Below are positions 1 to 64,000 of a stretch of 64,000 nucleotides of DNA, in pieces. Origin of the DNA: Candidatus Iainarchaeum sp. (lineage in GTDB: Archaea > Iainarchaeota > Iainarchaeia > Iainarchaeales > Iainarchaeaceae). The first letter of the stretch is position 1, and each line of letters starts with the position of its first letter. The notes below the pieces were generated by a model. That model did no database searches, had not been told where the DNA came from, and saw only the letters and a program-made list of their open reading frames with translations. The DNA is taken from positions 52,111 to 116,110 of the forward strand of contig JBDRLP010000027.1 of the NCBI GenBank assembly GCA_043812975.1, read 5' to 3'. The translations under genes and the position numbers were made by a program.

Positions 1-197
1 AAGTTTTTCTAATAAAGGAAGCATTTCTTCTCTTATTCTATCTACTTCTTCAGTGGTTTTAGCGACTCTAATTCTGGCGTCGTAATTTTTAATCTCGAGT
101 ATAGTTCCTCTTCTAGTAAAAGGAGTTTTACAGCCAAATTTTCTCCATAATCTTGGCATTATAAAATTTAGTCTTTAGTCCTATTTAAAGGAAACCC

Positions 198-1028
198 TTA
201 TTCGCTTTTATCCGCAAAAATCCTTGCACTCCACCCAAGGTGAAGCTCTATTCCGTCTCTTCCTTCTTTAGTGTAACATCCTTCAATCAAAACTTGATCG
301 CCCTCAGAAAACCTTTCAACTTCATCACACATTTCATTCCATGCAGTCCCCCTTATTTCATTTACTCCTTCGCCAATCATAAAATTCATTACTTTTCCTT
401 TTCCTTTCCCGGTTTCGAATTCTTTTGCAGGAAAAACTCTTTTAATTTCAACTTTAACATTAACATCATTCATATTTAAATCAAGATCAGTTATACTCAC
501 AATATTTTTTTCAATTTCAGGAAGTTCAGCAGTTTCATCTTTTGCAAAAGAACTATTATAATTCAGGTTCAGTTGCAAAGTATTATTATAACTGGTTACT
601 GCGCAGTTGCTAAGTTTTAATGCAGTTCCTTTTTGGAGCCCCATTTCTGAAAACTTGTCAACATCTTTGTTCCAGAGGGTGGCTCTTATTTCTCCAGTGT
701 CATCAAGCAGAATAACACTCTGTAATTTTCCCGTTCTGCCATTTTTGTCAAAATTTTTTGGAGCATAAGCCTGTTTTAGCCTTGCGATTACATCAATATT
801 ATTCATTCCTTCTTTCAGAGAATTAATCTTTATAGCTTCAGTAGGCCTGCTATTCAAGTTAACCCCTAGTTCTTTGGCAATCATAAAAGCCGCACCTGAA
901 TCAGTTAATAATCCTGAAAATTTCTCTTTTTTCTGATCTATGAGCTGTTTAACCTCCGCATTCGTTTTTCCGCTTGAAGAAGCTATTGTTTCAACTATTC
1001 CTTGTTCTGCTGTCGCATTCATTTCCAT
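198..1028 (-). CDS. Replication protein A (RPA)-like ssDNA-binding protein with OB folds; the ORF extends to 1097, and the likely start is the internal Met at 1028
   Basis: OB-fold-like segments (EIRATLWNKDVDKF...GTALKLSNCAVTSY; VNEIRGTAWNEMCDEV...QVLIEGCYT) and an archaeal RPA-like N-terminal region; divergent to the + strand gene at 1081. Confidence 0.6.
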   Translation of the reverse strand: MEMNATAEQGIVETIASSSGKTNAEVKQLIDQKKEKFSGLLTDSGAAFMIAKELGVNLNSRPTEAIKINSLKEGMNNIDVIARLKQAYAPKNFDKNGRTGKLQSVILLDDTGEIRATLWNKDVDKFSEMGLQKGTALKLSNCAVTSYNNTLQLNLNYNSSFAKDETAELPEIEKNIVSITDLDLNMNDVNVKVEIKRVFPAKEFETGKGKGKVMNFMIGEGVNEIRGTAWNEMCDEVERFSEGDQVLIEGCYTKEGRDGIELHLGWSARIFADKSE

Positions 1029-1080
1029 CCTAAAAGTCAAGTGCTTAAAGAATAAATAACTTACTCTCAAGAAAGCTATT

Positions 1081-1728
1081 ATGTTCGAAAAAATCACTGA
1101 AAACCTTTACCGGCTCATAGTGCAGGGAAATAGCAGCAATGTTTTTCTCATAAAAGCAGATCAAAATATTCTAATTGATACCGGTCTTGAAGCTGATTCA
1201 AAAAAACTTGAACAGGCTCTTGAAAATGAGAATCTAATCCCAAAAGATATTTCATTGATTTTACATACCCATGGCCATGCTGACCACATCGGAGGCGATA
1301 TTTTGTTTCCTCGTGCTGAAAAATGGATGTCAAAGTTTGACGGTGAATTAGTAAATGAAAAAGACGATTCTTTTGTTCTTGCTTCGTGGTTTAATCAGTA
1401 TCATTACCCGGAAATAAATAATTTTTACAAAAAAAATCAGGTTTTTGAATTCGGAAACTTTTCTTTGAAAGTTATTGAAACCCCTGGTCATACTCGTGGA
1501 AGTGTTTCATTTTATGATGAAAAAAACAAAATTCTTTTTTCAGGAGATACTTTGTTCAAAGGAACAATAGGCCGTTATGATCTTAATTCCTCAAGCAAGG
1601 AAGAACTAACTGAAAGCATCAAGAAAATTTCCCAGTTGGATTATAAGATTCTTTTACCCAGCCACGGAGAAATATTACGGGAAAACCAAAAAGAGAATAT
1701 AGAAGCCGCATTTAAGTTGCTTGAATAA
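1081..1728 (+). CDS. Metallo-beta-lactamase fold hydrolase
   Basis: HTHGHADH (HxHxDH) motif, downstream TPGHTRGS and GDTLF motifs. Confidence 0.75.
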   Translation: MFEKITENLYRLIVQGNSSNVFLIKADQNILIDTGLEADSKKLEQALENENLIPKDISLILHTHGHADHIGGDILFPRAEKWMSKFDGELVNEKDDSFVLASWFNQYHYPEINNFYKKNQVFEFGNFSLKVIETPGHTRGSVSFYDEKNKILFSGDTLFKGTIGRYDLNSSSKEELTESIKKISQLDYKILLPSHGEILRENQKENIEAAFKLLE

Positions 1729-1804
1729 ATTAAACTCCTTAAAAAGCTTTCCAATCCAGATTACATTTTTATATGGTTTAGAAGTTAGTTTATTAGTTGA
1801 TTTT

Positions 1805-2584
1805 ATGGATGATGGCAAAATCTACAAGCAGATATTAAAGAGAATTCAGGAAAAAGGCGGTCTGGCTTTTACAGTAATAGACCCTCCAAACCAGGAACCA
1901 GTAACCTCAGGAAAATTAGCAAAAGTAGCTGAAGAAGCAGGAATAGACGCAATTGCTGTTGGTGGTTCTGTAGGAGCGCAAGGAGAACTTTTAGATAATA
2001 CTATTCTTCAAATAAAGGAAAATTGTTCTTTACCTGTTATTTTATTCCCTGGGAATATTGCTTCAATCAGCAAGCATGCCGATGCAATTTATTTTATGTC
2101 AATGCTTAATTCTTTAGACCCCTATTATATTACTGGAGCTCAGATAGCGTCATCTTATCCTTTAAAAAAAACAGGGTTGGAAATAATTCCAACTTCTTAT
2201 ATTATTGTTGAGCCTGGCAGAGCCGTAGGATGGGTTGGCAGAAGCCAACCAATACCAAGAGAACTTCCTTACTTAGCAGGAATAACCGCACTTGCCGGTG
2301 AATACATGGGTTCAAAGTTAGCAATTTTAGAATCAGGAGGAGGAGCCCAAAGCCCTGCCCCAAAAGAAATGATTGCTTATACAAGAAAACTAATTGATAT
2401 TCCTATTTTAGTTGCCGGCGGAGTAAAAAATGATAAATATGCTTATGATTGCATAAAAGCAGGAGCCGACATTGTTCATATTGGTACAGCAATTGAAAAT
2501 GAATCCACTAATTTTTCAAAAGCAAAAGACTTAATGAAAAAACTAGCAACTGCGGTTACAAAAGCAGGAAAAGAAAAACAATAA
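1805..2584 (+). CDS. Geranylgeranylglyceryl phosphate synthase (GGGPS/PcrB family), archaeal ether lipid biosynthesis; the ORF opens at 1721
   Basis: TIM-barrel GGGPS-like sequence (FTVIDPP, AIAVGGS, ILVAGGVKN, ADIVHIGTAIE); start taken at MDDGKIY. Confidence 0.7.
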   Translation: MDDGKIYKQILKRIQEKGGLAFTVIDPPNQEPVTSGKLAKVAEEAGIDAIAVGGSVGAQGELLDNTILQIKENCSLPVILFPGNIASISKHADAIYFMSMLNSLDPYYITGAQIASSYPLKKTGLEIIPTSYIIVEPGRAVGWVGRSQPIPRELPYLAGITALAGEYMGSKLAILESGGGAQSPAPKEMIAYTRKLIDIPILVAGGVKNDKYAYDCIKAGADIVHIGTAIENESTNFSKAKDLMKKLATAVTKAGKEKQ

Positions 2585-3457
2585 TCAGTTCATTATTTTT
2601 CTCAAAGATTCTTTAGTTGAAAATTTAAAATCGAATCCCAGAGATTTAATTTTTTTGTTAGAATAATACCTGTCTCTTACCATCCTTTTCAGATAATCCA
2701 AGTCTAATAAAGGAACGATTTTCAAGTAACCATTAATGAAAGCAATAATTTTCCCTAAAAACAGAGGAACCTTTTTCAAAGGCTTTTTCATACCGCTTTC
2801 TTTTCTAATGAATTCAGCAAGTTCTTTCAGAGTCATTGCTTCGTCATCGCAAAGCATAAAAGTTTCCTCAAAACAATTTTCATTGTTAATAGAAAACAAT
2901 ATAGCATTCACAACATTTTCCAATGAAACAAGCTGCCAATGATTGGAACCGTCTCCAATAAGCGGAAAATCCTTTCTTATTATTTTGATTATTTTATCCC
3001 AATAATGGCCTTTTCCTATTATTATTGCAGGTCTGAAAATTGTCACGGGAAAAATTTCCTGATAAGAAAGAACTTTCTGTTCTGCCTCCCATTTACTTCT
3101 TTCATACCTAGTTTCAGGGTTTGGTTCTGTTTCCTCATTTTTTAATCCATGGGTTTTCCCAAAAACAGCTACACTACTCAAAAAAATAAATTGTTTTACT
3201 CCATTTTCTGATGCTGCTTCTAAAACATTTTCAGTTCCTTTAACATTAACATCAAACAAATCAGCAGCATGTTCATCAAGCTTTGCTGCACAATGTACAA
3301 CAATATTAGCTCCCTTTAGAGATTTCTTAACCTGTTCAGTTTTAGTAACATCACAGTTCTGGCGGTTGCATTCAATAACATCAAAATGCTTTGCTTTTAG
3401 TTTTTTGACAAGTGCTTTTCCAACTAAACCATTGCTTCCTGTTACTGCAATTTTCAT
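2585..3457 (-). CDS. NAD-dependent epimerase/dehydratase (SDR family)
   Basis: N-terminal Rossmann motif VTGSNGLVGKALV, extended SDR architecture. Confidence 0.7.
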   Translation of the reverse strand: MKIAVTGSNGLVGKALVKKLKAKHFDVIECNRQNCDVTKTEQVKKSLKGANIVVHCAAKLDEHAADLFDVNVKGTENVLEAASENGVKQFIFLSSVAVFGKTHGLKNEETEPNPETRYERSKWEAEQKVLSYQEIFPVTIFRPAIIIGKGHYWDKIIKIIRKDFPLIGDGSNHWQLVSLENVVNAILFSINNENCFEETFMLCDDEAMTLKELAEFIRKESGMKKPLKKVPLFLGKIIAFINGYLKIVPLLDLDYLKRMVRDRYYSNKKIKSLGFDFKFSTKESLRKIMN

Positions 3458-4497
3458 TTTGAATTCCTCATAATCAACAATAAGTCTTTTCCAAGTTTTT
3501 TCTTTTTCACAATTCGTATTTTTAAAGTCTTTTTGAGTTTAAACGCCTTTAAACCCTGTTTAATTTCTCTGTCAGCAATAATAAAAACCAATCTATCAAA
3601 CATTTTTTTTTCTAATAATTCTGAAGCAAGTCTGTTTCCTGGTTCAATCAAAACTGTTTTGATTCCAAAAGAATAAAGCTTTCCAAAAACATCATCCAAA
3701 TCAACCCCCTTCTTTGAATCTTTTACAGTAACAACCTTTGCACCTTTCTCAAGTAACTTTTTGACTTTATTTTTCGGAGCTTTTTTTGTACAGAAAATAA
3801 TTATAGTTCCTTTTTCAGAAAACAATTTAGAATTCAAAGGGATTCTTGCTTTCGAATCAAGCACAATCCGTACAGGATTTCTTCCCTTTCTCACACTCAA
3901 TTTTGGGTTATCTTTCAAAACAGTATTGATTCCAACAAGTATTGCATTATTTTGTGTCCGCAGTTTCTGAACAAATTCTAATGCTTGTTTTCCCGAAATT
4001 TTCTTTTTTTCCCTGTTTCCGAACGAAATAAATCCGTCATTGCTCATAGCAATTTTGATTGTTATTGTTGGGGTTTTAGTCTCACAATAATTTGTTATGT
4101 AGAAGTCATATAGTTTTTTAGCTTCTTTTTCATTTGTAATCTTTACAATAATTCCGTGTTTTCTTAATTCTTTAACTCCGTTTCCTGATTCTTTGTTTGG
4201 GTCTCGCCAAGCAATAAAAACACGCTTAATTCCGGCTTCGATAATAGCTTTTGTACAGGGGGATTGCTTTCCATAATGATTACAAGGTTCAAGTGTCACA
4301 AAAAGGTCTGCTCCTTTGGCCTTTATGCCTGCTTTTTCAAGTGAGGTAGTCTCAGCATGTTTACCCCCAAATTGCTCATGAAACCCTTTTCCAACTACTT
4401 TTCCTTCCTTAACAACAATCGCTCCAACCATTGGATTTGGCCATGCATCTTTTCCTTTTTTGGCTAGTTTAATAGCTTCTGGCATGAAATTTTTCAT
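3454..4497 (-). CDS. ribD: Riboflavin biosynthesis deaminase/reductase RibD (CMP/dCMP-type deaminase plus RibD C-terminal reductase domain)
   Basis: HAE...PCxxC zinc-deaminase motif (HAETTSL...LEPCNHYGKQSPC) followed by a reductase-like C-terminal domain. Confidence 0.7.
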   Translation of the reverse strand: MKNFMPEAIKLAKKGKDAWPNPMVGAIVVKEGKVVGKGFHEQFGGKHAETTSLEKAGIKAKGADLFVTLEPCNHYGKQSPCTKAIIEAGIKRVFIAWRDPNKESGNGVKELRKHGIIVKITNEKEAKKLYDFYITNYCETKTPTITIKIAMSNDGFISFGNREKKKISGKQALEFVQKLRTQNNAILVGINTVLKDNPKLSVRKGRNPVRIVLDSKARIPLNSKLFSEKGTIIIFCTKKAPKNKVKKLLEKGAKVVTVKDSKKGVDLDDVFGKLYSFGIKTVLIEPGNRLASELLEKKMFDRLVFIIADREIKQGLKAFKLKKTLKIRIVKKKKLGKDLLLIMRNSK

Positions 4498-5324
4498 TAA
4501 AATCCTCCGGCTAATAAAAGACCCAGTTCAGGAAAAGCAAATGCCAATAAAACCCCTAAAAAAATAAAAACACCAAATCTAGGAAGATTCCTGTAAACAA
4601 AAATTTCTTTAATTCCTTTTTTTTCAAGTTCTTTTTTTTCTTTTTCCCCATAAACTCCTTTGAAGCCTTTCCCAAATTTTTCCCTTTCTTTTTCACTCAT
4701 AAAATCAAATGCAATTATTTCATCTTCCTCAATGTCTTTCAATTTTATTTTTTTGAGAAAAAATTCTTTTCTGATTCCTTTTTCAAATGCAATAAAAAGA
4801 AGTCCAAAACTAAGAGGCAGTCCGAACATAAGCAAATAATTTATTGAAACAAAACCTGTTTTTGAAAGAACAAACAAATAAACAATCAAAATTACTAGGA
4901 AACCAAGTGCTCTCATTATCCCTTGTTTGTTATACTGAAAGTTAATGCCTTTTCTGAAATATTTTATCATGTAATAAGTTGAAAGAAAAATTATTGAAGT
5001 TAAAGCAGATAAAAGAACCGCTTGAATAATGAAAACGCTATTGTTGAAGAAAGGCAAAGCCAAAGCAATTCCTGTGTAAAGCTTTACATCGCCACCGCCG
5101 ATTTTTCCTGTGTAATAGAGCGCATAACCAATTCCGAAAACTAATAATCCTAAACCTATCCCTAAAAATTCTTGTTCAATAAGGTTCATGAACAAGCCAA
5201 AAACAATTAGCGGGATTGTTATCCAGTCATAAATGTAACCGGTTTTAAAATCAACATAACCCCCGACTCCCGCGGCAAGAAGTATCGCTAGTTGTCTTAG
5301 TAAAATAAGTTCCATGTTTATCAA
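4497..5324 (-). CDS. Archaeal type IV prepilin/preflagellin peptidase (A24 family, PibD/FlaK/EppA-like)
   Basis: Polytopic membrane protein with GGGDVKL motif (second catalytic Asp of the A24 GxGD peptidases) and an early Asp-containing loop; class III signal-peptide substrates are present in the same window. Confidence 0.65.
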   Translation of the reverse strand: MINMELILLRQLAILLAAGVGGYVDFKTGYIYDWITIPLIVFGLFMNLIEQEFLGIGLGLLVFGIGYALYYTGKIGGGDVKLYTGIALALPFFNNSVFIIQAVLLSALTSIIFLSTYYMIKYFRKGINFQYNKQGIMRALGFLVILIVYLFVLSKTGFVSINYLLMFGLPLSFGLLFIAFEKGIRKEFFLKKIKLKDIEEDEIIAFDFMSEKEREKFGKGFKGVYGEKEKKELEKKGIKEIFVYRNLPRFGVFIFLGVLLAFAFPELGLLLAGGF

Positions 5325-6667
5325 CGAATTTTGAATTTTTTCTTTTTAGCAAACATTCCCTGTAACTTTTTCATGTTCATTCCTTTTCCGTCTTCAAACT
5401 TTTTAGCATCAACATTGCTGAATTGCTTGAAAACTTTTTTCATTTTCTTAAAACTTTTTATAAGCTCTCTTACTTCTTCCTGGTTAACTCCTGAGCCTTT
5501 TGCAATCCTCGCAATCCTGCTTTTGTTCATTATATCAGGATTTGTTTTTTCTGGTTTAGTCATCGAATCAATTATAACTCCAAATTTATCCAGTTTTTGT
5601 TCTCCTACTTCTGCCATTTCTTTTGGCAGTTGCTGGCTCATCCCCATCATGTCAAGGACTTTTCCCATTGGCCCCATTTTTCTTGCGGCTTTCATCTGCT
5701 GATAAAAAGTTTCTAAAGTAAATTCTCCTTTCAGGAGTTCTTCAGGATCTAATTGTTCTTCTTCCTGAACTTCTTTTGCTTTCTCAAGCAATGATTGAAG
5801 GTCACCATAACCCATTATTCTGCTTAAATAACGTGTTGCATCAAACTCCTGCAGGTCATCAGGTTTTTCTCCGGTTCCAATAAAATAAACATTTGAATTT
5901 GTTAAATGACAAGCAGCTAATGCACCTCCTCCTTTTGCTGATCCATCCATTTTCGTTATTATAACTCCATTAACGCCGACACTTTTGTGGAATGCTTCAG
6001 CCTGTTTCTTAGCTACTTGTCCGACATCTGAGCCAATCACAAGCCATTTTTCTTTTGCTTTGAAAACATTTTCAATTGCCTTTATTTCTTTTGTGAGTTC
6101 TTCATCCAGAGCACTTCTTCCTGCAGAATCACAAATAACCAAATCATAATCTTTGAATTCTTTTAACCCTTGTTCAATTATTCTCGTTGCACTCTTTTCT
6201 TTTTTATTCCCGTAAAAACCCGCTTTCACTTTTTCTGCAATAGTTTTTAGTTGTTCAAATGCAGCAGGCCTGAAAACATCTGCGGCAATAACCCCTACTT
6301 TTAATCCTCTTTTGATGTACCATTTTGCAAGCTTTCCTGTTGTTGTGGTTTTTCCGCTTCCGAACAATCCAACAAGCAAAATCTTTTCTGGTTTTTCCGG
6401 GGGTTTAACATGCCCTCCAAGAATCTCTGCAAGATTATCGTGTGTGGCTTTAATCACATGCTCTCTTCTGTTAATTCCTTTTGGCAAGTCCTGGAATGCT
6501 TCTTCTTCTATTTTTTTGCTTAATTTTAGAACTAGGTTTATTTCCATGTCAGAACTAATGAGTGCTCTTTGCAGTTCCTTGATTACTTCTTTAACCGCGG
6601 CTTTGTCAATTTCGGAACTGTTTCTCAGTTTTTCCATTGCTTTTCTCAGGTTTTCTCCAAGTCCCAT
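5321..6667 (-). CDS. srp54: Signal recognition particle protein SRP54
   Basis: SRP54 N domain, G domain with GLFGSGKTTTTGKLA and DTAGR-like motifs, M domain with a Met-rich C-terminus. Confidence 0.95.
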   Translation of the reverse strand: MGLGENLRKAMEKLRNSSEIDKAAVKEVIKELQRALISSDMEINLVLKLSKKIEEEAFQDLPKGINRREHVIKATHDNLAEILGGHVKPPEKPEKILLVGLFGSGKTTTTGKLAKWYIKRGLKVGVIAADVFRPAAFEQLKTIAEKVKAGFYGNKKEKSATRIIEQGLKEFKDYDLVICDSAGRSALDEELTKEIKAIENVFKAKEKWLVIGSDVGQVAKKQAEAFHKSVGVNGVIITKMDGSAKGGGALAACHLTNSNVYFIGTGEKPDDLQEFDATRYLSRIMGYGDLQSLLEKAKEVQEEEQLDPEELLKGEFTLETFYQQMKAARKMGPMGKVLDMMGMSQQLPKEMAEVGEQKLDKFGVIIDSMTKPEKTNPDIMNKSRIARIAKGSGVNQEEVRELIKSFKKMKKVFKQFSNVDAKKFEDGKGMNMKKLQGMFAKKKKFKIR

Positions 6668-6741
6668 AGTTATCACTAAAATATAGTAGATTGTATAATA
6701 AAAAAAGAATTAAATAGAGGGGAAAAACCCTCTTTTTGTTA

Positions 6742-6960
6742 TTAAGCCTTTGCTACTTCTTGGATTACTTTCTTTGCTTCAGTTCCTTCTTGTACTTCTT
6801 TCTTTTTGGTTCTGAAATTAGCATATGGCCTGTATTTTGTTTTAGTCCATGCTTCAGGCTGTTTTTTTCTCATTTTGAATTCTTGTGCTAAAAGTTCCAT
6901 TCTGAACTCTTCGTTAGACTCCATTCCTAATAGGTCGTTTAAAGATGTCATGTGAATCAT
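6742..6960 (-). CDS. Small hypothetical protein
   Basis: ORF only; basic C-terminus; no recognisable family. Confidence 0.3.
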   Translation of the reverse strand: MIHMTSLNDLLGMESNEEFRMELLAQEFKMRKKQPEAWTKTKYRPYANFRTKKKEVQEGTEAKKVIQEVAKA

Positions 6961-7364
6961 TCCTCCTTTTTTTCTTCGTTTTCATCAGAATCTTCTTCAG
7001 AATCATCCTCAGTCTCTTCCTCGGTTTCCTCTTCAGTTTCTTCTGCTTCTTTATCTGCTGTGTCTTCGGTCTCTGTTGCTTCTTCATCTGTGCTTGGGTC
7101 TTCGTCTGAATCTTCCTGAGTTTCTGCCTCACCATCAGCAGCTTCCTCAGAATCTCCAATAACTTCCCCAAAGCTTACTTTGCCTCTTACAGCATTAATC
7201 TTTACTTTTACTTTATCTCCTTTCTGCACGTTAGGCACTATAATCACATAGTTGTTAACTCTAGCGATTCCGTCGCCTTTTTCTCCAATTCCTTCAATTT
7301 CGACATCATAAATGTCTCCTTCTTTTACCGGAATTGCACCAAATCTTCCTCTTTTTCCGTCCAT
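6957..7364 (-). CDS. TRAM domain protein with a long acidic (D/E/T-rich) C-terminal tail
   Basis: TRAM-like beta-barrel sequence (GDIYDVEIEGIGEKGDGIARVNNYVIIVPN...GDKVKVKI) followed by about 60 residues of acidic low complexity. Confidence 0.65.
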   Translation of the reverse strand: MDGKRGRFGAIPVKEGDIYDVEIEGIGEKGDGIARVNNYVIIVPNVQKGDKVKVKINAVRGKVSFGEVIGDSEEAADGEAETQEDSDEDPSTDEEATETEDTADKEAEETEEETEEETEDDSEEDSDENEEKKEE

Positions 7365-7536
7365 TTAATTTCCCCCTTTACTTATTTTTCAAACAACGTG
7401 CGGATGCCAATCAAAACCTGTCTAATGAATTATTACTCATAGAATAAGGTTATTTGTTGAAATCCAATCCTATATTAATAGGTGCTTTTAAACTATTTAA
7501 ATGAATCCCTTTTTGCCAGAATCAGCTTATATTGAT

Positions 7537-7824
7537 TTATTTTAGCACTTCTAGGGTTCCTTGTCTGCCTGTACCTAACTGCACTTGGCCTCGGAATTCA
7601 GAGCAGTAACCATTAGAAATCTTGATTTTATCGCCCTCTTCGACCTGATCTGTCTGTTCATTCCATAGGCTAAGGCTTACTTCTCCGGTTTCATCCTTTC
7701 CTGCACAGTTACATACTGTTCCGGATCCTTTTTCATTAGCCCATTTCCTGATTTCGCCTTTTGAGGTTATTTCAAGTTCGATTTCATCAACTGGCGCTCT
7801 TGCTTTTAGTTCTGAAACTTTCAT
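7537..7824 (-). CDS. Small single-OB-fold nucleic-acid-binding protein; the annotated ORF extends to 7902 through structured non-coding sequence
   Basis: MKVSELKARAPVDEIELEI...VSLSLWNEQTD...GDKIKISNGY: OB-fold SSB-like pattern; TATA-like TTTATAG about 30 nt upstream of the ATG at 7824. Confidence 0.55.
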   Translation of the reverse strand: MKVSELKARAPVDEIELEITSKGEIRKWANEKGSGTVCNCAGKDETGEVSLSLWNEQTDQVEEGDKIKISNGYCSEFRGQVQLGTGRQGTLEVLK

Positions 7825-7927
7825 AGTAAACTCACTTAGAATATGAAAACTATAAATGCTTTTAAAACAACCGTTGCGTCGGTTGGGTGCGCGGATGTCC
7901 AACCCATCTGCGATGGGTTATAATGCC

Positions 7928-7976
7928 AAATTAGAAATCAAATAATTCTATCAATAATAAATTCAGGTTTGAATTC
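7928..7976. repeat. 49-bp direct repeat, copy 1 (duplicate of the ftsY 3' coding end plus stop)
   Basis: Identical to 8705..8753 (aaattagaaatcaaataattctatcaataataaattcaggtttgaattc); encodes ...EFKPEFIIDRII* on the minus strand. Confidence 0.9.
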
Positions 7977-8667
7977 AAGCCCTTCTGCGGATTCTTGAAA
8001 GTCTTTTTCGAGAAATTTCAAACCCCCACGAGTTTTTTGCTAGTGTTCTGAGAATATTTGGGGGCCTGCCTAAAAGCGAGTTATGGGTTTTAGCGGGGAG
8101 GTATCTTGCGGCAATTCTGTTTCGGGTTCCATGAGGCAGTAATCTTAAAGCACCCCTACTGATGTGTATTTTTGGCGGGTCTAATCTCCGTGCTGAATAA
8201 TGTTCTCCTGAAAAGTGTATGAATGCATCTATTAGTGCAGCATCAAAGTTTTTTCCTGTTGCTTTTAGAAAATCTCTTGGACCTTTCCCTTTTACCCCGT
8301 GCATTTCTGATATAATAAATGGCAGGCCAATCCTGATTTCAATCGAGCCAACAATATTGTTGGCCTTGTCTACTATTTGCAGTGTTGGTACATTGAAGTG
8401 TTCTTTGTCATTCACTATCATAAAATTACTGTATTGGATTCTGTATCCGTTTCCAAGGTCTTTCTTGAATCTTGTCATTGCACTGCAAAACGAAAATAAG
8501 TCAGCTCTGTCTTTTTCGCTTAAAGATTTCAAATCATGAGATATACTAGATATCGATATATGCGGTTCTATTTTTGTTGAAAGAATTTTTTCAGTAGTAA
8601 GAACCCCAAGTAATTCTCTTAATTGGTCGTCTAATTCTCTTTCAAGATTTTTTTGGTTCTGTCCCAT
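7975..8667 (-). CDS. 230-aa hypothetical basic protein carried by the insertion bounded by the 49-bp direct repeats; the Arg-rich C-terminal third lies in a locally GC-rich segment
   Basis: A long uninterrupted ORF in an AT-rich genome; the stop abuts repeat copy 1; the C-terminus has a weak tyrosine-recombinase box II-like pattern (HGTRNRIAARYL...SLLGRPPNI) but no confident family. Confidence 0.4.
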   Translation of the reverse strand: MGQNQKNLERELDDQLRELLGVLTTEKILSTKIEPHISISSISHDLKSLSEKDRADLFSFCSAMTRFKKDLGNGYRIQYSNFMIVNDKEHFNVPTLQIVDKANNIVGSIEIRIGLPFIISEMHGVKGKGPRDFLKATGKNFDAALIDAFIHFSGEHYSARRLDPPKIHISRGALRLLPHGTRNRIAARYLPAKTHNSLLGRPPNILRTLAKNSWGFEISRKRLSRIRRRA

Positions 8668-8704
8668 AATTTTATAATGTTCCTTGAGAATTTAAATTTT
8701 GTTA

Positions 8705-8753
8705 AAATTAGAAATCAAATAATTCTATCAATAATAAATTCAGGTTTGAATTC
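8705..8753. repeat. 49-bp direct repeat, copy 2 (the authentic 3' end of ftsY)
   Basis: Identical to 7928..7976; overlaps the last 13 codons and stop of ftsY. Confidence 0.9.
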
Positions 8754-10007
8754 TAATAAATCCTCATACCTTTGCCCTGTTCCCACAAACACAATTGGCT
8801 TTTTCAATTTGTATAAAAGCGAAATAGCGGTTCCACCTTTTGTATCAGTATCTATTTTGCTTAGTATAAATCCGTCGATTCCAATTGCATTATCAAATTC
8901 AGTTGCCTGTTGCAGAAGAGCCTGTCCGGTGTAAGCTTCTCCCACATATAATTTCACATCTGGTTTAATCACGCGTTCAATTTTTTTAAGTTCTTCAATC
9001 AGATTTTTGTTGGTGTCCTGTCTTCCTGCAGAATCGATTAAAACAACATCAATATTTTTTGCTTCTGCTGCTTTCACTGCATCAAATGCAACAGCTGCAG
9101 GATCGCTTCCGTAATTATGCTTTACAACTTTAACTCCGAGTTTTTTCCCGTGTTCTTCTAACTGATCAATTGCTGCTGCTCTGAAAGTATCTCCTGCTGC
9201 CAGAATAACGCTTTTCCCATGCTCCATAAAGTACTTAGAAATTTTTGCTATTGAGGTTGTTTTACCTGCTCCGTTTGGACCCAAAAATAAAATTTTTAAT
9301 GGTTTTTCTGTTCTTGTAAGCAAATCTATTTTTTCTGTTTGCATTATTTTTTCAAGAGAACTTTTAACTTCTGCTTTAAGAAATTCTCCAATATCTTCTT
9401 TTGCAGAAATATCTTTTCCAATCAGCCGTTCTTTTAATTCATTTACAATTGCTTCTGCAGTATCCTGTTCAACATCAGATTCCAATAAGCTTAATTCAAA
9501 TTCATCAAAAAATTCTCCTGCTTCTTTTTCGGTTATTTTTATTTTCCCGCCTACAAAACCGAATAGTTTTTTCCCTAAACCAACTTTTGCCTTTAATTCT
9601 CTTTTCTCATCTTCACGAATTTCTTTTACTTTTTCTTCAGGGGTCTTCTCTTCACCGCCGATAGAAAATTCTCCTTCTTTTATTTCAGGTTCTTCAATTT
9701 CTTCAGTTTGTGGTTCAGTTTCAAGTTCAATTGGTTCCTCAGTTTCCTGTTCCGGTTTTTCAATTATTTCTTCTTTAGAAACAGTTTCCTCAACAACAGG
9801 AGTTTCTTCAATTTCTTTAGTTTCAATAACTTTTTCCTTAACTTCCTGTTTTATTTTAGGTTCTTTTTTTTGTTCCAGAATTGGTTCTTTTTTCTCCTGA
9901 ACTTCAGTAATTTGTTCAGGTTCTGGTTTTTTCGGTTCCTGTTTTTGTAGTTTTTCCATTAATTTATCTGTAAAATTAGAGACCTTTTTCTTTAGGAAAT
10001 CAAACAT
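8715..10007 (-). CDS. ftsY: Signal recognition particle receptor FtsY with a Glu/Lys-rich N-terminal extension
   Basis: SRP GTPase NG domain (LFLGPNGAGKTTSIAKIS, DTFRAAA, DSAGRQ); acidic repetitive N-terminus. Confidence 0.95.
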   Translation of the reverse strand: MFDFLKKKVSNFTDKLMEKLQKQEPKKPEPEQITEVQEKKEPILEQKKEPKIKQEVKEKVIETKEIEETPVVEETVSKEEIIEKPEQETEEPIELETEPQTEEIEEPEIKEGEFSIGGEEKTPEEKVKEIREDEKRELKAKVGLGKKLFGFVGGKIKITEKEAGEFFDEFELSLLESDVEQDTAEAIVNELKERLIGKDISAKEDIGEFLKAEVKSSLEKIMQTEKIDLLTRTEKPLKILFLGPNGAGKTTSIAKISKYFMEHGKSVILAAGDTFRAAAIDQLEEHGKKLGVKVVKHNYGSDPAAVAFDAVKAAEAKNIDVVLIDSAGRQDTNKNLIEELKKIERVIKPDVKLYVGEAYTGQALLQQATEFDNAIGIDGFILSKIDTDTKGGTAISLLYKLKKPIVFVGTGQRYEDLLEFKPEFIIDRII

Positions 10008-10041
10008 AAGGTTAATAGGTCTGCAAGAGAATTACTCAGAA

Positions 10042-10488
10042 TTAATTCTGAGAGGCGTTTTGCTTTTGCATGTGCTGTCTTCCTGCGGCCAATACTTGTT
10101 CAAGCTGGTTTACTCTAGTGATAGCCTTTTGCTGGTCTTCAGCAATTTTTCCTATTGTTTTGTTCATGTTTTCGATTTTATTATCAATAATCTTAATCAA
10201 TTCTTTTGAATCTTTTGTTTTGAAAATATTTCCTGAAAGTGAACTTATTGCTTTTGAAGTTTCATCTATTGCAGCACTCATGTAAATGCCTGCCCCGAGA
10301 TTAATTAGAATTTTTTCGCCTTTTTTGGCTTTTCCGATTTCAGTTAAAGCATCTTTAGCCGCTAGTAATTCTGTTTTGAATTCTTGAAACCTTTTTACCT
10401 GATCATTTATTTGCGCAAGCTTTTGTTTTTCCTGATTTGCCATTTGGATTAACTGGTTTCCGGTTAATTTTACTTTTTTTCCATCCAT
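10042..10488 (-). CDS. pfdA: Prefoldin alpha subunit
   Basis: Coiled coil - beta hairpin (ILINLGAGIYMSAAI) - coiled coil; position in the conserved archaeal cluster. Confidence 0.8.
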   Translation of the reverse strand: MDGKKVKLTGNQLIQMANQEKQKLAQINDQVKRFQEFKTELLAAKDALTEIGKAKKGEKILINLGAGIYMSAAIDETSKAISSLSGNIFKTKDSKELIKIIDNKIENMNKTIGKIAEDQQKAITRVNQLEQVLAAGRQHMQKQNASQN

Positions 10489-10494
10489 TTTTAA

Positions 10495-10683
10495 TCACTC
10501 TTTTTTCTCACTTATTTCATTAATTGTAATATGGTGTCTATTAAGCTTGTGTTTTGAGCCTATTAGGGAGAATGCTTTTTCTTTTGCAAAGCTTTCATTT
10601 ACTGCGTTTATTTCTTTTGAAAACTTTTTTTCTTCCTGTTTTTCCTTAAAAATTCCGTTTACAACAAATGTTTTTTCAGTCAT
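10495..10683 (-). CDS. rplX: 50S ribosomal protein LX (L18Ae/L20A family)
   Basis: MTEKTFVVNGIFK... matches the LX N-terminal pattern; conserved position between aIF6 and prefoldin alpha. Confidence 0.65.
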   Translation of the reverse strand: MTEKTFVVNGIFKEKQEEKKFSKEINAVNESFAKEKAFSLIGSKHKLNRHHITINEISEKKE

Positions 10684-10684
10684 C

Positions 10685-11347
10685 TCATTCCCCTCTCAAT
10701 CCTTCATCAATTTTTGATAATTCTATTCCTGATGTAAGCTCTCCAACAATAACTCCTTTTGAGTTGGCCAATACACTGTTTCCGACAAACAAGTCTCCGT
10801 AATTAGCGGTTGTTGCTGCCCCTTTGACTCCAAAAATTTTTTCAAGTTCTTTGAAATCTTTTTCGTTAATATTTGGGTGGGCAATAAACCCTTTATTTGT
10901 TACTGTTACACAAGCCCCTATAACATCGCTGTCCGCAATGTTCATAACTCTGAATTTAACCCCGAAAAAGCCTTCTAATTCATTTACTGCTTTTTCAGTG
11001 AGTAATGTGCTTGCAATTCCGCCATTGTTATTCAATGCCAACAGATTTCCTGTGGCAGTGTAACCGCCAACTTGTAATATTTCAAACCCTTCTTTTTCAA
11101 GAGTTTTAATCTCATTTTTTTCAACGATGCTTGAAACAGCTAATTTATTATCAATGCCTGTTGCAAGAACTCCTAATAGTGAAGTTCCTCCAAGGTTTGC
11201 CTTGACTGATTTTACCTCTAATTTTGTTTCTATTTTTTTGAGTTCTTTCGGTAAAACAGAATTTGGAACTAAAACAAATTCATCAGTTGCTATTCCAAAG
11301 ACTCCCACATAAGGGCTGCTTCTCAGATTGCCCCGTTCAAAATTCAA
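10685..11347 (-). CDS. eif6: Translation initiation factor 6 (aIF6/eIF6)
   Basis: Pentameric repeat protein with SSPYVGVFGIATD and repeated G(V/I)...NS motifs typical of eIF6. Confidence 0.85.
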   Translation of the reverse strand: MNFERGNLRSSPYVGVFGIATDEFVLVPNSVLPKELKKIETKLEVKSVKANLGGTSLLGVLATGIDNKLAVSSIVEKNEIKTLEKEGFEILQVGGYTATGNLLALNNNGGIASTLLTEKAVNELEGFFGVKFRVMNIADSDVIGACVTVTNKGFIAHPNINEKDFKELEKIFGVKGAATTANYGDLFVGNSVLANSKGVIVGELTSGIELSKIDEGLRGE

Positions 11348-11356
11348 ATCAAAAAC

Positions 11357-11797
11357 CTACTTTCTTTTCATTTCAACGGCCTTGGCCGCTGTTTCTTTAG
11401 CCTTTTTTTCCTCAAGCTTTTCTTTCTTTCCCTGATCCTCTTCTTTAGTTTCTTTCTTTTCTTCCTTTTTGGATTCTTTTTTCTTTTTATCTTCATCTTT
11501 TTTCTTCTTATTTTTTGCTTTTTCCTCGAGATAAACTTTCAATTGTTTTCCTTCCTGCAAGAAAACAGTAACCTTATCATTCTCTTTAAGTAAAACAACA
11601 TTAACTCTTCTTGGAATGTTCTTTGAGTTCTTGTGTAGTTCCTCATTAATCTCATTGCTGATGTTTGTTTCTTTAGCTCTTGTGTGCTTTTTTACAAACC
11701 TAGTTATTACGTTCAAAGCTTTCCGTATTCTTTTTTTAGGCGGAAACATGAATGCGTTTCTTAATCCAATTGTGTATTCTGCTTGTTCGCCTTTCAT
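11357..11797 (-). CDS. rpl31e: 50S ribosomal protein L31e with a Lys/Glu-rich C-terminal tail
   Basis: YTIGLRNAF...PPKKRIRKALNVITRFVKKH matches the L31e core; a long K/E-rich extension. Confidence 0.8.
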   Translation of the reverse strand: MKGEQAEYTIGLRNAFMFPPKKRIRKALNVITRFVKKHTRAKETNISNEINEELHKNSKNIPRRVNVVLLKENDKVTVFLQEGKQLKVYLEEKAKNKKKKDEDKKKKESKKEEKKETKEEDQGKKEKLEEKKAKETAAKAVEMKRK

Positions 11798-12084
11798 TAT
11801 CTTCGCCCACCGTCTTTTTTACCAGTTCTTCTTTTCTTTAAAGTAGTAATTGCTTTTTTACCGCTTTTTATTTTTTTAATATTTTTAACTTTCCCTTGTT
11901 CCATTTGTTTCTTTTTGAATAAAGTTCCTAAATCAGTTTGTCTCCAGTGTCTGTTTCCTCTTTTATTGTAAATTCTTTTTCCTGCTTTCTGCAGTATCCA
12001 TACAGGCGCATTGGTTAAACCTGAACCGATTTCTTTTCTTGCCGAAATCAAAAATTCTTTTTCTTCTTCAGTTTTTCTTCCCAT
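11797..12084 (-). CDS. rpl39e: 50S ribosomal protein L39e with a basic C-terminal extension
   Basis: NAPVWILQKAGKRIYNKRGNRHWRQTDL matches the L39e signature (NRPxPxW...RRHWRRT.L). Confidence 0.8.
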   Translation of the reverse strand: MGRKTEEEKEFLISARKEIGSGLTNAPVWILQKAGKRIYNKRGNRHWRQTDLGTLFKKKQMEQGKVKNIKKIKSGKKAITTLKKRRTGKKDGGRR

Positions 12085-12089
12085 AAAAA

Positions 12090-12407
12090 TCACTTTCTTG
12101 TAATGTTAATGTCCCTTCGAGTGTTCAATTGTCTTAAAATTTCCTTCAATTGTTCTTCGTTTAATTTTCCCTGCACCATTCCTTTTTGCATCAAACCCAT
12201 GATTGCTTGAAATGCTCTGGTGTAAAGTTCCTTGTTAACAAGCCTTACATTGCTCAGCCTTTGTTTTGCCTCCTCTGTTAAGAGGCTTTTCAAGACGCTT
12301 TGCATTTTGGCTTCCATTTCCAAGGATTGTTTTTCTTCCTCCTGTTGTTCTAAATATTTTTGTTTTAATTCTTCAAGCTTTTTTTCCTTCAGGTCTTGGC
12401 TCATGCT
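12090..12407 (-). CDS. PDCD5/TFAR19-like dsDNA-binding protein (DUF655 family); the ORF continues upstream to 12515 over the S19e tail
   Basis: EAKQRLSNVRLVNKELYTRAFQAIMGLMQKGMVQGKLNEEQLKEILRQL matches the archaeal PDCD5-like family; conserved cluster position. Confidence 0.7.
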   Translation of the reverse strand, partial: SMSQDLKEKKLEELKQKYLEQQEEEKQSLEMEAKMQSVLKSLLTEEAKQRLSNVRLVNKELYTRAFQAIMGLMQKGMVQGKLNEEQLKEILRQLNTRRDINITRK

Positions 12408-13002
12408 TTTCCCCTTTAGGTTGTTCTTTTTTTTCTTTTGGAGCTTCTTTAGCTTCCTGTTTTTTTTCTTTCTGCAATTCTGCATTTTCTTTCTGCACTT
12501 GAGCTTTCTTTTCATCTAATCTTTTTTTCATATTTGCTTCTATCCGATTCATTCTTTCCTGTTTTGCCATTAATTTTTTCTTATTGATTTCATCAACCAC
12601 TTTCTGAACATCTTTTGATTTTGCGTAAAGCAGTTTTTCTCCTAGGCCTGTTACTATTCTTCCTTTCTTATCTTTCTTAAGCAAACCTTGTTTTTCAAGC
12701 TGCTGTAAACATACTCTGATAACTTTTCCTGATGCTTTTCTTTTTGCTTCAGGTTTAACTCCTCTGTTTTTTCTTCCGCCGTAATAGGTTCTAAGGCTTC
12801 CTGTTCCTGTTGAACCGTGTTTATAAATCTGGTAGAGAATGCTTGCGTTTCTCACATAAAACCAATCAGGATTGTTTGGAGTTCTTTCTTTATGCGCCCC
12901 TGTTTTTATATAAGAGAATAGCTCTGGCTGTTGAATTTTGCCTTTTAGTTCTTTGGCAACTTCTTCTATAAGCATTCCTGCCGGCACGTCAAATATACCC
13001 AT
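12373..13002 (-). CDS. rps19e: 30S ribosomal protein S19e with a long Lys/Glu-rich C-terminal extension
   Basis: MGIFDVPAGMLIEEVAKELK...PELFSYIKTGAHKERTPNNPDWFYVRNASILYQIYKHG: S19e core; about 60 residues of K/E-rich tail. Confidence 0.85.
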   Translation of the reverse strand: MGIFDVPAGMLIEEVAKELKGKIQQPELFSYIKTGAHKERTPNNPDWFYVRNASILYQIYKHGSTGTGSLRTYYGGRKNRGVKPEAKRKASGKVIRVCLQQLEKQGLLKKDKKGRIVTGLGEKLLYAKSKDVQKVVDEINKKKLMAKQERMNRIEANMKKRLDEKKAQVQKENAELQKEKKQEAKEAPKEKKEQPKGEKHEPRPEGKKA

Positions 13003-13003
13003 C

Positions 13004-13063
13004 AGCGGACACCTCCGCTGGAGAGGTGTGCTGCCTTCGGCACCACGTACTCACTTACGTTCG
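13004..13063 (+). repeat. GC-rich two-hairpin structured element, family copy E (most divergent)
   Basis: cagcgg-acacct-ccgctg hairpin, gtgctgccttcggcac hairpin, gtactcacttacgttcg tail shared with the other copies. Confidence 0.4.
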
Positions 13064-13189
13064 TTTTTGTCATAATCTTCACCTTTTTCCCTTTTCAGGG
13101 TTGTTTTGTTTCAATCCGCTTTTGCGGATAAACTTCTAAAATCAGAAGTAACAATAATTCGCCTTGAAAACCTTTAAAAAGCTTGGTTT

Positions 13190-13816
13190 TTATTCCACTA
13201 CTGTCATTTTTACATTATCGAATATTGTCGAATCGGGCCCCCCATAGAATGTTGGAAATAACCAAACTCTTATGCAATTTGCTCCTGCCGGAACAAGGTA
13301 AGTGAACTCTTTATTTTGCCACGTATTATTGGTTGTGACTTCTCCAGCAGTCCCGGAGTTTCCTGCTCCGCAGCTTCTAACCATAACTAATGCTTCTGTT
13401 GGCCCTCCTACAGTTCCTTGTTTATATGAAAAGTTTACTTTTACTGTTTTTCCATATAGTTCATTCAAATCATAATCAGTCAAAATAATCGCCCCGCCTG
13501 ACGATATAGGAATAATTTCAACTGCATAGTTTCCGTATGGAGTATTAGTGCTCTGTACTGCCGTTACACCAGAGAGTAGGTCCCAGTAATCCGGGTAAGT
13601 TGTAAGCGTCCAAGTTTCGAAGCTTGAGTTTTTAAGAAAATTTGTTGAAACTCCTGCGGCTTCTCGTATTTTGTCGAATGCTGTTGTTGCTGATGTTGTG
13701 ACTTGTGTTTCTCCTGTTCCTGCTATGCTTAGTATTAGTGTGATTACGATTACGGCTACGAGTACTGCTCCGCCTATGAGTAGTAGGTATTCTAGTGCTC
13801 CTTGTGCTTTTTGCAT
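13190..13816 (-). CDS. Type IV pilin-like protein (class III signal peptide) with a C-terminal CBM/jelly-roll-like domain, paralog 1
   Basis: N-terminus MQKAQGALEYLLLIGGAVLVAVIVI... (archaeal prepilin K-A-Q-G/ALEYLL motif plus hydrophobic helix); C-terminal beta-rich domain with NSSFETW...W pattern reminiscent of CBM4/9. Confidence 0.7.
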   Translation of the reverse strand: MQKAQGALEYLLLIGGAVLVAVIVITLILSIAGTGETQVTTSATTAFDKIREAAGVSTNFLKNSSFETWTLTTYPDYWDLLSGVTAVQSTNTPYGNYAVEIIPISSGGAIILTDYDLNELYGKTVKVNFSYKQGTVGGPTEALVMVRSCGAGNSGTAGEVTTNNTWQNKEFTYLVPAGANCIRVWLFPTFYGGPDSTIFDNVKMTVVE

Positions 13817-13860
13817 TTGATTTAGAATTGGTTTTTGAATTATTTATTGGTTTGGGTTTT
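13655..13860. repeat. Conserved 5' block (promoter/5'UTR plus first 55 codons) of tandem pilin gene 1
   Basis: Near-identical nucleotide sequence to 14323..14525 and 15078..15280. Confidence 0.85.
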
Positions 13861-13861
13861 G

Positions 13862-14485
13862 TTATGTTTTAACTAATTTTATATCATCAAAATAAACAGT
13901 TCCGTTTGGAATTGTTGAACCTAAATTGTCCCACTTGATTTCCACAGTAATGGTTGCTCCTGCTGCTGTGCAGGTTACAGGCCCAGAACCATCAGTCCAT
14001 ACATTTGGAAAGCTGCTGGTCATCCAGTCCAGAGATCTGTAACCCTCAGTACAGGAATTACTAAAAGCAATGCGTGCACTTCCGCCTATAATATTTGGTT
14101 TGGTCCATCCTGATAAAGCATATGTATCTCCGGCTGTGACATTAAGTGTTTGGGATGCATAACCATAAGAAGAACCCGAACCATCATGAGTCATTTTCAA
14201 AGAACTGTTTCCAGTTCTGCGGTCATCTGTTGAAGAGGAAACACTTATTCCTCCTCCTGTAAGCCAACTACTCAATCCGCTTTCAAAGCTTCCGTTAGCC
14301 AAGAGATTATTGCTACCGCCGCCTGCGGCTTCTCGTATTTTGTCGAATGCTGTTGTTGCTGTTGTTGTTACTTGTGTTTCTCCTGTTCCTGCTATGCTTA
14401 GTATTAGTGTGATTACGATTACGGCTACGAGTACTGCTCCGCCGATTAAGAGTAGGTATTCTAGTGCTCCTTGTGCTTTTTGCAT
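13862..14485 (-). CDS. Type IV pilin-like protein with a C-terminal CBM-like domain, paralog 2
   Basis: Identical N-terminal 55 aa; C-terminal NGSFESG...W...YFDDIKL pattern typical of CBM_4_9-like beta-sandwich domains. Confidence 0.7.
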   Translation of the reverse strand: MQKAQGALEYLLLIGGAVLVAVIVITLILSIAGTGETQVTTTATTAFDKIREAAGGGSNNLLANGSFESGLSSWLTGGGISVSSSTDDRRTGNSSLKMTHDGSGSSYGYASQTLNVTAGDTYALSGWTKPNIIGGSARIAFSNSCTEGYRSLDWMTSSFPNVWTDGSGPVTCTAAGATITVEIKWDNLGSTIPNGTVYFDDIKLVKT

Positions 14486-14525
14486 TTACTTAGAATTGGT
14501 TTTTGGATTATTTATTGGTTTGGAT
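14323..14525. repeat. Conserved 5' block of tandem pilin gene 2
   Basis: Near-identical to the 5' blocks of the neighbouring paralogs. Confidence 0.85.
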
Positions 14526-15239
14526 TTAGGTCTCTGTTACTTTCACATTATCATAATCAATTGTTTGAGCACCGTAACTTAATAGTCCGATTCCGCCTGT
14601 AGCATGTCCTGTAAAATTATCTTCTCCTGCATAAACCCCGTTTACATATAATTTTACGTTTTGTCCTATTACTACCAGTTTTATGCGGTAAGTTGTTCCG
14701 TTAACCCAAGCCGCTCCGGTTATTGGGTCAGTAAGATCCACAATTTGACCAGTACTCCAATCGTAGAGCCTCCAATAATTCCAGGCATAATACCTGTACA
14801 ACAACATCGAGTTTGTGCTTCCTGAAGTATTAGAATTTCTGTAAACTGCGCCCATATAACTTGTTCCTGAAACTGGGGTAAAATCAAATTCAAAAGTATG
14901 ATCGCCATACGATCCTGTGAGATCCTGTGCAAATTTCCAACCGTCTGCTGTTGCAGCATGCCTGAACTTTCCTCCTGTAACACTCCAGATTATATTTGAC
15001 CCAGTAGTGGTCCAAACAGGATTAGATGTGTAATCCCCATCACTGAAATTATCAAAAAAACTTGCCGTTCCTCCCCCTGCGGCTTCTCGTATTTTGTCGA
15101 ATGCTGTTGTTGCTGATGTTGTGACTTGTGTTTCTCCTGTTCCTGCTATGCTTAGGATTAGTGTGATTACGATTACTGCTACGAGTACTGCTCCGCCTAT
15201 GAGTAGTAGGTATTCTAGTGCTCCTTGTGCTTTTTGCAT
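14526..15239 (-). CDS. Type IV pilin-like protein with a C-terminal concanavalin A-like lectin/LamG-like domain, paralog 3
   Basis: Identical N-terminal 55 aa; C-terminal domain resembles LamG/ConA-like lectin folds (YRIKLVVIGQNVKLYVNGVYAGED...IDYDNVKV). Confidence 0.7.
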   Translation of the reverse strand: MQKAQGALEYLLLIGGAVLVAVIVITLILSIAGTGETQVTTSATTAFDKIREAAGGGTASFFDNFSDGDYTSNPVWTTTGSNIIWSVTGGKFRHAATADGWKFAQDLTGSYGDHTFEFDFTPVSGTSYMGAVYRNSNTSGSTNSMLLYRYYAWNYWRLYDWSTGQIVDLTDPITGAAWVNGTTYRIKLVVIGQNVKLYVNGVYAGEDNFTGHATGGIGLLSYGAQTIDYDNVKVTET

Positions 15240-15280
15240 TTACTTAGAATTGGTTTTTGGATTATTTATTCTTTTGGGTT
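15078..15280. repeat. Conserved 5' block of tandem pilin gene 3
   Basis: Near-identical to the 5' blocks of paralogs 1 and 2. Confidence 0.85.
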
Positions 15281-15571
15281 TTATAAGTTTTTAATTTTCC
15301 TTTCAAATCCGCATTCTTTGCATTTTATTATTTTCATTGTTCCTGTTTTTTTTGTTTCAGAATTAGTTTTATTCAAAAAAGAATTGCATTTTTTGCAGTA
15401 TTTTGTTTTTAGTTCGTTTGGAAATCTTACTCGGGTTTTTTTCCCAATTTCGATTGCAAGGCAAATATATCTTTTGCTTCGTTTCGGGTGCTTTTTCAGT
15501 TCTTTTTCAGCTAGTTCAAACAACCTGTAAATTCGTTCCAATCCGATTTGCTGCATTTTTGTGTGTTTCAT
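15281..15571 (-). CDS. rnp4: Ribonuclease P protein component 4 (Rpp21/Rnp4), zinc ribbon
   Basis: ERIYRLFELAEK...KRYICLAIEIGKKTRVRFP...KYCKKCNSFL...IKCKECG: Rpp21 pattern with a CxxC...CxxC ribbon. Confidence 0.75.
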   Translation of the reverse strand: MKHTKMQQIGLERIYRLFELAEKELKKHPKRSKRYICLAIEIGKKTRVRFPNELKTKYCKKCNSFLNKTNSETKKTGTMKIIKCKECGFERKIKNL

Positions 15572-15620
15572 ATTATTCAGCTTTATTTGAGAAATAGAAT
15601 ACTTTGGGTTTCAACAGTTA

Positions 15621-16319
15621 TTATTTTTTTTGGTTTTTGTACAATTCTTCAGAATCTTTGATAAGTTTCTTGAATAAAGTGTAGGTTTTTTCTGCATCTT
15701 TTTCATTGACAAGAAAATGCATATCAGGAGGGCTTGTTAATACTTCTATGCTTATTCCTTTTTTTGCAAGCCTGTTTGACATTTCAGCCAAAATCCCGTA
15801 AACAGAAAAAGATTCAAAAGGCATTCTAAAACTCACGAGTGCATTATCTTCTATTGAATAAGTTACATGTTCTTTTAATTCTGCCAAAATTTCCTGTATT
15901 CTTTTTTTCTTTGTTATAACCATTATCTGGTCTGCTCCCTGAATTAACACTCTCATTTCACCCATTTTCCAGTCTTCGCTTGAAAATAGTTTTTCTATTC
16001 TGTTAATTACTTCAGGGTGCTTTTTGAACTGCACATAACACATATTGTCCTGCAGCATTACTTCAGAATTTGCAAAAGTTTCAAGGTAAGTAGCATCGGC
16101 TTCAACAGGTTTCATTTCATCAGCATATCTTTTGATTGCAACTATTACTGATTCTTCATGAAGCTCTTTTTCTAATTTGGTTTCAAGCTCGGGAATAATT
16201 TTTCTTGCTAAAGCAGAATAATTAATCACTCCTTCGCCTAACGAGTTTTTTATGTGAGGTTGCGATTCAATTTCTCTCCGTACAGCTTCAGATAAAGAAT
16301 GGCTGTTATGATTAGGCAT
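15621..16319 (-). CDS. Putative regulatory protein with an N-terminal HTH-like region and a C-terminal ACT-like domain
   Basis: Weak pattern recognition only. Confidence 0.3.
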   Translation of the reverse strand: MPNHNSHSLSEAVRREIESQPHIKNSLGEGVINYSALARKIIPELETKLEKELHEESVIVAIKRYADEMKPVEADATYLETFANSEVMLQDNMCYVQFKKHPEVINRIEKLFSSEDWKMGEMRVLIQGADQIMVITKKKRIQEILAELKEHVTYSIEDNALVSFRMPFESFSVYGILAEMSNRLAKKGISIEVLTSPPDMHFLVNEKDAEKTYTLFKKLIKDSEELYKNQKK

Positions 16320-16859
16320 AAATAAATATTTTAGAACAAAACATATAAAAATATTACATTATTTTTAAATTTTGTTAAATTCTGGCCATTTTTGGCCAAA
16401 AGTGTTAAATTTCATGGTTTTATGTTTTATTTTTGATTATTTTTAATTTTTGTTCCTGTTTTTTGGAAAAAACGCCTTAAAATGCCTTAAATCTGGTAAT
16501 ACTGCCATTTTCTGGTCGCCAGCTTTATTAATAAAGAAGGGGGCAATGTGATTGGTGTTTTGTTTATGATTGGAAAAATAATAAGACAAAATAGAAGAAG
16601 TTTCAATCGCGAAGAGGGAGAATTAAGAATCCAAATTGATGGCGAACCTTTTCCTGCTAGGGTAAGATTTCCTAAACGGAGGTGACTGAGGATAGGGGGG
16701 ATGGGATTAATTTAGTTTAAAACAAAAAAATTCTAAAAAAGGGGGGTGTTTATGATGAAAACCGGGGCTTCGGCCCCGCTCATAAACCAAAAATCTGATT
16801 CTTATCTGATTCTTAATTCAAGTTTAAAAATTCAGGTTTTAAAGGTCAAGGTTAAGTAT

Positions 16860-16932
16860 GCAGCCACGGGGATTCGAACCCCGGCCAAGAGCTTGGAAGG
16901 CTCTGATGCTAAACCACTACACCATGGCTGCT
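16860..16932 (-). tRNA. tRNA-Gly (anticodon UCC)
   Basis: Manual cloverleaf fold: acceptor GCAGCCA/UGGCUGC, anticodon stem AGAGC/GCUCU, loop CUUCCAA, T arm CGGGG-UUCGAAU-CCCCG; CCA not encoded. Confidence 0.85.
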
Positions 16933-17108
16933 TTGATAAATTCTTTGTGAGTTGGCACTTTTCCAGTTTTTTTAAAAATCTGGTATTTTAAGGTGTGCTT
17001 AATATTGCTTGGTTTAATTATCTTAAAAAAGGTATCCAATTGTCCTTGATCGTAAATATAAACGGTGTGAACCGTTATCGATTAAAATAAACTGCTTCTT
17101 TATTTATC

Positions 17109-17741
17109 ATGGAAAAAGGTTTTTGGATTGTGTGGGACGGCATTGACGGTTCAGGAAAAGGCACGGTAATTCTTGAAATTAAAAAATTCCTTATAAAAAA
17201 AGGAATTCCAGAAAACCAAATTTTGGTTACAGCTGAACCCACTAAGGGTTTTTATGGTAAAAAAGTAAGAGAGCTCCTTAATACTCATGTTAATCCTGAT
17301 GTTAATGCTCAGCAATTTTTGGATCTTTATGTTGCTGACAGAGAAGAACATCTTGGAAAAGAAATAATGCCTGCTCTGAAAGAAGGAAAAATAATTCTCT
17401 GTGACCGTTACAAGTACAGTACTTTTGTTTATCAATTACTCCAAGGCATAGAGTTAGAAAAAATAATCGAATTTCACAAGGAAATGCTGGTTCCTGATTT
17501 AATTTTAATTTTAGACCTTCCGGTTGATGTTGCTTTACAAAGAATCGACTCTGATTCAAAAAGATCAGAAAAAGAAGTTTTTGAAAAAAAAGAATTTCTT
17601 GAAAAAGTCCGTCAGGGGTTCCTTTCATTAAAAGAAATTTTTCCTGAAGAAAACATTCGTATAGTTGATTCATCCAAAAACATCGGGGAAGTAACAAAGG
17701 AAACAGCTGATATTTTATGGAACAAGATAAAGGATTTATAG
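17109..17741 (+). CDS. tmk: Thymidylate kinase
   Basis: P-loop WDGIDGSGKGT, DRY-like CDRYKYSTFVYQ and LID region. Confidence 0.8.
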   Translation: MEKGFWIVWDGIDGSGKGTVILEIKKFLIKKGIPENQILVTAEPTKGFYGKKVRELLNTHVNPDVNAQQFLDLYVADREEHLGKEIMPALKEGKIILCDRYKYSTFVYQLLQGIELEKIIEFHKEMLVPDLILILDLPVDVALQRIDSDSKRSEKEVFEKKEFLEKVRQGFLSLKEIFPEENIRIVDSSKNIGEVTKETADILWNKIKDL

Positions 17742-18271
17742 AAAGACACAAGATTGCTATTTTCGGAAGCGGAGCATTACTCGTAATAGGATTAATTTTT
17801 CTGATAATTGTAATTATTGCAGCACTTGTTTTTTTGATTGGATTTTCAGAGCCCCAGTCTGTGCCTCCCATTATAGGAACTTCAAATCCAAGTGTAGGAA
17901 TTCCAAATTCAAATACGGGGACTCCAGATTCTTTACCTATTGCAAACACGCCTAATGATTCCAATGTTCCAAATTCTGTTATTCCAAGCAATGATTCTTT
18001 ATGGGCCGCGATAGAACTTTCGTTTGTTGAAAAAAGCTGTTTAGTTCAAGCAAAAATCCAGGCCGATGATCTTGACTGGGCAGTTAATAGTTGTTCATGT
18101 TCAGAAACAAAAACAGATTCTGAAAAGAATTATTCTTGTGCTGTTTCAGCTCTTGACAGAAAGCACGATTTGCAAGTGAACTGTATTAAAAAGAATAACA
18201 ACTGCACGATTATTTCCGAGCAGGGAAATTCCGTTTTCACTTTTGAACAATTGTATTCTTTAGTGCAATAG
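17717..18271 (+). CDS. Membrane-anchored Cys-rich secreted protein, hypothetical
   Basis: N-terminal TM helix, Pro/Asn/Ser-rich linker, Cys-rich C-terminal domain. Confidence 0.4.
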   Translation: MEQDKGFIERHKIAIFGSGALLVIGLIFLIIVIIAALVFLIGFSEPQSVPPIIGTSNPSVGIPNSNTGTPDSLPIANTPNDSNVPNSVIPSNDSLWAAIELSFVEKSCLVQAKIQADDLDWAVNSCSCSETKTDSEKNYSCAVSALDRKHDLQVNCIKKNNNCTIISEQGNSVFTFEQLYSLVQ

Positions 18272-18281
18272 AAAAAGTAAA

Positions 18282-18387
18282 TGCGGGCGCCGAGAATCGA
18301 ACTCGGGCCACAACCTTATTGCAAATAATCTTACTTAGTTTCGATTCTTTTTGGCAAGGTTGCGTACTACCGCTATACTACGCCCGC
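18282..18387 (-). tRNA. tRNA-Gly (anticodon GCC) with a roughly 33-nt intron at the canonical 37/38 position
   Basis: Acceptor GCGGGCG/CGCCCGC, anticodon stem CAACC/GGUUG flanking UUGCCA + intron, T arm CCGAG-UUCGAUU-CUCGG; 105 nt in total. Confidence 0.8.
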
Positions 18388-18427
18388 TTTATCTAATAAA
18401 CTTTCATTGGAAAAGGCTTTTAAATTC

Positions 18428-20158
18428 TCATTTTCTGAGCAGCAGTATTGCCAGTATAAGAATAAATATTATTGTTCCACCTGCTACAATAGGAGTTCCC
18501 GGATTATCAAAGTCAAGGTCAAAAGCATCTATTATAGGTTCTACAAGGTTATTTTGTGGTTTTATTTCTTTAACTATTATAGGGTCTTCCTTTTCAGGAA
18601 TTTGTATTTCAAATATCTTTTCATCAGGGGTATTTATTTTCACTATAACCTTTCCCGGCCTGATGTTTCTAACAATGTAAGCAAGGTTTCTTTCTTCAAA
18701 TTCCTGTAAAATAATTTCGTTTTCTTCAACTTGGTTTCCTTCGAATAAAATTTCAACAAAAACCGTGCCTTTTTCATTCCCGAGGTTCTCTAAACTAATT
18801 TTCATTTCCAAATTGTTTTCATTAATAAAAGGACTCACATCTTTTACCCGAATATTTGGACCTTTATTAGTATACTCTTTTGAGGGGATTACCTTTATTG
18901 CATCGCTTATGTTTCCATCAGGCAGCAATAAAATCAAACCATAAGTATAGAAGCCTTCTTCAAAATTTTCATTTGGTGCCCTTGCTTCCCAAGTTATTGT
19001 TTTGGTTTCTTCTTTTTCAAAGAAAATCAGTTTTTTATTATTATCAATACTGAATTTTTCATGAAGCACAAGTTCAATCGGCATTATTACTCTTTCCCCT
19101 GAAACATTTTTTATTTCCGCAGTAATTTCAAAAAGTTCTCCCGGAGGAACCTGCTCAGGTTTGTTCAGATTAACTTCAACTAGATTTTCAAAAAACTCAA
19201 CTGAATTTATTTCAACTCCAGGAAGCTCAAGATTTGTTGTTATGATTATTGGTTCTCTGCTTCTTGTAATAGCAATAAAATCAATTGCTTTGTTTGCGTC
19301 TGTTGTTTTGGCAATTGTAAAATGAGCGGCATCTAAATAACCAGCTTCCCCATAAGTAGAATCAACCCCTATCCACCCTGTTTTTGGAAGGTAAACTTCC
19401 AGCCACCCATGCAGTCCAAATCTTTGACCATCAAAACTTATTCCTGTAATATACTTTGTCGGTATTCCTTTTATTCTTGTAAAAGCCGCGGTTAAATTAG
19501 CAAATTCATCACATACTCCTGCTCTTGAATTATAAGTGTCTTTTGCAGAATAAACAGCATCATAATAATTTTCAAAATCATACTCGATATTGTTGTTTAC
19601 CCATTCTGTTATCTGTCTCACGGTTTCTATCTGAGAATTTGACGTAAATTCCAAAGAAGCTTTGCTTTTCAATTCCTGGTCATCAACCTCTATGAAACCT
19701 GTTGCTTCTTTAAATTCTGCAAATTCTTTAATTTCGTTTTCCAAGTTATAATCTTCTCCAAGACCTAATACAGCTTCTCTTTTTACTCTTGCTTTCCTAA
19801 GAATTTTGAAAGTGTTTGTTTCCGCATAACTGTAAAGGTCACTGATTTTGTATTGCGCATATTTCAATCCTTCCCTTTCAACATACTTGGGTTCTATTCT
19901 TTTTCCCCCAAATTCCAAATATTCTTCTAAACTAATAAGTTCCTGTTTTGTTTCTTCCTGTATTGAAATAAAAAGTAGCTCAAGTTCATCTCCTCTTGTT
20001 ATTGTTCCTGAAAAACTCCCGATTGCTTCAGAGGTTATTGTTACATCCATTGTTTTTACAGTTGAAGGCCTGAACTCTAATGCAAAAACTGATGAAGCAA
20101 ACAGCACAAAAAATGCGATTAAAATAATTTTTTTCATTACAAGAATTAATGTTTTCAA
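18428..20158 (-). CDS. Secreted/membrane-anchored transglutaminase-like cysteine protease domain protein
   Basis: Signal peptide; transglutaminase core motif GVCDEFANLTAAFTRIKGIPTKYITG...HGWLEVYL...GWIGVDST (Cys-His-Asp); C-terminal TM helix. Confidence 0.7.
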   Translation of the reverse strand: MKTLILVMKKIILIAFFVLFASSVFALEFRPSTVKTMDVTITSEAIGSFSGTITRGDELELLFISIQEETKQELISLEEYLEFGGKRIEPKYVEREGLKYAQYKISDLYSYAETNTFKILRKARVKREAVLGLGEDYNLENEIKEFAEFKEATGFIEVDDQELKSKASLEFTSNSQIETVRQITEWVNNNIEYDFENYYDAVYSAKDTYNSRAGVCDEFANLTAAFTRIKGIPTKYITGISFDGQRFGLHGWLEVYLPKTGWIGVDSTYGEAGYLDAAHFTIAKTTDANKAIDFIAITRSREPIIITTNLELPGVEINSVEFFENLVEVNLNKPEQVPPGELFEITAEIKNVSGERVIMPIELVLHEKFSIDNNKKLIFFEKEETKTITWEARAPNENFEEGFYTYGLILLLPDGNISDAIKVIPSKEYTNKGPNIRVKDVSPFINENNLEMKISLENLGNEKGTVFVEILFEGNQVEENEIILQEFEERNLAYIVRNIRPGKVIVKINTPDEKIFEIQIPEKEDPIIVKEIKPQNNLVEPIIDAFDLDFDNPGTPIVAGGTIIFILILAILLLRK

Positions 20159-20198
20159 TGTATAAATGCTTTTTTAGATAAGAAGGATAATGCCTAAT

Positions 20199-21086
20199 TC
20201 ACATTGCTTCTAATCTTTTTATTCTTTCAGCAGCTGGAGGGTGAGTAGAGAACATTCCGTCCATTAATCCGTTTCTGTTTTTCAAAGGATTATCAATGTA
20301 CAAGTGAGCTGTTGCCTTATTCGCTGCTTCAAGAATTTCTTTATCCCCTGAAATTTTTTTCAATGCATTAGCAAGACCATCCGGATTTCTGGTTAGTTGA
20401 GCTGCACTCGCATCAGCCAAATATTCTCTTTGCCTTGAAATCGCAAACTTGATCAGCATAGCAACAATCGGAGTTAATATTGCCAGAATAACTCCTCCAA
20501 CTAAAAGCAGAATCTGCATCTGTCCTCCGCCTTTGTTATCGTGTCTTCCCCAGAGAACACTTCTCAAAAGAATATCGCTAAGCAGTGCACTTAATCCCAC
20601 AAAAACAACTATCAACATCATAAGCCGAATATCATAATTTTTTATGTGACTCATTTCATGGGCTATTACTCCTTCAAGTTCTTCCCTATTTAACTTTTGT
20701 AAAATTCCAGTAGTAACCACAATAACTCCGTGTTCAGGGTCTCTTCCTGTTGCAAATGCATTCAAAGCAGTATCTTGTATTACATATGCTTTTGGTTTTG
20801 GAATTCCTGCAGCCAGAGCAAGTCCTTCAATTAAGTGAAATAAGTAAGGTTGTTCGTTTTTCTGTAATTCGCGTGCGCCCGAAATACTTAGTACAACTTT
20901 ATCTCCGTAAAAATAATTAAACCCCACAAAAATTACTAGAAAAATTACTCCGAGAATTATTCCTATTAATCCGCCTCCGGAGAACCAAACTTCTCCAAGC
21001 ACCCAGGATAAAAGAGTTATAAAAATAGAAAATCCAAGAACAAGCAGGATTGTGTTTCTCTTGTTCTCAGATATTTGTTCGTACAT
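20199..21086 (-). CDS. htpX: Zinc metalloprotease HtpX (M48 family)
   Basis: HEMSHIKNYD (HExxH) within a four-TM M48 architecture. Confidence 0.85.
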   Translation of the reverse strand: MYEQISENKRNTILLVLGFSIFITLLSWVLGEVWFSGGGLIGIILGVIFLVIFVGFNYFYGDKVVLSISGARELQKNEQPYLFHLIEGLALAAGIPKPKAYVIQDTALNAFATGRDPEHGVIVVTTGILQKLNREELEGVIAHEMSHIKNYDIRLMMLIVVFVGLSALLSDILLRSVLWGRHDNKGGGQMQILLLVGGVILAILTPIVAMLIKFAISRQREYLADASAAQLTRNPDGLANALKKISGDKEILEAANKATAHLYIDNPLKNRNGLMDGMFSTHPPAAERIKRLEAM

Positions 21087-21103
21087 TTAATATCAGCTCT
21101 GAA

Positions 21104-21667
21104 CTAATCAAACTTTACTTTAACATTTTCTTTTGCAGCTTCTTCAATTTCGAAGTAATCTCGTTTTCCAAAACCGAAAAGTGAAGCTATAATGTTGCTT
21201 GGTAGTGTTTCTGTTTTAGTGTTGTACTTCAGAACTTCGTCATTGTAAAATTGTCTTGTGTAGGCAATTTTTGATTCGATTCCTGCTAGTTCTTCCTGAA
21301 GCATTAGGAAATTTTTATTTGCTTTCAAATCAGGGTAAGCTTCTGAAACAGCAAACAAAGACTTCAAAGTACTGGACAAAAAGTTTTCTGCTTCTGCCTG
21401 TGCCTTTACTCCTTTTGCTTTTGTTATTGCTGCTCTCGCTTCTGTAACCTGTTTGAATGTCCCTTTTTCGTGCTTAGCATATCCTTTTACTGTTTCAACA
21501 AGGTTAGGCACTAAGTCAAACCTTTTTTTTAGCTGTACATCTATCTGGCTCCAAGCATTATCAATTCTGTTCTTCAGCTGAACAAAACCATTGTATGCAA
21601 AAACAAACCAGATTGCTGCAATTATGCCTACTATTACGATTGCTCCTCCAATTAATTCTAATGTCAT
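21104..21667 (-). CDS. lemA: LemA family protein
   Basis: N-terminal TM helix plus LemA-like sequence ([39 protein letters not shown]); LemA-HtpX pairing is common. Confidence 0.8.
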
Positions 21668-21748
21668 AAGTGAAAACCTCCAACAAAATTGGTTCGAAAG
21701 ATTATAAATAGCTTAGGGTATGAGTTTTTAGAAGTAGCTTTGGAGGGG

Positions 21749-22618
21749 TTATAATTCGCTTCCGCCAGTTGTTCTCAAGTATCTTTGATACGCTTCCCAG
21801 ATTTTTATTGCTTCTTCAACAGAGTATTTTTTCGCATTTTTTGATTTTTGGCTTTTAACTGCGGCTTCAATAGCTTCTTCTATTGATTTTCCTGGCTCAT
21901 TTCTTTTAATTATTCTGCCAATTATATCCGCTTCATTAAACGTAAGCCCTGTCCCTTGTTTAACTTCTTCTCTAATAAAGTTTAATGCAATAAAATTTAT
22001 GTTTGTAATTAACCAACCACGTAGTTGTGCTTTTTTTTCAGGATCAAACCTTGCAAATATTGATGCTAATCTTGCATTAACATAACTACTGAAATCCCTT
22101 GTCCTTTCTCCAAAAAAATTGTGCCTCTTACTTGCTTCAAATATTGCTTTTTTAATTATTCCTGTACTTTGTTGCATCAATTGTTCTTGAGCTTTAGTCA
22201 AACGTATTTCTCTATTAATTTTTGGAAGTGTTCCTTCCTTTCTCATTCGATGTTTGTAAGTGCCAACATTAGCGGTGCTGGTTTCAACTCCATTCTCTCT
22301 TAAAATATTTACTATTTCTTCAGGTGTTTTGTTTTGATTGTAAAAAATTGTTCTTCTTATTATTGCATTTCTCGAATTTAATTCATCAGCTTTAATTATT
22401 TTTGGAAGTATTCCGTCTTTTCTCATTTTTGATTTTCTAGTGCCAACAGTTTTGGGAGAAATTCTAATTCCTTGTTTTGCCAGAATAGCTACAATTTGTT
22501 GACGTGTTTTTACTTGATTTCTAGAAATTGTTCTTTTGATTTTGGCTTGTTTTGAATCCAATCTTACTACAGGTTTGGGTTTTGTTTTTGCCATTAAAAG
22601 ATTAGTTATTTGAATCAA
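21749..22618 (-). CDS. Hypothetical protein with two tandem basic HTH-like repeats of about 45 aa
   Basis: Internal repeats RTISRNQVKTRQQIVAILAKQGIRISPKTVGTRKSKMRKDGILPK / RTIFYNQNKTPEEIVNILRENGVETSTANVGTYKHRMRKEGTLPK. Confidence 0.35.
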   Translation of the reverse strand: MIQITNLLMAKTKPKPVVRLDSKQAKIKRTISRNQVKTRQQIVAILAKQGIRISPKTVGTRKSKMRKDGILPKIIKADELNSRNAIIRRTIFYNQNKTPEEIVNILRENGVETSTANVGTYKHRMRKEGTLPKINREIRLTKAQEQLMQQSTGIIKKAIFEASKRHNFFGERTRDFSSYVNARLASIFARFDPEKKAQLRGWLITNINFIALNFIREEVKQGTGLTFNEADIIGRIIKRNEPGKSIEEAIEAAVKSQKSKNAKKYSVEEAIKIWEAYQRYLRTTGGSEL

Positions 22619-22651
22619 TAAATAAGTTACTTTTTAGTATAAAAATTAGAA

Positions 22652-22671
22652 GTGGGCCAGGGAGGACTCGA
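22652..22671 (-). repeat. Duplicated 3' end (T loop to acceptor end, 20 nt) of the adjacent tRNA-Val
   Basis: tgggccagggaggactcgaa is identical to 22738..22757 within tRNA-Val; two perfect hairpins lie between the copies. Confidence 0.8.
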
Positions 22672-22737
22672 AGAAACTTTTGCCAAAAGTTTCATCAAAA
22701 CGTACGAAGCCTGCATTACCCATCCTTCGGATGGGTA

Positions 22738-22810
22738 TGGGCCAGGGAGGACTCGAACCTCCGATCCTCTCCGTGTAAAGGAGATGTCATAGCCACTAGA
22801 CCACAAGCCC
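22738..22810 (-). tRNA. tRNA-Val (anticodon UAC)
   Basis: Acceptor GGGCUUG/CUGGCCC (one U-U mismatch), D arm GUC-loop-GAC, anticodon stem UCUCC/GGAGA, loop UUUACAC, T arm GGAGG-UUCGAGU-CCUCC. Confidence 0.8.
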
Positions 22811-22933
22811 GACCTTTTCTTTTTCGAGAAAAAGAAAAGCTCGACCAAAAGAAAAAGCTCTTTCCTACTGTAAAGAAAGAATCCTTTTGGTTACTATGGA
22901 AATTCGTTTGAAAACTATTAAAAAGCTTCCAAT

Positions 22934-23191
22934 TCATTTTGTTAGGAATTTTTCTATGTAATCTGATTTGCTTAGCACAGATATTACTCTTTTTGCCCTT
23001 ACAAATACGAATGCTGCGGCAATTAGGGCCAACATTGCACTTACATACCGTAAAAATGCCTCAAAACTGTTTCCCTGGATTATTTGGATTGTAAATCCTT
23101 CTATAAATGCTGTAATGAATAATCCTATTGCCACTATTGTAACTACTGAAAAGAAAAATAGTTCAAAAATGTTCCTTGTTAGTATTTTCAT
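22934..23191 (-). CDS. Small integral membrane protein
   Basis: Two predicted TM helices. Confidence 0.4.
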   Translation of the reverse strand: MKILTRNIFELFFFSVVTIVAIGLFITAFIEGFTIQIIQGNSFEAFLRYVSAMLALIAAAFVFVRAKRVISVLSKSDYIEKFLTK

Positions 23192-23227
23192 AATACTCCC
23201 TATTGCTTTTCAAATATAATAAGTTAA

Positions 23228-23746
23228 TTGTTCTGTTTTTTGCTTGACGGAACGTTTATATATAAATTAATTGTATTAATTTCAGGTGTAATTGTGAGAA
23301 GACTTATTTATCTTAAAATTGCGGGCAAAGATGTGCATTTACCTAAACTTATAGGTTCTTTCATTATTTTTGCAGCATTTTTGTTATTTGTTCAGGCTTC
23401 AGCTTCTATGTTTGATTCTTGGGATTCAGCTAAGGAAGTTGACAGGTGTTTACAATTAGCTGCTGCTAATGAAGCTAGAGTAGAACCTGATGAAAGCATT
23501 TATCCTGAATGCAGGGAAATGGCAAGAGATTTTTTAGGAATTTCAGTAAGATCTGATCAGGATGGTTTAAGTCTGAGACAATTCTGGGGCTCCTTGTTAG
23601 GGCCGATAGCTTCAGTGTTAATCTGGTTAGCTTTGTTATTTGTTGGTTTAATTCTTTACAGAAGCGGAGAACTTGTTCTTCCTATTGATGAAACAATCAG
23701 GGAAGTTCCTGATGTAACAAGAAGTTTCAAAAAAAGAAAGAAATAA
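23228..23746 (+). CDS. Membrane protein, hypothetical
   Basis: Multiple hydrophobic helices; no family assignment. Confidence 0.4.
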   Translation: MFCFLLDGTFIYKLIVLISGVIVRRLIYLKIAGKDVHLPKLIGSFIIFAAFLLFVQASASMFDSWDSAKEVDRCLQLAAANEARVEPDESIYPECREMARDFLGISVRSDQDGLSLRQFWGSLLGPIASVLIWLALLFVGLILYRSGELVLPIDETIREVPDVTRSFKKRKK

Positions 23747-23788
23747 TTTCTATTTTTAAAAAAAAGAAAATTTAGACAACAACTACAA

Positions 23789-23850
23789 TGCGCCGTCTGC
23801 TCACGGCGGTAGAGCGTCCTGTTTTCAACAGGACTGGCTCACTTCGTTCG
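23789..23850 (+). repeat. GC-rich two-hairpin structured element, family copy D (tRNA-Glu-like 5' two-thirds, no T arm)
   Basis: GCGCCGU-CU-GCUC-ACGGCGGUA-GAGC-G-UCCUG-UUUUCAA-CAGGA-CUGGC then CUCACUUCGUUCGC tail; no T arm or 3' acceptor strand. Confidence 0.45.
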
Positions 23851-23853
23851 CAA

Positions 23854-25263
23854 TTATAACGCTGTTGCCCTTACTTTATCATTAATTTCTATCTTTCCTT
23901 TTTTTGCACCAATAACAAATTTGGTTTCTGCTTTTTCTGCAGCAGCCATAAGTCTTTTTGTTATTACTCCGTCAAATACTATTGCGTTTACTTTCTTTTT
24001 GGTTTTTCCAAGTTCTGTTACAAGATCCTTAACCTTGACTTCTTTTACTACTGTATTTTTCTCGTCAAGCATTTTTGCTTTCATTGAACCTTTTAGTTCA
24101 TCCAGAATTGGTTTGAATGTTTCTGTTTCTTCTTTAGTTAAAACAGAAATAAACCTAGGTCTCATTGGTCTTGGAGTAGGGGTTCTTGAAGTTCTTCGAT
24201 CATCAGTTCTATCGTTTCTTTCATTCCTGTCCCAGTTATTTCTTGGAGGTCCTCTTCCCATAGGTGGTCTTTCGTTTCGCATAGGAGGTCCTCTTGAAGG
24301 TCTGTCCCTATAACTGTTTTCCCTTTGAGGTGCATTTTCTCTTGAGTAGTTATTTTCTCGCGGATAACTTTGTTCTCTTGGATAGTTATTTTCTCTTGGA
24401 GAGGTTTCTCGCGAATAATTATTTCTTTGAGGTTTTCTTTCTCCAAATTCTTCACTCGTTTCTAATTTTCTTTTTAGTGATTGGAGTATTTCTTTTCTTG
24501 TTAGTTCCTCAACTTCTTTTCCATCAGGGGCTTTTGCAATGTAAGCTACTTTTGCAATCTGAATAAGTTTTCTTGCGTTTAAGATTCCGCCTCTGTCCCC
24601 ATCAATAAATAATGTTATTTCTTTGGTTTTGCTTAGTTCAGTTATTGTCGGAGAGATATTAGATCCATTCATTCCTATTACATTCTTTATCTGATTTTTA
24701 AGCATATTAATAACATCAGCTCTTCCTTCGACAACTATTATTTCTTTACTTATTTCAATATCAGGTCCTGCTGGTAACTTATCCGGGCCATAGCTTGATA
24801 TGTCGGATGCTCTTACTTTTTCTCTTAATTCATCGCCAAGCATTTGTGTATCAGGTTTTGACTGGTTCATCATTTTTTTCAAAAGTTCCTGAGCTCTGGT
24901 TTTGATTTCATCTCTTTTGTTTGTTCTGGTATCTTCCATACTAATTATTTCAAATTTTGCTTCACTTGGACCTACTTTATCCACGCTTTCAATTCCTGCT
25001 GCCAATAAACTTGTTTCTGCCATGTCCATTGAAGAGGGAACTAGTACTTCTCCTTTGGTTCTTCCCATTGCAGTTTTGTGTTCAATTTCTATTCTTCCGA
25101 GCTTTCCATTTTTCTGAAGCTCTTTAAGATCCATTTCGTCTCCAAGTAAACCTTCACTTTGTCCAAAAATTGCGCCAATTATATCTGGTTTGTCAACTAT
25201 ACCATCAATCTCAAATTTTAGTTTGATAACGTATTTTACTGTATTTACGTATGTTTTTGCCAT
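23854..25263 (-). CDS. dnaG: Archaeal DnaG-type primase (TOPRIM) with a low-complexity Arg/Asn/Glu/Pro-rich insertion
   Basis: Archaeal DnaG N-terminal region and TOPRIM (VVEGRADVINML...LFIDGDRGG); insertion of RENNY/PRENxY-type repeats at about 24183..24471. Confidence 0.85.
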   Translation of the reverse strand: MAKTYVNTVKYVIKLKFEIDGIVDKPDIIGAIFGQSEGLLGDEMDLKELQKNGKLGRIEIEHKTAMGRTKGEVLVPSSMDMAETSLLAAGIESVDKVGPSEAKFEIISMEDTRTNKRDEIKTRAQELLKKMMNQSKPDTQMLGDELREKVRASDISSYGPDKLPAGPDIEISKEIIVVEGRADVINMLKNQIKNVIGMNGSNISPTITELSKTKEITLFIDGDRGGILNARKLIQIAKVAYIAKAPDGKEVEELTRKEILQSLKRKLETSEEFGERKPQRNNYSRETSPRENNYPREQSYPRENNYSRENAPQRENSYRDRPSRGPPMRNERPPMGRGPPRNNWDRNERNDRTDDRRTSRTPTPRPMRPRFISVLTKEETETFKPILDELKGSMKAKMLDEKNTVVKEVKVKDLVTELGKTKKKVNAIVFDGVITKRLMAAAEKAETKFVIGAKKGKIEINDKVRATAL

Positions 25264-25292
25264 TTAATCATCTCCTTTGTTTCACTTGAGAA

Positions 25293-25562
25293 TCAGAGTT
25301 TGAATGTGTTTTGGAGTTGTTCTTGAGTTATTTCTTTCAGGAGAATTTTTTTCTTTTTGCTTTTTTCTCCGCTTTTGATTTCTACTTTGGTTTGAAACAA
25401 TTTTTCAAGCTCTTGGATCAGCTCTTTGTTGGCTTTTCCTTTCAATGCTTTTCCTTTTACCTTGACTCGCAAGGCGTTTGTCCATTGGTTCAGGCTAATG
25501 CTGAACTCCTTCGAATTCGGAATAACTTCCAAATTCATTTCAATATTTTTCAATTGTTTCAA
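25293..25562 (-). CDS. DUF167 (YggU-like) protein
   Basis: LEVIPNSKEF...LRVKVKGKALKGKANKELIQELEKLF pattern of the DUF167 family. Confidence 0.55.
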   Translation of the reverse strand: MKQLKNIEMNLEVIPNSKEFSISLNQWTNALRVKVKGKALKGKANKELIQELEKLFQTKVEIKSGEKSKKKKILLKEITQEQLQNTFKL

Positions 25563-25723
25563 GTTGATTAATCACTAATAACTCAATAATTTTTTCAACT
25601 GTAAAAACACAAACCCTAATTCTTGGTTAAGTGTAATTAGTTCCCTTAGGAACTCTATACATAAACCGCCAAGGAAATCTATATTAATGTTGCCTTTTTC
25701 GTATAAAATACCCTAAAAAGGGT

Positions 25724-25915
25724 TTATTTTGGCAATTTAACAATATTTCCACTGATTACTTGATAGGTGGCTCCTCTAATTGTTGTTTTAGCTGTTTCCC
25801 GCAACTGTCCACTATTCGGATCTCTTAAACGCATTAGTAATGTTCTGTAAAATGGGTCTTTTGGACCCATATTTTTATTACGCGAGATTTTACCTGCATT
25901 TCTTTTTTTTATCAT
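25724..25915 (-). CDS. Small basic hypothetical protein
   Basis: ORF only. Confidence 0.3.
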   Translation of the reverse strand: MIKKRNAGKISRNKNMGPKDPFYRTLLMRLRDPNSGQLRETAKTTIRGATYQVISGNIVKLPK

Positions 25916-25961
25916 TAAATTACCAAGTAAATTAAATACTCGCTAATATATATTCCTTCTT

Positions 25962-26366
25962 ATGCCCCGTTACAATAAAGGTGCAAATGCAGAACGTGAA
26001 TTAATCAGAATGTTCTGGAAAGAAGGTTTTGCTGTTGCACGTACTGCTGGTTCCGGTAAGAATGCTTTGCCAATGCCTGATTTAATAGTGCTTAGTAAAA
26101 ATCGTAAGATTGTAATTGAGGCTAAAGCCTGGCGTTCTAATTATTTAAATATTAATTTTGAACAAATGGAAGAACTTTTGAAGTGGAAAGAACTTGCTAA
26201 TGCAGAGGTTTTTATTGCTTGGAAATACCCTAACAAGGGCTGGTTTTTCATTGACCCTAAGCACTTCAAAAAGAACAAGCATTATTCTCTTTCATTTCCA
26301 AAGGCCCAAAGAGCAGGCCTTCTTTTTGAGGTTTTGGTTGGAAAACAAAGCCAGCTTAAGCCTTAG
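25962..26366 (+). CDS. hjc: Holliday junction resolvase Hjc
   Basis: KGANAERELIRMFWKEGFAVARTAGSG...PDLIVLSKNRKIVIEAK: Hjc PD-(D/E)xK signature. Confidence 0.85.
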   Translation: MPRYNKGANAERELIRMFWKEGFAVARTAGSGKNALPMPDLIVLSKNRKIVIEAKAWRSNYLNINFEQMEELLKWKELANAEVFIAWKYPNKGWFFIDPKHFKKNKHYSLSFPKAQRAGLLFEVLVGKQSQLKP

Positions 26367-26552
26367 CCGAGGTTTTAAAAATACTCCCAAACCTATTTCT
26401 ATTATATGTTAGAACTCGAATTAGTAATCAATCAGCTCGAAAAACAATATGAAAAAGAAAGGAGCATCAGAAAGAAAATAACTCTCGAAAACGCAATCAG
26501 TGCTTTGAAAGAATATGAGCGCTTAAATCAGGAATAGTTTTTTTTGCTAATT

Positions 26553-27206
26553 TTAAATCACAGTCGCAACAAAAAGCATTGTTACTGCTATTAGTGCCAT
26601 AATAGTCATTATGATTACAGTGTCAATTGCTAATGGGTTCCCAAAGTTAATGAAGAATAAAAATGCGTCTCCTATTCCAAATAATATTCCTAATGCAAGT
26701 AATGAATTTCCAATCAGTTTGTTCCTCCCCCCTATTCCTTTTATTCTTACTTCATCCATGTCTACCTGAACCTGCCTTACTGCTTCTCCTAATTCGTTTA
26801 GTTTAGTTTTAACACGATCATTAAGGTCATTTACTTTCTGGATGTTATCTCCTATCTGATCTTGGAATGTTTTACTTTGCCCAGTAATATCTTTTTCATA
26901 TTCTTTCAGGTCACCTATTACTGCTTTTGTTAATTGTTGTCTTGAATCATTAGCAGTATTCATTGCTTCTTCCTGAATAAATTTTTTCAGGGTTGGTTTT
27001 TCCTGTTCAAGTTCCTTTTGCACAATTTTTTTTATTTCTGTTTTCAATAACGCAAAAGTATCTGCCTGCCCTAAAAGTAAAAGTCGTTTTGCTTTTTCAG
27101 GTTCAACGCCTAGGTCTTTTAGCGTGCTGATTATTTTTTCTTCGCTTTCACCTTCTCTTACCATCTTTTCGATGATTTCTATAATGCTTGTTTCTTGTTG
27201 TGCCAT
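26553..27206 (-). CDS. Coiled-coil protein with a C-terminal membrane anchor, hypothetical
   Basis: Charged coiled-coil region plus C-terminal TM helices. Confidence 0.35.
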   Translation of the reverse strand: MAQQETSIIEIIEKMVREGESEEKIISTLKDLGVEPEKAKRLLLLGQADTFALLKTEIKKIVQKELEQEKPTLKKFIQEEAMNTANDSRQQLTKAVIGDLKEYEKDITGQSKTFQDQIGDNIQKVNDLNDRVKTKLNELGEAVRQVQVDMDEVRIKGIGGRNKLIGNSLLALGILFGIGDAFLFFINFGNPLAIDTVIIMTIMALIAVTMLFVATVI

Positions 27207-27865
27207 TATTCCACCAGTATTGGTTGTAATAAACGTTCGTTAGTATTTGAGGAACTCACATTAAAATAGATTGTGGTTTCGCCTTTTTGAGTTGGTAATA
27301 AGGAGTATTGTATTTTTTTGCATTCATCAGGCCCTATAGTAATAACATCTTTTTTAGACTGCTCTGAAAAGAAACCATTTTCATGCTCTTCTTCTATTTT
27401 AAACTGCTCATTCTTTTTTGATTTGTTACAAATATCAAGTGAAAAGCTGAATGTTTTTCCGAATAGTATTTCGCTTGGAAAGTTTGCTTTTATTGTGGTT
27501 GCCCCTTTTGCTCTTATCGCAATTAATTTTTCAAGAGTCATATGGTATGGAGCGCTAACAACCAGGGTAACCTGATTCTGATTAAGTCTATTTAAATTAA
27601 GCAGTATCTTTTGTTTCGGTGCTAAAAACCTGAATTTGTTAAAATCAATTTCCAGGCCTCCTTCTTTATATTTTACTGAAATATTATGGATTACTCGGTC
27701 AGTAGTATTAACCAGGTAAACTTCTTTTTCTCCTTCAGCCTCATTGAATTCTTCCTGAATTTCCAGTCCTCCGACAAACAGAAACAGGTAAACTATTAGT
27801 ATTGCAAATGCAATATAAACAACTAGAAATACCATAAGTGTTTTTTTTCTTTGTTCTGGAAGCAT
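27206..27865 (-). CDS. Membrane-anchored hypothetical protein
   Basis: N-terminal TM helix; start and stop overlap the neighbouring genes. Confidence 0.35.
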   Translation of the reverse strand: MLPEQRKKTLMVFLVVYIAFAILIVYLFLFVGGLEIQEEFNEAEGEKEVYLVNTTDRVIHNISVKYKEGGLEIDFNKFRFLAPKQKILLNLNRLNQNQVTLVVSAPYHMTLEKLIAIRAKGATTIKANFPSEILFGKTFSFSLDICNKSKKNEQFKIEEEHENGFFSEQSKKDVITIGPDECKKIQYSLLPTQKGETTIYFNVSSSNTNERLLQPILVE

Positions 27866-27887
27866 ACTTTAAGTAGGCTGTTTTTTA

Positions 27888-28637
27888 TTATAAAACTATT
27901 TTTCCCCTTTGAAAATCAGTTATAAGTATACTTGCTGCTTCATTCAGGTTAGGAGAACCGCCTTTTGCTAGTTTTTTACGTTTAATTGCCAATTTTTCTA
28001 AAAACTCCTCTCCGTCTTTGGCTTTTATTCCGTAAAAATTTTCCATTTTTTCAGGGTTACTTTTCAATAATTCCTCAGCTACTTCTATTCCTGTTCCTTC
28101 TAAATCTTCAAGGCTTTGAATGTTTTTTGCTGAAAGTAAAACCATAAGAATTTCATCTTTTTCTTCAAGCGGAATAACTCCAGGACTGTCAATAAGCATT
28201 ACTTTTGAACTTATTCTGACATACTGCATTCCTTTTGTAAAACCTGCAATTGCTCCGACTCCTGAACTTTTTTTTCCTTTAAGCATATTTATTACACTGC
28301 TTTTTCCAGTATTAGGATAACCAACAATCCCTACTTTTACTTCTTTTTTTCCAGAAAGCTTTCCGATTGCTTCTCTTAATTTTATTGTCCCCTGTTTATT
28401 TTTTGCAGAAACAAAAACACTTCTTACTCCGATTAATTCTTTTTGTTTTTTCACTTTTTCTTCAGAAACAAGATCAGATTTATTCATAACCAATAATAAT
28501 TTTTTCCCGCTTAATTCAACAATCCTTTCAAGTTCAGAATTTCTGCTTTTAGTCGGAAACCTAGCGTCTATTATTTCAAGCACGATATCTGCTTCATCAA
28601 CAACCTTTTTCACTATCTGCAAAAAACCTTTTTTCAT
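27888..28637 (-). CDS. Circularly permuted ribosome-biogenesis GTPase (YlqF/RbgA/YawG-like)
   Basis: G4 (NKSD) precedes G1 (GYPNTGKSSVIN) and G3 (DSPG), the hallmark order of cpGTPases. Confidence 0.75.
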   Translation of the reverse strand: MKKGFLQIVKKVVDEADIVLEIIDARFPTKSRNSELERIVELSGKKLLLVMNKSDLVSEEKVKKQKELIGVRSVFVSAKNKQGTIKLREAIGKLSGKKEVKVGIVGYPNTGKSSVINMLKGKKSSGVGAIAGFTKGMQYVRISSKVMLIDSPGVIPLEEKDEILMVLLSAKNIQSLEDLEGTGIEVAEELLKSNPEKMENFYGIKAKDGEEFLEKLAIKRKKLAKGGSPNLNEAASILITDFQRGKIVL

Positions 28638-28658
28638 TTTTAATCACTTATACTTCTT

Positions 28659-28880
28659 TCACATCGCTCCTTTAATCACATGGCCAGCTGTATTAAACAA
28701 ATAAATTCCGCCAAATACTATTATTGCAAAAATCGCAAAAATTCCCATGGGGCTAGATTCGGAAAAAACATCATTTATTGTAAAAATCTGTTGCAAGTTC
28801 GTGAAGAAAGATAATAATACAAAGCTTCCGAAAACAACAAGTAATCCAATTGCTAAAAATATTGTTTGTTTGGGTTTCAT
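28659..28880 (-). CDS. Small membrane protein
   Basis: Two TM helices. Confidence 0.35.
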   Translation of the reverse strand: MKPKQTIFLAIGLLVVFGSFVLLSFFTNLQQIFTINDVFSESSPMGIFAIFAIIVFGGIYLFNTAGHVIKGAM

Positions 28881-28966
28881 CAGAGTAACTTTAGCCTTTT
28901 TTCCTATTTATTACAACCTATGCGTTGGAGTTAGAATAATATTGTTGTTCAAACATACTTTTATGT

Positions 28967-29575
28967 ATGGGTACTTCCATTCATGTTAAACCAAGAAGAA
29001 AACCCAGAATAACTGTTGCTGAAAAATCAACTGTTCATCATTTCCGGCAAAAATTACCAACCACAATCCGTGGTTACCAGCCCATTTATTCAATGTTTCT
29101 AAAACATGCAATGCATGAAGGAAGGGTTTGCGGCAAATTGTTTGAAGTAGGGCCCCTTCACGGCAGGTTCATGAATTTTTTATGCAGAGAGCCATGTTTT
29201 GCACGCAACCCGGATTTTAGCGTGAGTGGCATTGAGTCTATTAAACTTGCGATTGACGCGATGCCAGAACCAGCCAAAAGCAGGACTGTCCACGCAAAAG
29301 TTGAATCCTTTGCTGAACAGCCAGGTGTGAAAGGGAGCGCTGATTTTGTTGTTGCAAGAGACCTGTTCAGTTCTCCCAGTGTATTCAAGCATACCAAGCC
29401 AAAGATATTTCATGCGATTTCTCGTCTTGTAAGGAAAGGGGGCAAAGTTTTTTTGGAGGTTGGCGAGCCAGGCACCCTCCCAAACAAAAAGGAAATCTCA
29501 GTAGAGGGTTTCCAAGTGATTGATTCTATTTCGCAACCGGCTCTGTACCTTCTGGTTCTTGAAAAAGTTCGTTAA
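28967..29575 (+). CDS. Putative SAM-dependent methyltransferase-like protein, compositionally atypical (about 45% GC)
   Basis: LFEVGPLHG (motif I-like), FVVARDLF and RLVRKGGKVFL (motif post-II-like); GC content is clearly above the local background. Confidence 0.45.
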   Translation: MGTSIHVKPRRKPRITVAEKSTVHHFRQKLPTTIRGYQPIYSMFLKHAMHEGRVCGKLFEVGPLHGRFMNFLCREPCFARNPDFSVSGIESIKLAIDAMPEPAKSRTVHAKVESFAEQPGVKGSADFVVARDLFSSPSVFKHTKPKIFHAISRLVRKGGKVFLEVGEPGTLPNKKEISVEGFQVIDSISQPALYLLVLEKVR

Positions 29576-29610
29576 ACCACCTCAGAACAGAATTTATGTT
29601 ATGTTTGTCT

Positions 29611-29961
29611 TTATAGAAGTTTCAGCTCTTTTGTAAACTTATTAATTTCGCTTTCAGGAACAGGACCAATTCCGACTGCTGTTGGTTCTCCGCTTGGAAT
29701 TTGTGTTCTTCCAGCATCTTTAATGAGTGCGGTTGGGAATAAGTTTTTGAGTTTTTCAAACCATTCAAGCAGTTCTTGTTTCGAACCAACTTTAAGCACA
29801 ATTTTTGCCTGTCCCTGGTCCTTCCATTCATCAATCGCTTTTGGGTCTTTTATAAGTGTTTTTTCATAAGCCGACAAAGAAGCATGACTAGATTGACTGG
29901 CAATTTTCCCTTTCCCCATTCCTAAATCACTTCTAATGATTATCACTTGTTTGTATTCCAT
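29611..29961 (-). CDS. pth2: Peptidyl-tRNA hydrolase (archaeal Pth2)
   Basis: KQVIIIRSDLGMGKGKIASQSSHAS... conserved Pth2 N-terminal motif. Confidence 0.85.
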   Translation of the reverse strand: MEYKQVIIIRSDLGMGKGKIASQSSHASLSAYEKTLIKDPKAIDEWKDQGQAKIVLKVGSKQELLEWFEKLKNLFPTALIKDAGRTQIPSGEPTAVGIGPVPESEINKFTKELKLL

Positions 29962-30055
29962 GCAAAAAACAACGCGAACAAAGAATATATTTGTTGCTCT
30001 TGAAGGGAGATGGAAATAGAATGGCGTTGAAGGTCTTGGAATCTTTTATGACTTT

Positions 30056-30316
30056 TTATTTGAAGCTTTTGAACCATTTTTCGTATTCTTTGTGATTTTT
30101 AAAACACCTAATAATGTAAAGTGTCTCTTCTTCAAAATTATAAATGAGTCTTGCTTGTTTTGTTACTTCTTCAACAAAGTAGGGCATACCGTGCTTTAAG
30201 TGTCTTTTGAAGGGGCTTTTGAATATTTTTTCAGCGTGTTTTATGAACTGTTGTCTCAGGGAATTATCTATTTTTTCTAAGTCACTGAGCGCATTCTTAG
30301 TGTAATAAATTTTCAT
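30056..30316 (-). CDS. RelE/ParE-family type II toxin
   Basis: About 86 aa basic protein with a RelE/YoeB-like pattern, immediately downstream (5-bp gap) of a small antitoxin-like gene. Confidence 0.6.
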   Translation of the reverse strand: MKIYYTKNALSDLEKIDNSLRQQFIKHAEKIFKSPFKRHLKHGMPYFVEEVTKQARLIYNFEEETLYIIRCFKNHKEYEKWFKSFK

Positions 30317-30320
30317 TTAA

Positions 30321-30566
30321 TCACAGGCCAAACTTTTTTTTCACTTCCTCGTGCGTAAAAGTTTTTGTTTTGCCTGAGTGGATTCCTGCCATTTCAGCAT
30401 CAATTCCCTTGTTTACAAGAATCACTTCTTCCCTTTCTTTTTCATAAGCCTTTGCTTTTCTTTTCAAATCCAAATACTCCTTTTCAGGAATAGTAACGAT
30501 ATTACTCATACTAACCATTTGTGCATCACTACCAATATAAGAATTACTTTTTCGGTTTAAAAACAA
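30321..30566 (-). CDS. Putative antitoxin (the internal start at 30518 is also possible)
   Basis: Small acidic/charged protein (VTIPEKEYLDLKRKAKAYEKEREE) directly upstream of the RelE-like gene. Confidence 0.5.
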   Translation of the reverse strand: MFLNRKSNSYIGSDAQMVSMSNIVTIPEKEYLDLKRKAKAYEKEREEVILVNKGIDAEMAGIHSGKTKTFTHEEVKKKFGL

Positions 30567-30648
30567 ATTCAGGCATCATTGCCGGTGCGGAGCCATTTTC
30601 CCAAAAAACAGCCCTCTTGGAAACAGCCAATATAAGTCAGTGTTGAAG

Positions 30649-31362
30649 TTATTCCAGCTTCCAATAAATCCGTCTGTTTTCAGCACCCTTGTTCTTAAAA
30701 TTCGTAATTCTCATTTTCCCTATTTCAGAAGTGTTTTTCACGTGGGTTCCGCCATCTGCCTGTACATCAAAATTTCCAATAGTAACAATTCTCAGTTCGG
30801 GAATGTTTTTTGGCAATACTCCTTTCAACCGGAATAGTTCAGGTCTTTGCAGTGCTTTTTCTGTTTCCTCATAACTAATAGTTATTTCCAGATTTTTTCC
30901 AATTATTTCATTGCTTTTTTCTTCAAAAGTTTTCAATAGTTCCCTGTCAAATTCCGGTACATTAAAATCCATTCTTGATTCTTCCAACCCAAGCTGGTTT
31001 CCGGTAATAAGTGCGCCAATTTCTTTGTTAATGATTCCTGCAAGAATATGTGCAGAAGTGTGCATTCTCATAAATTTTTCTCTTGGCTCCCAATCCAGAA
31101 TACATTTTACTTTTTCTCCTTCTGCAAGAAAATTTTTAGTTTCTATCTGGTGTGAAATTTCATCGCCAAATTGCTTTGCAAAAACAACATTTACTTTTGC
31201 CCCGTTTTCCTTTACAAGTTTTCCTGTATCTGTGGGCTGTCCTCCGCCTTGCGGATAAAAAATAGTTTTGTCCAGAACAACAAATTTTCCATCGTTAACT
31301 TTTGTAACAATTGCGTCAGTTTCTTTAAGATATGAATTATTAAGAAAAAGTTTTTCTGTCAT
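30649..31362 (-). CDS. alaX: AlaX-type alanyl-tRNA editing protein
   Basis: HTSAHIL (HxxxH) and ...DGGTHV (CxxxH-like zinc site) motifs of the AlaRS editing/second additional domain. Confidence 0.8.
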   Translation of the reverse strand: MTEKLFLNNSYLKETDAIVTKVNDGKFVVLDKTIFYPQGGGQPTDTGKLVKENGAKVNVVFAKQFGDEISHQIETKNFLAEGEKVKCILDWEPREKFMRMHTSAHILAGIINKEIGALITGNQLGLEESRMDFNVPEFDRELLKTFEEKSNEIIGKNLEITISYEETEKALQRPELFRLKGVLPKNIPELRIVTIGNFDVQADGGTHVKNTSEIGKMRITNFKNKGAENRRIYWKLE

Positions 31363-31391
31363 AAAAAACCAGAGTTAAAAAAGTATTTTAA

Positions 31392-31880
31392 TTATGATTG
31401 ATCAAAAAGATTTGACATTGGGGTTTCTGCTTCTACAGTTTCATTTTCTGTTCTTGTTTCGGTTTCAGTAGGCGTTTCCTGTACTGGAGGTTCTTCTTCT
31501 GCTTCAGCCTGTTCTGTTTGTTCAGAAATCCTGTTGCTCATTTCTGTAGGAGCTATTCCTTTGTAAATAACTTTTTTGGTCATTCCTTTTTCGCCCCATA
31601 AGTATGCTACTGTTTCTTCCTGGCCTTTAGTTGCCCAAACTGTTTTGTCATTTGCATGGTTTTCACCAGGATTTTTTAACATGAATAATGGGCTATAACC
31701 CAGTTTTACTCTGTCTCCCTGAACCTGAAGAACCTTAAAAACAGTCTCATCATTACCATTTCCTCTTATTCTGTCAAATCCTTCGTTTTCTGAAGCAGTA
31801 TATTCTTCAGTAGTAATGTCTTTTTTGAACGGCGGAGCCCAGTCTGCCCTAATGGTTTTAACCTCAAAAATTGCCTTCAT
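31392..31880 (-). CDS. Hypothetical protein with an acidic Thr/Glu-rich C-terminus; the ORF opens at 32060 across the structured element
   Basis: ORF; start taken at MKAIFEVK because the upstream part translates the GC-rich repeat element. Confidence 0.4.
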   Translation of the reverse strand: MKAIFEVKTIRADWAPPFKKDITTEEYTASENEGFDRIRGNGNDETVFKVLQVQGDRVKLGYSPLFMLKNPGENHANDKTVWATKGQEETVAYLWGEKGMTKKVIYKGIAPTEMSNRISEQTEQAEAEEEPPVQETPTETETRTENETVEAETPMSNLFDQS

Positions 31881-31921
31881 TGAAGAAATAAGTCTGCCGT
31901 GGTTTATATAGTTTGCTGTCG

Positions 31922-31990
31922 CCGCAGACCCGCGGCGGTAGGGCGTATTATCTTCGTCCCTTAAGGGGGACTCGATAATACTTGCGTTGT
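31922..31990 (+). repeat. GC-rich two-hairpin structured element, family copy A
   Basis: gccgc-agaccc-gcggc hairpin, GGUAGGGCG linker, 8-bp stem GUAUUAUC/GAUAAUAC enclosing UUCG...hairpin...GGACUC, ACUUGCG tail. Confidence 0.5.
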
Positions 31991-32050
31991 GTAGGAAGTC
32001 TGATCTGTGTATAAAGTCTGATTCTTGTGTAAAAAGCAAAACAAGAACAG
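31985..32050. repeat. Intergenic repeat, copy 1 (agtctgat...tgtgtaaaaagcaaaacaagaaca)
   Basis: Shares ctgtgtaaaaagcaaaacaagaaca with 32715..32775 and a partial copy at 33245..33290. Confidence 0.7.
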
Positions 32051-32131
32051 CACAAATCAACGAATGCTTACTGAAAATATTGTGTTATAACATTACTGTT
32101 GTGAATCATGAAATGAACGAATTGTCTATCA

Positions 32132-32689
32132 CTATTTCTTTTTGAATGTTAACCACAAAATTACTGGAGGATATGCAATTGCTGAAAGTCCAAAAAGGAG
32201 ATATAAAATAGGTATTAAAGCGCTTGATAGGGAAGGAGAAAAAGAAGTAAATAGAAAAATTACCGGAATAAATCCAATTACAATTAAGGCGATAAATTTC
32301 AGGAATTTTAAGAAAACTGGCCAAAATTTTTCTTTTTGGCTAAATTTGAGCCAACCAAAAGTTAGGATAGGCAATATTATTGAACCTAATAAAAAAAAGA
32401 CGTACAAAAAGGGGGCTATGTCAAGTAATTGGGTTAATGGTCCAAATGAAATCATAAGGGCAATACTAAAGAATAGTATAGTTACAAGAATAGGGCTTAT
32501 TACTTTTACTAAGAGTTGATGTTCAGTTTTTAGTCCGTCTAAAATCTTATTATATAAAAAATAACCAAAAAGAAACATGGAATATACAAAAAGAGGGATT
32601 ATAAAAATAATCCAAATAACGATTACTACAAGTGAATTAAAGGCGCCCCCAAAAGCAACTTGACCTCTTTGTTCATCTAAAATGTTCAT
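32132..32689 (-). CDS. Integral membrane protein, hypothetical
   Basis: 5-6 TM helices. Confidence 0.4.
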   Translation of the reverse strand: MNILDEQRGQVAFGGAFNSLVVIVIWIIFIIPLFVYSMFLFGYFLYNKILDGLKTEHQLLVKVISPILVTILFFSIALMISFGPLTQLLDIAPFLYVFFLLGSIILPILTFGWLKFSQKEKFWPVFLKFLKFIALIVIGFIPVIFLFTSFSPSLSSALIPILYLLFGLSAIAYPPVILWLTFKKK

Positions 32690-32714
32690 TTAAATCTATT
32701 AATATAAGTTTAAC

Positions 32715-32775
32715 TTATTTATAATTAATTCGCCGTGTAGAAAGTCTTGATTCTGTGTAAAAAGCAAAACAAGAA
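32715..32775. repeat. Intergenic repeat, copy 2
   Basis: gaaagtcttgattctgtgtaaaaagcaaaacaagaacaa. Confidence 0.7.
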
Positions 32776-32817
32776 CAATAAAACAAGAGTTATAAACTAG
32801 AACAGATTTATATTATT

Positions 32818-33246
32818 ATGAAGCCTTTAGTAAAAAAGTTTTTTCAGGGTTTAATGGGTGATTTCTTAATTGCTATTGGTTTAGTGATTGGATACGCTAT
32901 TGCGTTTTTCCTTCTCATTTTTGCAATAATGCTTATGCATCAATATATCGGGCCAGATTTCGTATTTATTTTTTGGCCTGTGCTGTTGCTTTTGCCTATC
33001 CTTGCGGTATTTTTGATTTTTAAATTCATAACTAACTCATGGTTTAGAGGGCTTGCCTTAATCGCTATTTCTTTGGAACTATTTTTGACTAAAATAATGT
33101 TTGGAGTGACTTCAGAAGGACTTGGGGCGACAATTAGCGATGCGGTTTCCTATGTGATGGTAGGAATTTTCTTTTTAGCAGGTCTATTATACTTGTTATC
33201 GGCAATTTTCAAATTTTTAAAATTCTCAGTTGGCAGCAATAAATAA
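32818..33246 (+). CDS. Integral membrane protein, hypothetical
   Basis: 4 TM helices. Confidence 0.4.
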   Translation: MKPLVKKFFQGLMGDFLIAIGLVIGYAIAFFLLIFAIMLMHQYIGPDFVFIFWPVLLLLPILAVFLIFKFITNSWFRGLALIAISLELFLTKIMFGVTSEGLGATISDAVSYVMVGIFFLAGLLYLLSAIFKFLKFSVGSNK

Positions 33247-33290
33247 AGTCTAAGTTGTGTAAAAAGTCCTCGTTCTGTGTAATTAATAAT
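33245..33290. repeat. Intergenic repeat, copy 3 (partial)
   Basis: agtctaagttgtgtaaaaagtcctcgttctgtgtaa. Confidence 0.55.
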
Positions 33291-33605
33291 TCACTTCAAT
33301 TTCACAGCAGTTCCGTATACCATTATTTCTGCTGCCGAAGCCATTATCTGGGAGGTAGTGAATCTCACGTTTATGATTGCGTCTGCTTTGAGAGCTTCTG
33401 CTTCTTCAACCATTCTTTGGGTTGATTCTTGTCTTGCTTCTGTTAGCATTTCAGTATACTCTTTGAGTTCGCCTCCAACAATTTGTCTCAAACCAGCCAT
33501 AATATCTTTACCAAACCATTTTGCTCGAATCGTGTTTCCTTTTACAATTCCAATAGTTTTAGTTATTTTTTTTCCTTCTACAAAATCTGTGTTTACTAAT
33601 ATCAT
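33291..33605 (-). CDS. YbjQ/UPF0145 (DUF74) family protein
   Basis: ILVNTDFVEGKKI...IGIVKGNTIRAK...GGELKEY...ADAIINVRF: typical YbjQ-family pattern. Confidence 0.7.
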   Translation of the reverse strand: MILVNTDFVEGKKITKTIGIVKGNTIRAKWFGKDIMAGLRQIVGGELKEYTEMLTEARQESTQRMVEEAEALKADAIINVRFTTSQIMASAAEIMVYGTAVKLK

Positions 33606-33614
33606 TTTTTCACC

Positions 33615-33848
33615 TCAATATTTGTCAAATTTTTCTTTTTTAATATCATTCATTCTTTCCTGAATCAATGATGCAATTATAATTCCTGCGCCGATTATTG
33701 ATATTGTCCAGCCTCCAAAAAAGGATATTGTGAAAAAGATTTCTCCAAAAACTCCGAATATTGGAAAAACAGTAAGCAAAATTAATCCAATTATTACAAT
33801 TATTATTCCAATTGATTGTGTTGTGTTCATTGAATAAATTAACTGCAA
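33615..33848 (-). CDS. Small membrane protein
   Basis: Two TM helices. Confidence 0.35.
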   Translation of the reverse strand: MQLIYSMNTTQSIGIIIVIIGLILLTVFPIFGVFGEIFFTISFFGGWTISIIGAGIIIASLIQERMNDIKKEKFDKY

Positions 33849-33878
33849 AGGGATTAAATTAGTATTTGAATTCAGAGT

Positions 33879-34082
33879 CTAGGATTTTGATTTCCTAAAT
33901 CCTTTTCCTTCAAGATTCTCTTGTGCTTTTGTAGCAGCTGTTACTTGAGGATGTTTTTCTACGTTCATTTGATGTCTAAACTCCTCTGCATAAGCTTCCC
34001 TGTGAGTTAAACCTCGTGTTCTATACAGCCCAATTCGCAAACTTGTTGGAGTTTTAGTAGGTCTTTTTGGCATATTTCCCAA
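33879..34082 (-). CDS. Small basic hypothetical protein
   Basis: ORF only. Confidence 0.3.
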   Translation of the reverse strand: MGNMPKRPTKTPTSLRIGLYRTRGLTHREAYAEEFRHQMNVEKHPQVTAATKAQENLEGKGFRKSKS

Positions 34083-34111
34083 AATAATTATGTTTTGATT
34101 CTATATTAATA

Positions 34112-34146
34112 TTCGCACCGGCAAGAATTTGAGTTCGCACCGGCAA
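34112..34146 (+). promoter_or_regulatory. Tandem TTCGCACCGGCAA motifs (2 copies, 22-bp spacing) upstream of the TATA-like box of nurA
   Basis: ttcgcaccggcaagaatttgagttcgcaccggcaa, then ttaatttaaaaa about 25 bp upstream of the ATG. Confidence 0.5.
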
Positions 34147-34190
34147 CCAACCCTAAGTTAATTTAAAAACCTCGAACCTTTGCTTTTACT

Positions 34191-35276
34191 ATGAATATGT
34201 CTAAAGTGATTGATTCTGCGGTTGAAACAATCCATTCAGGAGAACAAAGAAAAAAACTGGTTACTGAAAAGCTCACTCCGTTAAAATATAAGAAATTTTC
34301 TTCTCAGGAGCTCCCGGAAAAAGTATTGGTTCTTCCTGTTGAAAAGTGGATTCCCGATTGTATAATTGGAGGGGTGGATTCTGGTTTTGTTGCAAAGCGC
34401 CTTGCGTCAGTTGACCTTGTTCTGATTAGAGCTATGGGTGTCTGCTTTGATTACAAAAAGGGCATTGTGGATAAAGCCAATTATTATCCTGGTTATTTTC
34501 AGTTTCCGGAACCACATTTAAGCAATAATGCATTGGAAGAAGATGAGGCTGAGCAAAGCAAATCATTAATGCGTTTAAAAGAAGAAGTTAAAGCGTCAAA
34601 AAAATTAATTGAAGAGCATTCTCCGAAATATTTGTTTATTGATGGTTCTATTGTTCCGCAGTACCAAGACAAACCAAGAAAGGAATCTAAGTTAACTGAT
34701 AATTATATTAATATTATTCAGGAGTTTGAATCTTTTTATGAATTGGCTGAAAAAAATAATTGCACATTAATTTCTACGGTGGAAGATTCTAGAGGTTCTA
34801 GGTTCAGACAGATTATTCAGGATGAAATTCTTGAGAAGGAAAAAATTCTTGAAAAAGAAAAATTAGATGGTTTGTTTGATTCTTCTTTTTTGGATTATTT
34901 TTTGAACGTAGGAGAACGCTCAAGTTGTTTTACTTACACGAAAAATATTAAACAGCATCCTGTTCTTTCTGATTTCAATGAAAAGTGGAGCAACCATATT
35001 TTTGGTTTGTACATTAAACCTTCTAATTATGACAAACCCTTGAGGGTTGAATTCATCACTAAAGGGGGCATAAAAGAAAAAGCAGATGAAGTCGCAAAAG
35101 TCGCGTTTGCTTTAAGTTCATTACATCGCGAGTATGCTTATCCTTCAATTTTAATAGAGGCGGATATGCATGCTAAATTAAAGCAGGATGAGATTGAAAT
35201 TGTTTATAATAAAATAATGGATAAATTGGGTAATTCAATTAAACTAAAAATGAGGCGTGATAATAGGCCTTTTTAG
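34191..35276 (+). CDS. nurA: NurA 5'-3' nuclease (DSB end resection, HerA partner)
   Basis: NurA-domain motifs IGGVDSGF and YLFIDGSIVPQY; HerA is encoded 1.2 kb downstream. Confidence 0.75.
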   Translation: MNMSKVIDSAVETIHSGEQRKKLVTEKLTPLKYKKFSSQELPEKVLVLPVEKWIPDCIIGGVDSGFVAKRLASVDLVLIRAMGVCFDYKKGIVDKANYYPGYFQFPEPHLSNNALEEDEAEQSKSLMRLKEEVKASKKLIEEHSPKYLFIDGSIVPQYQDKPRKESKLTDNYINIIQEFESFYELAEKNNCTLISTVEDSRGSRFRQIIQDEILEKEKILEKEKLDGLFDSSFLDYFLNVGERSSCFTYTKNIKQHPVLSDFNEKWSNHIFGLYIKPSNYDKPLRVEFITKGGIKEKADEVAKVAFALSSLHREYAYPSILIEADMHAKLKQDEIEIVYNKIMDKLGNSIKLKMRRDNRPF

Positions 35277-35801
35277 GTGATTTTCATGGTATTTGAACGT
35301 TTCTCAGAAGTTGATTCAACTGTTTTCAGAAGTTCGATTCCGCGAACAAATGAAGACGTGGATTTTTTGGTTTCTAAAGGGATTTCAGAAGTGATTTCTT
35401 TTGAACTTGTTAATAAATCATTGAGCGCCTATGCGGAATCAAAAGGAGTTAAGTTTCATGATTTTTCAACTATTGATCAGGATTATTTGCCTGATAAGAG
35501 AGAGGCAACTGCGTTTTTCAAAGTAATAAAAAACGCTGAAGTTTCAGGAAAGAAAGTTTTGCTTCATTGCAGTGCGGGTTTGCAGAGGTCTGGTGTGATG
35601 GTTGCTGTTTATTTGGTTGGAAAAGGAATGCATCCACTTCAAGCATACCAATTCGCAGGCACTGCCGAAGTTACAATTAAAGAACCATTGATGCGTGAGG
35701 CGAATGCGTTAAAAGATCTTTACACTAATATTAGAAAAGAGAGGCCTGGTTCAAGAAAATTGAGACATGTTGTAAAAAAACCAAGGAGAAAATTGAAATG
35801 A
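35277..35801 (+). CDS. Dual-specificity/protein-tyrosine phosphatase (CX5R)
   Basis: HCSAGLQRSG catalytic P-loop. Confidence 0.75.
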   Translation: MIFMVFERFSEVDSTVFRSSIPRTNEDVDFLVSKGISEVISFELVNKSLSAYAESKGVKFHDFSTIDQDYLPDKREATAFFKVIKNAEVSGKKVLLHCSAGLQRSGVMVAVYLVGKGMHPLQAYQFAGTAEVTIKEPLMREANALKDLYTNIRKERPGSRKLRHVVKKPRRKLK

Positions 35802-35914
35802 TTTGTCCAAAATGCGGAAATGATTCTTTTGAAGAGCTTCCTTTAGAAAAAGGAAAACAAAAAAGATGCAGAAAGTGCGGTTTTGTGGGAAATCCGATGA
35901 GTGATTTCACGTGA
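35798..35914 (+). CDS. Small zinc-ribbon protein (38 aa)
   Basis: CPKCG...CRKCG double CxxC; overlaps the neighbouring genes (ATGA/GTGA overlaps). Confidence 0.45.
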   Translation: MICPKCGNDSFEELPLEKGKQKRCRKCGFVGNPMSDFT

Positions 35915-36093
35915 CTCAAAAAGAAAAAAATAAAGTAACTTTTTGTTCAAGCTGCGGTTCTACAAATGTAAAACCAAGTTATGCAATGGGAACTATTGAT
36001 AATCGTGTTGAGTGCTTGGATTGTAAAACTTTAGAGTTTCCTGTTGAGGCTGAGGAAAAGTTCAGGAAAAAGTTTATGGAGAGGAAAAAATGA
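35911..36093 (+). CDS. Small zinc-ribbon protein (60 aa, GTG start)
   Basis: CSSCGS...CLDCK zinc ribbon. Confidence 0.45.
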   Translation: MTQKEKNKVTFCSSCGSTNVKPSYAMGTIDNRVECLDCKTLEFPVEAEEKFRKKFMERKK

Positions 36094-36482
36094 GCAGATC
36101 GCCTTTTTATTATGAGCACTCCCCAAAACTATTTTCAGGAAGGATTTCTTTAATAAAATCCGATTTAGATTATTTGAATAGTAAAGGAATCAAAAAATTA
36201 GTCTTATTACAGGATGTGAATGATAATATATTGAATGCTCTTAGAACTGCCGGTTTTGCCGTTAAAGTTTTTCATTTAGGTACAAATCCCCCTTATGATT
36301 CAGAAAAATTAAGAGTGGTTTCTCGCGCTATGGCTTCTGCTAGAGTTTCTTTGCAAAAAAATGAAGGAGTGGCTGTTTTATGCAATCAAGGATTTCGTTC
36401 ATTTGACATTTGTAAAGAAATTCATAATCCTATTGACAGGAAAAGATTAACCAAAACTCGAATTAGGCGGTTGAGAAAATGA
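36090..36482 (+). CDS. Phosphatase-like domain protein (degenerate Cys-based P-loop)
   Basis: VAVLCNQGFRS resembles a CX4-5R phosphatase/rhodanese-like loop; translationally coupled between the Zn-ribbon gene and herA. Confidence 0.35.
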   Translation: MSRSPFYYEHSPKLFSGRISLIKSDLDYLNSKGIKKLVLLQDVNDNILNALRTAGFAVKVFHLGTNPPYDSEKLRVVSRAMASARVSLQKNEGVAVLCNQGFRSFDICKEIHNPIDRKRLTKTRIRRLRK

Positions 36483-39400
36483 CCAAAAACGAAGAAATAG
36501 GAACAGTAATAAGCACTCCAGATGGTCCTTCTCCGAGTGCTTTGGATTTTGTTGTTTATTCAGGAACACTTCACAGAGGAATGTTTGTTGAATTAGATTA
36601 TGCTGAAGGCACTCTTGTTGCTTTGGTTACTGATGTTGTTAAAACAAATCGTTATTTTGAAAGAGTTGAATCAGTAAAGGAATTCGAATCCTCAGGAACA
36701 AAATTATTTGAACAATTCCCTACTCATGAATGGGAATTCCTTTTAGCAAAAACAAGACCGCTTGGAGTTTACAATAAAGGGATGATTAAGCGTTCTAGTT
36801 TTCCTCCTTCTCCTGGGGCTAAAGTAAGGGTTGCTTCCAAAGAAACTCTTGAAAACTTTTTAGGTTTAGATTTGGAAAAAGGTTTAATGCTTGGAGAAAT
36901 TGAACATCACGATGTTTCAGTAAAATTGAACATGTCAAGATTATTCCAGAAACATTTAGCTATTTTGGCTATGAGTGGAGCAGGTAAGTGTACAAGTTTT
37001 GATGCTGAAATATTGCTTGAAAATAAGGTGCAGGTAAAAATTGGCGAATTAGTTGATTCAATATTAGAGAAAAATAAAAGAGTTGAAGATGGTGTTGAAT
37101 TTTGGGAAGGGGATTTGGATCTAAAAACTTATTCTTTTAATGGAGAAAAAATTGTTCCTGCGGAGGTCAAAGGAGTTTACCGAAGGAAGTCTCCGCATGA
37201 ATTGATTAAGGTCACAACTCGGAGTGGTAGGATTTTGAAGGTTACTCCTGAACACTTAATCCCTATGTTTAGTGGTTCTATTGAGTGGTTGCATGCAAAG
37301 GATTTGGTTAAAAAAAACTACTTGATTTTTCCGAGGATAAATTGGAGTGGTTCTGAGCAAGTAATGGATTTTTCTTCAGTTGTTGGCGAGAAAACCATAG
37401 TTCGCGGTGGTTTTGCGGAGTCAAAGAAGTCCGGTAAAAAGGTTAGGTTATTGCAGAGTGTTGACAAGGATTTTGTCAGATTGTTTGCTTATCTTTTGGC
37501 GGAAGGACATAATACTTGCGGTTCTCAAATTTGGTTTAGTAACGAAGATGAGTTTGTACGAAAGGATTTTTCGAAGCTGGTTTTTGATAAGTTTGGTTCT
37601 CGTGTCAGTGTAGCTAAACATGGGGGCGATTTGATTTTTTATAATAAGTTGTTGGCTCAGGCTCTTTCAAAGAAAGGGTTTACTAATTCTAGTTGGACTA
37701 AATTTGTTCCTCCTGAGATTTTGCGGAGCAGACGTGAAGTTTTGCTTTCTTTTCTTTCTGTTTTTATTGATTGTGACGGGCATATAAACAAAAGCAAGTC
37801 TGAGTTGGAGATAACTTTAGCGAGTAAAAAACTTATTTTTGGTATTGAAGAAATCCTCACAAAGCTGGGTATTGTTTCTTTTAGAGGGATCAAAAAGACT
37901 GATGGCAAGGTATATCAAAGATTGTTTGTTAGAGGGGCGGAATTGAAAAAGCTGAAGGATCTCGATCTTTTGATTGGTTATAAAAAGAAGGCTCTTGAGA
38001 AATGGATTGCCTCTAAAAACAACCCTAATGTTGATGTTGTTCCCAATTTACATTCTCATTTGTTTGAGTTGTTGTCTTTGTTGAGAATGCCTCAGCCACA
38101 GGCTGAGTCGTCAGGCATTAACAATTATCTTTACCGCCGAGATAACCCTTCTAGGGAAAATTTGAGTGTTTTAATTTCTATTTTTGAGCGAAGATGTGTT
38201 GAGGTAGAAAAGGCAACTGAGGACGCTTATACTCTTTATAAAAGCATTCCTAAAGTTAGCGAAGAAGATGCTTTAGTGGTTGTTCAGGAAGCTTATTCCA
38301 GTGGTTTGGATTTTAATAAAATCTCTTCAGGAAGTGGTGTTTCAAAAACTACTGCAAGAAGGGTTGTTAGAGGTATCACTTCTCCAAAAAGTAGTGTTTT
38401 TTCTTTGGCAAAAAACATTTCTCAGTCTAGGTATGCTGAATTTGGATTCGTTGAAAACTTCGACGGGAATTCAGCTTTAACTTCTATTAAGGAAATTTGT
38501 GAGAGGCTTGGTCATGAGACACAGACTTTTTGTGTTTCAAATGGGGTTTACAAGAATTTTCTATATTCTCATTCAAAAGATAGGGGTGTTGCTGACCATT
38601 CTATTGTACTCAAGTTGTCAGAGTCTCTTTGTGAAATTGCGAGAAAATCTGAGAAAAATTTGGGCTTAGCTAAGGGAATTATTTTTGATTTGAAGAAAGC
38701 GATTGATTTGAATGCTTTTTTTGACGAGATTGTGAAAGTTGAAAAAGTTCCTTCTGAAAACGAGTTTGTTTATGATCTTTCTGTTGATAATTCTAGTTTT
38801 GTTGCTAATAATTTGTTGATTCATAATAGCTACTTAACTTCCGTTCTCTTTGAAGAACTTTTAGAAAGAAAAAAAGAAGACGGAAGACTGGCTTTGATTG
38901 TAATGGATACTCATGGAGAATATAGGAATTTTGCTGAACCAGTAAAAGATTCAAAGAGTAAAGATTTTTCATCCAAAACAAGATTTGTTAAAGCAAGCGA
39001 AATTAGCATCGGTGTTCCTAAGCTTTCTATCGGAATGCTTTCCATTATGATTCCTGGATTATCAGGGCCGCAGAAGAGAGACCTTGCGAGAGTTCTTGAA
39101 AAATTAAGAAGAGAAATGAAAGACGGTTTAGGCCCCTATGATTTTGGTGCTGTAAAATCTGAAATATTTAAGGATGAGGAAATGAAAGAGTCAACAAAAT
39201 TGGCTTTGACTGGATGGATAATTTCATTAGAACAGTTGAAACTTTTCGGAAAAACTGATAATCCAAGTATTAATGATCTTGTAAAACCAGGACAACTTAC
39301 AATTGTTGATTTGAGTGATGTCATTGAAATGAAAAAGAAACAGATTATTGTTTCTTATTTTGCTTCGAAACTTTTCTTTGAAAGGCGCCAAAAAAGAATT

Positions 39401-39859
39401 GCTCCTTTTTCTCTTGTTTTGGAAGAAGCACATCAGTATTGCCCTGAAGGCACTTCAAAAGAAGGGGCTATTTCCAGAGGTATTATTGAAACAATTGCAA
39501 GGGAAGGAAGAAAGTTCGGTGCTTCAATTTGTTTAATTTCTCAGAGGCCGATTAATCTTTCAACAACTGCATTAAGTCAATGCGGCACTCATATAATTCT
39601 CAGAGTAACAAATCCTTATGATCTTGATCACATTGGTAAAAGCAGTGAAGGTCTTGACAGGCGTTCGCTGGACATGATTACTTCTCTAAGAACGGGAGAA
39701 GCTCTTCTTGTTGGTGAAGCCGTAAATTACCCTACTTTTTTCAAGGTTCGAAAAAGGACTTCTCAGGATTCTATTCATGAAAAGTCTCTGGAGGAGGCTT
39801 CTGTTGAGTTTGAGGAAATAAAGGAAGCATCACAGAAGGATATTGAAGATTTGATGTAA
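36479..39859 (+). CDS. herA: HerA-type hexameric DNA translocase/helicase, interrupted in its Walker A motif by a 613-aa intein
   Basis: HAS-barrel N-terminus; Walker A AILAMSGAGK|C...intein...HN|S; Walker B LVLEEAH; arginine-finger region; the extein is about 513 aa. Confidence 0.85.
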   Translation: MTKNEEIGTVISTPDGPSPSALDFVVYSGTLHRGMFVELDYAEGTLVALVTDVVKTNRYFERVESVKEFESSGTKLFEQFPTHEWEFLLAKTRPLGVYNKGMIKRSSFPPSPGAKVRVASKETLENFLGLDLEKGLMLGEIEHHDVSVKLNMSRLFQKHLAILAMSGAGKCTSFDAEILLENKVQVKIGELVDSILEKNKRVEDGVEFWEGDLDLKTYSFNGEKIVPAEVKGVYRRKSPHELIKVTTRSGRILKVTPEHLIPMFSGSIEWLHAKDLVKKNYLIFPRINWSGSEQVMDFSSVVGEKTIVRGGFAESKKSGKKVRLLQSVDKDFVRLFAYLLAEGHNTCGSQIWFSNEDEFVRKDFSKLVFDKFGSRVSVAKHGGDLIFYNKLLAQALSKKGFTNSSWTKFVPPEILRSRREVLLSFLSVFIDCDGHINKSKSELEITLASKKLIFGIEEILTKLGIVSFRGIKKTDGKVYQRLFVRGAELKKLKDLDLLIGYKKKALEKWIASKNNPNVDVVPNLHSHLFELLSLLRMPQPQAESSGINNYLYRRDNPSRENLSVLISIFERRCVEVEKATEDAYTLYKSIPKVSEEDALVVVQEAYSSGLDFNKISSGSGVSKTTARRVVRGITSPKSSVFSLAKNISQSRYAEFGFVENFDGNSALTSIKEICERLGHETQTFCVSNGVYKNFLYSHSKDRGVADHSIVLKLSESLCEIARKSEKNLGLAKGIIFDLKKAIDLNAFFDEIVKVEKVPSENEFVYDLSVDNSSFVANNLLIHNSYLTSVLFEELLERKKEDGRLALIVMDTHGEYRNFAEPVKDSKSKDFSSKTRFVKASEISIGVPKLSIGMLSIMIPGLSGPQKRDLARVLEKLRREMKDGLGPYDFGAVKSEIFKDEEMKESTKLALTGWIISLEQLKLFGKTDNPSINDLVKPGQLTIVDLSDVIEMKKKQIIVSYFASKLFFERRQKRIAPFSLVLEEAHQYCPEGTSKEGAISRGIIETIAREGRKFGASICLISQRPINLSTTALSQCGTHIILRVTNPYDLDHIGKSSEGLDRRSLDMITSLRTGEALLVGEAVNYPTFFKVRKRTSQDSIHEKSLEEASVEFEEIKEASQKDIEDLM
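36989..38827 (+). mobile_element. Intein (Hint domain plus LAGLIDADG homing endonuclease) inside herA
   Basis: Starts with Cys right after GAGK, ends ...VANNLLIHN followed by Ser; LAGLIDADG-like blocks LFAYLLAEGHN and LSVFIDCDGHIN. Confidence 0.8.
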
Positions 39860-39896
39860 AAGCAATTATTATTAACTAATTCTTCGTTTTTTTTGC

Positions 39897-41036
39897 ATGG
39901 CTATTGAGTCTTTAGTTTTATTTGCTGTAGGAACTATTCTGCTGATTAAAGCTGCGGATTTTTTTGTAGATGCTGCTGCTAAAATTGCAAAACTTTTAGG
40001 AGTTAGTGATCTTGTAATAGGATTAACAATTGTTTCTATTGGAACTTCTCTTCCGGAAATTGCTTCGGCTATTTTTGCCGCTTTCTCCGGAGAACCAAGT
40101 CTTGCTATTGGAACGGTTGTCGGAAGTAACATTTCTAACATTGCGCTTATTCTTGGTTTGACTGTTTTTGTTGTAGGTACAATTAAAGTTGATAAAAAAG
40201 CTCTTGAAAAAGATCTTTTCATAATGCTAATGGTTACTGTTTTATTTTTTTACTTTTCAGTAGATGGTTTAATTTCTTTTTTGGAAGGCATAGTTTTAGT
40301 TGTTATTTTTGTCCTTTACATGTTTTTCCTGTTTGGTTTTATGAAACGTTTTGAGGAAATATTTTCATATGATCTTTTCCTGAAACAGTTTTTCGGAACT
40401 GAAAAGTTTTCTGTTTTTAATGTTAAAACGTATTTCAAAATAATGCAGGCCGGAGTGGATCCTGTTACTTATCACAGGCTTCTTGGTTTTGATGGGAAGA
40501 AGTTCAGAGAAAAAATCGGAACCAGAATTGATAAAGGGGAAGTAACCGAAGCAAAAAAACTTTTCAGCAAAGAATTCTTTTCATCAATTATCAACCAGTC
40601 AGTTATTTTAGTAATAAGTTCATTGGGTGTTTTGTATGGTGCTAAGATTCTGATTGATGGAGCAATAGGTCTGGCTACCTTTTTTGCAATTCCAAGTTCA
40701 ATAGTAGGTTTGTTTTTGGTTGCTATAGGAACTTCGCTCCCTGAATTAGGAGTTTCAATTTCCTCAGCAAGAAAAGGTTACTTTGATATTTTAATTGGAA
40801 ACATTATCGGTTCTAATATTGCAAATATACTCTTGGTTATTGGTGCTACTTCTGTTATTTCTGCTTTGAGTTTTTCTTTTGCAGAAATTCTTGCTCCTAT
40901 GTTTTTCATGCTTACAATTTCCTTAGTCCTTGGATTTTCAATTCATAGAAATTACGACATCAATAAGGGTGAGGCTCTTTTATTACTGGTTCTATACGCA
41001 GCTTTTGCATATGTAGCTTATATTACCTTGATTTGA
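39897..41036 (+). CDS. Ca2+/cation antiporter (CaCA family, YrbG-like)
   Basis: Two alpha-repeats with GTSLPE(I/L) signature (GTSLPEIASA, GTSLPELGVS) separated by a cytoplasmic loop. Confidence 0.75.
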   Translation: MAIESLVLFAVGTILLIKAADFFVDAAAKIAKLLGVSDLVIGLTIVSIGTSLPEIASAIFAAFSGEPSLAIGTVVGSNISNIALILGLTVFVVGTIKVDKKALEKDLFIMLMVTVLFFYFSVDGLISFLEGIVLVVIFVLYMFFLFGFMKRFEEIFSYDLFLKQFFGTEKFSVFNVKTYFKIMQAGVDPVTYHRLLGFDGKKFREKIGTRIDKGEVTEAKKLFSKEFFSSIINQSVILVISSLGVLYGAKILIDGAIGLATFFAIPSSIVGLFLVAIGTSLPELGVSISSARKGYFDILIGNIIGSNIANILLVIGATSVISALSFSFAEILAPMFFMLTISLVLGFSIHRNYDINKGEALLLLVLYAAFAYVAYITLI

Positions 41037-41040
41037 AATT

Positions 41041-41075
41041 CCGCACCGGCACGAACTTGGAGTTCGCACCGGCAA
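41041..41075 (+). promoter_or_regulatory. TTCGCACCGGCAA-type motif pair upstream of the gene at 41122
   Basis: ccgcaccggcacgaacttggagttcgcaccggcaa followed by cttaaaaacgctttttaaat TATA-like sequence. Confidence 0.5.
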
Positions 41076-41121
41076 TGTACCCCTTAAAAACGCTTTTTAA
41101 ATCAGAATCGAAAGTTGTAGT

Positions 41122-42618
41122 ATGCTCCATAATACGCGATTATTCCTGAGCAAGGTTAACTATAACTCTGAGAAAAGACAGATTACTGTAGAGTTTTCAA
41201 AGAAAAATCAGAAATCTTCAAAGAAGTACTCATTTTTTCCAAAAATGTATCTTTCTCTGAAAAAAATTTCTGAAAAACATTTACTTGATGCTTTAGCTGA
41301 TTATGATGTAAGAAAATTAAAAATAGATTTTAAAGAAAATACAGCAACTATTTTTGCAGCAACATTTTCTGATTTGAAGAAAGTAAATAATCTTCTGAAT
41401 AATTTTTTTAATTTACATTCAAATTTAATAGAACCTGAAAGGCAATTTCTGCTGGAAAAGAACTGGAGTTATTTTGATTTTTTTGATTTTTCTTATTCAG
41501 AACCCCAACAAATCCACACAACTGAATTTCCTGATGTTTCAATGGACTTCCTTTCAGATTCTTTCAAAGAAACTATTGCTTCTTTATTGTTGAACAACAG
41601 GTCTCTTGCTAAAGAAACAATTGAAAAAATCGTTTTTTCCAAGCTGTTAAGAATTCCTTTAATAGGCCGAGAAGAAGATAAGTCTCTTGAGGAAATTTTT
41701 ATTGAAAATATTTTTTTCCTTAGCGAAAAACCAATTTCTATAGGGGGGTATAGAAACAAATCTTATTTTAGGCAAATCCATAAAAAATCAGTTATAGATT
41801 TTTCAAAAATGGTTTCAGTAATGGCTTCAAAGCCGTTCAATAATCTTGGTTTTGAAACCATTAATTGCAGCTGTTGCAAACCATGGGATAAAGAAGCAAA
41901 AAACATTTTGCCTTCTTCTTTAGTCAAGGTTAATTTTTTGAGGGAAGCTTTTTACTTTGACTCTGTTTCAAGTAACTGGGCTGATGCTTATCATTTTTCT
42001 AATAAGGAAATGCAACAGCGTGAAAAAAGAAAAAGGGAATATTTTTTGGATTTTTATCCTTCAGGCCCGTTTTCAAGAAACTCGTCTGAAAATATACTTT
42101 TAGCTGATGCATTAAATCTTGAACAAAAAGGATTGGTTAAAATAGTTTCTCATGAAAATCCTTCCTGGTTTTGCCTGAAAAAGGAAAGTGCTTTTTCTTC
42201 AGAAGTCAATCGTTTGTATGAATCTCTCATTACTCTTAATTCAGTTGTTGAGAAGGAAAGTAATTCGGTTGTTGCTTCTGCTGGTTTGTTTTTCTCTCAG
42301 TCCCTTGAATCTAGTCCTGGGCATCATTATAGAAAAATTTTAGATAAAACAACTTCTAGGCTTTTAGCTTCTTTTCCAGGGTTGCTTACAAATTCTTCCG
42401 GAAGGTTTTTTGATAAGAATTTTGCAATTGCTTTGGAAGCTATTAATAGCCTTATTTTGAAGGATTTTGAAGAAATTGCCAAAAACTCCAAAACAAGGGT
42501 TACTTTCAAGGATTCTATTGCTTTGGTTGATTCTTCTTCTTTCATGTCTGCCTCTAAAGAGTTCAGAGACCTCTATAAGGTTGACAAACGCTTGTTGAGC
42601 GTCTCCAAAAGCTTTTGA
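41122..42618 (+). CDS. Hypothetical 498-aa protein (no recognisable domain)
   Basis: A long ORF in an AT-rich genome; shares the upstream TTCGCACCGGCAA motif with nurA. Confidence 0.4.
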   Translation: MLHNTRLFLSKVNYNSEKRQITVEFSKKNQKSSKKYSFFPKMYLSLKKISEKHLLDALADYDVRKLKIDFKENTATIFAATFSDLKKVNNLLNNFFNLHSNLIEPERQFLLEKNWSYFDFFDFSYSEPQQIHTTEFPDVSMDFLSDSFKETIASLLLNNRSLAKETIEKIVFSKLLRIPLIGREEDKSLEEIFIENIFFLSEKPISIGGYRNKSYFRQIHKKSVIDFSKMVSVMASKPFNNLGFETINCSCCKPWDKEAKNILPSSLVKVNFLREAFYFDSVSSNWADAYHFSNKEMQQREKRKREYFLDFYPSGPFSRNSSENILLADALNLEQKGLVKIVSHENPSWFCLKKESAFSSEVNRLYESLITLNSVVEKESNSVVASAGLFFSQSLESSPGHHYRKILDKTTSRLLASFPGLLTNSSGRFFDKNFAIALEAINSLILKDFEEIAKNSKTRVTFKDSIALVDSSSFMSASKEFRDLYKVDKRLLSVSKSF

Positions 42619-42682
42619 ATCAGGTTTTTAATCATTTGCACGGAGAAAATAGTAATAAATCCTGATTTTTAAGTGATTTTAT

Positions 42683-42889
42683 ATGACTATTTTAACAAGA
42701 TTTGAAATAACTCGTCTTATAAGCGCTAGGGCATTACAGCTTTCGCTTGGCGCTCCAGGAATGATTAAGGCTTCAAAAGAATCTAGCATGATTGATATTG
42801 CTAGAGAAGAGTTTGATAAGAAAGTTATTCCTATTTCAGTTTTAAGGGAATTTCCTGACGGAAGAATTGAAAAAATTGAGGTGGATTAG
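42683..42889 (+). CDS. rpoK: DNA-directed RNA polymerase subunit K (Rpb6/RpoK)
   Basis: LTRFEITRLISARALQLSLGAP: RpoK/omega-family signature. Confidence 0.85.
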   Translation: MTILTRFEITRLISARALQLSLGAPGMIKASKESSMIDIAREEFDKKVIPISVLREFPDGRIEKIEVD

Positions 42890-43082
42890 ATTGGGTAAAG
42901 CAGTCCCTCAGAATATTAAAAGTAAGGCAAATATACTTTTGCAAACTTATCCTAATGATGTGCCAAATGATTTTGATTCTATTAAGAAATTTATTGATAC
43001 TTTTAAAATGCCGATGAGTAAATCACAGAGAAATCTTGTTGCTGGTTTTTTGGCTAGAAAAAAGTCTCAGTTAAAAGCCTAG
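42867..43082 (+). CDS. rps17e: 30S ribosomal protein S17e (may start at TTG 42891)
   Basis: GKAVPQNIKSKANILLQTYPNDVPNDFDSIKKFIDTF...SKSQRNLVAGFLARK matches S17e. Confidence 0.7.
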   Translation: MKKLRWIRLGKAVPQNIKSKANILLQTYPNDVPNDFDSIKKFIDTFKMPMSKSQRNLVAGFLARKKSQLKA

Positions 43083-45089
43083 TACTTTTGTAGGTGCATC
43101 TTTTTCTTTTTCTCTTTCTAATGAATATAATTTTCCTGATGCTGCATTTTCCATTTCTTTATCGTGGGTGATAATAAAAATTTGTTCAATCAATTCAGGT
43201 AAATGATTTCTCATTGTTTCGCTTAATTCCTTAACCGCGTTCACGTCTAAATTGTGGGTTGGTTCATCCAGAATAATCCAGCCTAAGTTTTGGGTTAATA
43301 CGAGGGAGATTGCAATTCTCAGGGTTATTGCTGCTGCACTTCTTTCTCCGCCTGAAAGTATTCCTTCTACTCTTGCCCATTGTTCGTTTCTTTGTTTAAC
43401 CATTACTTCGTAGCTTCCTTCTTCCACGATTATTTTTACACTCAAAAAATCTTTGTAAGGGTAAATCCTTGGCCAGATTTCTCCCATTGCCTGATTAACT
43501 GTTTCCACCATCATGTTTCTTAGTTCTCCTTGCGTGGATTTTAATGCCGAAGTAAAGATTGCTAGTTTTTCTGTTGTTTTTTCGTTTTCCTTAACTTGGG
43601 TTTCAAGTTCTTTAATCTGATGTTCTATTTCTTTTATTCTTTTTACACTTTCATTGAGTTCTTTTAATAGTTCTTTTCCGCTTGAAATTTCAGTTCTGAG
43701 TTCAGCACTCTTTTCTTTTAAACCTAAAAACTCTTTTTCGTGCTTTTCGTGTTCTTTTTCATCAAACCCTGTTTTTTTCATCATTTCTCTTACTTTTTCT
43801 ATTTCTTTCTCAAGGTCATTTTTTTGTTTTTCTTTTTCACTTAATTCTGCAGCAATTTCCTTCAGTCTTTTAAGTTCGTTAAGTTGCTTTTCAATAGTTT
43901 CGCCTTTCTTTTCAATTTTTCCCAGTTCTTCTTTCTTTTCCTTCAATTCTTTGATTTCCTTTTCCAAGTCTGAATTAAGTTCTTTTGTTTTTTTCAGTAT
44001 TTTTTCTTCTTCATCTTTAAGCTCCTGCTCAAGCTTTTCTTTATCGTGCTCATTTAATGGTCTTTTACATATCGGGCAGTCTGATTCCAGTTTTTGTGCA
44101 TTAGAAACGTTTTTTGAATTAGAATTAAGCAGATTGTTCTGTACAGCTATTTCTTCTTTAATTTTAGAAACCTTTCTCTCAAGTTTTTCATTTTCTTTTT
44201 CAAGTTTTTCATTTTCCTTTATTTTTCCTTCAATTTTTTCGTGTTTTGTGTCTTTTAGTTTTTCCCTGCCTGTTTTCAGTTGTTCTGTTAGGGATTCTAT
44301 TTTTGCTTTGCTTTGAATTTCAAGTTCTTTAAGGAATTTATTTTCTTTTTCTTTTTCTTCAAGCTGTTTTAGTGTTTTTTCCTTTTCTTTTATTTGTTTT
44401 TCCAGTTCAGAATTTTCTTTTTCCTTATCATTCAATTCTTTTTCCTTTTTTGAGATCTTTTTTTCATATTCTTCAAGTTCTTTAGGATTGTTTTTCCTTT
44501 TTTGTTCCTGTAAAAACTTTTTCCTGTCCTCAATAATGCGTTTGAGTCTGTTTGCAAGTGTTACAGAATTTGTCCTTACTTTTTCGTATTTATCCAGTCC
44601 TAATAATTCATCAAATTTTTCTTTTCTTTGTGCAGGAGTCAGCTTTAGAAAAAAGTCGATTTGGTTCTGCTCTGAATAAATAGCTCTGCTGAATAGTTCG
44701 TAGGAAACTTCCAGTATTTCCTCAATTTTTTTTGTTGTTTCAGTTGTTTTTGGCCCTGCCAGTATCTTTCCGAATTCCCTTAATGTTCCTTCATTTATTC
44801 CTTTTCTTTTTACAATTCTCTCAACCGAATATTCTTTTCCATTATAATCAAATTCAAGTGTTATTTTTGCGGTTTCCTGTTTGCTTGGTTTTGCCATTAT
44901 GGTTTCTTCAAGAGTAACTTTTCTTGCTGCAAGTGTCGGGAATGTTCCGTATAATGCAAAAGAAATTGCATCCATTATGCTCGACTTCCCACTTCCCATT
45001 TTTCCTACTATTACATTGGTTCCTTTGGAAAAATCAAGTTCTGTATTATAATGGGTTTTCCAGTTCTCGAGTTTAATGGTTTTTATCAT
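43071..45089 (-). CDS. rad50: Rad50 DSB-repair ATPase (SMC-like) with a CxxC zinc hook
   Basis: Walker A GKMGSGKSSIMDA, long coiled coil with hook CPICKRPL, signature LSGGERSAAAITLRIA, Walker B IILDEPT. Confidence 0.85.
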   Translation of the reverse strand: MIKTIKLENWKTHYNTELDFSKGTNVIVGKMGSGKSSIMDAISFALYGTFPTLAARKVTLEETIMAKPSKQETAKITLEFDYNGKEYSVERIVKRKGINEGTLREFGKILAGPKTTETTKKIEEILEVSYELFSRAIYSEQNQIDFFLKLTPAQRKEKFDELLGLDKYEKVRTNSVTLANRLKRIIEDRKKFLQEQKRKNNPKELEEYEKKISKKEKELNDKEKENSELEKQIKEKEKTLKQLEEKEKENKFLKELEIQSKAKIESLTEQLKTGREKLKDTKHEKIEGKIKENEKLEKENEKLERKVSKIKEEIAVQNNLLNSNSKNVSNAQKLESDCPICKRPLNEHDKEKLEQELKDEEEKILKKTKELNSDLEKEIKELKEKKEELGKIEKKGETIEKQLNELKRLKEIAAELSEKEKQKNDLEKEIEKVREMMKKTGFDEKEHEKHEKEFLGLKEKSAELRTEISSGKELLKELNESVKRIKEIEHQIKELETQVKENEKTTEKLAIFTSALKSTQGELRNMMVETVNQAMGEIWPRIYPYKDFLSVKIIVEEGSYEVMVKQRNEQWARVEGILSGGERSAAAITLRIAISLVLTQNLGWIILDEPTHNLDVNAVKELSETMRNHLPELIEQIFIITHDKEMENAASGKLYSLEREKEKDAPTKVLGF

Positions 45090-45125
45090 TAGAATAATTA
45101 GAGGCTGAAAACCGTTTTAAGCCTA

Positions 45126-45452
45126 TTATAGAAGAGTCATACTTTCTTGTTCTACTTCTTCAATTGTAGCCATTTCTGAGAGTTCTTTTGTGGCTTTTTC
45201 CATTTGCCCCTCTTCTTTTTCGTTTACAAGAACACCTACTTTAAGAATAACAATTCCAAACCCTATCGGATCATCTTTAATGTCTTTGACTTCTCCTGCT
45301 TTAAGAGTCTGGATTTCTTTTTTAGTTTCTTCTAGTTTTTCCATGTCCTTAGGAGTAACCTTGTATATGATGAATGATTTATCGGGCATCAGTATCACTT
45401 TATGGTCCTGTGAATTCGCATCCAGGACATTTGTAATCAAGGCTTCTTGCAC
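45126..45452 (-). CDS. Translation elongation factor 1 beta (aEF-1beta)
   Basis: KVILMPD...DPIGFGIVILKVGVLVNEKEEGQ...EVEQESMTLL matches archaeal EF-1beta. Confidence 0.8.
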   Translation of the reverse strand: MQEALITNVLDANSQDHKVILMPDKSFIIYKVTPKDMEKLEETKKEIQTLKAGEVKDIKDDPIGFGIVILKVGVLVNEKEEGQMEKATKELSEMATIEEVEQESMTLL

Positions 45453-45552
45453 GGGCTTCCATGCTTCTGATTATTCTTTCTCCGCATTTTGGGCACTTAA
45501 ATTCTACAAAATCGTCAGTAACGAGCTTGTTTGTTGTTACGCATGTTTTCAT
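45400..45552 (-). CDS. Small zinc-ribbon protein (50 aa) conserved upstream of aEF-1beta
   Basis: KCPKCGERI...YKCPGCEF double CxxC; not in the supplied ORF track (under 60 aa); overlaps the EF-1beta start as in other archaea. Confidence 0.55.
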   Translation of the reverse strand: MKTCVTTNKLVTDDFVEFKCPKCGERIIRSMEARARSLDYKCPGCEFTGP

Positions 45553-45592
45553 CTATGATTCATTCCCCAGTTAGCTTTAAAAAGGTTGATTT

Positions 45593-45660
45593 CCCCGCCT
45601 GCTTGCGGGGGTAAAGCGTTCTATCTTCGTTTGGACTCGATAGAACTTGTTCGCACTGGC
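45593..45660 (+). repeat. GC-rich two-hairpin structured element, family copy B (its tail carries the TTCGCACTGGCAA motif)
   Basis: ccccgc-ctgctt-gcgggg hairpin, GUAAAGCG linker, 8-bp stem GUUCUAUC/GAUAGAAC enclosing UUCGUUUGGACUC, tail cttgttcgcactggcaatg. Confidence 0.5.
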
Positions 45661-45724
45661 AATGAGGTCTCGAAACTATTTAAAGCAAATATATTTATAC
45701 ATTCATAGAGGTATAATTGTGAGT

Positions 45725-45934
45725 ATGGTTGCTAGTGATTCTTTTAAGACTTATGAATTCTATGCAAATGCTGATTTATCTAAGTATGCCGGTCAGTGGG
45801 TTGCAATAGTTAATAATAAAGTTATAGCCCATGGCAAAGATGTAAAGAAATTATTGAAAGAAGCAGAAAAAGAAGCTCCAAAAATCACTCCGTTTATAGC
45901 AAAAGTGCCTCTTAGAGATATTCTTCTCTGGTAA
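45725..45934 (+). CDS. Small hypothetical protein (ORF opens at 45647)
   Basis: Start taken at MVASDSF, downstream of the TATA-like tatttaaagc; adjacent to the retropepsin-like gene. Confidence 0.35.
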   Translation: MVASDSFKTYEFYANADLSKYAGQWVAIVNNKVIAHGKDVKKLLKEAEKEAPKITPFIAKVPLRDILLW

Positions 45935-46351
45935 TTGCACATGTCTTTCACTTTTAAATACAGAAAAGAGAAAATCGAAGGAAAAATTAGATATTTCCCA
46001 AAAGTTGTTATCAGTCTTTACAATAAAGGTATCAAATTTGATTATCCTGCATTAATTGATTCCGGAGCAACTGATATTTTTGTCCCAAAACAGATTGCTG
46101 AAGCACTCGAGCTTGATTTTAAAGAAGAAGATATTGCCAGCAGTTGGAATGGTGATTTTAAGGTTTGGGGTTCTAATATAGGAGTTATTTTGGGCAAAGG
46201 AAGCCAGACCTTCAGAAGAGTTTTGCCATGCCTTATTCCTGATAGTGAAAATCCCAATCAAGAAGTAATTTTAGGCAGAGTATTATTCAAGTTCTTTGAG
46301 GTTACATTTAACGAACAAAAAAGAATTACAAAACTCAAAAAAATACAATAA
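45935..46351 (+). CDS. Retropepsin-like (clan AA) aspartic protease
   Basis: ALIDSGATDIFVP: D-S/T-G-A catalytic motif in a roughly 135-aa protein, consistent with a homodimeric retropepsin-like fold. Confidence 0.6.
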   Translation: MHMSFTFKYRKEKIEGKIRYFPKVVISLYNKGIKFDYPALIDSGATDIFVPKQIAEALELDFKEEDIASSWNGDFKVWGSNIGVILGKGSQTFRRVLPCLIPDSENPNQEVILGRVLFKFFEVTFNEQKRITKLKKIQ

Positions 46352-46435
46352 TCAGATTTTTTCCTTAACTAATTTTATTTTTGAGCAGAAACAAATATTA
46401 AATAACGAACTAGACCCCAATATATTCTATTCAAT

Positions 46436-46510
46436 GGGCCTGTAGCTTAGCCTGGATTGAGCGTTCGCCTTCGGAGCGAAAGATCGGGGGTTCGAATCCC
46501 TCCAGGCCCT
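46436..46510 (+). tRNA. tRNA-Arg (anticodon UCG)
   Basis: Acceptor GGGCCUG/CAGGCCC, D arm GCUU-AGCCUGGAUU-GAGC, anticodon stem UUCGC/GCGAA, loop CUUCGGA, T arm GGGGG-UUCGAAU-CCCUC. Confidence 0.85.
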
Positions 46511-46594
46511 TAACCTTTTTCTTTCTCTTGAGAAGAGAAACAAAAAGCTTAACCAAAAAGAAAGAGAACCTAATACTCTTCAAATTTACGTGGT

Positions 46595-46780
46595 TTAACC
46601 TTTCTTTAGTTTTCTTTTTTCCCTTTCTATATCTTTCCAAGTATAATGGCCTTCATGATATTTTGCACCATGTTCTTTCACGGGTTCTTCTATTAATAAT
46701 TTAATTCCATGGGAAGTTTTACCAAGAACTTTGTCGCCTGTTTTTGTTCTTGTTCCATCTAATCTTCTAACATCAATCAT
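46595..46780 (-). CDS. Small hypothetical protein downstream of cca
   Basis: ORF only (KTGDKVLGKTSHGIKLLIEEPV). Confidence 0.3.
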   Translation of the reverse strand: MIDVRRLDGTRTKTGDKVLGKTSHGIKLLIEEPVKEHGAKYHEGHYTWKDIEREKRKLKKG

Positions 46781-46853
46781 TTCTCTAATTTTGCCTATTT
46801 TTTCCTGATTCCAAATCCGTGTTCAAGAAATTTCATTCTTGGTGGTTTCATTT

Positions 46854-48248
46854 TTAGTACTCCTCAAATTCTTCTATTCCTTTCAAATAAGTTGAGAACC
46901 ATGCTTTGAATTCTTTATTTTTCCTGTATTTTTCAAGCACTTCCTTATCACTCAAAACTTTTGCTTTTTTGTTTAATGCTTTTCTGATTCCTGATTTTTC
47001 AGTTTTCTTCAGTTTTTTAAGGAGCTCTTTGAGATACTCCGTTGCTCGATCGTGTTCTCTTTCAATTTCAACAACCCATCTTCCTTTTTCAATCCGCGGA
47101 CCGCTAAGTGCTTTCTTATGTGCTTTCAAAAACTGTTCAGAATGTTCTTCATTAGTAACATGAGGTCCTATTCTTTTCTGGGCTTTTTCCAATCTATTAG
47201 CTTCCAAATCAAAAACCAGGATAATTTCTTTTTCCTCATCACTCCAAGAAGCATTTCTTAAAATCCTGAAATCCTTTTGTTCTAATGCAGAAATAATTTT
47301 CTTTCCTAATCTCCGTATCTGCCCCCACAAAATATCTGGAAGTTCCTTTGCAGGATAACCAATCTGAATAATAATGAGCCCTTCTTTTTCAACTAGTTTT
47401 TTTGCTTTTCCTGAATCAAGAGTTTTTGTTTTTGCTCCGAAGAAAAATTTAAGAGAAGGTTTTTTCAGAAAAGCTCTTGAGGCAGCAACGATTCGAGCAT
47501 ATTGATTTACACTCAATGCAGCTGCAACATTCCTGTTTGAATCAACTGGATCAATTATAATAAGCGAAGAATCAAATTTCTTCAAAGCTTCTTTTTTACT
47601 CAGTTGTTTTTCAATATCTAGTATTTCATGTTCCTGCCACTTTGCCATTGCAGATATTGTTTTCTTAAAAGAACCATAATTCACAATTAATAATTCTGTC
47701 ACATATCCCGGAACCGAACTAACTTTCAGATCAGCACCATAAGCTTTAATCCCTTTCAAAAATTGTTTCAGTAATCTTACTTCATTACACAATTTTGGAG
47801 TTAATTTTTTTTGTAAGTATTTGTTGTGAAAACTTGTTCTGTCAACAGCACTTCTTAATTTTTGGGTATCATTTATTGAATAAGCAGGAACTATTTCCAC
47901 ATCAAAACCTTTAATGACTCCGCGAATGTAAGGGTGTTCGGAATAAGCTTTTTCCCATTTGTGGCCGCGGAAAACGTTTTTTCCGATTCTCAGGCCTTCT
48001 TTTTCAAACTCTTCGCGTGAAATTTTTTCAGGAAAAAACACAAAAATATCAAGGTCATTATCACCGCGTAAATGCGTATTTCTTGCATTACTCCCTACTA
48101 ATTCTACTCCAAGGTGGTTTCCTTTGATTTTTGTTATTTTTGTTATTATTTCGGTTGCTAATGCTTCCTGTTTAATTCTTTCGGGTTTTGAAGGGGTTAT
48201 TTTTTTGGTTACTTTGTTTAATATATTGTTCATCTTAACCACGGTCAC
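46854..48248 (-). CDS. cca: CCA-adding enzyme (archaeal class I tRNA nucleotidyltransferase)
   Basis: GSNARNTHLRGDNDLDIFVFFP nucleotidyltransferase motif and class I CCA architecture. Confidence 0.85.
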   Translation of the reverse strand: MTVVKMNNILNKVTKKITPSKPERIKQEALATEIITKITKIKGNHLGVELVGSNARNTHLRGDNDLDIFVFFPEKISREEFEKEGLRIGKNVFRGHKWEKAYSEHPYIRGVIKGFDVEIVPAYSINDTQKLRSAVDRTSFHNKYLQKKLTPKLCNEVRLLKQFLKGIKAYGADLKVSSVPGYVTELLIVNYGSFKKTISAMAKWQEHEILDIEKQLSKKEALKKFDSSLIIIDPVDSNRNVAAALSVNQYARIVAASRAFLKKPSLKFFFGAKTKTLDSGKAKKLVEKEGLIIIQIGYPAKELPDILWGQIRRLGKKIISALEQKDFRILRNASWSDEEKEIILVFDLEANRLEKAQKRIGPHVTNEEHSEQFLKAHKKALSGPRIEKGRWVVEIEREHDRATEYLKELLKKLKKTEKSGIRKALNKKAKVLSDKEVLEKYRKNKEFKAWFSTYLKGIEEFEEY

Positions 48249-48290
48249 GTTTTATATAGTATAAATCTGTACTATAAATAGCTATTCTAA

Positions 48291-49868
48291 GTGGTTTTAA
48301 TGGCATTTCAGTTTGCGGAAAAAAAAGGAAACAAGATTGATTCTTATGGTCAAACGGTTATCCATGAAGGATTCCCGTTTTTCTTTTATGATGTAAAAGA
48401 ACCAAAGTTTAATGAAGAAGAAAATATCATGAAGGAATCTTTGATTAATCTTATTATGGGCCGCTGGAGTTTTGATGAGGTTCAGGGGCAGCTGGAAAAA
48501 CTTTTTTCAAAACAGTTTATGGAGCAGTTCAGGGAAAAAATAATCAAGCCGATAACTTATAGCGGTGCGATGGAATATTTGTTGCCAACTGATGATTATA
48601 ATACTTTAAAATTAACTCTCATAACTTTGTTTAAGGAATTTTTACCGGTTGTAAAAAATCATTCTTTATTAGCAGACAAAATCCTTGGGGACTCTATCGG
48701 TTACGGGAAAATAAATCCTTTTGTTATGGATGAAAGTTTAGAAGAAGTCATGGTTAATTCTTATGACAAGAACGTTTTTGTTTTTCACAAAAAGTACGGC
48801 CATTGTAAAACTAATATAGATTTTTCAAACAAAAAAGCCCTTGATAATTTGCTGCAAAAAATTGCTCACACTATAGGAAAAAAGTTTGATGCTGACAATC
48901 CTTTATTGGACGCACGTCTTCCTGACGGTAACAGAGCTAATGCAACTTTTGCTTATGTAACTCCATTTGGCCCAAGCCTTACAATCAGGAAATTTTCCAG
49001 TGTTCCTCTTAGTATTGTTGATTTAATTTCCAATAATACGATTTCAAGTGAATTGGCAGCATTTCTTTGGGTTATGGTTGAGGGTATGGGTGTTGAGCCA
49101 ATGAATCTTATTGTTACCGGCGGTTCTGGTTCAGGAAAAACAACTACTTTGAATGCTTTGACTGCTTTTGTAAGATACCCTGAAAGAATTATTTCCATTG
49201 AAGATACGCTTGAACTGCGTTTGTTGGGGCGGCAAAATTGGGTTCAGATGGAATCCAGGCCAGCAATGAAAGGACAGGAAGGTGTTACCATGGATGACTT
49301 GTTAAAAAATGCTATGAGAATGAGGCCTGATCGCATTATTGTTGGGGAAGTAAGAGGAAAAGAAGCAGAAACTCTCTTTGTTGCAATGGACACCGGCCAT
49401 AAAGGATCAATGGGAACATTGCATAGTAATTCTGCCAAAGAAATGCTTCTAAGATTAAAATCAGAACCTATGGGTGTTCCTGATTCTTTAATTCCTTTAC
49501 TTAATCTTATTATTGTTCAGTACAGGCTTTATGTTAAAGGGAAAGGCATCGAGAGAAGAGTAATATCTGTTACTGAGGTAAGTTCTATGGATAATCATGC
49601 TTTGCTCAGTAATGTGTATGAGTGGGACCGCGGAACTGATTTTGTGAAAAGAACCGATGTTCCGATGAAACTTATGGAGACCTTATCTGAAAAAACATTA
49701 AAAACTAAAAAAGAGGTTGAAATGGAGATTAATGTTAGAAAAAGGATTCTTGAATGGATGATGAAGAACGATATCCATTTCCAGCCTGAAGTAGAAGTGG
49801 TTGTTCAGCAGTATTATTATAATCCTGAAGCTCTTTTAGAAAAAGTTCTTGCTGAAGATTCTCAATAA
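48291..49868 (+). CDS. Type II/IV secretion-system ATPase (FlaI/PilB/TadA-like) - putative pilus assembly ATPase
   Basis: Walker A LIVTGGSGSGKTTTLNAL, Asp box, Walker B, His box (GHKGSMGTLHSNSAKE). Confidence 0.8.
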   Translation: MVLMAFQFAEKKGNKIDSYGQTVIHEGFPFFFYDVKEPKFNEEENIMKESLINLIMGRWSFDEVQGQLEKLFSKQFMEQFREKIIKPITYSGAMEYLLPTDDYNTLKLTLITLFKEFLPVVKNHSLLADKILGDSIGYGKINPFVMDESLEEVMVNSYDKNVFVFHKKYGHCKTNIDFSNKKALDNLLQKIAHTIGKKFDADNPLLDARLPDGNRANATFAYVTPFGPSLTIRKFSSVPLSIVDLISNNTISSELAAFLWVMVEGMGVEPMNLIVTGGSGSGKTTTLNALTAFVRYPERIISIEDTLELRLLGRQNWVQMESRPAMKGQEGVTMDDLLKNAMRMRPDRIIVGEVRGKEAETLFVAMDTGHKGSMGTLHSNSAKEMLLRLKSEPMGVPDSLIPLLNLIIVQYRLYVKGKGIERRVISVTEVSSMDNHALLSNVYEWDRGTDFVKRTDVPMKLMETLSEKTLKTKKEVEMEINVRKRILEWMMKNDIHFQPEVEVVVQQYYYNPEALLEKVLAEDSQ

Positions 49869-50459
49869 TTATTTCAAATATTTTTTGAATGTTTTTTCAA
49901 GTTTTTCAAGTCTCGTATAATTTTTTCTAACTAATTCATTTGCTTCTTTCAACACATTCAGTAATTGTTTTTCGCTTATAAGTTTTTCTTCTCCGTTTTT
50001 TACCGGAAATTCCATTTTTTCAGTGCCCTGTAATTCTATTATGAATTTTCCTTTTTCAGCAAGCATTATCCCGCCTCTTTTGACTCCTGCTTCTTTCATT
50101 GCTTTCAAAATCACATTTGATTTTTCTAAATCTGCACATCCAATATGCAGAATAAATGGATCTACTTTAAACCAGAGTTTTCCTTTTACTTTTTCATTAA
50201 AACCTTCTTTCAGTTCTTTTTTTGTGATTTCTCTATGCCATTTTCTGTGAAAAAAATTGTCAATTTTTTTGTTGCTTCTTTTTTCAAGCAGGATTATTCT
50301 TCCGCTACAGCAACTGGAAGTGTAGTAGTTTTTTGTTGAAACCACGTCATCACAAAGCCCCTGCATCTGTTCATCTACCTTTCCTTGGATTAAAGCCGTT
50401 TTGTAAGTGTTAGTATGTCTTTGTTTTATCATATCAAATCTGGTTGGCTTATCTTTCAT
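49869..50459 (-). CDS. taw3: tRNA wyosine-derivative methyltransferase Taw3 (TYW3 family)
   Basis: YYTSSCCSGRIILLEK matches the TYW3 signature (TTSSCSGRI). Confidence 0.65.
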   Translation of the reverse strand: MKDKPTRFDMIKQRHTNTYKTALIQGKVDEQMQGLCDDVVSTKNYYTSSCCSGRIILLEKRSNKKIDNFFHRKWHREITKKELKEGFNEKVKGKLWFKVDPFILHIGCADLEKSNVILKAMKEAGVKRGGIMLAEKGKFIIELQGTEKMEFPVKNGEEKLISEKQLLNVLKEANELVRKNYTRLEKLEKTFKKYLK

Positions 50460-50502
50460 ATAAAGTCCCTCTTTTTGGTCTCTTATAGGCTTTTTTGACC
50501 AA

Positions 50503-51354
50503 TTGTTTTATTTATTCTTCTGCTGCAATTTTATTTTGGGGGAATTAATTTTGTTTAAACCTATTATTGTATTAAGCATGCTTTTATTGCTAGCCTCATT
50601 GGCTTTTGCCGAGGTTAATGTTCTTTATCCTGTGGAAGCAACCCTTCAAAATGGTAATACTATTCAGGCTGGCTCAGTAGGCCCCAATCAGGTTTTTGAA
50701 TTGATTTTTTCAGATAATTCAGGTCATGGTTTTGAGTGGGACACTGTTACAGTTAATGAAGCTTCACTTCCGGCAGGTTGGACAATTGTTTCCCAAAATA
50801 ATACTGACACTTCTTTAATAGTAAATATCGGCGTTCCTAAAAACGCTCAGCCAAACTTTTATGTTATTGAGCTTTCATTATCAAATAGTAATAATCCTGC
50901 TGTGAAAGATTCAGTTAGTGTTAGTGTTGTTGTAAAACAAAATCTGTTAGATGTTTCTTTTATAAGGCCTTCAATAGAAAATGTTTCTGTTGTCGGTGAA
51001 TCTGTTTTTTACAAAGGGGTTGTTTCTAATTCCTCAATAGCTCCGCAAAAAATTGTTTTTTCTTCCGATGTTCCTTCTAATTGGTTTGAAAGTATTGTTT
51101 TTGAAGCAGATCCGAACAGCATGGAAGAAATCGAACTTGAACTAAATCCTAAGTCTTATGGAAAACATTATTTTTCTTTTCAAGTATTGGATGAGGAAAG
51201 CACAATAATTAAGAGTTATTCTTCAGAATTAAACGTACACCCTACATTGAAGGGAAAGTTCAGTTCTGCATTCTCTGGTTTTCCTTTCTTTACTTTCAGT
51301 TTGGTGCCATTCCAATTATTAGCTTCTTTTATTTCCTTAATTTTGCCTAATTAA
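50503..51354 (+). CDS. Secreted beta-rich surface protein with a C-terminal membrane anchor, hypothetical
   Basis: Signal peptide, Ser/Val/Asn-rich beta-strand domains, C-terminal hydrophobic segment. Confidence 0.4.
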   Translation: MFYLFFCCNFILGELILFKPIIVLSMLLLLASLAFAEVNVLYPVEATLQNGNTIQAGSVGPNQVFELIFSDNSGHGFEWDTVTVNEASLPAGWTIVSQNNTDTSLIVNIGVPKNAQPNFYVIELSLSNSNNPAVKDSVSVSVVVKQNLLDVSFIRPSIENVSVVGESVFYKGVVSNSSIAPQKIVFSSDVPSNWFESIVFEADPNSMEEIELELNPKSYGKHYFSFQVLDEESTIIKSYSSELNVHPTLKGKFSSAFSGFPFFTFSLVPFQLLASFISLILPN

Positions 51355-53056
51355 GAATTTTTCCCATATAAATTCCATCTCTTTTGTAACCTAATTTTTT
51401 CAAATAGTATTCTCTGGCCCCAACACCACTTATAACAAGTAATTTATCTGCATTAAATTGTTCTTTTGCAATTTTTTCAGCTCGTTCCATCAATTTTTTA
51501 CCAAAACCTTTGTGTTGGGTGCTTTCAGAATCTGTTTTTCCTATTCCTACTTCTAATCCAAGAACATGTAATTCTCTAACTACGCAAGTTTTTTCAGTGA
51601 ACTCTTTTCTGAATGGTTTCCAAGGCTTTCTTAATCTGCAAAATCCAACTATTAAGTTATTCTTTGTGTCCTCAAATGAAATAAAAACTTCTTTCCCTTT
51701 ACTTGCTTCATATTCTGTTTCAACCAACTCAACTTTCGAATATTCTGTTTCTATCCCTTTTCTCTGGTTTATACCTGATTCTCGGCATCTTATACATTTG
51801 CACTTAATTCCTTTCTCCCTTGCTTTTTTCTCAATTATCTGCCTTAAATTATTTTTATCAACTCCTCCTTTGGAGTACTTTGTTGGAATATCTCTTTGTA
51901 CACGATGTACTCTTGTGTAAGAAGGAAAATATTTTTTTGCTTCAGAAATAATATCCGCGGCTTTTTCAGTATCTAAAGGAGTAAACTTCCCGTTTTCGTA
52001 AAGTTTTTCTAATGCAGTTCCTGGCATAACCATGCAAGGATAAATCTTCAATCCATCTGGTTTAAAATCAGGATTCTCAAACAAGTCCTTAAACATTTCA
52101 ATATCTTTTTCTTCAGAACTAAGCGGTTGACCAGGCATCATGTGATAAGTAACTTTCAATCCGGAATCTTTCAAAAGCCTTGTTGCTTCTATCGTATCTT
52201 CTATTGTGTGCCCTCTGTTAGTATATTTCAGAATGTTGTTGCTTGTGCTCTGAACTCCAAGTTCAACTCTTGTAGTTCCCAGTTTTAACATCTGGTCAAT
52301 TTCTTTTTCTTTACACCAATCAGGTTTTGTTTCAATACACAGGGTAACTATTCTTACATTAGCTTTCTCATTTCGTAAATGTTCTTTTTCAACATTAGCT
52401 TCATGTTTTTGTTTAAGCAATTTTTCTTTTAGGTTTTTGTTTAATTCCTTGTTTTGTTTTGAAAAAATTTTATTGAACTTTTCTGAATTAAATTTTCCTT
52501 TTGAAAACAGGTTTTTTGAAAAATCGTTCGTAGCTTGGAATGCTCCTGAAATAAATTCCTTCTGATATTCAAAAGTAAAACTTGGGAAAGTTCCGCCCAT
52601 AATTATTAGCTCCAATTTTTGTGGGTTGTGGGCTGTAGAATAATATTGTGACAATCGGTTCATTGTCTGGAGGTAAGAATCATAAGAATTGTTTATTGCC
52701 CGCATTGTTGCAGGTTCATTTCCAGTGTAGCTTTGCGGGACATCCCCGAAAAAACTATTGGGGCCTCCGGGACAGTAAATGCATGTTCCGTGTGGACAGT
52801 TTATTGGTTTTGTCATTATTGCTATTGGTGCAACCCCTGAAAGTGTTCTTAATGGTTTTATTAAAAGTATTTTGCTTAATTTTTTTGACGGGTTTTTTGA
52901 ATGGCTTAAAATATCAGGGTTGGACGGAACTTCGTTTAAACCAATTTCTTTTCCAACCTGTAGCTTTAATTTATTCAGTTCTTCTTTAGTGTTAATTTTG
53001 TTTTTTTCAACCGCATTTATTATTTGGGTGCAGAATTGCTGTAATTTTGTTGCCAT
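51347..53056 (-). CDS. elp3: Elp3-like radical SAM/GNAT tRNA uridine-34 modification enzyme
   Basis: Radical SAM cluster region CPHGTCIYCPGG and C-terminal GNAT motif QHKGFGKKLMERAEKIA. Confidence 0.85.
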   Translation of the reverse strand: MATKLQQFCTQIINAVEKNKINTKEELNKLKLQVGKEIGLNEVPSNPDILSHSKNPSKKLSKILLIKPLRTLSGVAPIAIMTKPINCPHGTCIYCPGGPNSFFGDVPQSYTGNEPATMRAINNSYDSYLQTMNRLSQYYSTAHNPQKLELIIMGGTFPSFTFEYQKEFISGAFQATNDFSKNLFSKGKFNSEKFNKIFSKQNKELNKNLKEKLLKQKHEANVEKEHLRNEKANVRIVTLCIETKPDWCKEKEIDQMLKLGTTRVELGVQSTSNNILKYTNRGHTIEDTIEATRLLKDSGLKVTYHMMPGQPLSSEEKDIEMFKDLFENPDFKPDGLKIYPCMVMPGTALEKLYENGKFTPLDTEKAADIISEAKKYFPSYTRVHRVQRDIPTKYSKGGVDKNNLRQIIEKKAREKGIKCKCIRCRESGINQRKGIETEYSKVELVETEYEASKGKEVFISFEDTKNNLIVGFCRLRKPWKPFRKEFTEKTCVVRELHVLGLEVGIGKTDSESTQHKGFGKKLMERAEKIAKEQFNADKLLVISGVGAREYYLKKLGYKRDGIYMGKILN

Positions 53057-53112
53057 GATTCAATTTTTTGCTTCGAAAAGGTTTTTATTGGGTGTTAGCG
53101 TTCTTTTTTTGA

Positions 53113-53418
53113 ATGACTAAAGCAGCAGAACAAGAATTTGTGAGTTATGTGCAAAACTATCCTGAATGCTATGCTATTGCACAATCTGAGATGTTCATGA
53201 AATTTTTAAATTTCATTTCAGAGGCTCCTAGGTCGGTTTCTGAGCTTTTAACGAATATTCCAAATATTGAGGATTTTGATTTAAGGCTTATTGTTCTTGC
53301 TTTAGAATCAGCAAAACTCATTAAAAGAAGCAGAAATATTCAATCCGAGGTTTATTATCTCACTAATAAGGGAAAAACTCTTATAACTAAATATAAAAAG
53401 GCAAAAAAAGGTCTTTAA
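53113..53418 (+). CDS. Winged-helix-like small protein, hypothetical
   Basis: Weak wHTH pattern. Confidence 0.3.
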   Translation: MTKAAEQEFVSYVQNYPECYAIAQSEMFMKFLNFISEAPRSVSELLTNIPNIEDFDLRLIVLALESAKLIKRSRNIQSEVYYLTNKGKTLITKYKKAKKGL

Positions 53419-53508
53419 GGGGGCATTTAAACACGCTTTGAGCCGTTCTCTTTTATAAATATATTATATACTACACTATATATTAACAGTTAAAGTTGGG
53501 GGATTTTT

Positions 53509-53856
53509 TTGGGGAAAATACTTTTAGCAGTTCTTGGAATAGGAAAAGGTACTTGGGGTCACGTAGCTAGGCTTATTTCAGAAGAAGAATGGGATAAAAT
53601 TCTTCTGATTTCTAATGAGTGGGGTAAAGAAAATTTTGCTCCTGCAAAAGAATGCGAATGGATTATTGTTAATAACAGAGCAGGCTTTGAAATAATCAAA
53701 GACGAAATAAAAAACAATCTTCCTGATAGCGAGTTAGCAGTTTCACTTATCAGCGGTTCAGGAAAAGAACACATGGCTATTCTTGTTGCTTTGAAAGCAA
53801 AAAAATCAAAGTACGAAATAGTAATCCTTACTGGCGAAGGAACAAAATATTATTAA
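53509..53856 (+). CDS. Small Rossmann-like hypothetical protein
   Basis: ILLAVLGIGKGTWG beta-alpha-beta start; no family assignment. Confidence 0.3.
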   Translation: MGKILLAVLGIGKGTWGHVARLISEEEWDKILLISNEWGKENFAPAKECEWIIVNNRAGFEIIKDEIKNNLPDSELAVSLISGSGKEHMAILVALKAKKSKYEIVILTGEGTKYY

Positions 53857-53959
53857 TCGCACTTTTTCTTTTCTCTTTCCAAGAGAAAATAAAACCTGCA
53901 CTAAAAGAAAAGAGAATAGCTTCGCATACTAATTTATTCTTCTCTTTCCTATTCTTTTA

Positions 53960-54328
53960 ATGCTTGATTTAATTTTTTTACTGGTTTTAGTTGTTGCAAT
54001 TATTTTATTTCTTCTAGTTCTGTTTTTACTTTCCAGATTAAGTTCTTTAGGACAACAATTGAGTGAATTAAAGTTTTCCAAATCATCCCAGTCAGTTAAA
54101 TATGGTAAAATGACAGAACAGTTTATTCCTTTTACAAAAGATTTTCCATTTAACCCAGAGGACTTCAGGTTCCTTGGCAATCCTATTGACGGTGTTGTTT
54201 TTGAGGAAGATAAAGTTGTTTTTGCAGAATTCAAAACAGCTTCTTCTCAGCTTTCACAAAAACAAAGAAACATTCGTGATTTAATTAAGTCAAAAAAAGT
54301 TGAATGGTTTGAATATAAATTAAAGTGA
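53960..54328 (+). CDS. Membrane-anchored PD-(D/E)xK nuclease-fold protein (Hjc/NucS-like core)
   Basis: N-terminal TM helix followed by ...GNPIDGVVFEEDKVVFAEFKT (D...E.K motif). Confidence 0.45.
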   Translation: MLDLIFLLVLVVAIILFLLVLFLLSRLSSLGQQLSELKFSKSSQSVKYGKMTEQFIPFTKDFPFNPEDFRFLGNPIDGVVFEEDKVVFAEFKTASSQLSQKQRNIRDLIKSKKVEWFEYKLK

Positions 54329-54329
54329 A

Positions 54330-54713
54330 TTATTTTCTCTTAAACTTTTTGAGTCCTTTGTAAAACTTTTCTTCATCAACCACCTGTTTCAGAGTTTTAC
54401 TTTCAATTGTTTGTTTTACAATAGAATTAACAAATCCAAGAATAAGAATTAATCCCGCGAACACATAAACTATTGTAAAAATCTTTCCAATATCAGTTTT
54501 TGGTGCCAAATCACCATAACCAACAGTAGTCAGAGTTATTACTGTAAAGTACAAAGAATCCAATAAGTTCCAATGTTCTATATAACTGTAAAAAATAGTG
54601 CCAATTCCAAGTGTTACTCCTAATAGAAGGATAAGTGCTTCTGTTTCAGCATCCCTAAAACCGCGCCAGATGGCTCTAATAAAAAACAGTGCTTTTTGGA
54701 TATATGCTTTCAT
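54330..54713 (-). CDS. Two-TM potassium channel (KcsA-like pore)
   Basis: TTVGYGD selectivity filter between two TM helices. Confidence 0.8.
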   Translation of the reverse strand: MKAYIQKALFFIRAIWRGFRDAETEALILLLGVTLGIGTIFYSYIEHWNLLDSLYFTVITLTTVGYGDLAPKTDIGKIFTIVYVFAGLILILGFVNSIVKQTIESKTLKQVVDEEKFYKGLKKFKRK

Positions 54714-54760
54714 TTTGAACGTTTAGAGTAAGCATTTTGTCAGATTTAAAGGTTACTCTA

Positions 54761-55801
54761 TTATTTCCACCCTGATTTATACCTGAGAACTGCGGCGATT
54801 CCGCCAAAACCAAGTATTTTTTCTCCGGATTCATTTTTACCTGAAATAAAAATTATTTTTCCCTGCAATTGTTCTGCTTTATCCAGTATTTGTTCTGTTT
54901 CTTCTCTTTTTTCAGAAAGCATTTTTTCATGAACCACTAGTTCATCAACTGCACCGGAATCCATTGCTTTTTTTACTTCATCAAAACCAATTGCACTTAA
55001 CCCGTCAGAAAGTCCTGCAAGAATTTTTTCCATTGCTTTTGTTTCTTCTGCAGCATGGAATCCTTCAATGAGTTTGTCAATTTTTCCGCTTTTTATGAGT
55101 TCATTTAACCCTGTTAGCCCTACTGAATTTGTTGATTCGAAGATTGGTTTTAACTTAGAATTTTTTTCATTTAAGAATTTTTCAAAATTCTGTTTCTCAA
55201 AACCAGGGCCTGCTATAACAATTTTTTTAGGTTCAAGTTCAGTTAGTTTTTTTAAGAGTTCCTCGAAGTAAGGGTTTCCTTTTTCAGTATTCTCAAATCT
55301 TTTGCCGCTTTTTTTTCCAAGAATTTTTGCTTTCTTATCTAATCCGGAATCTTTCAGAAAAGCAAGTTCGGCTTCCTCATCATCCATAACCACTAATAAC
55401 AAATTTTCTCTTCCAGATGCTTTTTTAGCCCGTTCAAGTCTATCAAGGTGGTATTTTTTCAATGCTTTTTTTGTAACCCTTACCTTTTCTCCAACCTCAG
55501 CTTCAATTGTATGGTGGCTTTTCAATTCTACTAGTTCCTCTGGTTTTGCTGAAACAACAATTCCCTGAATCCTGAGCTGGTTTGTTGCTTCATGGAATTC
55601 TGCTTTTTCAACTTCCAGTTCTACAAAAATTTTCTGTTTGAAAGCCTTTTCTCCTTCATTTTTTGGCTTGATTTTTCTTTCAGACTCGCCGCTAACCAAA
55701 TCACCTTTCTCTATGAGTTTTTCTATATGCCAGAGATCATCAAATGAATCCGGAATGGCTTCAAAATAATTGTTTTTCCGGTCAACTTTGAGTATTTTCA
55801 T
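54761..55801 (-). CDS. pelA: Pelota (Dom34 homolog), ribosome rescue
   Basis: MKILKVDRKNNYFEAIPDSFDDLWHIEKLIEKGD... and eRF1-like domains 2 and 3. Confidence 0.85.
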   Translation of the reverse strand: MKILKVDRKNNYFEAIPDSFDDLWHIEKLIEKGDLVSGESERKIKPKNEGEKAFKQKIFVELEVEKAEFHEATNQLRIQGIVVSAKPEELVELKSHHTIEAEVGEKVRVTKKALKKYHLDRLERAKKASGRENLLLVVMDDEEAELAFLKDSGLDKKAKILGKKSGKRFENTEKGNPYFEELLKKLTELEPKKIVIAGPGFEKQNFEKFLNEKNSKLKPIFESTNSVGLTGLNELIKSGKIDKLIEGFHAAEETKAMEKILAGLSDGLSAIGFDEVKKAMDSGAVDELVVHEKMLSEKREETEQILDKAEQLQGKIIFISGKNESGEKILGFGGIAAVLRYKSGWK

Positions 55802-55886
55802 GATAAATCATGTGGCTGTAAACAGTTAAAAAACCTTAGAACTGAAATCTTAGAATGACCCGAGTAGCAGTATTGGAACCACAGTT

Positions 55887-55955
55887 GCGGCTGTGGACGC
55901 CCTTCGGGCGGCGTACTATCTTTGCCTTTAGAAGGCTCGATAGTACTTACGAGAG
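55887..55955 (+). repeat. GC-rich two-hairpin structured element, family copy C
   Basis: cgcc-cttcg-ggcg hairpin, 8-bp stem GUACUAUC/GAUAGUAC enclosing UUUG-gccuu-uag-aaggc-UC, tail ttacgagag. Confidence 0.5.
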
Positions 55956-55963
55956 ATGAGTGT

Positions 55964-57742
55964 ATGACTAGAGTAGCTGTGCTGGAAAAGGACCGTTGTA
56001 TCAACAAAGAAGGCTGTAATTTCATTTGCGGAAAGGTTTGTCCAGTGAATAGAGCAGGCAAGGAATGCATTTCTTTGGAGAAGGAAACAAATAAACCAGT
56101 AATAAATGAAAACCTCTGCATAGGCTGCAATATTTGCGTTCAGAAATGTCCTGTTGATTGCATTTACATTGAAAACCTTGTACAGGAACTGAATGAAGAA
56201 CCGGTTCAGAGGTTTGGTGAAAACGAGTTTAGGGTTTACAGGTTGCCTCTGATTAGAGAAGGGGAAATAGTAGGTTTGATTGGAAGAAACGGAATCGGAA
56301 AAACCACTATTCTGAAAATTCTTTCAGGCCAGTTAATACCGAATTTAGGGGATTATGAAAATGAATCAAATTATGATAAAGTAATTGCTTTTTTTAGAGG
56401 AAGAGAATTGCAGGATTATTTTTCGTCATTAAAAGAAAAATTAATAAAAGTTTCTTTCAAACCCCAGAACATTAATGATATTCCAAAAAATTTTAAGGGA
56501 AATGTAAATGAGTTGCTGAAAAAAGTTGATGAAAGAAAAAAACTTGGAGAAATCACAAAAATACTCAATTTAGAAAAAATTTTGGATAGAGACTTAAAAA
56601 GTTTAAGCGGAGGAGAACTACAAAGAGTTGCTATTGCAGCAGCTGCTTTGAAAGATGCTGATTTTTATGCGTTTGATGAACCCACCTCTTATTTGGATGT
56701 TAAAGAAAGACTAAACATGGCTTCCTTGTTAAGGTCTCTGGCAAGTGAAAAGAAAACAGTTATTGTAATTGAACACGACTTAGCGGTTTTGGATTACTTG
56801 AGTGATTATGTGCATTTGCTTTATGGAAAAAAATCTGTTTATGGAATTGTTTCAAATTCCAAAAGCGTGAAAAACGGTATTAATGAATTTTTGGATGGTT
56901 TTGTAAAGGATGAAAATGTCAGGTTCAGAAAAGAAGAATTAAAATTTGAAGTTAAACCATCAACTGATTTTAAAATGAAAAATATTGCTGCTAAATACCC
57001 ATCTATGAAAAAATCTTTCAAGGATTTTTCTTTAGAAATCGAGGGCAGTGAATTCAGAGAAGCAGAAGTTCTTGGTATTATGGGTCCTAATGGAATCGGT
57101 AAAACAACTTTTGTAAAAATGCTTGCAGGAGTTGAAAAACCAGATGAAGGTTCTATTGATCTTTCTCTAAAAGTTTCTTACAAGCCTCAATACCTTGCTG
57201 CTGAACATGGAGTTACTGTTGCTGATTTTATTGCTTCTCAAAATATTGACAGGGCTATTTTCAAGCAGGAAGTTGACAGGCGTCTTTTCATCAGTGAGTT
57301 GGAAAACCATAAGTTAGAGGAACTTTCAGGAGGAGAACTTCAGAAGGTTGCTGTTGGAATGGCTTTATGCAGAAATGATGCTGAATTAGTGCTTTTAGAT
57401 GAACCAACGGCGTTTGTTGATATTGAAGACCGTCTCAATATGGCTGATACTATAAGATCTGTTACTGATTCAAAAAAGAAAGTTTGTTTGGTTGTTGACC
57501 ACGATATTTTGTTTCAGGATTATGTCAGCGACCGCTTAATGATTTTTGAAGGAGAATCCTCAGTAAGAGGTTTAGCAAGAAAGCCTTTCACAATGCATGA
57601 TGGGATGAATCATTTCCTCAAAGAAATGGGTCTCAGCCTAAGAAGGGAAATTTCGAATGGTAGGCCTAGAATAAACAAACCAGGTTCTCAATTGGATCAG
57701 GAACAGAGAGCTAAAGGAGAATATTATTACGCAAAAGGATAG
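55964..57742 (+). CDS. abcE1: ABCE1 (RNase L inhibitor/Rli1) ribosome recycling ATPase; the ORF track start at 55922 runs over the structured element
   Basis: N-terminal 4Fe-4S ferredoxin-like domain (CINKEGCNFICGKVCPV...CIGCNICVQKCPVDC), two ABC domains (GLIGRNGIGKTT, GIMGPNGIGKTT, LSGGELQ x2). Confidence 0.9.
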   Translation: MTRVAVLEKDRCINKEGCNFICGKVCPVNRAGKECISLEKETNKPVINENLCIGCNICVQKCPVDCIYIENLVQELNEEPVQRFGENEFRVYRLPLIREGEIVGLIGRNGIGKTTILKILSGQLIPNLGDYENESNYDKVIAFFRGRELQDYFSSLKEKLIKVSFKPQNINDIPKNFKGNVNELLKKVDERKKLGEITKILNLEKILDRDLKSLSGGELQRVAIAAAALKDADFYAFDEPTSYLDVKERLNMASLLRSLASEKKTVIVIEHDLAVLDYLSDYVHLLYGKKSVYGIVSNSKSVKNGINEFLDGFVKDENVRFRKEELKFEVKPSTDFKMKNIAAKYPSMKKSFKDFSLEIEGSEFREAEVLGIMGPNGIGKTTFVKMLAGVEKPDEGSIDLSLKVSYKPQYLAAEHGVTVADFIASQNIDRAIFKQEVDRRLFISELENHKLEELSGGELQKVAVGMALCRNDAELVLLDEPTAFVDIEDRLNMADTIRSVTDSKKKVCLVVDHDILFQDYVSDRLMIFEGESSVRGLARKPFTMHDGMNHFLKEMGLSLRREISNGRPRINKPGSQLDQEQRAKGEYYYAKG

Positions 57743-57751
57743 ATTTTACAA

Positions 57752-59251
57752 TTAGTAAAAATACCTGTACTCAACAGTGTATGTAACCTCTGCTTCTCCT
57801 TTTGCAGGAACATTCACATTGAATTCTATTTCGCTTGAACTCTTTTTATCATAAGGAAGCGAACTCTTTGTAACATTCCAGCTTGAACCAAGATACTCTT
57901 TAACCTTAACAGTTACTGCTTCATCTTTCTGGTTTTCCAGTTTAATTTTGTACTCATATCTGTAATATCCTTTGGTAATGTTTTCTGAATTGGTTTGTGT
58001 TCTTTCTCCTGTAACATCAAATGCATTTCCTAAAAATAATTCTATTTCATCTTCTGTTTTTGTATGGTCTATTTCATCTTCTCCAACAAATTGTAATTGT
58101 CCGTCAGAATCTTTTTTGTAAACCCTTACAATTCCTTTTGGTAAAGGCATTCCAAGTCCTTGTGATTCTGAATTTTTAAATCTAAGTTTTACCTGAACTT
58201 TATTTCCGTTGCTTTGACCATCATAAACAAATTCTTTTTGTGACGGAACATTGTTTGAGGATAATAGTGAAATTTGTTTGGTTTCATTATTGTTAATTGT
58301 GGTTTTTCTATCCAGAGTGTATAAATGGTATTCGAATAATGATTCTTCTCCGAATTGCTGAGGAACCGCAGCTCCAGATTCCATAGCATAATCAAACACT
58401 TCTCTGTATTTAGGGCTTTCCTGTACTCTATGAACATCTCCTGCAACAAGTTTTAGTTTAGTATCAGGATAACCTGTTCCTGATTTATTTGTTATTGTTG
58501 TCCAACCAGTAAAGTCTAATGCAGTATCATTATCATTAACTGTTGCAATATAATCAGCCCTCCAATCTAATCCTGTTGTCAAGTAAACCGTTTGCGTTTC
58601 CCTGTTTCCGGCTTGTTCTGCATAAATTTTCCACACAAGAGTAGGTTTTGTAAGCAAACCACCTGGAAGTTCTGTAAATTCTATTTTGTTGTTGTTTGAA
58701 AGTGCAATTATTTTTCCTCCAGAATCCAGTACAACTCCGTCATTAAAACTCAGAAGTATTCCAGTGTATTCCCTAACTTCATTTCCTTCAATAACCTGAA
58801 CAGTAATTTCTTTATCTAAGTATTTTTCCAGAATTTTATTTTTGCTCACAAGATCATATTCATAATTTTGTTCAACAACAAACGAACTTGGAAAACTCAA
58901 ATCCTGAAAGAAAACACTTGTAGCATCTATGCCTGATGCAATATCCTTAAACTGAACTAAATTAATTCCCTGCTCCAAAAACATTTCCCTGACATCTTTT
59001 ACTAAAGCAAAATTCTGGTTGTAAACAGTTATTTCGCTGGAACCTTTTTCCCCAATATCTCTGGCGGGTCCTTCAAATAATGCTGTTTCTGGTTTTCCAA
59101 CAGCAACTTTGTATGAAACTTCATTAATATTAAAATTTGGTTTTGCTTTTACAGTTATTTGCTCATTTCCGATTATGCTGTTTAATCCAATCAAACCAAT
59201 GATCAATATTACTGTTATTCCTAATACCATTTTTTTATCCATTTTTTTCAC
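57752..59251 (-). CDS. Secreted/membrane-anchored large beta-rich surface protein, hypothetical
   Basis: N-terminal signal/anchor; no family assignment. Confidence 0.4.
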   Translation of the reverse strand: MKKMDKKMVLGITVILIIGLIGLNSIIGNEQITVKAKPNFNINEVSYKVAVGKPETALFEGPARDIGEKGSSEITVYNQNFALVKDVREMFLEQGINLVQFKDIASGIDATSVFFQDLSFPSSFVVEQNYEYDLVSKNKILEKYLDKEITVQVIEGNEVREYTGILLSFNDGVVLDSGGKIIALSNNNKIEFTELPGGLLTKPTLVWKIYAEQAGNRETQTVYLTTGLDWRADYIATVNDNDTALDFTGWTTITNKSGTGYPDTKLKLVAGDVHRVQESPKYREVFDYAMESGAAVPQQFGEESLFEYHLYTLDRKTTINNNETKQISLLSSNNVPSQKEFVYDGQSNGNKVQVKLRFKNSESQGLGMPLPKGIVRVYKKDSDGQLQFVGEDEIDHTKTEDEIELFLGNAFDVTGERTQTNSENITKGYYRYEYKIKLENQKDEAVTVKVKEYLGSSWNVTKSSLPYDKKSSSEIEFNVNVPAKGEAEVTYTVEYRYFY

Positions 59252-59307
59252 CTGATTAACTTACTCATTCCAGATTTAAACCTTTTTCTTTTTACTTAGT
59301 AATTTCC

Positions 59308-59538
59308 CTAATTTTCCTCAGCAAGCTGTGAAAGCCATAAAGTAACAAGCACAGCCACTATTGTAACAATAATCGCGTATACTGCCATTGGAAGTAAAGT
59401 ATTTGGTTTCCCAAAAAATTCTATAAAAAGAGCCTGAATTGCGTCATTCCATGCTAATGCTGCTACAAACCCAAAAGCAGCAGTAACCAGGGTCACAAGC
59501 CTTTGAAATATTCTTTTTTTCTTTGGAACTATTCGCAT
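59308..59538 (-). CDS. Small two-TM membrane protein
   Basis: Hydrophobic helices. Confidence 0.35.
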   Translation of the reverse strand: MRIVPKKKRIFQRLVTLVTAAFGFVAALAWNDAIQALFIEFFGKPNTLLPMAVYAIIVTIVAVLVTLWLSQLAEEN

Positions 59539-59617
59539 TATTTCATTAGGAATTGGTGTATTTATTGTTTTTGGTTTTGCTGTTTCATTCTTAAACTTTT
59601 CAATGTGCTGCTTTATT

Positions 59618-61036
59618 ATGTGTTCAATTATCGGAATGTATTCAAAGCAGAAAAAAGACGTTTCTGGTTATTTGCATACTTTAATGGATTCATTAAAGCA
59701 CAGGGGGCCTGAAGCATTCGGAATTAAAACTCCAAAAGAAGAATCAAAATCCAAATCATTTAAACAATTAAAACTTCCAAAAAGTTCTGTGGGCCTTGGA
59801 CATTGTTTGCTTTCCACTACTGGTTATGGTATACAACCGCTTTCAAAAGGAAATGTTTCAGTTTCTCATAATGGTCAGATTTACAATTACAAAAAACTTG
59901 TAAAGGAAAAAAAATTAGTTTCTGATTCTGAATCTATTGTTCATTTTTTTGCAAACGAACTAAAAAAAAGTTCTTTTGAAAATGCGTTAAAAAAATTCAT
60001 GAAAAAAGCAGAAGGAGAATATTCTGTTGGTTTGCTTCACAGAAATTCATTGTATGCTTTCCGAGACCCAATAGGGCTGAAACCATTGTGGTTTGGTTCT
60101 AATGATTTTGTTTTTGCTTTTGCTTCAGAGCCAAGTGCTTTAATGAAAATCGATATTCAGTTTCCACAGCCAGTACTTCCGGGTTATATGTTAAAAATAA
60201 CAAAAAATGGGTTTGAAACAAAACCAATTTTTACTATTGAAAACTTCAAAAAAATGATTCCAAAAAAACATTCAACAAAAAACCTAAAATTTGCTTTTGA
60301 TGAAACAATTGAATTACAAACACAAGGGTTGCAGAAAGCAGCGGTCCTTTTTAGCGGAGGCGTTGATTCTTCCTTAATTGCAAAGGCTGTTGCTGAAAAA
60401 GTTCCTGATACAAAGCTTTTTGTTTGCGGAACTAAAAACAGCCAGGATATGGTTGCTGCTAAAGAAGTTGCTAAAGAATTAAGATTGGAATTAGAATCAA
60501 TTGAACTTTCCGAGGAGAAAATAAAAAAACTCATGTTTCGTTCAATGAAAATTATTTCTTTTTTTGATGAAATGCAATTAGGGATTGCTGTTCCCGAACT
60601 TGCTTGTGCAAAAGAAATATCAAAACAGGGTTATAAAGTTGTTTTTTCAGGCCAAGGAAGTGATGAGATTTTTTGCGGTTATTCCAATTATGCCAGAATC
60701 CTCAAGGAAAAAGGGTATATTGCGGTTGAGAAAGAAATCTGGTTTTCTCTTTCAAGAATGTGGTCAAGGAATTTTTACAGAGATGATGTAATAATTGCTA
60801 GTGAATCCCTTGAATTAAGGGTTCCGTTAGTTTCAATGCAGTTTTTGAAAGAAGCAATGGCTGTTCCTGCAAAAGAAAAAATCCATTCTGTAAATGACAA
60901 ACTCAGAAAATGGCCTGTTAGGGAAATCGCAAAACTTTATGGTATTTCTGATTTTGTTGCTTTAAAACCCAAGAAAGCTTTACAGTACGGTTCTGGTTCT
61001 CAAAAAATTGTTTCAAAAATATTAAAAGGGAATTAA
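59618..61036 (+). CDS. Asparagine synthase (glutamine-hydrolysing) family amidotransferase
   Basis: N-terminal Ntn Cys (MCSIIG), PP-loop SGGVDSS in the C-terminal synthetase domain. Confidence 0.75.
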   Translation: MCSIIGMYSKQKKDVSGYLHTLMDSLKHRGPEAFGIKTPKEESKSKSFKQLKLPKSSVGLGHCLLSTTGYGIQPLSKGNVSVSHNGQIYNYKKLVKEKKLVSDSESIVHFFANELKKSSFENALKKFMKKAEGEYSVGLLHRNSLYAFRDPIGLKPLWFGSNDFVFAFASEPSALMKIDIQFPQPVLPGYMLKITKNGFETKPIFTIENFKKMIPKKHSTKNLKFAFDETIELQTQGLQKAAVLFSGGVDSSLIAKAVAEKVPDTKLFVCGTKNSQDMVAAKEVAKELRLELESIELSEEKIKKLMFRSMKIISFFDEMQLGIAVPELACAKEISKQGYKVVFSGQGSDEIFCGYSNYARILKEKGYIAVEKEIWFSLSRMWSRNFYRDDVIIASESLELRVPLVSMQFLKEAMAVPAKEKIHSVNDKLRKWPVREIAKLYGISDFVALKPKKALQYGSGSQKIVSKILKGN

Positions 61037-61549
61037 TCAGGATTCTTCAATTATTAATGAAACCCTATCTACTACTTTGCAAGTATCAGGCAGCCCAGGT
61101 ACTACTTCCCCTTGCTTATAAAATGCCACTGTTCTTGTTTCTATAATATCGGTTCCATCCAAAGAAACAGAACATTCAAGAACTCCTGTAACAAGAACTT
61201 GCCTGATAGCAGGCACAGTAATTACCGGGCCTGTCGTAAATATACAGTCAACAGAGGATTTTGAATTAAAATTAGTTATTATTGCTTGTAAATAATTTCT
61301 TATGTTATCTGCATTAAACTGATCACAACTCGGTGCACTTAAATAATCAAAATAATTTTTGGATGTTGCTTTATCAAGAATCCAGATTAAGTTATTTGCT
61401 TTTACATTAACCTCCCTTGCAGCTTCCATTTTTATGAAAGCGTCATTGTTACTTGTAATGTTTAATGATGCGTTTGCAACAAAAATTAGTAATGCGATTG
61501 CTCCAACCGCAACCCATGCTGAAATAAATCCTTTCATGTTGCTCTGCAT
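61037..61549 (-). CDS. Pilin-like protein with class III signal peptide (minor pilin 4)
   Basis: MQSNMKG/FISAWVAVGAIALLIF N-terminus. Confidence 0.55.
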   Translation of the reverse strand: MQSNMKGFISAWVAVGAIALLIFVANASLNITSNNDAFIKMEAAREVNVKANNLIWILDKATSKNYFDYLSAPSCDQFNADNIRNYLQAIITNFNSKSSVDCIFTTGPVITVPAIRQVLVTGVLECSVSLDGTDIIETRTVAFYKQGEVVPGLPDTCKVVDRVSLIIEES

Positions 61550-61830
61550 TCTTTCACCTTGCTTTTAACAGTTGGAGTAGTTCCACTAAACTCAAATAAT
61601 TCTTTGCAGTTTACTGTTGGTCCTGCATTTTCATTATTAGATGTGCTGAGAGTTTCATTAGTATAAAAAACAATTAATGCATTATCTGTTGCTTTTGCAC
61701 TCAACAGAACTTGTGGCGCTTCTCCGTTTGAAGCAAGATTAGAAATCGCCAATCCTGAAAAAAGAGCTATGATTACAACCATTGCCAGAATTGCATCTGT
61801 ACTGAATATTACTCCTTTCATGTCAACCAC
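61534..61830 (-). CDS. Pilin-like protein with class III signal peptide (minor pilin 3)
   Basis: MVDMKG/VIFSTDAILAMVVIIALF N-terminus; overlaps the neighbouring genes. Confidence 0.55.
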   Translation of the reverse strand: MVDMKGVIFSTDAILAMVVIIALFSGLAISNLASNGEAPQVLLSAKATDNALIVFYTNETLSTSNNENAGPTVNCKELFEFSGTTPTVKSKVKECRAT

Positions 61831-62384
61831 ACCTTTATTGTTAATTCATTTACTGTTGGACTGTAAGGGCAACTACCCATTCCACTAATACAATTATCAA
61901 ATCCTGCTTTTTCAATATTATCTCCGCTTAAAAATTTTCTTTTAATAACCAGAACATTTTCAGTATTTTCCAGAGCGTCAGTTTGGCATGCACTTGTCAT
62001 TTTTCGCGGCAATGTAGAAGGATTACTTTCATCAACAAGAGTTACGTAACAACCAATGTTGTCTGGTATCATTAATTCTGCCTTTGTAGTATCTTCAAAA
62101 AGATTTAATGGGTCATTTGGATTAACACAACCCAATAATTCATAACCCTGATCACTAAACTTTACAGTTCCAGCATTACTTGGATCACAACTATTTTCTC
62201 CAATGTAATTGTTTCCTGCATTAATTGCTATTGCAGTTAATTCATTTCTCAATCTTGCTTCTTTGATTTCATAAGAGCTTAATTCATAAACATTCAGAAG
62301 CATTCCTATTGCTAATACTGCTAATGTCATTGCTATTAGGAAATCAAGCGAAAATATTTGTCCTTTTGTTTTTTGTTTTTCCAT
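61818..62384 (-). CDS. Pilin-like protein with class III signal peptide (minor pilin 2); the ORF opens at 62420
   Basis: MEKQKTKGQ/IFSLDFLIAMTLAV: KGQ-type prepilin cleavage motif. Confidence 0.6.
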   Translation of the reverse strand: MEKQKTKGQIFSLDFLIAMTLAVLAIGMLLNVYELSSYEIKEARLRNELTAIAINAGNNYIGENSCDPSNAGTVKFSDQGYELLGCVNPNDPLNLFEDTTKAELMIPDNIGCYVTLVDESNPSTLPRKMTSACQTDALENTENVLVIKRKFLSGDNIEKAGFDNCISGMGSCPYSPTVNELTIKVWLT

Positions 62385-62386
62385 TA

Positions 62387-62770
62387 TCATACCTTCGTAA
62401 TCGTTATTATATCTCCACATTTGATTCCTGGATTTGGAGTAAATGTAACCCCAATTAAATCAAGTCCGGTATAACTGCTTTCTATTCCTGAATCAGGATT
62501 CCGAATAGTAATGCTTCCATTTGCTGAAGTATCAATTACCACTTCACAATCAATCGGACTTGGAATAGTATACTGCACCTTAACACCATAAGCCTTTACT
62601 GCGCCTATTGTGCTGTAAACATCCAGTCGTATCGAATCTAGTGCATTTTGAGTTTCTGATTCCTGGATTGTTGCATTGAATCCTTCCATGTAATTCTGCA
62701 TTAAAATCAGGAACAAAACCATCGCAAATATGGCTAGCAGAAGATCTATACTTAATTGTCCTTTTTTCAT
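62387..62770 (-). CDS. Pilin-like protein with class III signal peptide (minor pilin 1)
   Basis: MKKGQ/LSIDLLLAIFAMVLF: KGQ-type prepilin motif. Confidence 0.6.
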   Translation of the reverse strand: MKKGQLSIDLLLAIFAMVLFLILMQNYMEGFNATIQESETQNALDSIRLDVYSTIGAVKAYGVKVQYTIPSPIDCEVVIDTSANGSITIRNPDSGIESSYTGLDLIGVTFTPNPGIKCGDIITITKV

Positions 62771-62817
62771 TGTTATTGAATATACATTCTTTTTATATAA
62801 AATTAGCGTCAGACTGT

Positions 62818-63516
62818 TTATTCTAAGTAATAATGATTTACTGCGTTTAGATTTTCATCCAGCTCATAAACAAGAGGTTTACCAGTGGGTATTTCAAGAG
62901 ACGGTATTTCAGCATCACTAACATTATCTAAATGCTTCACAAGTGCCCTTAAACTATTCCCATGAGCTGAAATAAGAATTTTCTTTTTTTGTCTTAGTTG
63001 AGGAACAATTTCACTTTCCCAATAAGGAAGAACCCTTTCAATGGTGTCCTTGAGGCTTTCGCCTAAGGGTCTTTGATCATCACTTAATTCAGAATAAATT
63101 TCATCATAACTTGGGTTGTTTTTATCATTTTTTTCAAAAAGAGGAGGTTTTGTGTCAAAGCTTCTTCTCCAGATCTGTACTTGTTTTTCACCATGTTTTT
63201 TTCTCATCTCGTCTTTATTCAATCCAATCAATGCACCGTAGTGTCTTTCATTAAGTCTCCAGCTTTTTTTAATCGGAACATCCAAACCCATTTCTTTCAA
63301 ACATAAATCTGTTGTTTTTGTTGCTCTTTTTAAGTAAGAAGTGTAAACAAGGTCAAAAGAATATCCTTTTTCTTTCAATATTTTTCCTGCATTAATACAT
63401 TCTTGTATTCCTTTTTCAGAAAGATCAACATCTTTCCACCCGGTAAATCTGTTTTCCAGATTCCACTGGCTCTGTCCGTGTCTTAGTAAAACAAGTTTTA
63501 TTGTTTTTGTCATCAA
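62818..63516 (-). CDS. gpmA: 2,3-bisphosphoglycerate-dependent phosphoglycerate mutase
   Basis: LVLLRHGQSQWNLENRFTGW histidine-phosphatase signature. Confidence 0.85.
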   Translation of the reverse strand: MMTKTIKLVLLRHGQSQWNLENRFTGWKDVDLSEKGIQECINAGKILKEKGYSFDLVYTSYLKRATKTTDLCLKEMGLDVPIKKSWRLNERHYGALIGLNKDEMRKKHGEKQVQIWRRSFDTKPPLFEKNDKNNPSYDEIYSELSDDQRPLGESLKDTIERVLPYWESEIVPQLRQKKKILISAHGNSLRALVKHLDNVSDAEIPSLEIPTGKPLVYELDENLNAVNHYYLE

Positions 63517-63872
63517 ATCACATTCAATTGTTCCTGGTTTCCTTTATTATCAAAAGCCTTGATTGTATTTAAATCGTAAGGGTAACTTATGATGATGTGA
63601 ATTTTTCCGAATTTTCTGAATGCATCAACATCTGCTTTTGAAGGCTGATTATAAACTGAAGGATGGCTATGAATAGTTCCGATGATTTTATTATCAAAAG
63701 GAATTAAATCAGCTCTGAAGCTTGAAAAGTTTTTTCCATAAGTAGCCGGAATAATAACCAGTTCTTCAATAAGCAGGTTTGTTCCGCCAAGCATTGAAAA
63801 GAATTCATCAGGATAAACATTCTTTGCCGCGATTATTATTGATTCAATAACTTCTTTTTTTATTTTGAACAT
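63513..63872 (-). CDS. JAB1/MPN (JAMM) metalloprotease domain protein
   Basis: GTIHSHPSVYNQPSKADVD: HxHx7Sx2D JAMM motif. Confidence 0.75.
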   Translation of the reverse strand: MFKIKKEVIESIIIAAKNVYPDEFFSMLGGTNLLIEELVIIPATYGKNFSSFRADLIPFDNKIIGTIHSHPSVYNQPSKADVDAFRKFGKIHIIISYPYDLNTIKAFDNKGNQEQLNVI

Positions 63873-64000
63873 AAGTAGATTTCTTTTTTGTTATTTAAAA
63901 ACTAATTCCAAGATAAAAAAGCATTGTCGGAACCATGAGAAAAGACATTGCCAAGCCTCTTTTTACTTTGCTTGCCAAACCAAACAAAGACACTCCTGCA

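Follow-up and report, generated by a model that had tools for sequence, protein, structure and literature searches.

Peripheral genes of a putative Tad/Epd-like type IV pilus and a probable second, stand-alone ATPase in a Diapherotrites archaeon

A set of type IV pilus genes in which peptidase, ATPase and pilins are present and the membrane platform is not raises the question of whether the platform is missing from the organism or from the piece of DNA under study. Such a set occurs in a window of 64,000 nucleotides (the whole stretch of DNA analyzed here) from a tiny Candidatus Diapherotrites (DPANN) archaeon, a member of a group whose way of life depends on touching surfaces or other cells. 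The initial annotation listed an A24 peptidase, a PilB/FlaI-type ATPase, four small genes and three tandem pilins; each was found again at every coordinate it had quoted, and Pfam, NCBIfam and PDB matches of the components bear out their assignment to a type IV pilus. Type IV pili have already been reported in DPANN and Diapherotrites (PMC4858521, PMC6393860, PMC8561730, PMC5905446, PMC9938205), and the location of the platform or a stand-alone ATPase in these archaea is described in none of those papers.

The reading favored here, at a probability of roughly 0.8, is that the window holds peripheral genes of an ordinary Tad/Epd-like archaeal type IV pilus, that the platform is encoded about ten genes beyond position 64,000, and that the ATPase of the window (ATPase1) and the motor linked to the platform are paralogues, the former most probably serving as a second motor in trans. 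The pilus system itself is ordinary, and the mildly novel point is the conserved second ATPase without a platform.

Pilus components encoded in the window

The peptidase gene, pep1 (4497..5324, minus strand), stands alone and encodes a prepilin peptidase of the A24B (FlaK/PibD) type with 275 residues, whose score on Pfam Peptidase_A24 (PF01478) is 45.2 bits (cutoff 26.5). About seven hydrophobic segments in a Kyte-Doolittle scan indicate a polytopic protein. Its catalytic residues are D25 and D79, the latter in the GGGD of the motif KIGGGDVKL, and D25, G77, G78, D79 and K81 are invariant across 15 sequences. When a profile of 15 orthologues was compared with the PDB, FlaK (3S0X) was the sole match (E=9.6e-8), aligned through both Asp motifs, which also align to the second A24 peptidase treated below. 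Neither the FlaK nor the EppA model of NCBIfam was matched at E<=0.1, and by sequence pep1 is classed as a member of the A24 family, not as a FlaK or EppA orthologue. In 9-10 metagenome loci the peptidase gene, 33-59% identical, likewise comes after SRP54 on a common strand. An AlphaFold2 single-sequence model of pep1 was of low confidence (pLDDT 50).

ATPase1 (48291..49868, plus strand; 525 residues, or 522 in the NCBI record) is the product of a monocistronic gene and falls in the FlaI/PilB/GspE family of hexameric secretion ATPases (PF00437, GGSGSGKTTTLNAL), with a Pfam T2SSE match of 150.9 bits (E=4.8e-44). Its invariant positions are G277-G278..G282-K283-T284, E304-D305-T306, D347..G352-E353-V354-R355 and H370..H378 (Walker A, Asp box, Walker B and His box), and judged by these motifs it is a catalytically intact FlaI/PilB-family enzyme. 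Among PDB structures it matches A. fulgidus GspE (2OAP, 4e-81), CpaF (3e-61) and FlaI (8e-60), while VirB11 reaches only 1e-26 to 7e-26; on NCBIfam the FlaI model (NF058587) scores 296 bits, below its equivalog cutoff of 550, and VirB11 150 bits. The ATPase is thus of the pilus type and not of the VirB11 type, as initially proposed. One orthologue shows in addition a faint match to the PilB3_C domain.

A six-frame scan for pilin-type N-termini, defined as [KR][GA] followed by a hydrophobic stretch, picked out seven genes of the window, namely the three tandem and the four small ones; beyond these it yielded only starts internal to polytopic proteins and two cases that do not convince, and the pattern exceeds chance. 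Direct reading and the scan both find, in all seven proteins, a short leader that is charged and closes with G or A, and then an N-terminal hydrophobic helix of about 20 residues.

The three tandem genes, all on the minus strand, encode PilA-like pilins. The first (13190..13816, 208 aa) carries a CBM-like C-terminal domain with a weak CBM_4_9 match, the second (13862..14485, 207 aa) a CBM_4_9 carbohydrate-binding domain at 35.6 bits (cutoff 25.9), and the third (14526..15239, 237 aa) a concanavalin/3-keto-disaccharide-hydrolase-like domain whose 3keto-disac_hyd score of 26.4 bits lies just below the cutoff of 26.8. Among the seven pilin-like genes tested, these three only exceed the gathering score of PF04021 Class_IIIsignal, with 26, 25.9 and 26 bits, respectively, against 23.7. 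A repeat search (family D1) revealed a 212-nt cassette on the minus strand in three copies (13647-13858, 14316-14527 and 15070-15281, within 13647..15281), 86-94% identical in nucleotides, each spanning the upstream region, signal peptide and hydrophobic polymerisation segment of one pilin. The first 55 or so residues of the three proteins are identical save for S/T at position 42, and the tails diverge after that. Residues 5-25 of the 13190..13816 pilin are also invariant when compared with the 89-aa pilin in the core module of a relative. On these comparisons the tandem genes are pilins with a common polymerisation N-terminus and differing lectin-like tails.

The four small genes (61037..62770, minus strand) are consecutive, overlapping ORFs with the N-termini MKKGQLSIDLLL, (M)EKQKTKGQIFSLDFL, MKGVIFSTDAIL and MKGFISAWVAV. 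With the expected cleavage site marked by a slash, they comprise gene 1 (62387..62770, 127 aa, MKKG/QLSIDLLLAIFAMVLFLIL), gene 2 (61818..62420, 188-200 aa, likely start at 62390 or 62384, KTKG/QIFSLDFLIAMTLAVLAIGML), gene 3 (61534..61830, 95-98 aa, MKG/VIFSTDAILAMVVIIALF) and gene 4, or mp170 (61037..61549, 166-170 aa, ABIH20_03535, MFH1391355.1, MKG/FISAWVAVGAIALLIFV), all minor-pilin-like by N-terminal motif and scan. No pilin family matches any of them, PF04021 (at E<=0.1) included, and paralogous small genes in the core locus of a relative give sub-threshold PF04021 scores of 17-22 bits. Gene 1, which has no Pfam match, has a syntenic homologue in relative L094 (27% identity, E=3e-5); gene 2 resembles a syntenic 199-aa gene of L094 (31%, E=5e-15) and matches relatives L001, L002, L004 and L005; gene 3 resembles a syntenic gene in L004 (31%, E=2e-10). 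For mp170, of which the protein database holds three homologues only, an AlphaFold2 model (pLDDT 69, pTM 0.60) consists of a 51-residue N-terminal helix (residues 10-60) and then a five-stranded beta-sheet; a Foldseek search of this model against the PDB gave no match at E<1e-3, the top hits being NTF2-like folds. The four genes are accordingly called pilin-like here, a status that rests on N-terminal motifs, the moderate-confidence model, operon structure and synteny.

Cleavage of archaeal class III signals is expected after G or A, as in characterized archaeal pilins. By analogy with these, the expected sites would be KKG/QLSI and QKA/QGALEY, and not after Q as first annotated. A mechanism can be proposed by homology, in which the peptidases would remove the short, positively charged leader by cleavage behind G or A, a hexameric ATPase seated on a TadB/C-like platform would pull the pilins from the membrane and polymerise them through their common hydrophobic helix, the four minor pilins would probably prime or cap the filament, and the lectin-tailed pilins would decorate it as interchangeable adhesins.

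The platform and the core module of relatives

No platform (FlaJ/TadC/PilC, PF00482) was found in the window, either by an iterated T2SSF profile, seeded with haloarchaeal TadC, over the window ORFs or by tblastn of the genome's own T2SSF protein (P0192), in agreement with the initial annotation. The polytopic ORFs of the window are the peptidase, HtpX, a Na/Ca exchanger, three small unknowns without a T2SSF match and nothing else. Several candidates for a divergent platform were rejected: the unknown ORFs at 32132..32689, 32818..33246 and 23228..23746 of the window, like those at L010 5628-6434, L011 14159-14854 and L008 8661-9218, lack a T2SSF signal (one of the six is M50-like), and a 582-aa gene of L010 is instead a pilin-like secreted protein with a HEIGH motif. 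A platform directly past the right edge was likewise discarded, judging by relative L009, in which only TctA, JAB and PGM precede the end of the contig.

The platform had been supposed to lie outside the window or to have been replaced, and a search beyond the window for a FlaJ/TadC/PilC homologue had been suggested. That search found P0192 (MFH1391370.1), a single-domain T2SSF protein scoring 69.6 bits on PF00482 (cutoff 25.2) on the same contig, so that the first supposition stands and replacement does not. P0192, the window ATPase (P0001) and a minor pilin (P0121) are each recorded on one contig of 149,730 bp. The accessions MFH1391342, MFH1391355 and MFH1391370 denote ATPase1, mp170 and the T2SSF protein, respectively, and accession order can be taken as gene order because the gene count from the ATPase to mp170 (13) equals the accession difference. 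P0192 would then be 15 genes after the last minor-pilin gene, which places it about ten genes past 64,000, a position that rests on the shared contig record and the accession order. The missing platform is therefore an effect of the window's edge and not of the organism's biology, and a 'pilus without a platform' flagged in a 64-kb slice calls for comparison with the rest of the contig.

What surrounds the platform was read from relatives. On contig CDDAGG010000009.1 (275 kb) of GCA_974426465.1, a window-type ATPase and a canonical core occur together, about 25 kb apart. The core reads ATPase2, T2SSF (381 aa), T2SSF (312 aa), a 43-aa ORF, an 89-aa Class_IIIsignal pilin, a 56-aa ORF and an A24 peptidase with an Arc_PepC domain; beyond this peptidase come, among others, TctA, GT2, JAB, PGM and then four small genes, the region from core to small genes covering about 141-154 kb. 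The window-type ATPase follows at about 169-170 kb, in the same housekeeping neighborhood as ATPase1, and the order TctA, JAB, PGM and four small genes matches both the right end of the window and L009. An ATPase followed by two T2SSF genes also occurs in three Diapherotrites/Iainarchaeum MAGs (L033, L042, L047). Two single-T2SSF-domain platform genes are present in the relatives L094, L033, L042 and L047, and the first of them (P0192) is the one seen in the window's genome; in alignments to FlaJ/UpsF models, P0192 covers the N-terminal half and the other T2SSF gene the C-terminal half. Judging from these four relatives, the window's platform gene would be the first of a split TadB/TadC-like pair, with ATPase2 probably before the pair and a short major pilin, further small pilins and another A24 peptidase after it.

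This arrangement alters the picture of the system in two respects. It had been called complete apart from the platform, a description that does not hold, since the platform of relatives is accompanied by an ATPase of its own, by a short pilin and by another peptidase. Its genes had also been called scattered. For the minor-pilin operon this is overstated, as by comparison with relatives it appears to be the distal end, or tail, of a loose core pilus locus; the peptidase and the major pilins do stand alone, yet in archaea such isolation is usual for genes of both kinds, as documented in PMC4858521 and PMC6668835.

The core module also bears on which motor serves the platform. In the earlier model there is one dispersed system with ATPase1 as its sole assembly motor, the platform being distant or replaced by an unrelated membrane protein. 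In line with it, pilins and peptidase are indeed encoded in trans, no T2SSF gene occurs within 8-10 kb of ATPase1 in the window and at least 13 other, related genomes, and ATPase2 is known from relatives, not from the window's own genome. Yet a T2SSF gene does lie on the same contig, the P0192-type T2SSF gene is directly preceded by a different ATPase wherever it is seen in context (L033, L042, L047, L094), both ATPases share a single contig in one relative, and no unknown polytopic protein conserved beside ATPase1 was found in the loci examined. A sole motor is improbable on this evidence. Because the platform of relatives comes with its own, different ATPase, ATPase1 is more plausibly a second, stand-alone paralogue and probably not the platform's cognate partner.

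Likeness to known pilus systems

The reconstructed system is closest in kind to the Epd pili of Methanococcus maripaludis and the bacterial Tad system (CpaF/TadA, TadB, TadC); Epd pili and bacterial Tad (Flp) form an 'Epd-like/Tad' clade with a split platform (PMC6668835). Like these, it has one T2SSF domain per platform gene, a very short major pilin (89 aa, in a relative), a class III signal with Q at +1, an ATPase scoring well on TadA/CpaF models and structures, and an A24 peptidase with an Arc_PepC domain in the core locus of a relative. It differs in that its peptidases fall below both the EppA and the FlaK equivalog cutoffs, it has an extra stand-alone ATPase paralogue, some of its pilins bear large lectin-like tails, and its core locus is broken by the housekeeping genes TctA, JAB and PGM.

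With the PilB3-PilC3 and PilA1-6 system of Haloferax volcanii (Makarova clade 2; PMC4858521) it shares an ATPase/platform module for which several PilA-type paralogues with a common hydrophobic N-terminus are encoded elsewhere, and in both systems stand-alone peptidase and pilin genes are normal. In Haloferax, however, the ATPase adjoins PilC, a single platform protein with two domains (L013 of H. mediterranei being an example), whereas here ATPase1 has no adjoining platform and the platform is split. ATPase1 thus departs, in having no adjacent T2SSF gene, from the ATPase/TadC module described for archaea (PMC4858521).

The archaellum is a more distant relation. FlaI is the top NCBIfam model for both ATPase1 and ATPase2 (296 and 305 bits) and the T2SSF genes weakly match ArlJ/FlaJ models, but these scores lie far under the equivalog cutoffs (FlaI 550, FlaJ 400-570), and no archaellin, FlaH, FlaF/G or FlaCDE/X was found in the window or any locus examined. 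Compared with the bacterial type IVa system, in which PilB, PilT and PilU work on one PilC, there are again several hexameric ATPases and one platform locus, with one ATPase unlinked (in a relative); ATPase1 is not of the PilT family, and the likeness is one of gene arrangement only, with no bearing on the direction of action.

Taken with its relatives, from which it is in part inferred, the apparatus may be viewed as a coherent adhesion machinery of a Diapherotrites archaeon, with a Tad/Epd-like core, a split platform and two peptidases, whose pilins would combine one polymerisation module with interchangeable carbohydrate-binding heads.

ATPase1 and its possible roles

Orthologues of ATPase1 in at least 13 other genomes are 43-67% identical, with all catalytic motifs invariant, and the neighborhood CCA-adding enzyme, ATPase, (LigT) TYW3, unk283 and ELP3 recurs there. 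Pelota and RLI are further neighbors, the surrounding genes being all concerned with tRNA and translation, and a scan of viral contigs gave no relatives of ATPase1. Within the genome of one relative, ATPase1 and ATPase2 are 38% identical, while ATPase2 is 61-65% identical to the ATPases of L033 and L042. The ATPase trees, which are distance-based and built from the loci in hand without reference Epd or Tad sequences, group ATPase2 with module ATPases of Methanobacteriaceae and Hadarchaeota. In neighbor-joining bootstraps the ATPase2 group obtained 98/100 and the inner ATPase1 group 78/100; support for the deep limit of the ATPase1 clade is unstable, at 33-46/100.

ATPase1 is most probably a second motor that works in trans on the same platform. 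Its particular task might lie with a different pilin set, in regulation or in disassembly. A more specific version would give it a role distinct from extension, either PilT-like retraction or disassembly on that platform or the service of a separate, lectin-tailed filament. The formation of a separate platform-less ATPase clade, conserved at the level just described, is consistent with such a role, as is the occurrence of ATPase1, in a relative, on the contig that also carries a complete ATPase2-platform module. A window-type ATPase shares its contig with a T2SSF gene in the window's genome and in a third relative as well; besides the window's own, such same-contig pairs are recorded on contigs of 275,280 bp and 73,993 bp. 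Bacteria offer a precedent, in which one PilC platform serves PilB and PilT alike and the pilT gene usually lies apart from pilBC. Archaea are described, in PMC11178785 and PMC4858521, as having no PilT homologue yet retracting their pili. Set against this, the likeness of ATPase1 to PilT is limited to the common core (63 bits on pilT_fam, cutoff 319), and it retains a full-length N-terminal domain as in assembly ATPases; moreover, the 89-aa core pilin has the same N-terminus as the lectin-tailed pilins, which would therefore need no motor of their own. A distinct role is thus a tentative proposal of rather low probability.

Equally tentative is the broader suggestion that ATPase1 represents an undescribed clade of platform-less, monocistronic ATPases of the FlaI/PilB family that are conserved in Diapherotrites and in some genomes labelled Micrarchaeota, in addition to a complete ATPase-platform module, perhaps as a retraction or remodelling motor on the split TadB/C platform. 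Archaea would then have, in this clade, their first counterpart to a function like that of PilT, and the conserved stand-alone ATPase1 may bear on how archaea, which lack PilT, retract their pili or switch between pilin sets.

The tRNA and translation genes beside ATPase1 raise the alternative that it has left pilus biology for protein or nucleic-acid translocation or an RNA-related role. Its neighbors are invariably the CCA-adding enzyme, LigT, TYW3, ELP3, Pelota and RLI, it has no adjoining membrane partner, and a related archaeal family of MJ1533-like ATPases has been predicted to function in RNA or DNA metabolism (PMC4858521). ATPase1 is, however, a full-length protein of the FlaI/GspE/PilB type and not of the PIN/KH-fused type, and in small DPANN genomes gene order may be conserved for reasons other than function. 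Other DPANN lineages (L046, L026, L038) have a pilus ATPase and its two T2SSF genes near the same unk283-ELP3 pair, because of which the location of ATPase1 looks like the relic of a pilus locus. A departure from pilus biology is accordingly very improbable, and a second pilus motor acting in trans is preferred.

The gene unk283 itself (50503..51354, plus strand) encodes a conserved surface protein that probably starts at M26 and has a signal peptide, an ectodomain rich in beta structure and a TM helix at the C-terminus. The protein matched no Pfam or NCBIfam family, and its identification with arCOG02884/pfam07760, a 'putative secretion system component' (PMC5898192), was dropped, as there is no PF07760 match. 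At the same position in relatives it is 35-51% identical, and in several DPANN lineages it is paired with ELP3 a few kb from a pilus-type ATPase; unk283 may itself be pilus-associated.

Position of the platform gene

The pilus parts that the initial annotation had recorded (an A24 peptidase with GGGDVKL, a PilB/FlaI-type ATPase, three pilin-like adhesins and four overlapping small genes with class III-like N-termini) were all confirmed, and the interpretation given there is supported in part. They belong to an ordinary type IV pilus of a known archaeal kind, whose "missing" platform is explained by the boundary of the window. The platform gene had been supposed to lie outside the window or to have been replaced; the former is the case and the latter is not. 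Its absence from the window itself was correctly noted: the polytopic ORFs there (the peptidase, HtpX, a Na/Ca exchanger and three small unknowns) have no match to T2SSF, the platform family of FlaJ, TadC and PilC. An iterative T2SSF profile, seeded with the annotated T2SSF of Haloferax mediterranei pHM500 (layout ATPase, T2SSF, small genes), was run over all ORFs of 80 loci derived from the species-genome scan with the ATPase alignment. It found 99 T2SSF ORFs, none of them in the window or in any locus carrying the window-type ATPase.

In three Diapherotrites/Iainarchaeum-labelled MAGs (L033, L042 and L047) a different ATPase is immediately followed by two T2SSF genes. An alignment of DPANN T2SSF proteins of this type, used as query, retrieved P0192, a 377-aa [quoted passage not shown] with one T2SSF domain (69.6 bits vs 25.2), which has no match inside the window and is recorded on a single 149,730-bp contig, as are the window ATPase and a minor pilin-like protein, mp170. 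The window ATPase is 100% identical to its NCBI counterpart on that contig, a protein from a "Candidatus Diapherotrites archaeon" MAG. The GenBank accessions are MFH1391342 for the ATPase, MFH1391355 for mp170 and MFH1391370 for the T2SSF. Exactly 13 genes lead from the ATPase to mp170 in the window, matching the accessions, and accession order is therefore gene order. The last window gene, JAB (63513..63872), would have an accession of about ...360, which puts the platform gene about 10 genes beyond coordinate 64,000. The window-type ATPase and this T2SSF family share one contig in two further cases (73,993 bp and 275,280 bp).

The longer of these contigs, from the relative GCA_974426465.1, carries both the window-type ATPase (~168.8-170.4 kb), with CCA/LigT/TYW3/unknown/ELP3 neighbours as in the window, and a core module at ~141-147 kb. 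The module begins with ThrRS and a second ATPase, ATPase2 (599 aa), and continues with T2SSF proteins of 381 and 312 aa, a 43-aa ORF, an 89-aa Class_IIIsignal pilin, a 56-aa ORF, an A24+Arc_PepC peptidase (375 aa) and, at its end, proteins of 165 and 122 aa with sub-threshold Class_IIIsignal matches. Beyond it follow DUF2101, a 120-aa ORF, TctA, a glycosyltransferase, JAB, PGM and four small genes that have their homologues in the four-gene operon of the window; the TctA/JAB/PGM/four-gene order is that of the window's right end and of locus L009. Aligned to the FlaJ/UpsF models, the first T2SSF covers the N-terminal half and the second the C-terminal half, and the platform is accordingly split in the TadB/TadC style as far as these alignments predict. 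A split platform and a short pilin, both seen in this module, together characterise the Epd-like/Tad clade (PMC6668835). ATPase2 and a second A24 peptidase are probably present in the window's own genome as well.

Pilins and prepilin peptidase

A six-frame scan of the window for the N-terminal pattern recovered seven genes, three pilin genes in tandem and the four small pilin-like ones, the remaining matches being start codons inside polytopic protein genes and two doubtful cases. The three tandem genes (13190..15239, minus strand) all pass Pfam Class_IIIsignal and have CBM_4_9-like or 3-keto-disaccharide-hydrolase-like (concanavalin-type) tails. They have in common a 212-nt cassette of 86-94% nucleotide identity, which spans the upstream region, leader and hydrophobic segment and beyond which the tails differ; residues 5-25 are invariant, even in comparison with the 89-aa core-module pilin of GCA_974426465.1. 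The tandem pilins would thus combine one polymerisation module with interchangeable carbohydrate-binding heads, and are probably built into one filament with the short pilin. A 576-aa transglutaminase-core protein (18428..20158, minus strand) lies 3 kb from this cluster, adjoining HtpX and LemA; surface transglutaminase-like peptidases are recurrently linked with archaeal pilus loci (PMC4858521).

In each of the proteins encoded by the four overlapping small genes (61037..62770, minus strand), a short K/R-rich leader with G as its last residue precedes ~20 hydrophobic residues. The four have no family match in Pfam or NCBIfam and a weak similarity (E=4e-4) to a small gene of class III in the core locus. 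A database of 5.8 billion proteins contains only three homologues of the last of them, mp170 (61037..61549); the AlphaFold2 model of mp170, which is moderately confident (pLDDT 69), has a 51-residue N-terminal helix and a beta-sheet head, and gave no significant Foldseek match. All four are considered putative pilin-like genes because of their N-terminal motif, architecture, operon structure and conserved core-locus synteny, together with the weak similarity. In another locus, L010, a 582-aa protein (15775..17523, minus strand) with the class-III-like N-terminus KAQAFSVFWLLVAAIVAAVIL, cysteine-rich linkers and a HEIGH zinc-metalloprotease motif could be a protease that is displayed by means of a pilin anchor.

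The prepilin peptidase (4497..5324, minus strand; 275 aa, polytopic, KIGGGDVKL) matches Pfam Peptidase_A24 at 45.2 bits (cutoff 26.5). The single significant PDB match of a 15-sequence profile was the Methanococcus maripaludis preflagellin peptidase FlaK (3S0X, E=9.6e-8), in an alignment spanning both catalytic motifs, and D25 and GGD79 are invariant among the 15 sequences. Since the protein reached no match to the NCBIfam FlaK or EppA models, it is best regarded as a member of the A24B family and an orthologue of neither characterised enzyme. A metagenome scan yielded 22 relatives at 33-59% identity; nine of them (ten with one fragment) have SRP54 immediately before the gene on its own strand, 15 share a downstream gene, and none has a pilus ATPase or platform in its flanks. 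Given this preserved order and these flanks, the peptidase is a conserved stand-alone gene among housekeeping genes, an arrangement documented as normal for prepilin peptidases in archaea (PMC4858521, section 15); the peptidase is also treated as a "loner" elsewhere (PMC6668835). In the window, SRP54 and the peptidase (4497..6676) overlap by 4 nt on the same strand, an order kept in 9-10 metagenome loci (among L096-L112); the SRP54 ORF has 1058 aa in L105 and is in two pieces in L096, pointing to an intein or insertion.

A stand-alone, probably second ATPase

The ATPase (48291..49868, plus strand; 525 aa, containing GGSGSGKTTTLNAL), in a window of 34% G+C, matches Pfam T2SSE at E=4.8e-44. Its nearest solved structures are Archaeoglobus fulgidus GspE (2OAP, E=4e-81), CpaF (3e-61) and FlaI (8e-60), VirB11 being far weaker (7e-26), so that it is of pilus type and does not group with the VirB11 types, as the initial annotation had allowed it might. 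The top NCBIfam model is FlaI (296 bits, far below the 550-bit cutoff), and the nucleotide-binding motifs are all invariant in an alignment down to 30% identity.

Relatives 43-67% identical have a fixed neighbourhood of CCA-adding enzyme (minus), ATPase (plus), LigT/TYW3 (minus), a surface protein of ~260 aa of unknown family (plus) and ELP3, sometimes with a metallophosphatase between LigT/TYW3 and the surface protein, and with Pelota, RLI and Asn synthase near the block. No T2SSF occurs within 8-10 kb of the ATPase in L001, L004, L007, L010, L011, L012 and L014-L019; L028, with the same neighbourhood at wider spacing, is likewise without one. The tRNA/translation block itself (46854..53056; L001-L012), of CCA-adding enzyme, LigT, TYW3 and ELP3, is strikingly conserved and continues after ELP3 with Holliday-junction resolvase, Pelota and RLI. 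Pilins and peptidases in trans are normal, whereas the ATPase gene is described as forming a module with that for TadC (PMC4858521); the detachment of this ATPase (ATPase1) from the platform is therefore the sole unusual point, and a conserved stand-alone second ATPase is what remains novel.

Within GCA_974426465.1, ATPase1 and ATPase2 are 38% identical. The platform-linked ATPases from L033 and L042 share 61-65% identity with ATPase2. Between GCA_974426465.1 and the genome of the window, ATPase1 (62%) and the first T2SSF (61%, compared with P0192) have diverged equally. Distance trees built on the 372 conserved-core columns gave bootstrap values of 98/100 for the platform-linked Diapherotrites ATPases and 78/100 for the inner window-type group; the deepest window-type members (L019 and L028) and one Altiarchaeota sequence were unstable.

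With component identities and gene positions established, the characterised archaeal and Tad systems suggest a mechanism by homology. The A24 peptidases would cut the leader off the pilins after G or A, the substrates presumably being divided between the two enzymes; a hexameric ATPase on a TadB/C-like platform would power pilin extraction and polymerisation via the N-terminal helices; minor pilins would prime or cap the fibre, and lectin-tailed pilins would supply adhesion. Among the roles that can be inferred for ATPase1, the most likely is that of working in trans at the same platform. That it is a retraction-like motor, or drives an alternative filament, is unlikely; its pilT_fam score (63 bits vs a cutoff of 319) is not PilT-like. 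Its neighbours are invariably tRNA- and translation-related, which makes a role outside the pilus conceivable, though improbable.

In other DPANN lineages (L046, L026 and L038) the order is the surface protein, ELP3, a 2-3 kb gap, ATPase and two T2SSF genes. The linkage between a pilus ATPase and the surface protein-ELP3 pair is therefore old, and the window-type gene may be a remnant at this pilus site. The surface protein (50503..51354, plus strand; L046 3037-3813, L018 12847-13641, L095 6389-7201), with a signal peptide, beta-rich ectodomain and C-terminal TM, is always paired with ELP3 and, in Diapherotrites and several other DPANN lineages, is found a few kb from a pilus-type ATPase; it could be a pilus-associated or S-layer-like component; its assignment to arCOG02884/pfam07760 found no support.

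A Micrarchaeota-labelled ATPase (L044, 9869-11440), with ELP3 upstream and Pelota downstream, groups with the platform-linked clade and has no T2SSF in its locus, which suggests that detachment happened more than once. ATPases of 790-880 aa (P0046, P0038, P0040, P0043, P0048 and P0052) are 42-45% identical to that of the window; P0046 (L008 6001-8625), the one whose surroundings were examined, adjoins no T2SSF and neighbours an M50-like membrane protein and a 1057-aa beta-propeller protein. Pilus ATPase genes reach 700-1190 aa in several cases (L047 1238-4243, L021 26-3592, L048 9548-12823 and protein P0073, which has a precomputed intein domain, PF14890), and inteins seem common in this family. 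The window's HerA/DUF87 helicase gene (36479..39859, plus strand; 1126 aa, orthologues ~512 aa in relatives) is also split by an intein, with a LAGLIDADG homing-endonuclease domain.

Follow-up and report, generated by a model that had tools for sequence, protein, structure and literature searches.

A one-gene insert between att-like repeats at the 3′ end of ftsY in a DPANN archaeon, and its GNAT-like cargo family

Immediately downstream of ftsY in a DPANN archaeon of the Diapherotrites/Iainarchaeia lineage lies an insert of a kind new to us, carrying one gene and bounded by att-like direct repeats of the ftsY 3′ end. The gene product, here called ORF230, belongs to an unnamed and likewise new family with a GNAT-like predicted fold. 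It is not a mobility protein, and the insert is therefore non-autonomous. Integration by a single crossover at the gene end is a plausible origin for this arrangement, and is proposed here tentatively.

Anatomy of the insert and its surroundings

The repeat (AAATTAGAAATCAAATAATTCTATCAATAATAAATTCAGGTTTGAATTC) is found at 7928-7976 and 8705-8753, with 100% identity between the copies and a start-to-start spacing of 777 nt. Read in the direction of ftsY, it runs GAATTC AAA CCT GAA TTT ATT ATT GAT AGA ATT ATT TGA and then TTTCTAATTT, that is, the 12 final sense codons of the gene, its stop codon, and 10 nt of downstream sequence. The original prediction had both copies at these positions; it was also right about the stop codon and the 10 nt, but its count of 13 codons is reached only by including the stop. 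At both edges identity breaks off abruptly, with no extended or partial homology beyond. This is the only pair of exact repeats of such length in the window (the whole 64-kb stretch of DNA analyzed here), so that a chance origin can be dismissed.

Copy R1 (8705..8753, minus strand; attL-like) consists of the ftsY codons EFKPEFIIDRII, the TGA stop, and the 10 nt downstream. Copy R2 (7928..7976, minus strand; attR-like) duplicates the 3′ end of ftsY at a displaced site, as non-coding sequence, and abuts the sequence that comes after ftsY in relatives with an empty site. The 728 nt between them (predicted as about 730) are made up of a 37-nt leader (8668-8704, minus strand) and a single 230-codon ORF on the ftsY strand (7975-8667, minus strand), the last two bases of whose TGA stop are supplied by R2. 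The overall order is thus ftsY-R-(leader and gene)-R-old downstream sequence, where R is 49 identical bases. The product is entered at NCBI as MFH1391285.1, [quoted passage not shown] on a contig of 149.7 kb. The insert is exactly one gene, without pseudogene debris; tblastn and blastn searches with ftsY matched only the 49-nt repeat, and the idea of a decayed ftsY fragment inside it was dropped. Inverted repeats were not found at its ends, nor was a further copy of ORF230 or of the repeat found within the 64-kb window. Within the leader, at 8690-8699, a TATA-like box rich in A/T (AAATTTAAAT) precedes the ORF230 ATG by 23-32 nt; it could plausibly serve as the gene's own promoter and give a leaderless mRNA. 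A counterpart of the leader was not found in the corresponding intergenic region of either L001 or L018, two of the relatives discussed below.

The window is archaeal and AT-rich (GC 0.344). On its minus strand, the surroundings of the insert include genes for L31e, eIF6, an L18A-type ribosomal protein (assigned by a Pfam Ribosomal_L18A match on the L088 orthologue), prefoldin alpha, FtsY, an OB-fold Ssb-like protein (7537..7825, minus strand; Pfam Ssb-like_OB, 5e-07; syntenic with L001, L018, and L011), a TRAM-domain protein, and SRP54. The ftsY gene itself (8715..10007, minus strand; Pfam SRP54, 1e-71, and SRP54_N; NCBI name FtsY) encodes an intact SRP receptor, 81% identical to that of L001 and 78% to that of L018. 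As to SRP54, the gene in relative L016 (L016:9952-13077) has an in-frame 603-codon insertion exactly in the P-loop (GLFGSGK/CVHPET...IVHN/TTTTGKLAKW). With Cys1, a terminal HN followed by Thr (intein termini), and the LAGLIDADG-type motifs LGYVCADGH and YFDCDGY, this is probably an intein that includes a homing endonuclease; SRP54 of the window has no insertion of this type.

The C-terminal third of ORF230 had been predicted to sit in a GC-rich segment. GC content is indeed raised there, but modestly (0.42-0.47 vs. a window mean of 0.34) and no higher than in parts of the neighboring genes (e.g., 0.46-0.48 at 7000-7150); over 8000-8200 it lies at 0.44-0.47, and GC skew is reversed at 8000-8150. 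This third of the protein has 15 Arg in 76 residues, encoded chiefly by AGA/AGG as in host genes, and being genuine coding sequence it accounts for the local rise in GC. By GC3 (rank 40 of 41, z +1.5) and synonymous codon score (z -1.36), ORF230 deviates mildly from the rest of the window, reaching the limit of the host range without exceeding it, which is compatible with recent gain from a compositionally similar donor.

Repeats of other kinds also occur in the window. A 43-nt direct repeat with 86% identity (32007-32049 and 32735-32777, with a partial copy at 31989-32006) has its copies 728 nt apart and brackets a single hydrophobic-rich ORF of 185 aa (32132-32689, minus strand). Neither copy lies within a gene, and in appearance they are closer to duplicated promoter or operator sequence than to a gene end. 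At 13190-15281, three paralogous genes lie in tandem and share a 212-nt repeat (86-94% identity). Their products, 207-237 aa long, have signal peptides of Class III (archaeal pilin-type), and two also have carbohydrate-binding or 3-keto-disaccharide-hydrolase-like domains.

Empty sites and the region downstream of ftsY

A survey of ftsY loci, taking one genome per species, returned 79. The comparison with relatives that had been suggested as a check of the original prediction did reveal empty sites, in five of them: an OB-fold gene directly follows ftsY in L001, L018, and L011 (Iainarchaeum andersonii), and SRP54 does so in L009 and L013. When the insert and one repeat copy are removed, the window is collinear with L001 and L018 from the ftsY end across the intergenic region to the promoter and start of the OB gene. 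Taken together, the empty sites and this collinearity identify the insertion as the derived state. The FtsY proteins of the three relatives with an OB gene at the empty site are only 58-81% identical to that of the window, 81% being the nearest found, and the exact FtsY, OB-fold, and ORF230 proteins had no match in the position index. ORF230 is absent from the site in outgroups of several depths (L011, L009, L013, L017, L022, L024, and L025), and no relic of it was found there in the relatives and outgroups examined. No close copies of ORF230 were found in JGI metagenomes or IMG/VR, and a 39-mer from the ftsY tail had no match in JGI metagenomes.

Between the window and L001, the repeat sequence differs at about six of 42 aligned positions (counted by eye); between R1 and R2 it does not differ at all. 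The duplication is therefore either young relative to that split or has been homogenized, and the best explanation is that the insertion took place once this lineage had separated from the closest relatives sequenced. For the L001 lineage there are three assemblies, which agree exactly wherever they overlap; the two reaching past ftsY have the empty site. A Logan contig of the same lineage (L090; SRR5036876_60) has its 3′ end inside the ftsY stop codon (...GATTTTGTG), at the position of the window's insertion, and in two other assemblies the same sequence runs on into the OB-fold gene; the contig end could represent population heterogeneity or a mere assembly break.

The region 3′ of ftsY is variable in this clade. 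In L002, L007, L016, and others, unrelated genes lie between ftsY and the OB gene, in the three named without repeats; they are genes for a membrane protein and an ABC transporter, a small ORF of 110 aa, and one of 234 aa that runs on the opposite strand. In the 17 relatives with sufficient downstream sequence, no second copy of the ftsY tail was found downstream of ftsY above shuffled controls, whether exact (at least 14 nt) or decayed, so there is no evidence of repeated use of the site.

Three perfect hairpins had been described at 7866..7925 (minus strand), in the GC-rich intergenic sequence that precedes a T-run and the OB-gene promoter. This segment is original sequence downstream of ftsY, outside the insert. 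Two hairpins (9 and 6 bp) coexist in its minimum-energy fold (-21.4 kcal/mol), but the third, by our reading of the sequence, shares arms with them and would be an alternative. The fold is marginally better than expected (z -2.0), with six of 200 shuffles folding equally well, and the segment is probably a terminator region. About four GC-rich hairpins are found in the same ftsY-OB intergenic place in L001 (L001:7260-7415), unrelated in sequence to those at 7866-7925, and none in L018; the two clusters may represent terminators whose hairpins evolve fast, or else small insertions of palindromic sequence.

A structured RNA spanning 7860..8220, also part of the original prediction, was rejected. 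Rfam searches of the whole window at gathering thresholds, and of 7400-8800 at E<=10, returned only tRNAs elsewhere and one chance match, and the stretch 7977-8225 folds no better than shuffles (z +2.05 for the minus strand, +0.70 for the plus strand). It encodes, moreover, the conserved and confidently predicted tail of the protein. Among the Rfam tRNA matches, one at 18282-18387 (minus strand; 106 nt, 55.8 bits) receives no call from ARAGORN and is probably an intron-containing archaeal tRNA.

The ORF230 protein family

Sequence searches with ORF230 against Pfam, PHROGs, NCBIfam, PADLOC, and the PDB gave nothing significant. A word-indexed homologue search returned ORF230 itself only, and its profile version three proteins; an exhaustive phmmer search was needed to reveal the family. 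Over 1.84 billion cluster representatives, this found 26 relatives with E-values of 9e-21 to 7e-4. All except two are 146-266 aa long, with alignments extending to query residues ~190-217, and 24 relatives of similar length were used for the family alignment. Conserved motifs are distributed over the whole length: GY-I, VG-L-F--G-P-EI--IQG, P--F---TG-HFD--LID, PK--F, NRI--RY-P, and a basic F/RV----F---RR end, where dashes represent variable positions. ORF230 retains 29 of 39 family-conserved positions, within the range of 22-33 for members; a notable deviation is the H that it has where the IQG motif shows a near-invariant Q. It looks intact, not decaying.

AlphaFold2 modeling with the family alignment (pLDDT 83.5, pTM 0.80) predicts a helix-strand core followed by C-terminal helices. 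Mean pLDDT per 10 residues is 84-95 over residues 151-200 and 211-230, and 61 at 201-210. The model has the alpha/beta arrangement of the GNAT fold and not that of an integrase. A family motif, QG--G--P, resembles GNAT motif A, ORF230 having HG at this point; Foldseek E-values are weak, and acetyltransferase profiles from Pfam and NCBIfam matched none of 25 members. On the modeled structure, the family is GNAT-like but very divergent, and ORF230 is probably an acyl- or acetyltransferase. The C-terminal tail of about 60 residues is an additional feature of the family, conserved, basic, and helical.

The original prediction had seen in this tail a “box II-like” motif and in the ORF a possible remnant of a tyrosine recombinase. 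The motif turns out to be the family's own conserved NRI--RY-P, and the protein is an intact member of a conserved family, with a GNAT fold in the model and no Pfam integrase match. The R-H-R-Y catalytic domain of a tyrosine recombinase is not present and the fold is the wrong one, and the identification was rejected.

In other metagenomes, members of the family are single genes in varied archaeal housekeeping contexts. Their neighbors are S8e together with a small protein; TBP; and tRNA_edit and SerRS, a setting in which Trm56 and TFIIE-alpha lie close by as well. No conserved partner gene was found beside family members across the loci examined in other genomes, and no flanking repeats of at least 14 nt were found around them. 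The GNAT-like protein was also considered as the toxin of a toxin-antitoxin pair, but the insert has no partner ORF and there is no conserved neighbor across loci, and this reading was set aside. At two independent metagenomic loci (L080, and L081/L082; P0002 and P0003), the family gene adjoins a small protein ending in ...ELQEV..GPKKAKQI...YEE, which from its sequence appears to be of helix-hairpin-helix type. The relative orientation of the two genes is opposite between L080 and L081/L082, and in L081 S8e adjoins as well; L080 is a 786-nt contig that begins 14 nt ahead of the family gene. With about 26 representatives among the 1.84 billion protein clusters, a GNAT-like predicted core, and a conserved basic tail, the cargo of the insert defines a rare, as yet unnamed archaeal family.

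Possible origins and comparison with known systems

The original prediction saw at the 3′ end of ftsY the footprint of site-specific integration. The insertion is real, with the gene end regenerated and a displaced duplicate left behind, but for the mechanism one can so far say only that integration is plausible, a reading adopted here with some reservation. A circular incoming molecule would have carried a 49-nt site identical to the 3′ end of ftsY on the chromosome. A single reciprocal crossover of the Campbell type, joining the two sites, would have created attL and attR, regenerated the end of ftsY, and placed a 728-nt DNA with one gene and a short promoter-like leader immediately downstream. 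The empty-site junction would then read ftsY-R followed by GGCATTATAACCC, and the junction of the circle would read from the ORF230 end through R to TAACAAAATTT. The cargo not being a mobility protein, the element might be the remnant of a larger integrated element that has lost its integrase, in the manner of the CIMEs (cis-mobilizable elements) discussed below, or a mini-element that depends for its recombination on an enzyme encoded outside it.

In favor of integration, the direct repeats accompany a regenerated target-gene end, relatives have the empty site with a single att copy, a displaced copy was left, and the length of 49 nt is within the range of archaeal att sites (29-69 bp in Crenarchaeota, with a median of 45; PMC6563490). 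Against a site-specific origin, no integrase was found in the insert, whose only ORF has a predicted GNAT fold, or by Pfam scan in any of the other 30 window ORFs that reach 200 aa; neither recurrence at the site in the 17 relatives nor other copies in the window, JGI metagenomes, or IMG/VR were found; and family members elsewhere lack bracketing repeats. A single gene without pseudogene debris is also unusual for a decayed element.

The same arrangement could conceivably result without a site-specific recombinase, by capture of DNA during repair with the 49-nt duplication as a by-product; this is possible, if doubtful. One way would be homology-facilitated illegitimate recombination, with ftsY as the anchor; another, a templated insertion that joined up again 49 nt upstream of the break. 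In line with such a process, no integrase was found in the insert or the other window ORFs scanned, and the event is unique among the relatives checked. An insert trimmed exactly to one gene plus 37 nt fits capture equally well, and the region 3′ of ftsY is variable, L002, L007, and L016 having unrelated genes there without repeats. Set against this, the length and position of the repeat and the exact regeneration of the gene end form the classic att footprint (PMC6563490), and homology does not extend, even in part, past either edge of the repeat. Should ORF230 instead be an older resident, its relatives would have lost the gene by recombination between the repeats, with gene conversion keeping these identical in the window. 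Direct repeats of 49 nt would permit such precise deletion, and the composition of ORF230 is no clear outlier, but outgroups of several depths also lack the gene at this site, no gene relic or second tail copy is found in relatives, and the origin of the repeat would still need explaining; we consider this history quite improbable.

It is decidedly unlikely that the insert is an artefact, with the gene spliced into a chimeric MAG contig via a shared 49-mer. The window does come from a metagenome-assembled genome, the single assembly of its strain, but the 49-mer would have to be shared at both ends of the foreign gene, the stop codon of ORF230 is neatly completed by the repeat, its Arg codon usage is host-like, and nothing in the sequence points to a misjoin. 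In the default series of common metagenome assemblers, 49 is neither k nor k-1, and the final k exceeds 49, so that contig k-mers would span the repeat. The chance that the structured RNA or the decayed recombinase of the original prediction explains the locus seems next to negligible: the locally raised GC, the skew reversal, and the hairpins that suggested as much are outweighed by the lack of Rfam and Phage_integrase matches, the shuffle-like folding, the conserved tail, and the predicted fold.

If integration by a crossover did occur, a reduced DPANN genome has gained a gene via an att-type site at the end of the essential gene ftsY. Integration scars could then persist with one cargo gene and without a recombinase, which would help in recognizing non-autonomous elements in MAGs. 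Neither the insert nor the family overturns current understanding, and the mechanism proposed rests on a single instance, from a MAG.

An IS element, transposon, or MITE can be set aside, as the insert has neither terminal inverted repeats nor a transposase. The usual target-site duplication of transposons is 2-15 nt, and 49 nt is far longer. Integrase-mediated insertion into the 3′-distal part of protein genes has been documented in archaea (PMC6563490). The integrated elements known from archaea (the “cryptic integrated elements” of Thaumarchaeota, and the SSV and pNOB8 types) share with the ftsY insert their flanking repeats, a target gene whose 3′ end is regenerated, the att length, and the empty site; they are multigene, however, and nearly all have an integrase, in contrast to the 728 nt and single non-mobility gene found here. 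The CIMEs are a described bacterial class that keeps attL and attR and has lost the integrase (PMC5704250). Those of streptococcal ICE and IME systems resemble the insert in having attL and attR, located where a target gene has its 3′ end, and in lacking genes for integration and transfer (PMC5704250), and both features are found at ftsY as well. Unlike the insert, CIMEs are bacterial, kilobases long, and recognized via a cognate ICE or IME at the same att site; for the ftsY insert no cognate was found, and in particular no integrase-bearing element among the 30 other ORFs scanned.

From the closest known superfamily, GNAT (Gcn5-related N-acetyltransferase; e.g., NatD/Naa40), the cargo protein departs in having no profile match, in its extra basic tail of about 60 residues, and in the H that replaces a near-invariant Q.

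In size and content, the insert is similar to the gene cassettes of integrons: one ORF and a short sequence the size of a recombination site, in a hypothetical circle of 777 bp. The attC site of a cassette is an imperfect palindrome, whereas the ftsY repeat folds weakly (-4.2 and -4.3 kcal/mol, the latter being the best fold) and copies a host gene end; the insert also has its own promoter-like leader, and no IntI was found in the window. With no attC-like hairpin in the repeat and no integrase among the window ORFs scanned, an integron cassette as such was rejected. One might still imagine a living minimal mobile cassette in DPANN archaea, a 777-bp circle with one cargo gene and a 49-nt att site mimicking the end of ftsY, inserted and excised in trans by a recombinase whose gene lies elsewhere in the genome or on another element in the same cell. 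We think this improbable, and the minimal selfish cassette of the original prediction is not borne out by a second copy, a recombinase, or recurrence. If such a living cassette did exist, archaea would have in it their own equivalent of integron cassettes or CIMEs, and no smaller att-bounded element would have been described.

Follow-up and report, generated by a model that had tools for sequence, protein, structure and literature searches.

Between the genes for the RNase P subunit Rpr2 and ribosomal protein S19e, the 64,000-nt stretch of Candidatus Iainarchaeum sp. DNA analysed here (the window) carries three tandem genes, C, B and A, that join one nearly invariant pilin-type module to three different β-sandwich heads (Table 1). 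On balance, we think it probable that they encode archaeal modular type IV pilin-like proteins, which join the filament of a short pilin and carry glycan-binding heads reshuffled by recombination. Host attachment, glycan binding and incorporation into a pilus are inferred functions of these proteins.

Architecture of the array

The three open reading frames given in the preliminary description are present on the minus strand, and the near-identical 5′ block of about 205 bp noted there corresponds to the only direct-repeat family found, comprising three copies of 212 nt with 86–94% identity to the reference copy. According to the alignment, each copy consists of ~47 nt of upstream sequence and the first 55 codons of a gene. 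The paralogous modules display 95–98% nucleotide identity, and over the first 165 coding nucleotides the copies differ at only 3–9 positions, nearly all of them synonymous (A–C, 3/3; A–B, 6/7; B–C, 8/9). Similarity among the genes ends sharply at codon 56, and a tblastn search within the 64-kb window found the module nowhere beyond its three copies. A separate promoter-like element of ~47 nt, with a TATA-like box ~26 nt before the ATG, precedes each gene. The box of gene C reads AATAAATAAT; the same conserved element precedes B and A, and it appears as TTAAATAA upstream of the array genes of the relatives L001 and L003. Judging from the distance between this box and the start codon, the gene C mRNA would be leaderless or near-leaderless.

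The inter-gene junctions are each unique: a stop codon is followed by a 40–45-nt spacer with the promoter-like element and then by the module. As read from the sequence, the C–B and B–A gaps contain no oligo-T tracts; those just past gene A are likely the archaeal terminator of the array, because oligo-T is a known termination signal of archaeal RNA polymerase. At the gathering threshold, Rfam yielded four tRNAs and no other RNA family, and a permissive Rfam scan of the conserved spacer 13003..13189 gave only sub-threshold, chance-level matches. Scans for sigma-70 promoters and hairpin terminators, models inapplicable to archaea, found sites no more numerous than in shuffled sequences.

Table 1. 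Features of the array, its borders and the pilus-related genes of the window
Feature	Coordinates	Strand	Description
Gene C, 237 aa	14526..15239	-	Pilin module and ConA-like/DUF1080-type head; first of the array, adjoins Rpr2
Gene B, 207 aa	13862..14485	-	Pilin module and CBM_4_9 head
Gene A, 208 aa	13190..13816	-	Pilin module and CBM4/22-like β-sandwich head; last of the array, adjoins S19e
Rpr2, RNase P subunit	15281..15571	-	PF04032, 41.5 bits; conserved left border of the cassette slot
Ribosomal protein S19e	12373..13002	-	PF01090, 147.5 bits, and synteny; conserved right border of the cassette slot
Repeat copy 3	15070..15281	-	Promoter-like element and 55-codon module of gene C; 94% to reference
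Repeat copy 2	14316..14527	-	Promoter-like element and module of gene B; reference copy; begins at the gene C stop codon
Repeat copy 1	13647..13858	-	Promoter-like element and module of gene A; 86% to reference
TATA-like box of gene C	15261..15270	-	22–31 nt upstream of the ATG; read from sequence
TATA-like box of gene B	14507..14516	-	Read from sequence
TATA-like box of gene A	13839..13848	-	Read from sequence
Oligo-T tracts	13167..13180	-	T5 and T4 tracts (transcribed strand) that follow the gene A stop directly; read from sequence
Peptidase_A24 (prepilin/class III signal peptidase family)	4497..5324	-	PF01478, 45.2 bits (cutoff 26.5); multiple TM segments, GGGD motif
PilB/FlaI-family (T2SSE) secretion ATPase	48291..49868	+	PF00437, 150.9 bits; no adjacent platform gene
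Four small ORFs	61037..62770	-	Class III-like N-termini MKKGQLSIDLLLA.., ..TKGQIFSLDFLIA.., MKGVIFSTDAILA.. and MKGFISAWVAV..; KGQ or MKG, then a hydrophobic stretch

The window array is known from one assembly only, a MAG. Its 212-nt repeat is close to a typical assembly k-mer or read length, and the close relatives L084 and L087 have a single-gene slot, as would be expected if strain variants had been joined through the repeat while the real genomes held one slot gene each. Such an artefact, a caveat already attached to the preliminary description, is very improbable. The C-to-B and B-to-A junctions consist of unique sequence foreign to a single-gene genome, and the modules and upstream elements can be told apart by 3–9 SNPs and by their differing spacers. 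Furthermore, two-gene arrays of like design have been assembled independently and identically from different samples (L001/L002; L003/L086/L089).

The pilin-type N-terminus

All three proteins score above the gathering threshold of PF04021 (UPF0333, archaeal class III signal peptide; A 26.0, B 25.9 and C 26.0 bits; cutoff 23.7), in keeping with the archaeal type IV prepilin-type N-terminus first recognized from the sequence alone. The 55-codon module encodes a four-residue leader (MQKA), Gln at +1, Glu at +5, a hydrophobic helix of ~27 residues, a Thr/Ser-rich spacer and a short amphipathic helix; structural models place the first helix at residues 5–32 in A and 4–30 in C. Under the FlaFind rule, a hydrophobic residue is usual after the archaeal class III cleavage site, a preference from which the Gly at +2 of A, B and C departs. 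In the leader, MQKA followed by QGALEYLLLIGGAVLVAVIVITLILSI, K occupies position −2 and A position −1; class III signals are described as a short charged leader that has a charged residue in position −2, has G, A or S in position −1 and lies ahead of the hydrophobic domain rather than behind it (PMC4371748), as does the leader here. Homologues have G at −1 (MQKG before QGALEY in P0173, KKG before QGALEY in P0002), and Q(+1) and E(+5) are invariant among 81 long family members. A search with the 57-aa module returned only proteins of 41–100 aa, which at first suggested that fusions are rare, a view that was dropped since full-length and exhaustive searches together with a genome survey gave many long class III proteins.

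A helix shared with a short pilin

The array proteins and a short pilin of 88 aa (P0002), which appears to be encoded on the same contig, are identical over 23 mature residues. The operon of this pilin is described here from relatives. In MAG P6-4, it comprises T2SSE, two T2SSF, the pilin and Peptidase_A24+Arc_PepC, followed by further class III proteins, and Ca. Iainarchaeum andersonii has the same ORF pattern. The short pilin of MAG P6-4 and the slot gene of the same genome share 23/24 residues over the mature N-terminus but only 76% of their DNA sequence; selection therefore holds the two helices alike, as co-assembly would require.

Both the prepilin peptidase and the FlaI-like ATPase announced for the window were recovered by profile searches (Table 1). 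The former is a candidate processing enzyme for the array proteins. The latter, of T2SSE/FlaI type, scores 295.7 bits with the NCBIfam FlaI model, below its cutoff of 550, and is flanked by genes for a CCA-adding enzyme and TYW3; the window ORFs scanned included no T2SSF platform protein. The two are probably not the dedicated machinery of the array, because the matching short pilin of relatives has its own operon with its own A24 peptidase. The four ORFs that had been called minor pilins retain a plausible class III N-terminus, whereas none of them has a Pfam or NCBIfam match; from their N-termini, they are possibly further pilin-like proteins of a different family.

The class III signal could instead act as an export signal and membrane anchor, with the cleaved helix holding a CBM or lectin at the cell surface to capture polysaccharides or glycoconjugates for feeding, or to organise the envelope, in a bindosome-like display that involves no filament. 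[quoted passage not shown] Moreover, the same N-terminus is found in Iainarchaeota on many unrelated domains: phylum-wide, class III signals also occur on esterase-like (BD-FAE/alpha-beta hydrolase), Ig/PKD and macroglobulin-like proteins and on very large ones (up to 1,100 aa), a variety as compatible with a general signal for surface display as with a pilus subunit. We nevertheless consider display of this kind rather unlikely. The heads are not ABC-transporter substrate-binding proteins, the locus has no transporter genes, and the window ATPase reaches 147 bits with the BasE model, against a cutoff of 1000. Furthermore, an anchor needs no operon-pilin helix, yet 23/24 residues are constant across 24% nucleotide divergence, and the invariant Gln+1 and Glu+5 are hallmarks of filament assembly.

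The C-terminal heads

Beyond a Gly-rich linker, the proteins continue into β-sandwiches of 150–180 aa, two of the CBM4/9/22 type and one of the ConA-like/DUF1080 type; BLASTP among the three heads found no match between any pair. Gene B scores 35.6 bits with PF02018 (CBM_4_9; cutoff 25.9), and a profile containing it matches CBM4-2 xylanase modules in the PDB (E 1e-9). NCBI annotates P0122, which corresponds to gene B, as 'carbohydrate binding domain-containing protein'. The match of head A to PF02018 is weak (16.6 bits, E 0.01) and below the cutoff, but the predicted fold of the head is a CBM-type beta-jelly-roll. Head C reaches 26.4 bits with PF06439, just under the cutoff of 26.8 (E 8.6e-6; profile positions 13–186 of 187), and the precomputed annotation of the NCBI protein identical to gene C lists the same family. 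In a fold search, which we count as supportive only, the low-confidence model of C (pLDDT 54) matched only galectin, GH16, DUF1080 and PilC-lectin structures. Taken with the PF06439 score, these ConA-type matches agree with the proposed assignment of C to the ConA/LamG superfamily. A PDB profile search with alignment A4 was discounted as independent support for this head, since LamG_3 members dominate the alignment. Proteins with PF06439 or GH16-like folds may have enzymatic instead of lectin activity, and glycan binding by heads A, B and C is a predicted function. A cluster look-up of giant proteins that share a head-A-like domain gave one named match, a bacterial BspA-family surface protein, which was too little for tracing the origin of the heads, and this line was dropped.

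The β-sandwiches also bear on whether each array protein polymerises into a pilus of its own, with the head as globular pilin domain, so that the genes would supply alternative filaments for different conditions rather than adhesive tips for one shared filament. An N-terminal helix and a β-sandwich of similar size are the normal make-up of archaeal pilins and archaellins, and each array gene has its own promoter-like element. Six Haloferax pilins with a near-identical H-domain can each form a pilus and differ in adhesion properties (PMC4371748). In the models, however, a low-confidence linker of ~25–45 residues separates helix from head, and the head is not packed on the helix. Moreover, B is by sequence a bona fide CBM_4_9 domain, a module borrowed from carbohydrate-active proteins, and the helix-only short pilin with the same N-terminus, encoded in the pilus operon, is a more natural major subunit. 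We therefore find it improbable that the array genes encode alternative major pilins.

The Rpr2–S19e slot across relatives

The same Rpr2 neighbour is found in L001, L003, L006, L009, L011, L037, L084 and L085, and comparable arrays occupy the same syntenic position in independent assemblies (JGI, ENA, NCBI). In relatives, the slot contains 1–3 genes with unrelated heads, and it holds 1–3 modular class III genes down to ~55–60% S19e identity. L084, which displays 83–89% nucleotide identity to the window, has a single gene (Rpr2–A′–S19e), and L087 has Rpr2–(module plus H3)–S19e, whereas L003 has Rpr2–H1′–H3–S19e; the junctions of expansion and contraction fall within the shared module. Within a genome, concerted evolution keeps the paralogous modules alike, those of L003 being 99% identical to each other versus ~90% to their L001 orthologues.

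Divergence of the heads far exceeds that of the flanking genome, at synonymous sites too. Between L001 and L003, dS is 0.16 for S19e, 0.20 for Rpr2 and 0.05 for L31e but 2.26 for the slot-1 head (omega 0.16), and the slot-2 heads are unrelated. Plain positive selection was rejected as the cause of this divergence: with omega at 0.16–0.47 and head dS about tenfold that of the flanks, the divergence points to replacement of heads through recombination. The Rpr2–S19e slot thus behaves as a cassette site that gains, loses and replaces heads. Copy number, junction position, head replacement and concerted evolution in relatives together bear out the suggestion that the 5′ module is a substrate for recombination.

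Comparison with known systems

In Streptococcus sanguinis, PilB carries a vWA module and PilC an Ig-like and a ConA-like lectin module; bacterial modular type IV pilins, which serve in adhesion and are the precedent for the reading favoured here, include a glycan-binding ConA-like lectin pilin (PMC8179133, PMC9934059). A, B and C have the layout by which modular pilins were delimited (Raynaud et al. 2021), namely, a module at residues 1–55, a Gly-rich linker and a CBM_4_9, CBM-like or ConA-like domain. Bacterial modular pilins are defined by the N-methylation motif IPR012902, which is absent among the Pfam matches of A, B and C at E ≤ 1; the array N-terminus matches the archaeal PF04021 instead. 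For this reason, the array is an archaeal analogue of modular pilins outside the published census, which covered bacteria and in which the word 'archaea' is absent (PMC8179133). Furthermore, the bacterial proteins keep a small globular pilin domain and are encoded in pil operons, whereas the array module is essentially helix-only, and the array is distinguished by tandem genes, a duplicated promoter and module, and a head-swapping slot between housekeeping genes.

PilA1–PilA6 of Haloferax volcanii resemble the array in their near-identical hydrophobic N-terminus, differing C-termini and location away from assembly genes, and the pilins of this one genome differ in adhesion behaviour (PMC4371748). 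Unlike those of the array proteins, their C-terminal parts are small and lack any recognisable lectin or CBM domain, and each PilA can be a major pilin. To our knowledge, they do not form a tandem cassette array, and the literature describes no exchange of their heads at one fixed locus. In the pilE/pilS system of Neisseria, the exposed C-terminal part of the pilin varies by homologous recombination and the N-terminal part is conserved; the pilS copies are silent, having neither promoter nor N-terminus, and donate segments of one homologous domain. By contrast, all three array copies have a start codon, the full module and a promoter-like element, their heads are of different folds, and their variation is documented between genomes, not within a clone.

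The Sulfolobus bindosome is similar to the array in that archaeal carbohydrate-binding proteins with a prepilin-type signal depend on a PibD-type peptidase for surface localisation (PMC4371748). It consists of large ABC-transporter substrate-binding proteins encoded beside transporter genes and has a dedicated Bas system, whereas the array heads are of CBM/lectin type; Pfam and NCBIfam searches found no substrate-binding protein family in A, B or C. Epd pilins of Methanococcus maripaludis belong to archaeal TFF 'system 1', which has short PF04021-type pilins whose +1 residue is Gln, two platform genes and a dedicated A24 peptidase and is reported in methanogens and DPANN (bioRxiv 10.64898/2026.04.22.720090). 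The L010 operon has exactly this make-up. Unlike the array proteins, Epd pilins have no described fusions to a CBM or lectin, and pilins of a modular, lectin or carbohydrate-binding kind go unmentioned in the 2026 survey (bioRxiv 10.64898/2026.04.22.720090).

In Saccharibacteria (CPR), ultrasmall episymbionts with reduced genomes, type IV pili have been linked to recognising partners and attaching to them (PMC9894109, PMC11623550). These pili are bacterial and their role is shown experimentally, whereas a free-living lifestyle has been proposed for Iainarchaeota. The preliminary description had pictured a DPANN organism dependent on cell–cell contact; the DPANN affiliation holds, but such dependence is doubtful, as Iainarchaeota/Diapherotrites are the DPANN lineage reported as possibly free-living (PMC10936187, citing Youssef 2015).

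Proposed mechanism and implications

In the mechanism that we favour, an A24 prepilin peptidase would cut between MQKA and QGALEY. The freed helix would equal that of the short pilin over 23 residues, a pilin that relatives encode in an Epd-like 'system 1' operon with an ATPase, two platform proteins and a peptidase. The shared helix could admit the fusions into the short-pilin filament, at its tip or interspersed, and the flexible linker would point the glycan-binding heads outward, where they may bind polysaccharide or glycoconjugate surfaces, for instance partner cells, EPS or particulate substrate. Through homologous recombination, the near-identical modules would allow heads to be shuffled, duplicated and deleted, and each strain would therefore have its own binding repertoire.

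Little is known of how DPANN archaea recognize, and stay attached to, surfaces or partner cells, and hardly any have been cultured. The array provides concrete candidates for attachment in this group: secreted proteins of small size in which a pilus-type stem is joined to recognisable, predicted glycan-binding heads. It would also extend to archaea the 'modular pilin' principle so far documented for bacteria, and it represents natural domain grafting, with one promoter and stem unit reused for at least ten different heads at a single chromosomal address, where strains gain, lose and replace heads. Should the heads determine which partners or substrates are bound, the slot could serve as a marker for the strain-level ecology of Iainarchaeota and as a handle for fishing hosts or substrates from enrichments.

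More speculatively, and with considerable doubt on our part, the Rpr2–S19e slot might be a lineage-wide, dedicated adhesin cassette exchanger of Iainarchaeota. The promoter and pilin module would then be a portable landing pad for capturing, duplicating and deleting unrelated heads by homologous recombination and for trading them among strains. The heads displayed on the pilus would determine which partner cells or glycan surfaces a strain can attach to, and the A/C-only codon usage of the module would be part of its expression or recombination design. If true, DPANN archaea would here possess a mechanism that generates diversity in surface specificity.

The codon usage of the module is itself odd, being A/C-only. 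Low mRNA structure as its decisive cause was dropped, because the module mRNA shows no deficit of structure relative to composition-matched shuffles (z +0.9); within the window, it ranks among the least structured 5′ regions.

A tandem array with a common 5′ module

Three tandem minus-strand genes, A, B and C, are bordered by the genes for RNase P subunit Rpr2 and ribosomal protein S19e (Table). A repeat search returned one direct-repeat family of three 212-nt copies, 86–94% identical, which fall at the 5′ ends of the three genes. In the alignment, each copy comprises ~47 nt of upstream sequence and the first 55 codons (the module), past which the likeness breaks off sharply. Module copies display 3–9 differences over the first 165 coding nt, almost all synonymous. 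No further copy was detected in the 64-kb window, and BLASTP gave no match between any of the C-terminal domains (heads) of A, B and C. The near-identical 5′ block and unlike C-termini of the preliminary description are thus confirmed by ORFs, repeat, alignment and BLASTP.

Coordinates of features in the window
Feature	Position	Strand	Remark
S19e	12373..13002		one border of the array
Non-coding stretch	13003-13189		187 nt, gene A to S19e
Gene A	13190..13816	minus	ORF, 208 aa
Gene B	13862..14485	minus	ORF, 207 aa
Gene C	14526..15239	minus	ORF, 237 aa
Modules	13652-13816, 14321-14485, 15075-15239		first 55 codons
Repeat copies	13647-13858, 14316-14527, 15070-15281		212 nt each
Rpr2	15281..15571		other border of the array
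tRNA match	18282-18387	minus	106 nt
NurA and SMC/Rad50-like ATPase	34191-35276, 43071-45089
HerA-type (DUF87) ATPase	36479-39859	plus	split by intein
Hydrophobic-signal protein	50503-51354	plus	283 aa
Four overlapping small ORFs	61037-62770	minus	127, 200, 98, 170 aa

The Pfam family Class_IIIsignal (PF04021) exceeded its cutoff at all three N-termini, bearing out the pilin-type signal described earlier. The likely cleavage site is MQKA/QGALEY; by the class III rule, residue −1 is G/A/S and residue −2 is charged (PMC4371748). Residue −1 is Ala in A, B and C and Gly in homologues (P0173, MQKG/Q; P0002, KKG/Q), and Gln+1 and Glu+5 are the sole invariant columns among 81 long family members. Two CBM4/9-like heads had been proposed: CBM_4_9 matches head B above the cutoff (35.6 versus 25.9 bits), whereas head A reaches just 16.6 bits. 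Head C matches PF06439 (DUF1080/3-keto-disaccharide hydrolase, ConA-like clan) over 162 residues at 26.4 bits, slightly under the cutoff of 26.8; since PF06439 and GH16-like folds include hydrolases, it could be an enzyme rather than a lectin. The products of all three genes correspond to NCBI MAG proteins encoded on a contig of a ‘Candidatus Diapherotrites archaeon’ (for C, a 100% full-length match); their NCBI annotations cite either a class III signal peptide or a carbohydrate binding domain.

Upstream of each gene, AATAAATAAT can be read 22–31 nt from the ATG, the spacing at which an archaeal TATA box would precede the start of transcription; the mRNAs would then be leaderless or nearly so. 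The C–B and B–A spacers are just 40–45 nt long and lack T-runs, and T5 and T4 tracts lie 3′ of gene A, so that read-through from C combined with internal starts is possible. The non-coding DNA that separates gene A from S19e matched no Rfam family; it is ~83% conserved in L084, a homologous locus in a related genome, and a portion reappears between both class III genes of locus L085. It could act as leader/promoter of S19e, terminate the array or encode a small RNA that has escaped annotation.

The modules have an extreme codon bias, with A at 75%, C at 22%, G at 2% and T at 0% of third positions. Third-position A+C averages 54 ± 9% (maximum 76%) at other 5′ gene ends of the window and ~50% in the three heads. 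The same bias is found in the modules of loci L001 and L003 and is absent from the L006 module and from the operon pilin of P6-4, the MAG of a relative. The mRNA of the module folds weakly (−15 to −19 versus −28 ± 6 kcal/mol), though no more weakly than composition dictates. The bias may stem from very strong selection on translation, from pressure to keep the 5′ end of a leaderless mRNA free of structure, or from a DNA-level property linked to recombination.

Cassette exchange at a fixed chromosomal slot

The order Rpr2–class III gene(s)–S19e is found in relatives too, and an assembly artefact as the source of the array appears very improbable. This slot holds two genes in L001/L002 (245 + 207 aa), L003/L007 (240 + 217 aa) and L085 (the second A-like), and a single gene in L084 (an A orthologue), L087, L006 (357 aa), L009 of Ca. 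Iainarchaeum andersonii (384 aa, LamG_3 head), L011 (474 aa) and L037 (177 aa). Cassette number and heads thus vary among relatives, in line with the comparison proposed earlier. L084 is 83–89% identical to the window, and in the alignment Rpr2 and the start of module C pass into module A, head A and S19e, with C and B missing. L087 stands to L003 as L084 does to the window, and both junctions fall inside the module. In L085 (2664-3404), the A-like head gene is 3′-truncated and continues into a fragment of S19e in reversed orientation, either a real slot inversion or a chimeric short metagenomic contig.

Within a genome, the modules undergo concerted evolution. The two L003 modules share 99% nucleotide identity with each other versus ~90% with the L001 orthologues at the corresponding positions, and the window modules are 95–98% identical, spacer region included; between lineages, spacer identity is just 53–58%. 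The flanks of L001 and L003 are close (S19e 96.8% identical in amino acids, dS 0.16; Rpr2 dS 0.20; L31e dS 0.05). Their heads are unrelated at slot 2 and, at slot 1, differ at dS 2.26 and dN 0.36 (omega 0.16). A head dS some ten times the flank value, under purifying selection, implies the import of deeply diverged alleles rather than fast evolution in place. Head A and its L084 orthologue have an omega of 0.47 (Rpr2, 0.15), indicating relaxed or mildly diversifying selection. Collectively, copy number and junctions, concerted evolution and head replacement demonstrate that whole cassettes are exchanged, and the shared 5′ module, earlier suggested as a recombination substrate, gains support from these comparisons.

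Probable relationship to a pilus

As described previously, the window encodes a prepilin peptidase (Peptidase_A24) and a FlaI/PilB-type ATPase, the latter an orphan; no platform protein was found among the window ORFs scanned. The 275-aa A24 peptidase has no Arc_PepC match at E ≤ 1 and thus may serve a different set of substrates. A candidate filament subunit is P0002, an 88-aa pilin apparently on the same contig outside the window, which reads MILDKKG/QGALEYLLLIGGAVLVAVIVITL... and whose predicted mature N-terminus equals that of A, B and C over 23 residues. The nearest species representative is P6-4 (S19e 87%; locus L010), where a Pfam scan revealed a complete pilus operon (L010:1764-8416) with, in order, a T2SSE ATPase, two T2SSF platform proteins, a short pilin, Peptidase_A24+Arc_PepC and more class III proteins. 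Its gene content matches that of the Epd-like ‘system 1’ of archaeal TFF, which has been reported from methanogens and DPANN (bioRxiv 10.64898/2026.04.22.720090). Ca. I. andersonii has the same ORF pattern, and L016:1758-8451 agrees with the L010 operon in its ORF sizes.

In P6-4, the operon pilin and the slot gene product agree at 23 of 24 residues of the mature N-terminus, although DNA identity there is just 76%, implying that selection keeps the helix identical, as co-assembly into one filament would predict. Bindosome-like surface anchoring without a filament is a less likely but still credible alternative; a mere anchor, however, would need no identical helix. We consider it reasonably probable that A, B and C are modular type IV pilins, each inserted by its helix into a short-pilin filament on which CBM/lectin heads would be displayed, with the slot diversifying through module-mediated recombination. 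Host attachment is possible but unsupported. Dependence on cell–cell contact, assumed in the preliminary description, is at odds with the free-living lifestyle proposed for Iainarchaeota, a DPANN group (PMC10936187), and polysaccharide particles, EPS or biofilm matrix are at least as likely as putative targets.

Distribution and precedents

Scanning species-representative genomes with the module yielded 78 loci, nearly all from Iainarchaeum/Diapherotrites-type MAGs. Among 152 complete class III ORFs in the fetched loci, frequently in tandem, 59 have ≤100 aa, 61 have 100–200 aa and 32 are longer, reaching 1,100 aa. Pfam left most heads of the 81 long proteins without any match; LamG_3 (n = 5), CBM_4_9 (n = 3) and one instance each of Ig/PKD, CarboxypepD_reg, macroglobulin-like and BD-FAE/alpha-beta-hydrolase domains were identified. 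The minority of arrays in which neighbouring modules are ≥92% identical comprises L003, L018, L024, L036, L075, L001 and the window. Directly upstream of Rpr2 and S19e, L024 (972-7587) carries a giant-protein form of the array design, with three class III genes (468, 1,100 and 531 aa) in tandem; the last two modules are 100% identical across the first 150 nt.

Bacterial modular pilins comprise >1,200 proteins in 264 architectures, among them that of PilC, whose ConA-like module binds glycans (PMC8179133, PMC9934059), but that census was built on a bacterial motif. Modular, lectin or carbohydrate-binding pilins go unmentioned in the 2026 survey of archaeal type IV filament systems (bioRxiv 10.64898/2026.04.22.720090), and a full-text literature search found no relevant paper joining class III signal peptide, carbohydrate-binding module and archaea. 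The nearest archaeal precedents are the Sulfolobus bindosome, with class III signals on sugar binders, and Haloferax PilA1-6, which share an H-domain (both PMC4371748); that A, B and C are alternative major pilins of the latter kind seems unlikely. The domains of A, B and C are already labelled by automated annotation. Novelty appears to lie in three features occurring together: the grafting of a helix-only archaeal pilin module onto CBM/lectin heads, the duplication of a unit made up of promoter and module, and a fixed chromosomal slot where cassettes are gained, lost and replaced at strain level.

Other features of the window

The four overlapping small ORFs, earlier described as minor pilins, do have class III-like N-termini (KGQ or MKG, then a hydrophobic stretch) of a sequence family unlike A/B/C, but lack Pfam support, none giving a match; their neighbours are genes for asparagine synthase and a histidine phosphatase, not pilus genes. 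Located 635 nt downstream of the orphan ATPase, with TYW3 between them on the opposite strand, is a gene without a Pfam match whose possibly surface-anchored product has a hydrophobic signal at its N-terminus and a transmembrane segment at its C-terminus. The intein in the HerA-type gene contains a LAGLIDADG endonuclease, and the gene adjoins NurA and the SMC/Rad50-like ATPase, with which it makes up a DNA end-resection cluster. Finally, judging from its span, the long tRNA match is probably an intron-containing gene; the remaining three window tRNAs measure 73–75 nt.
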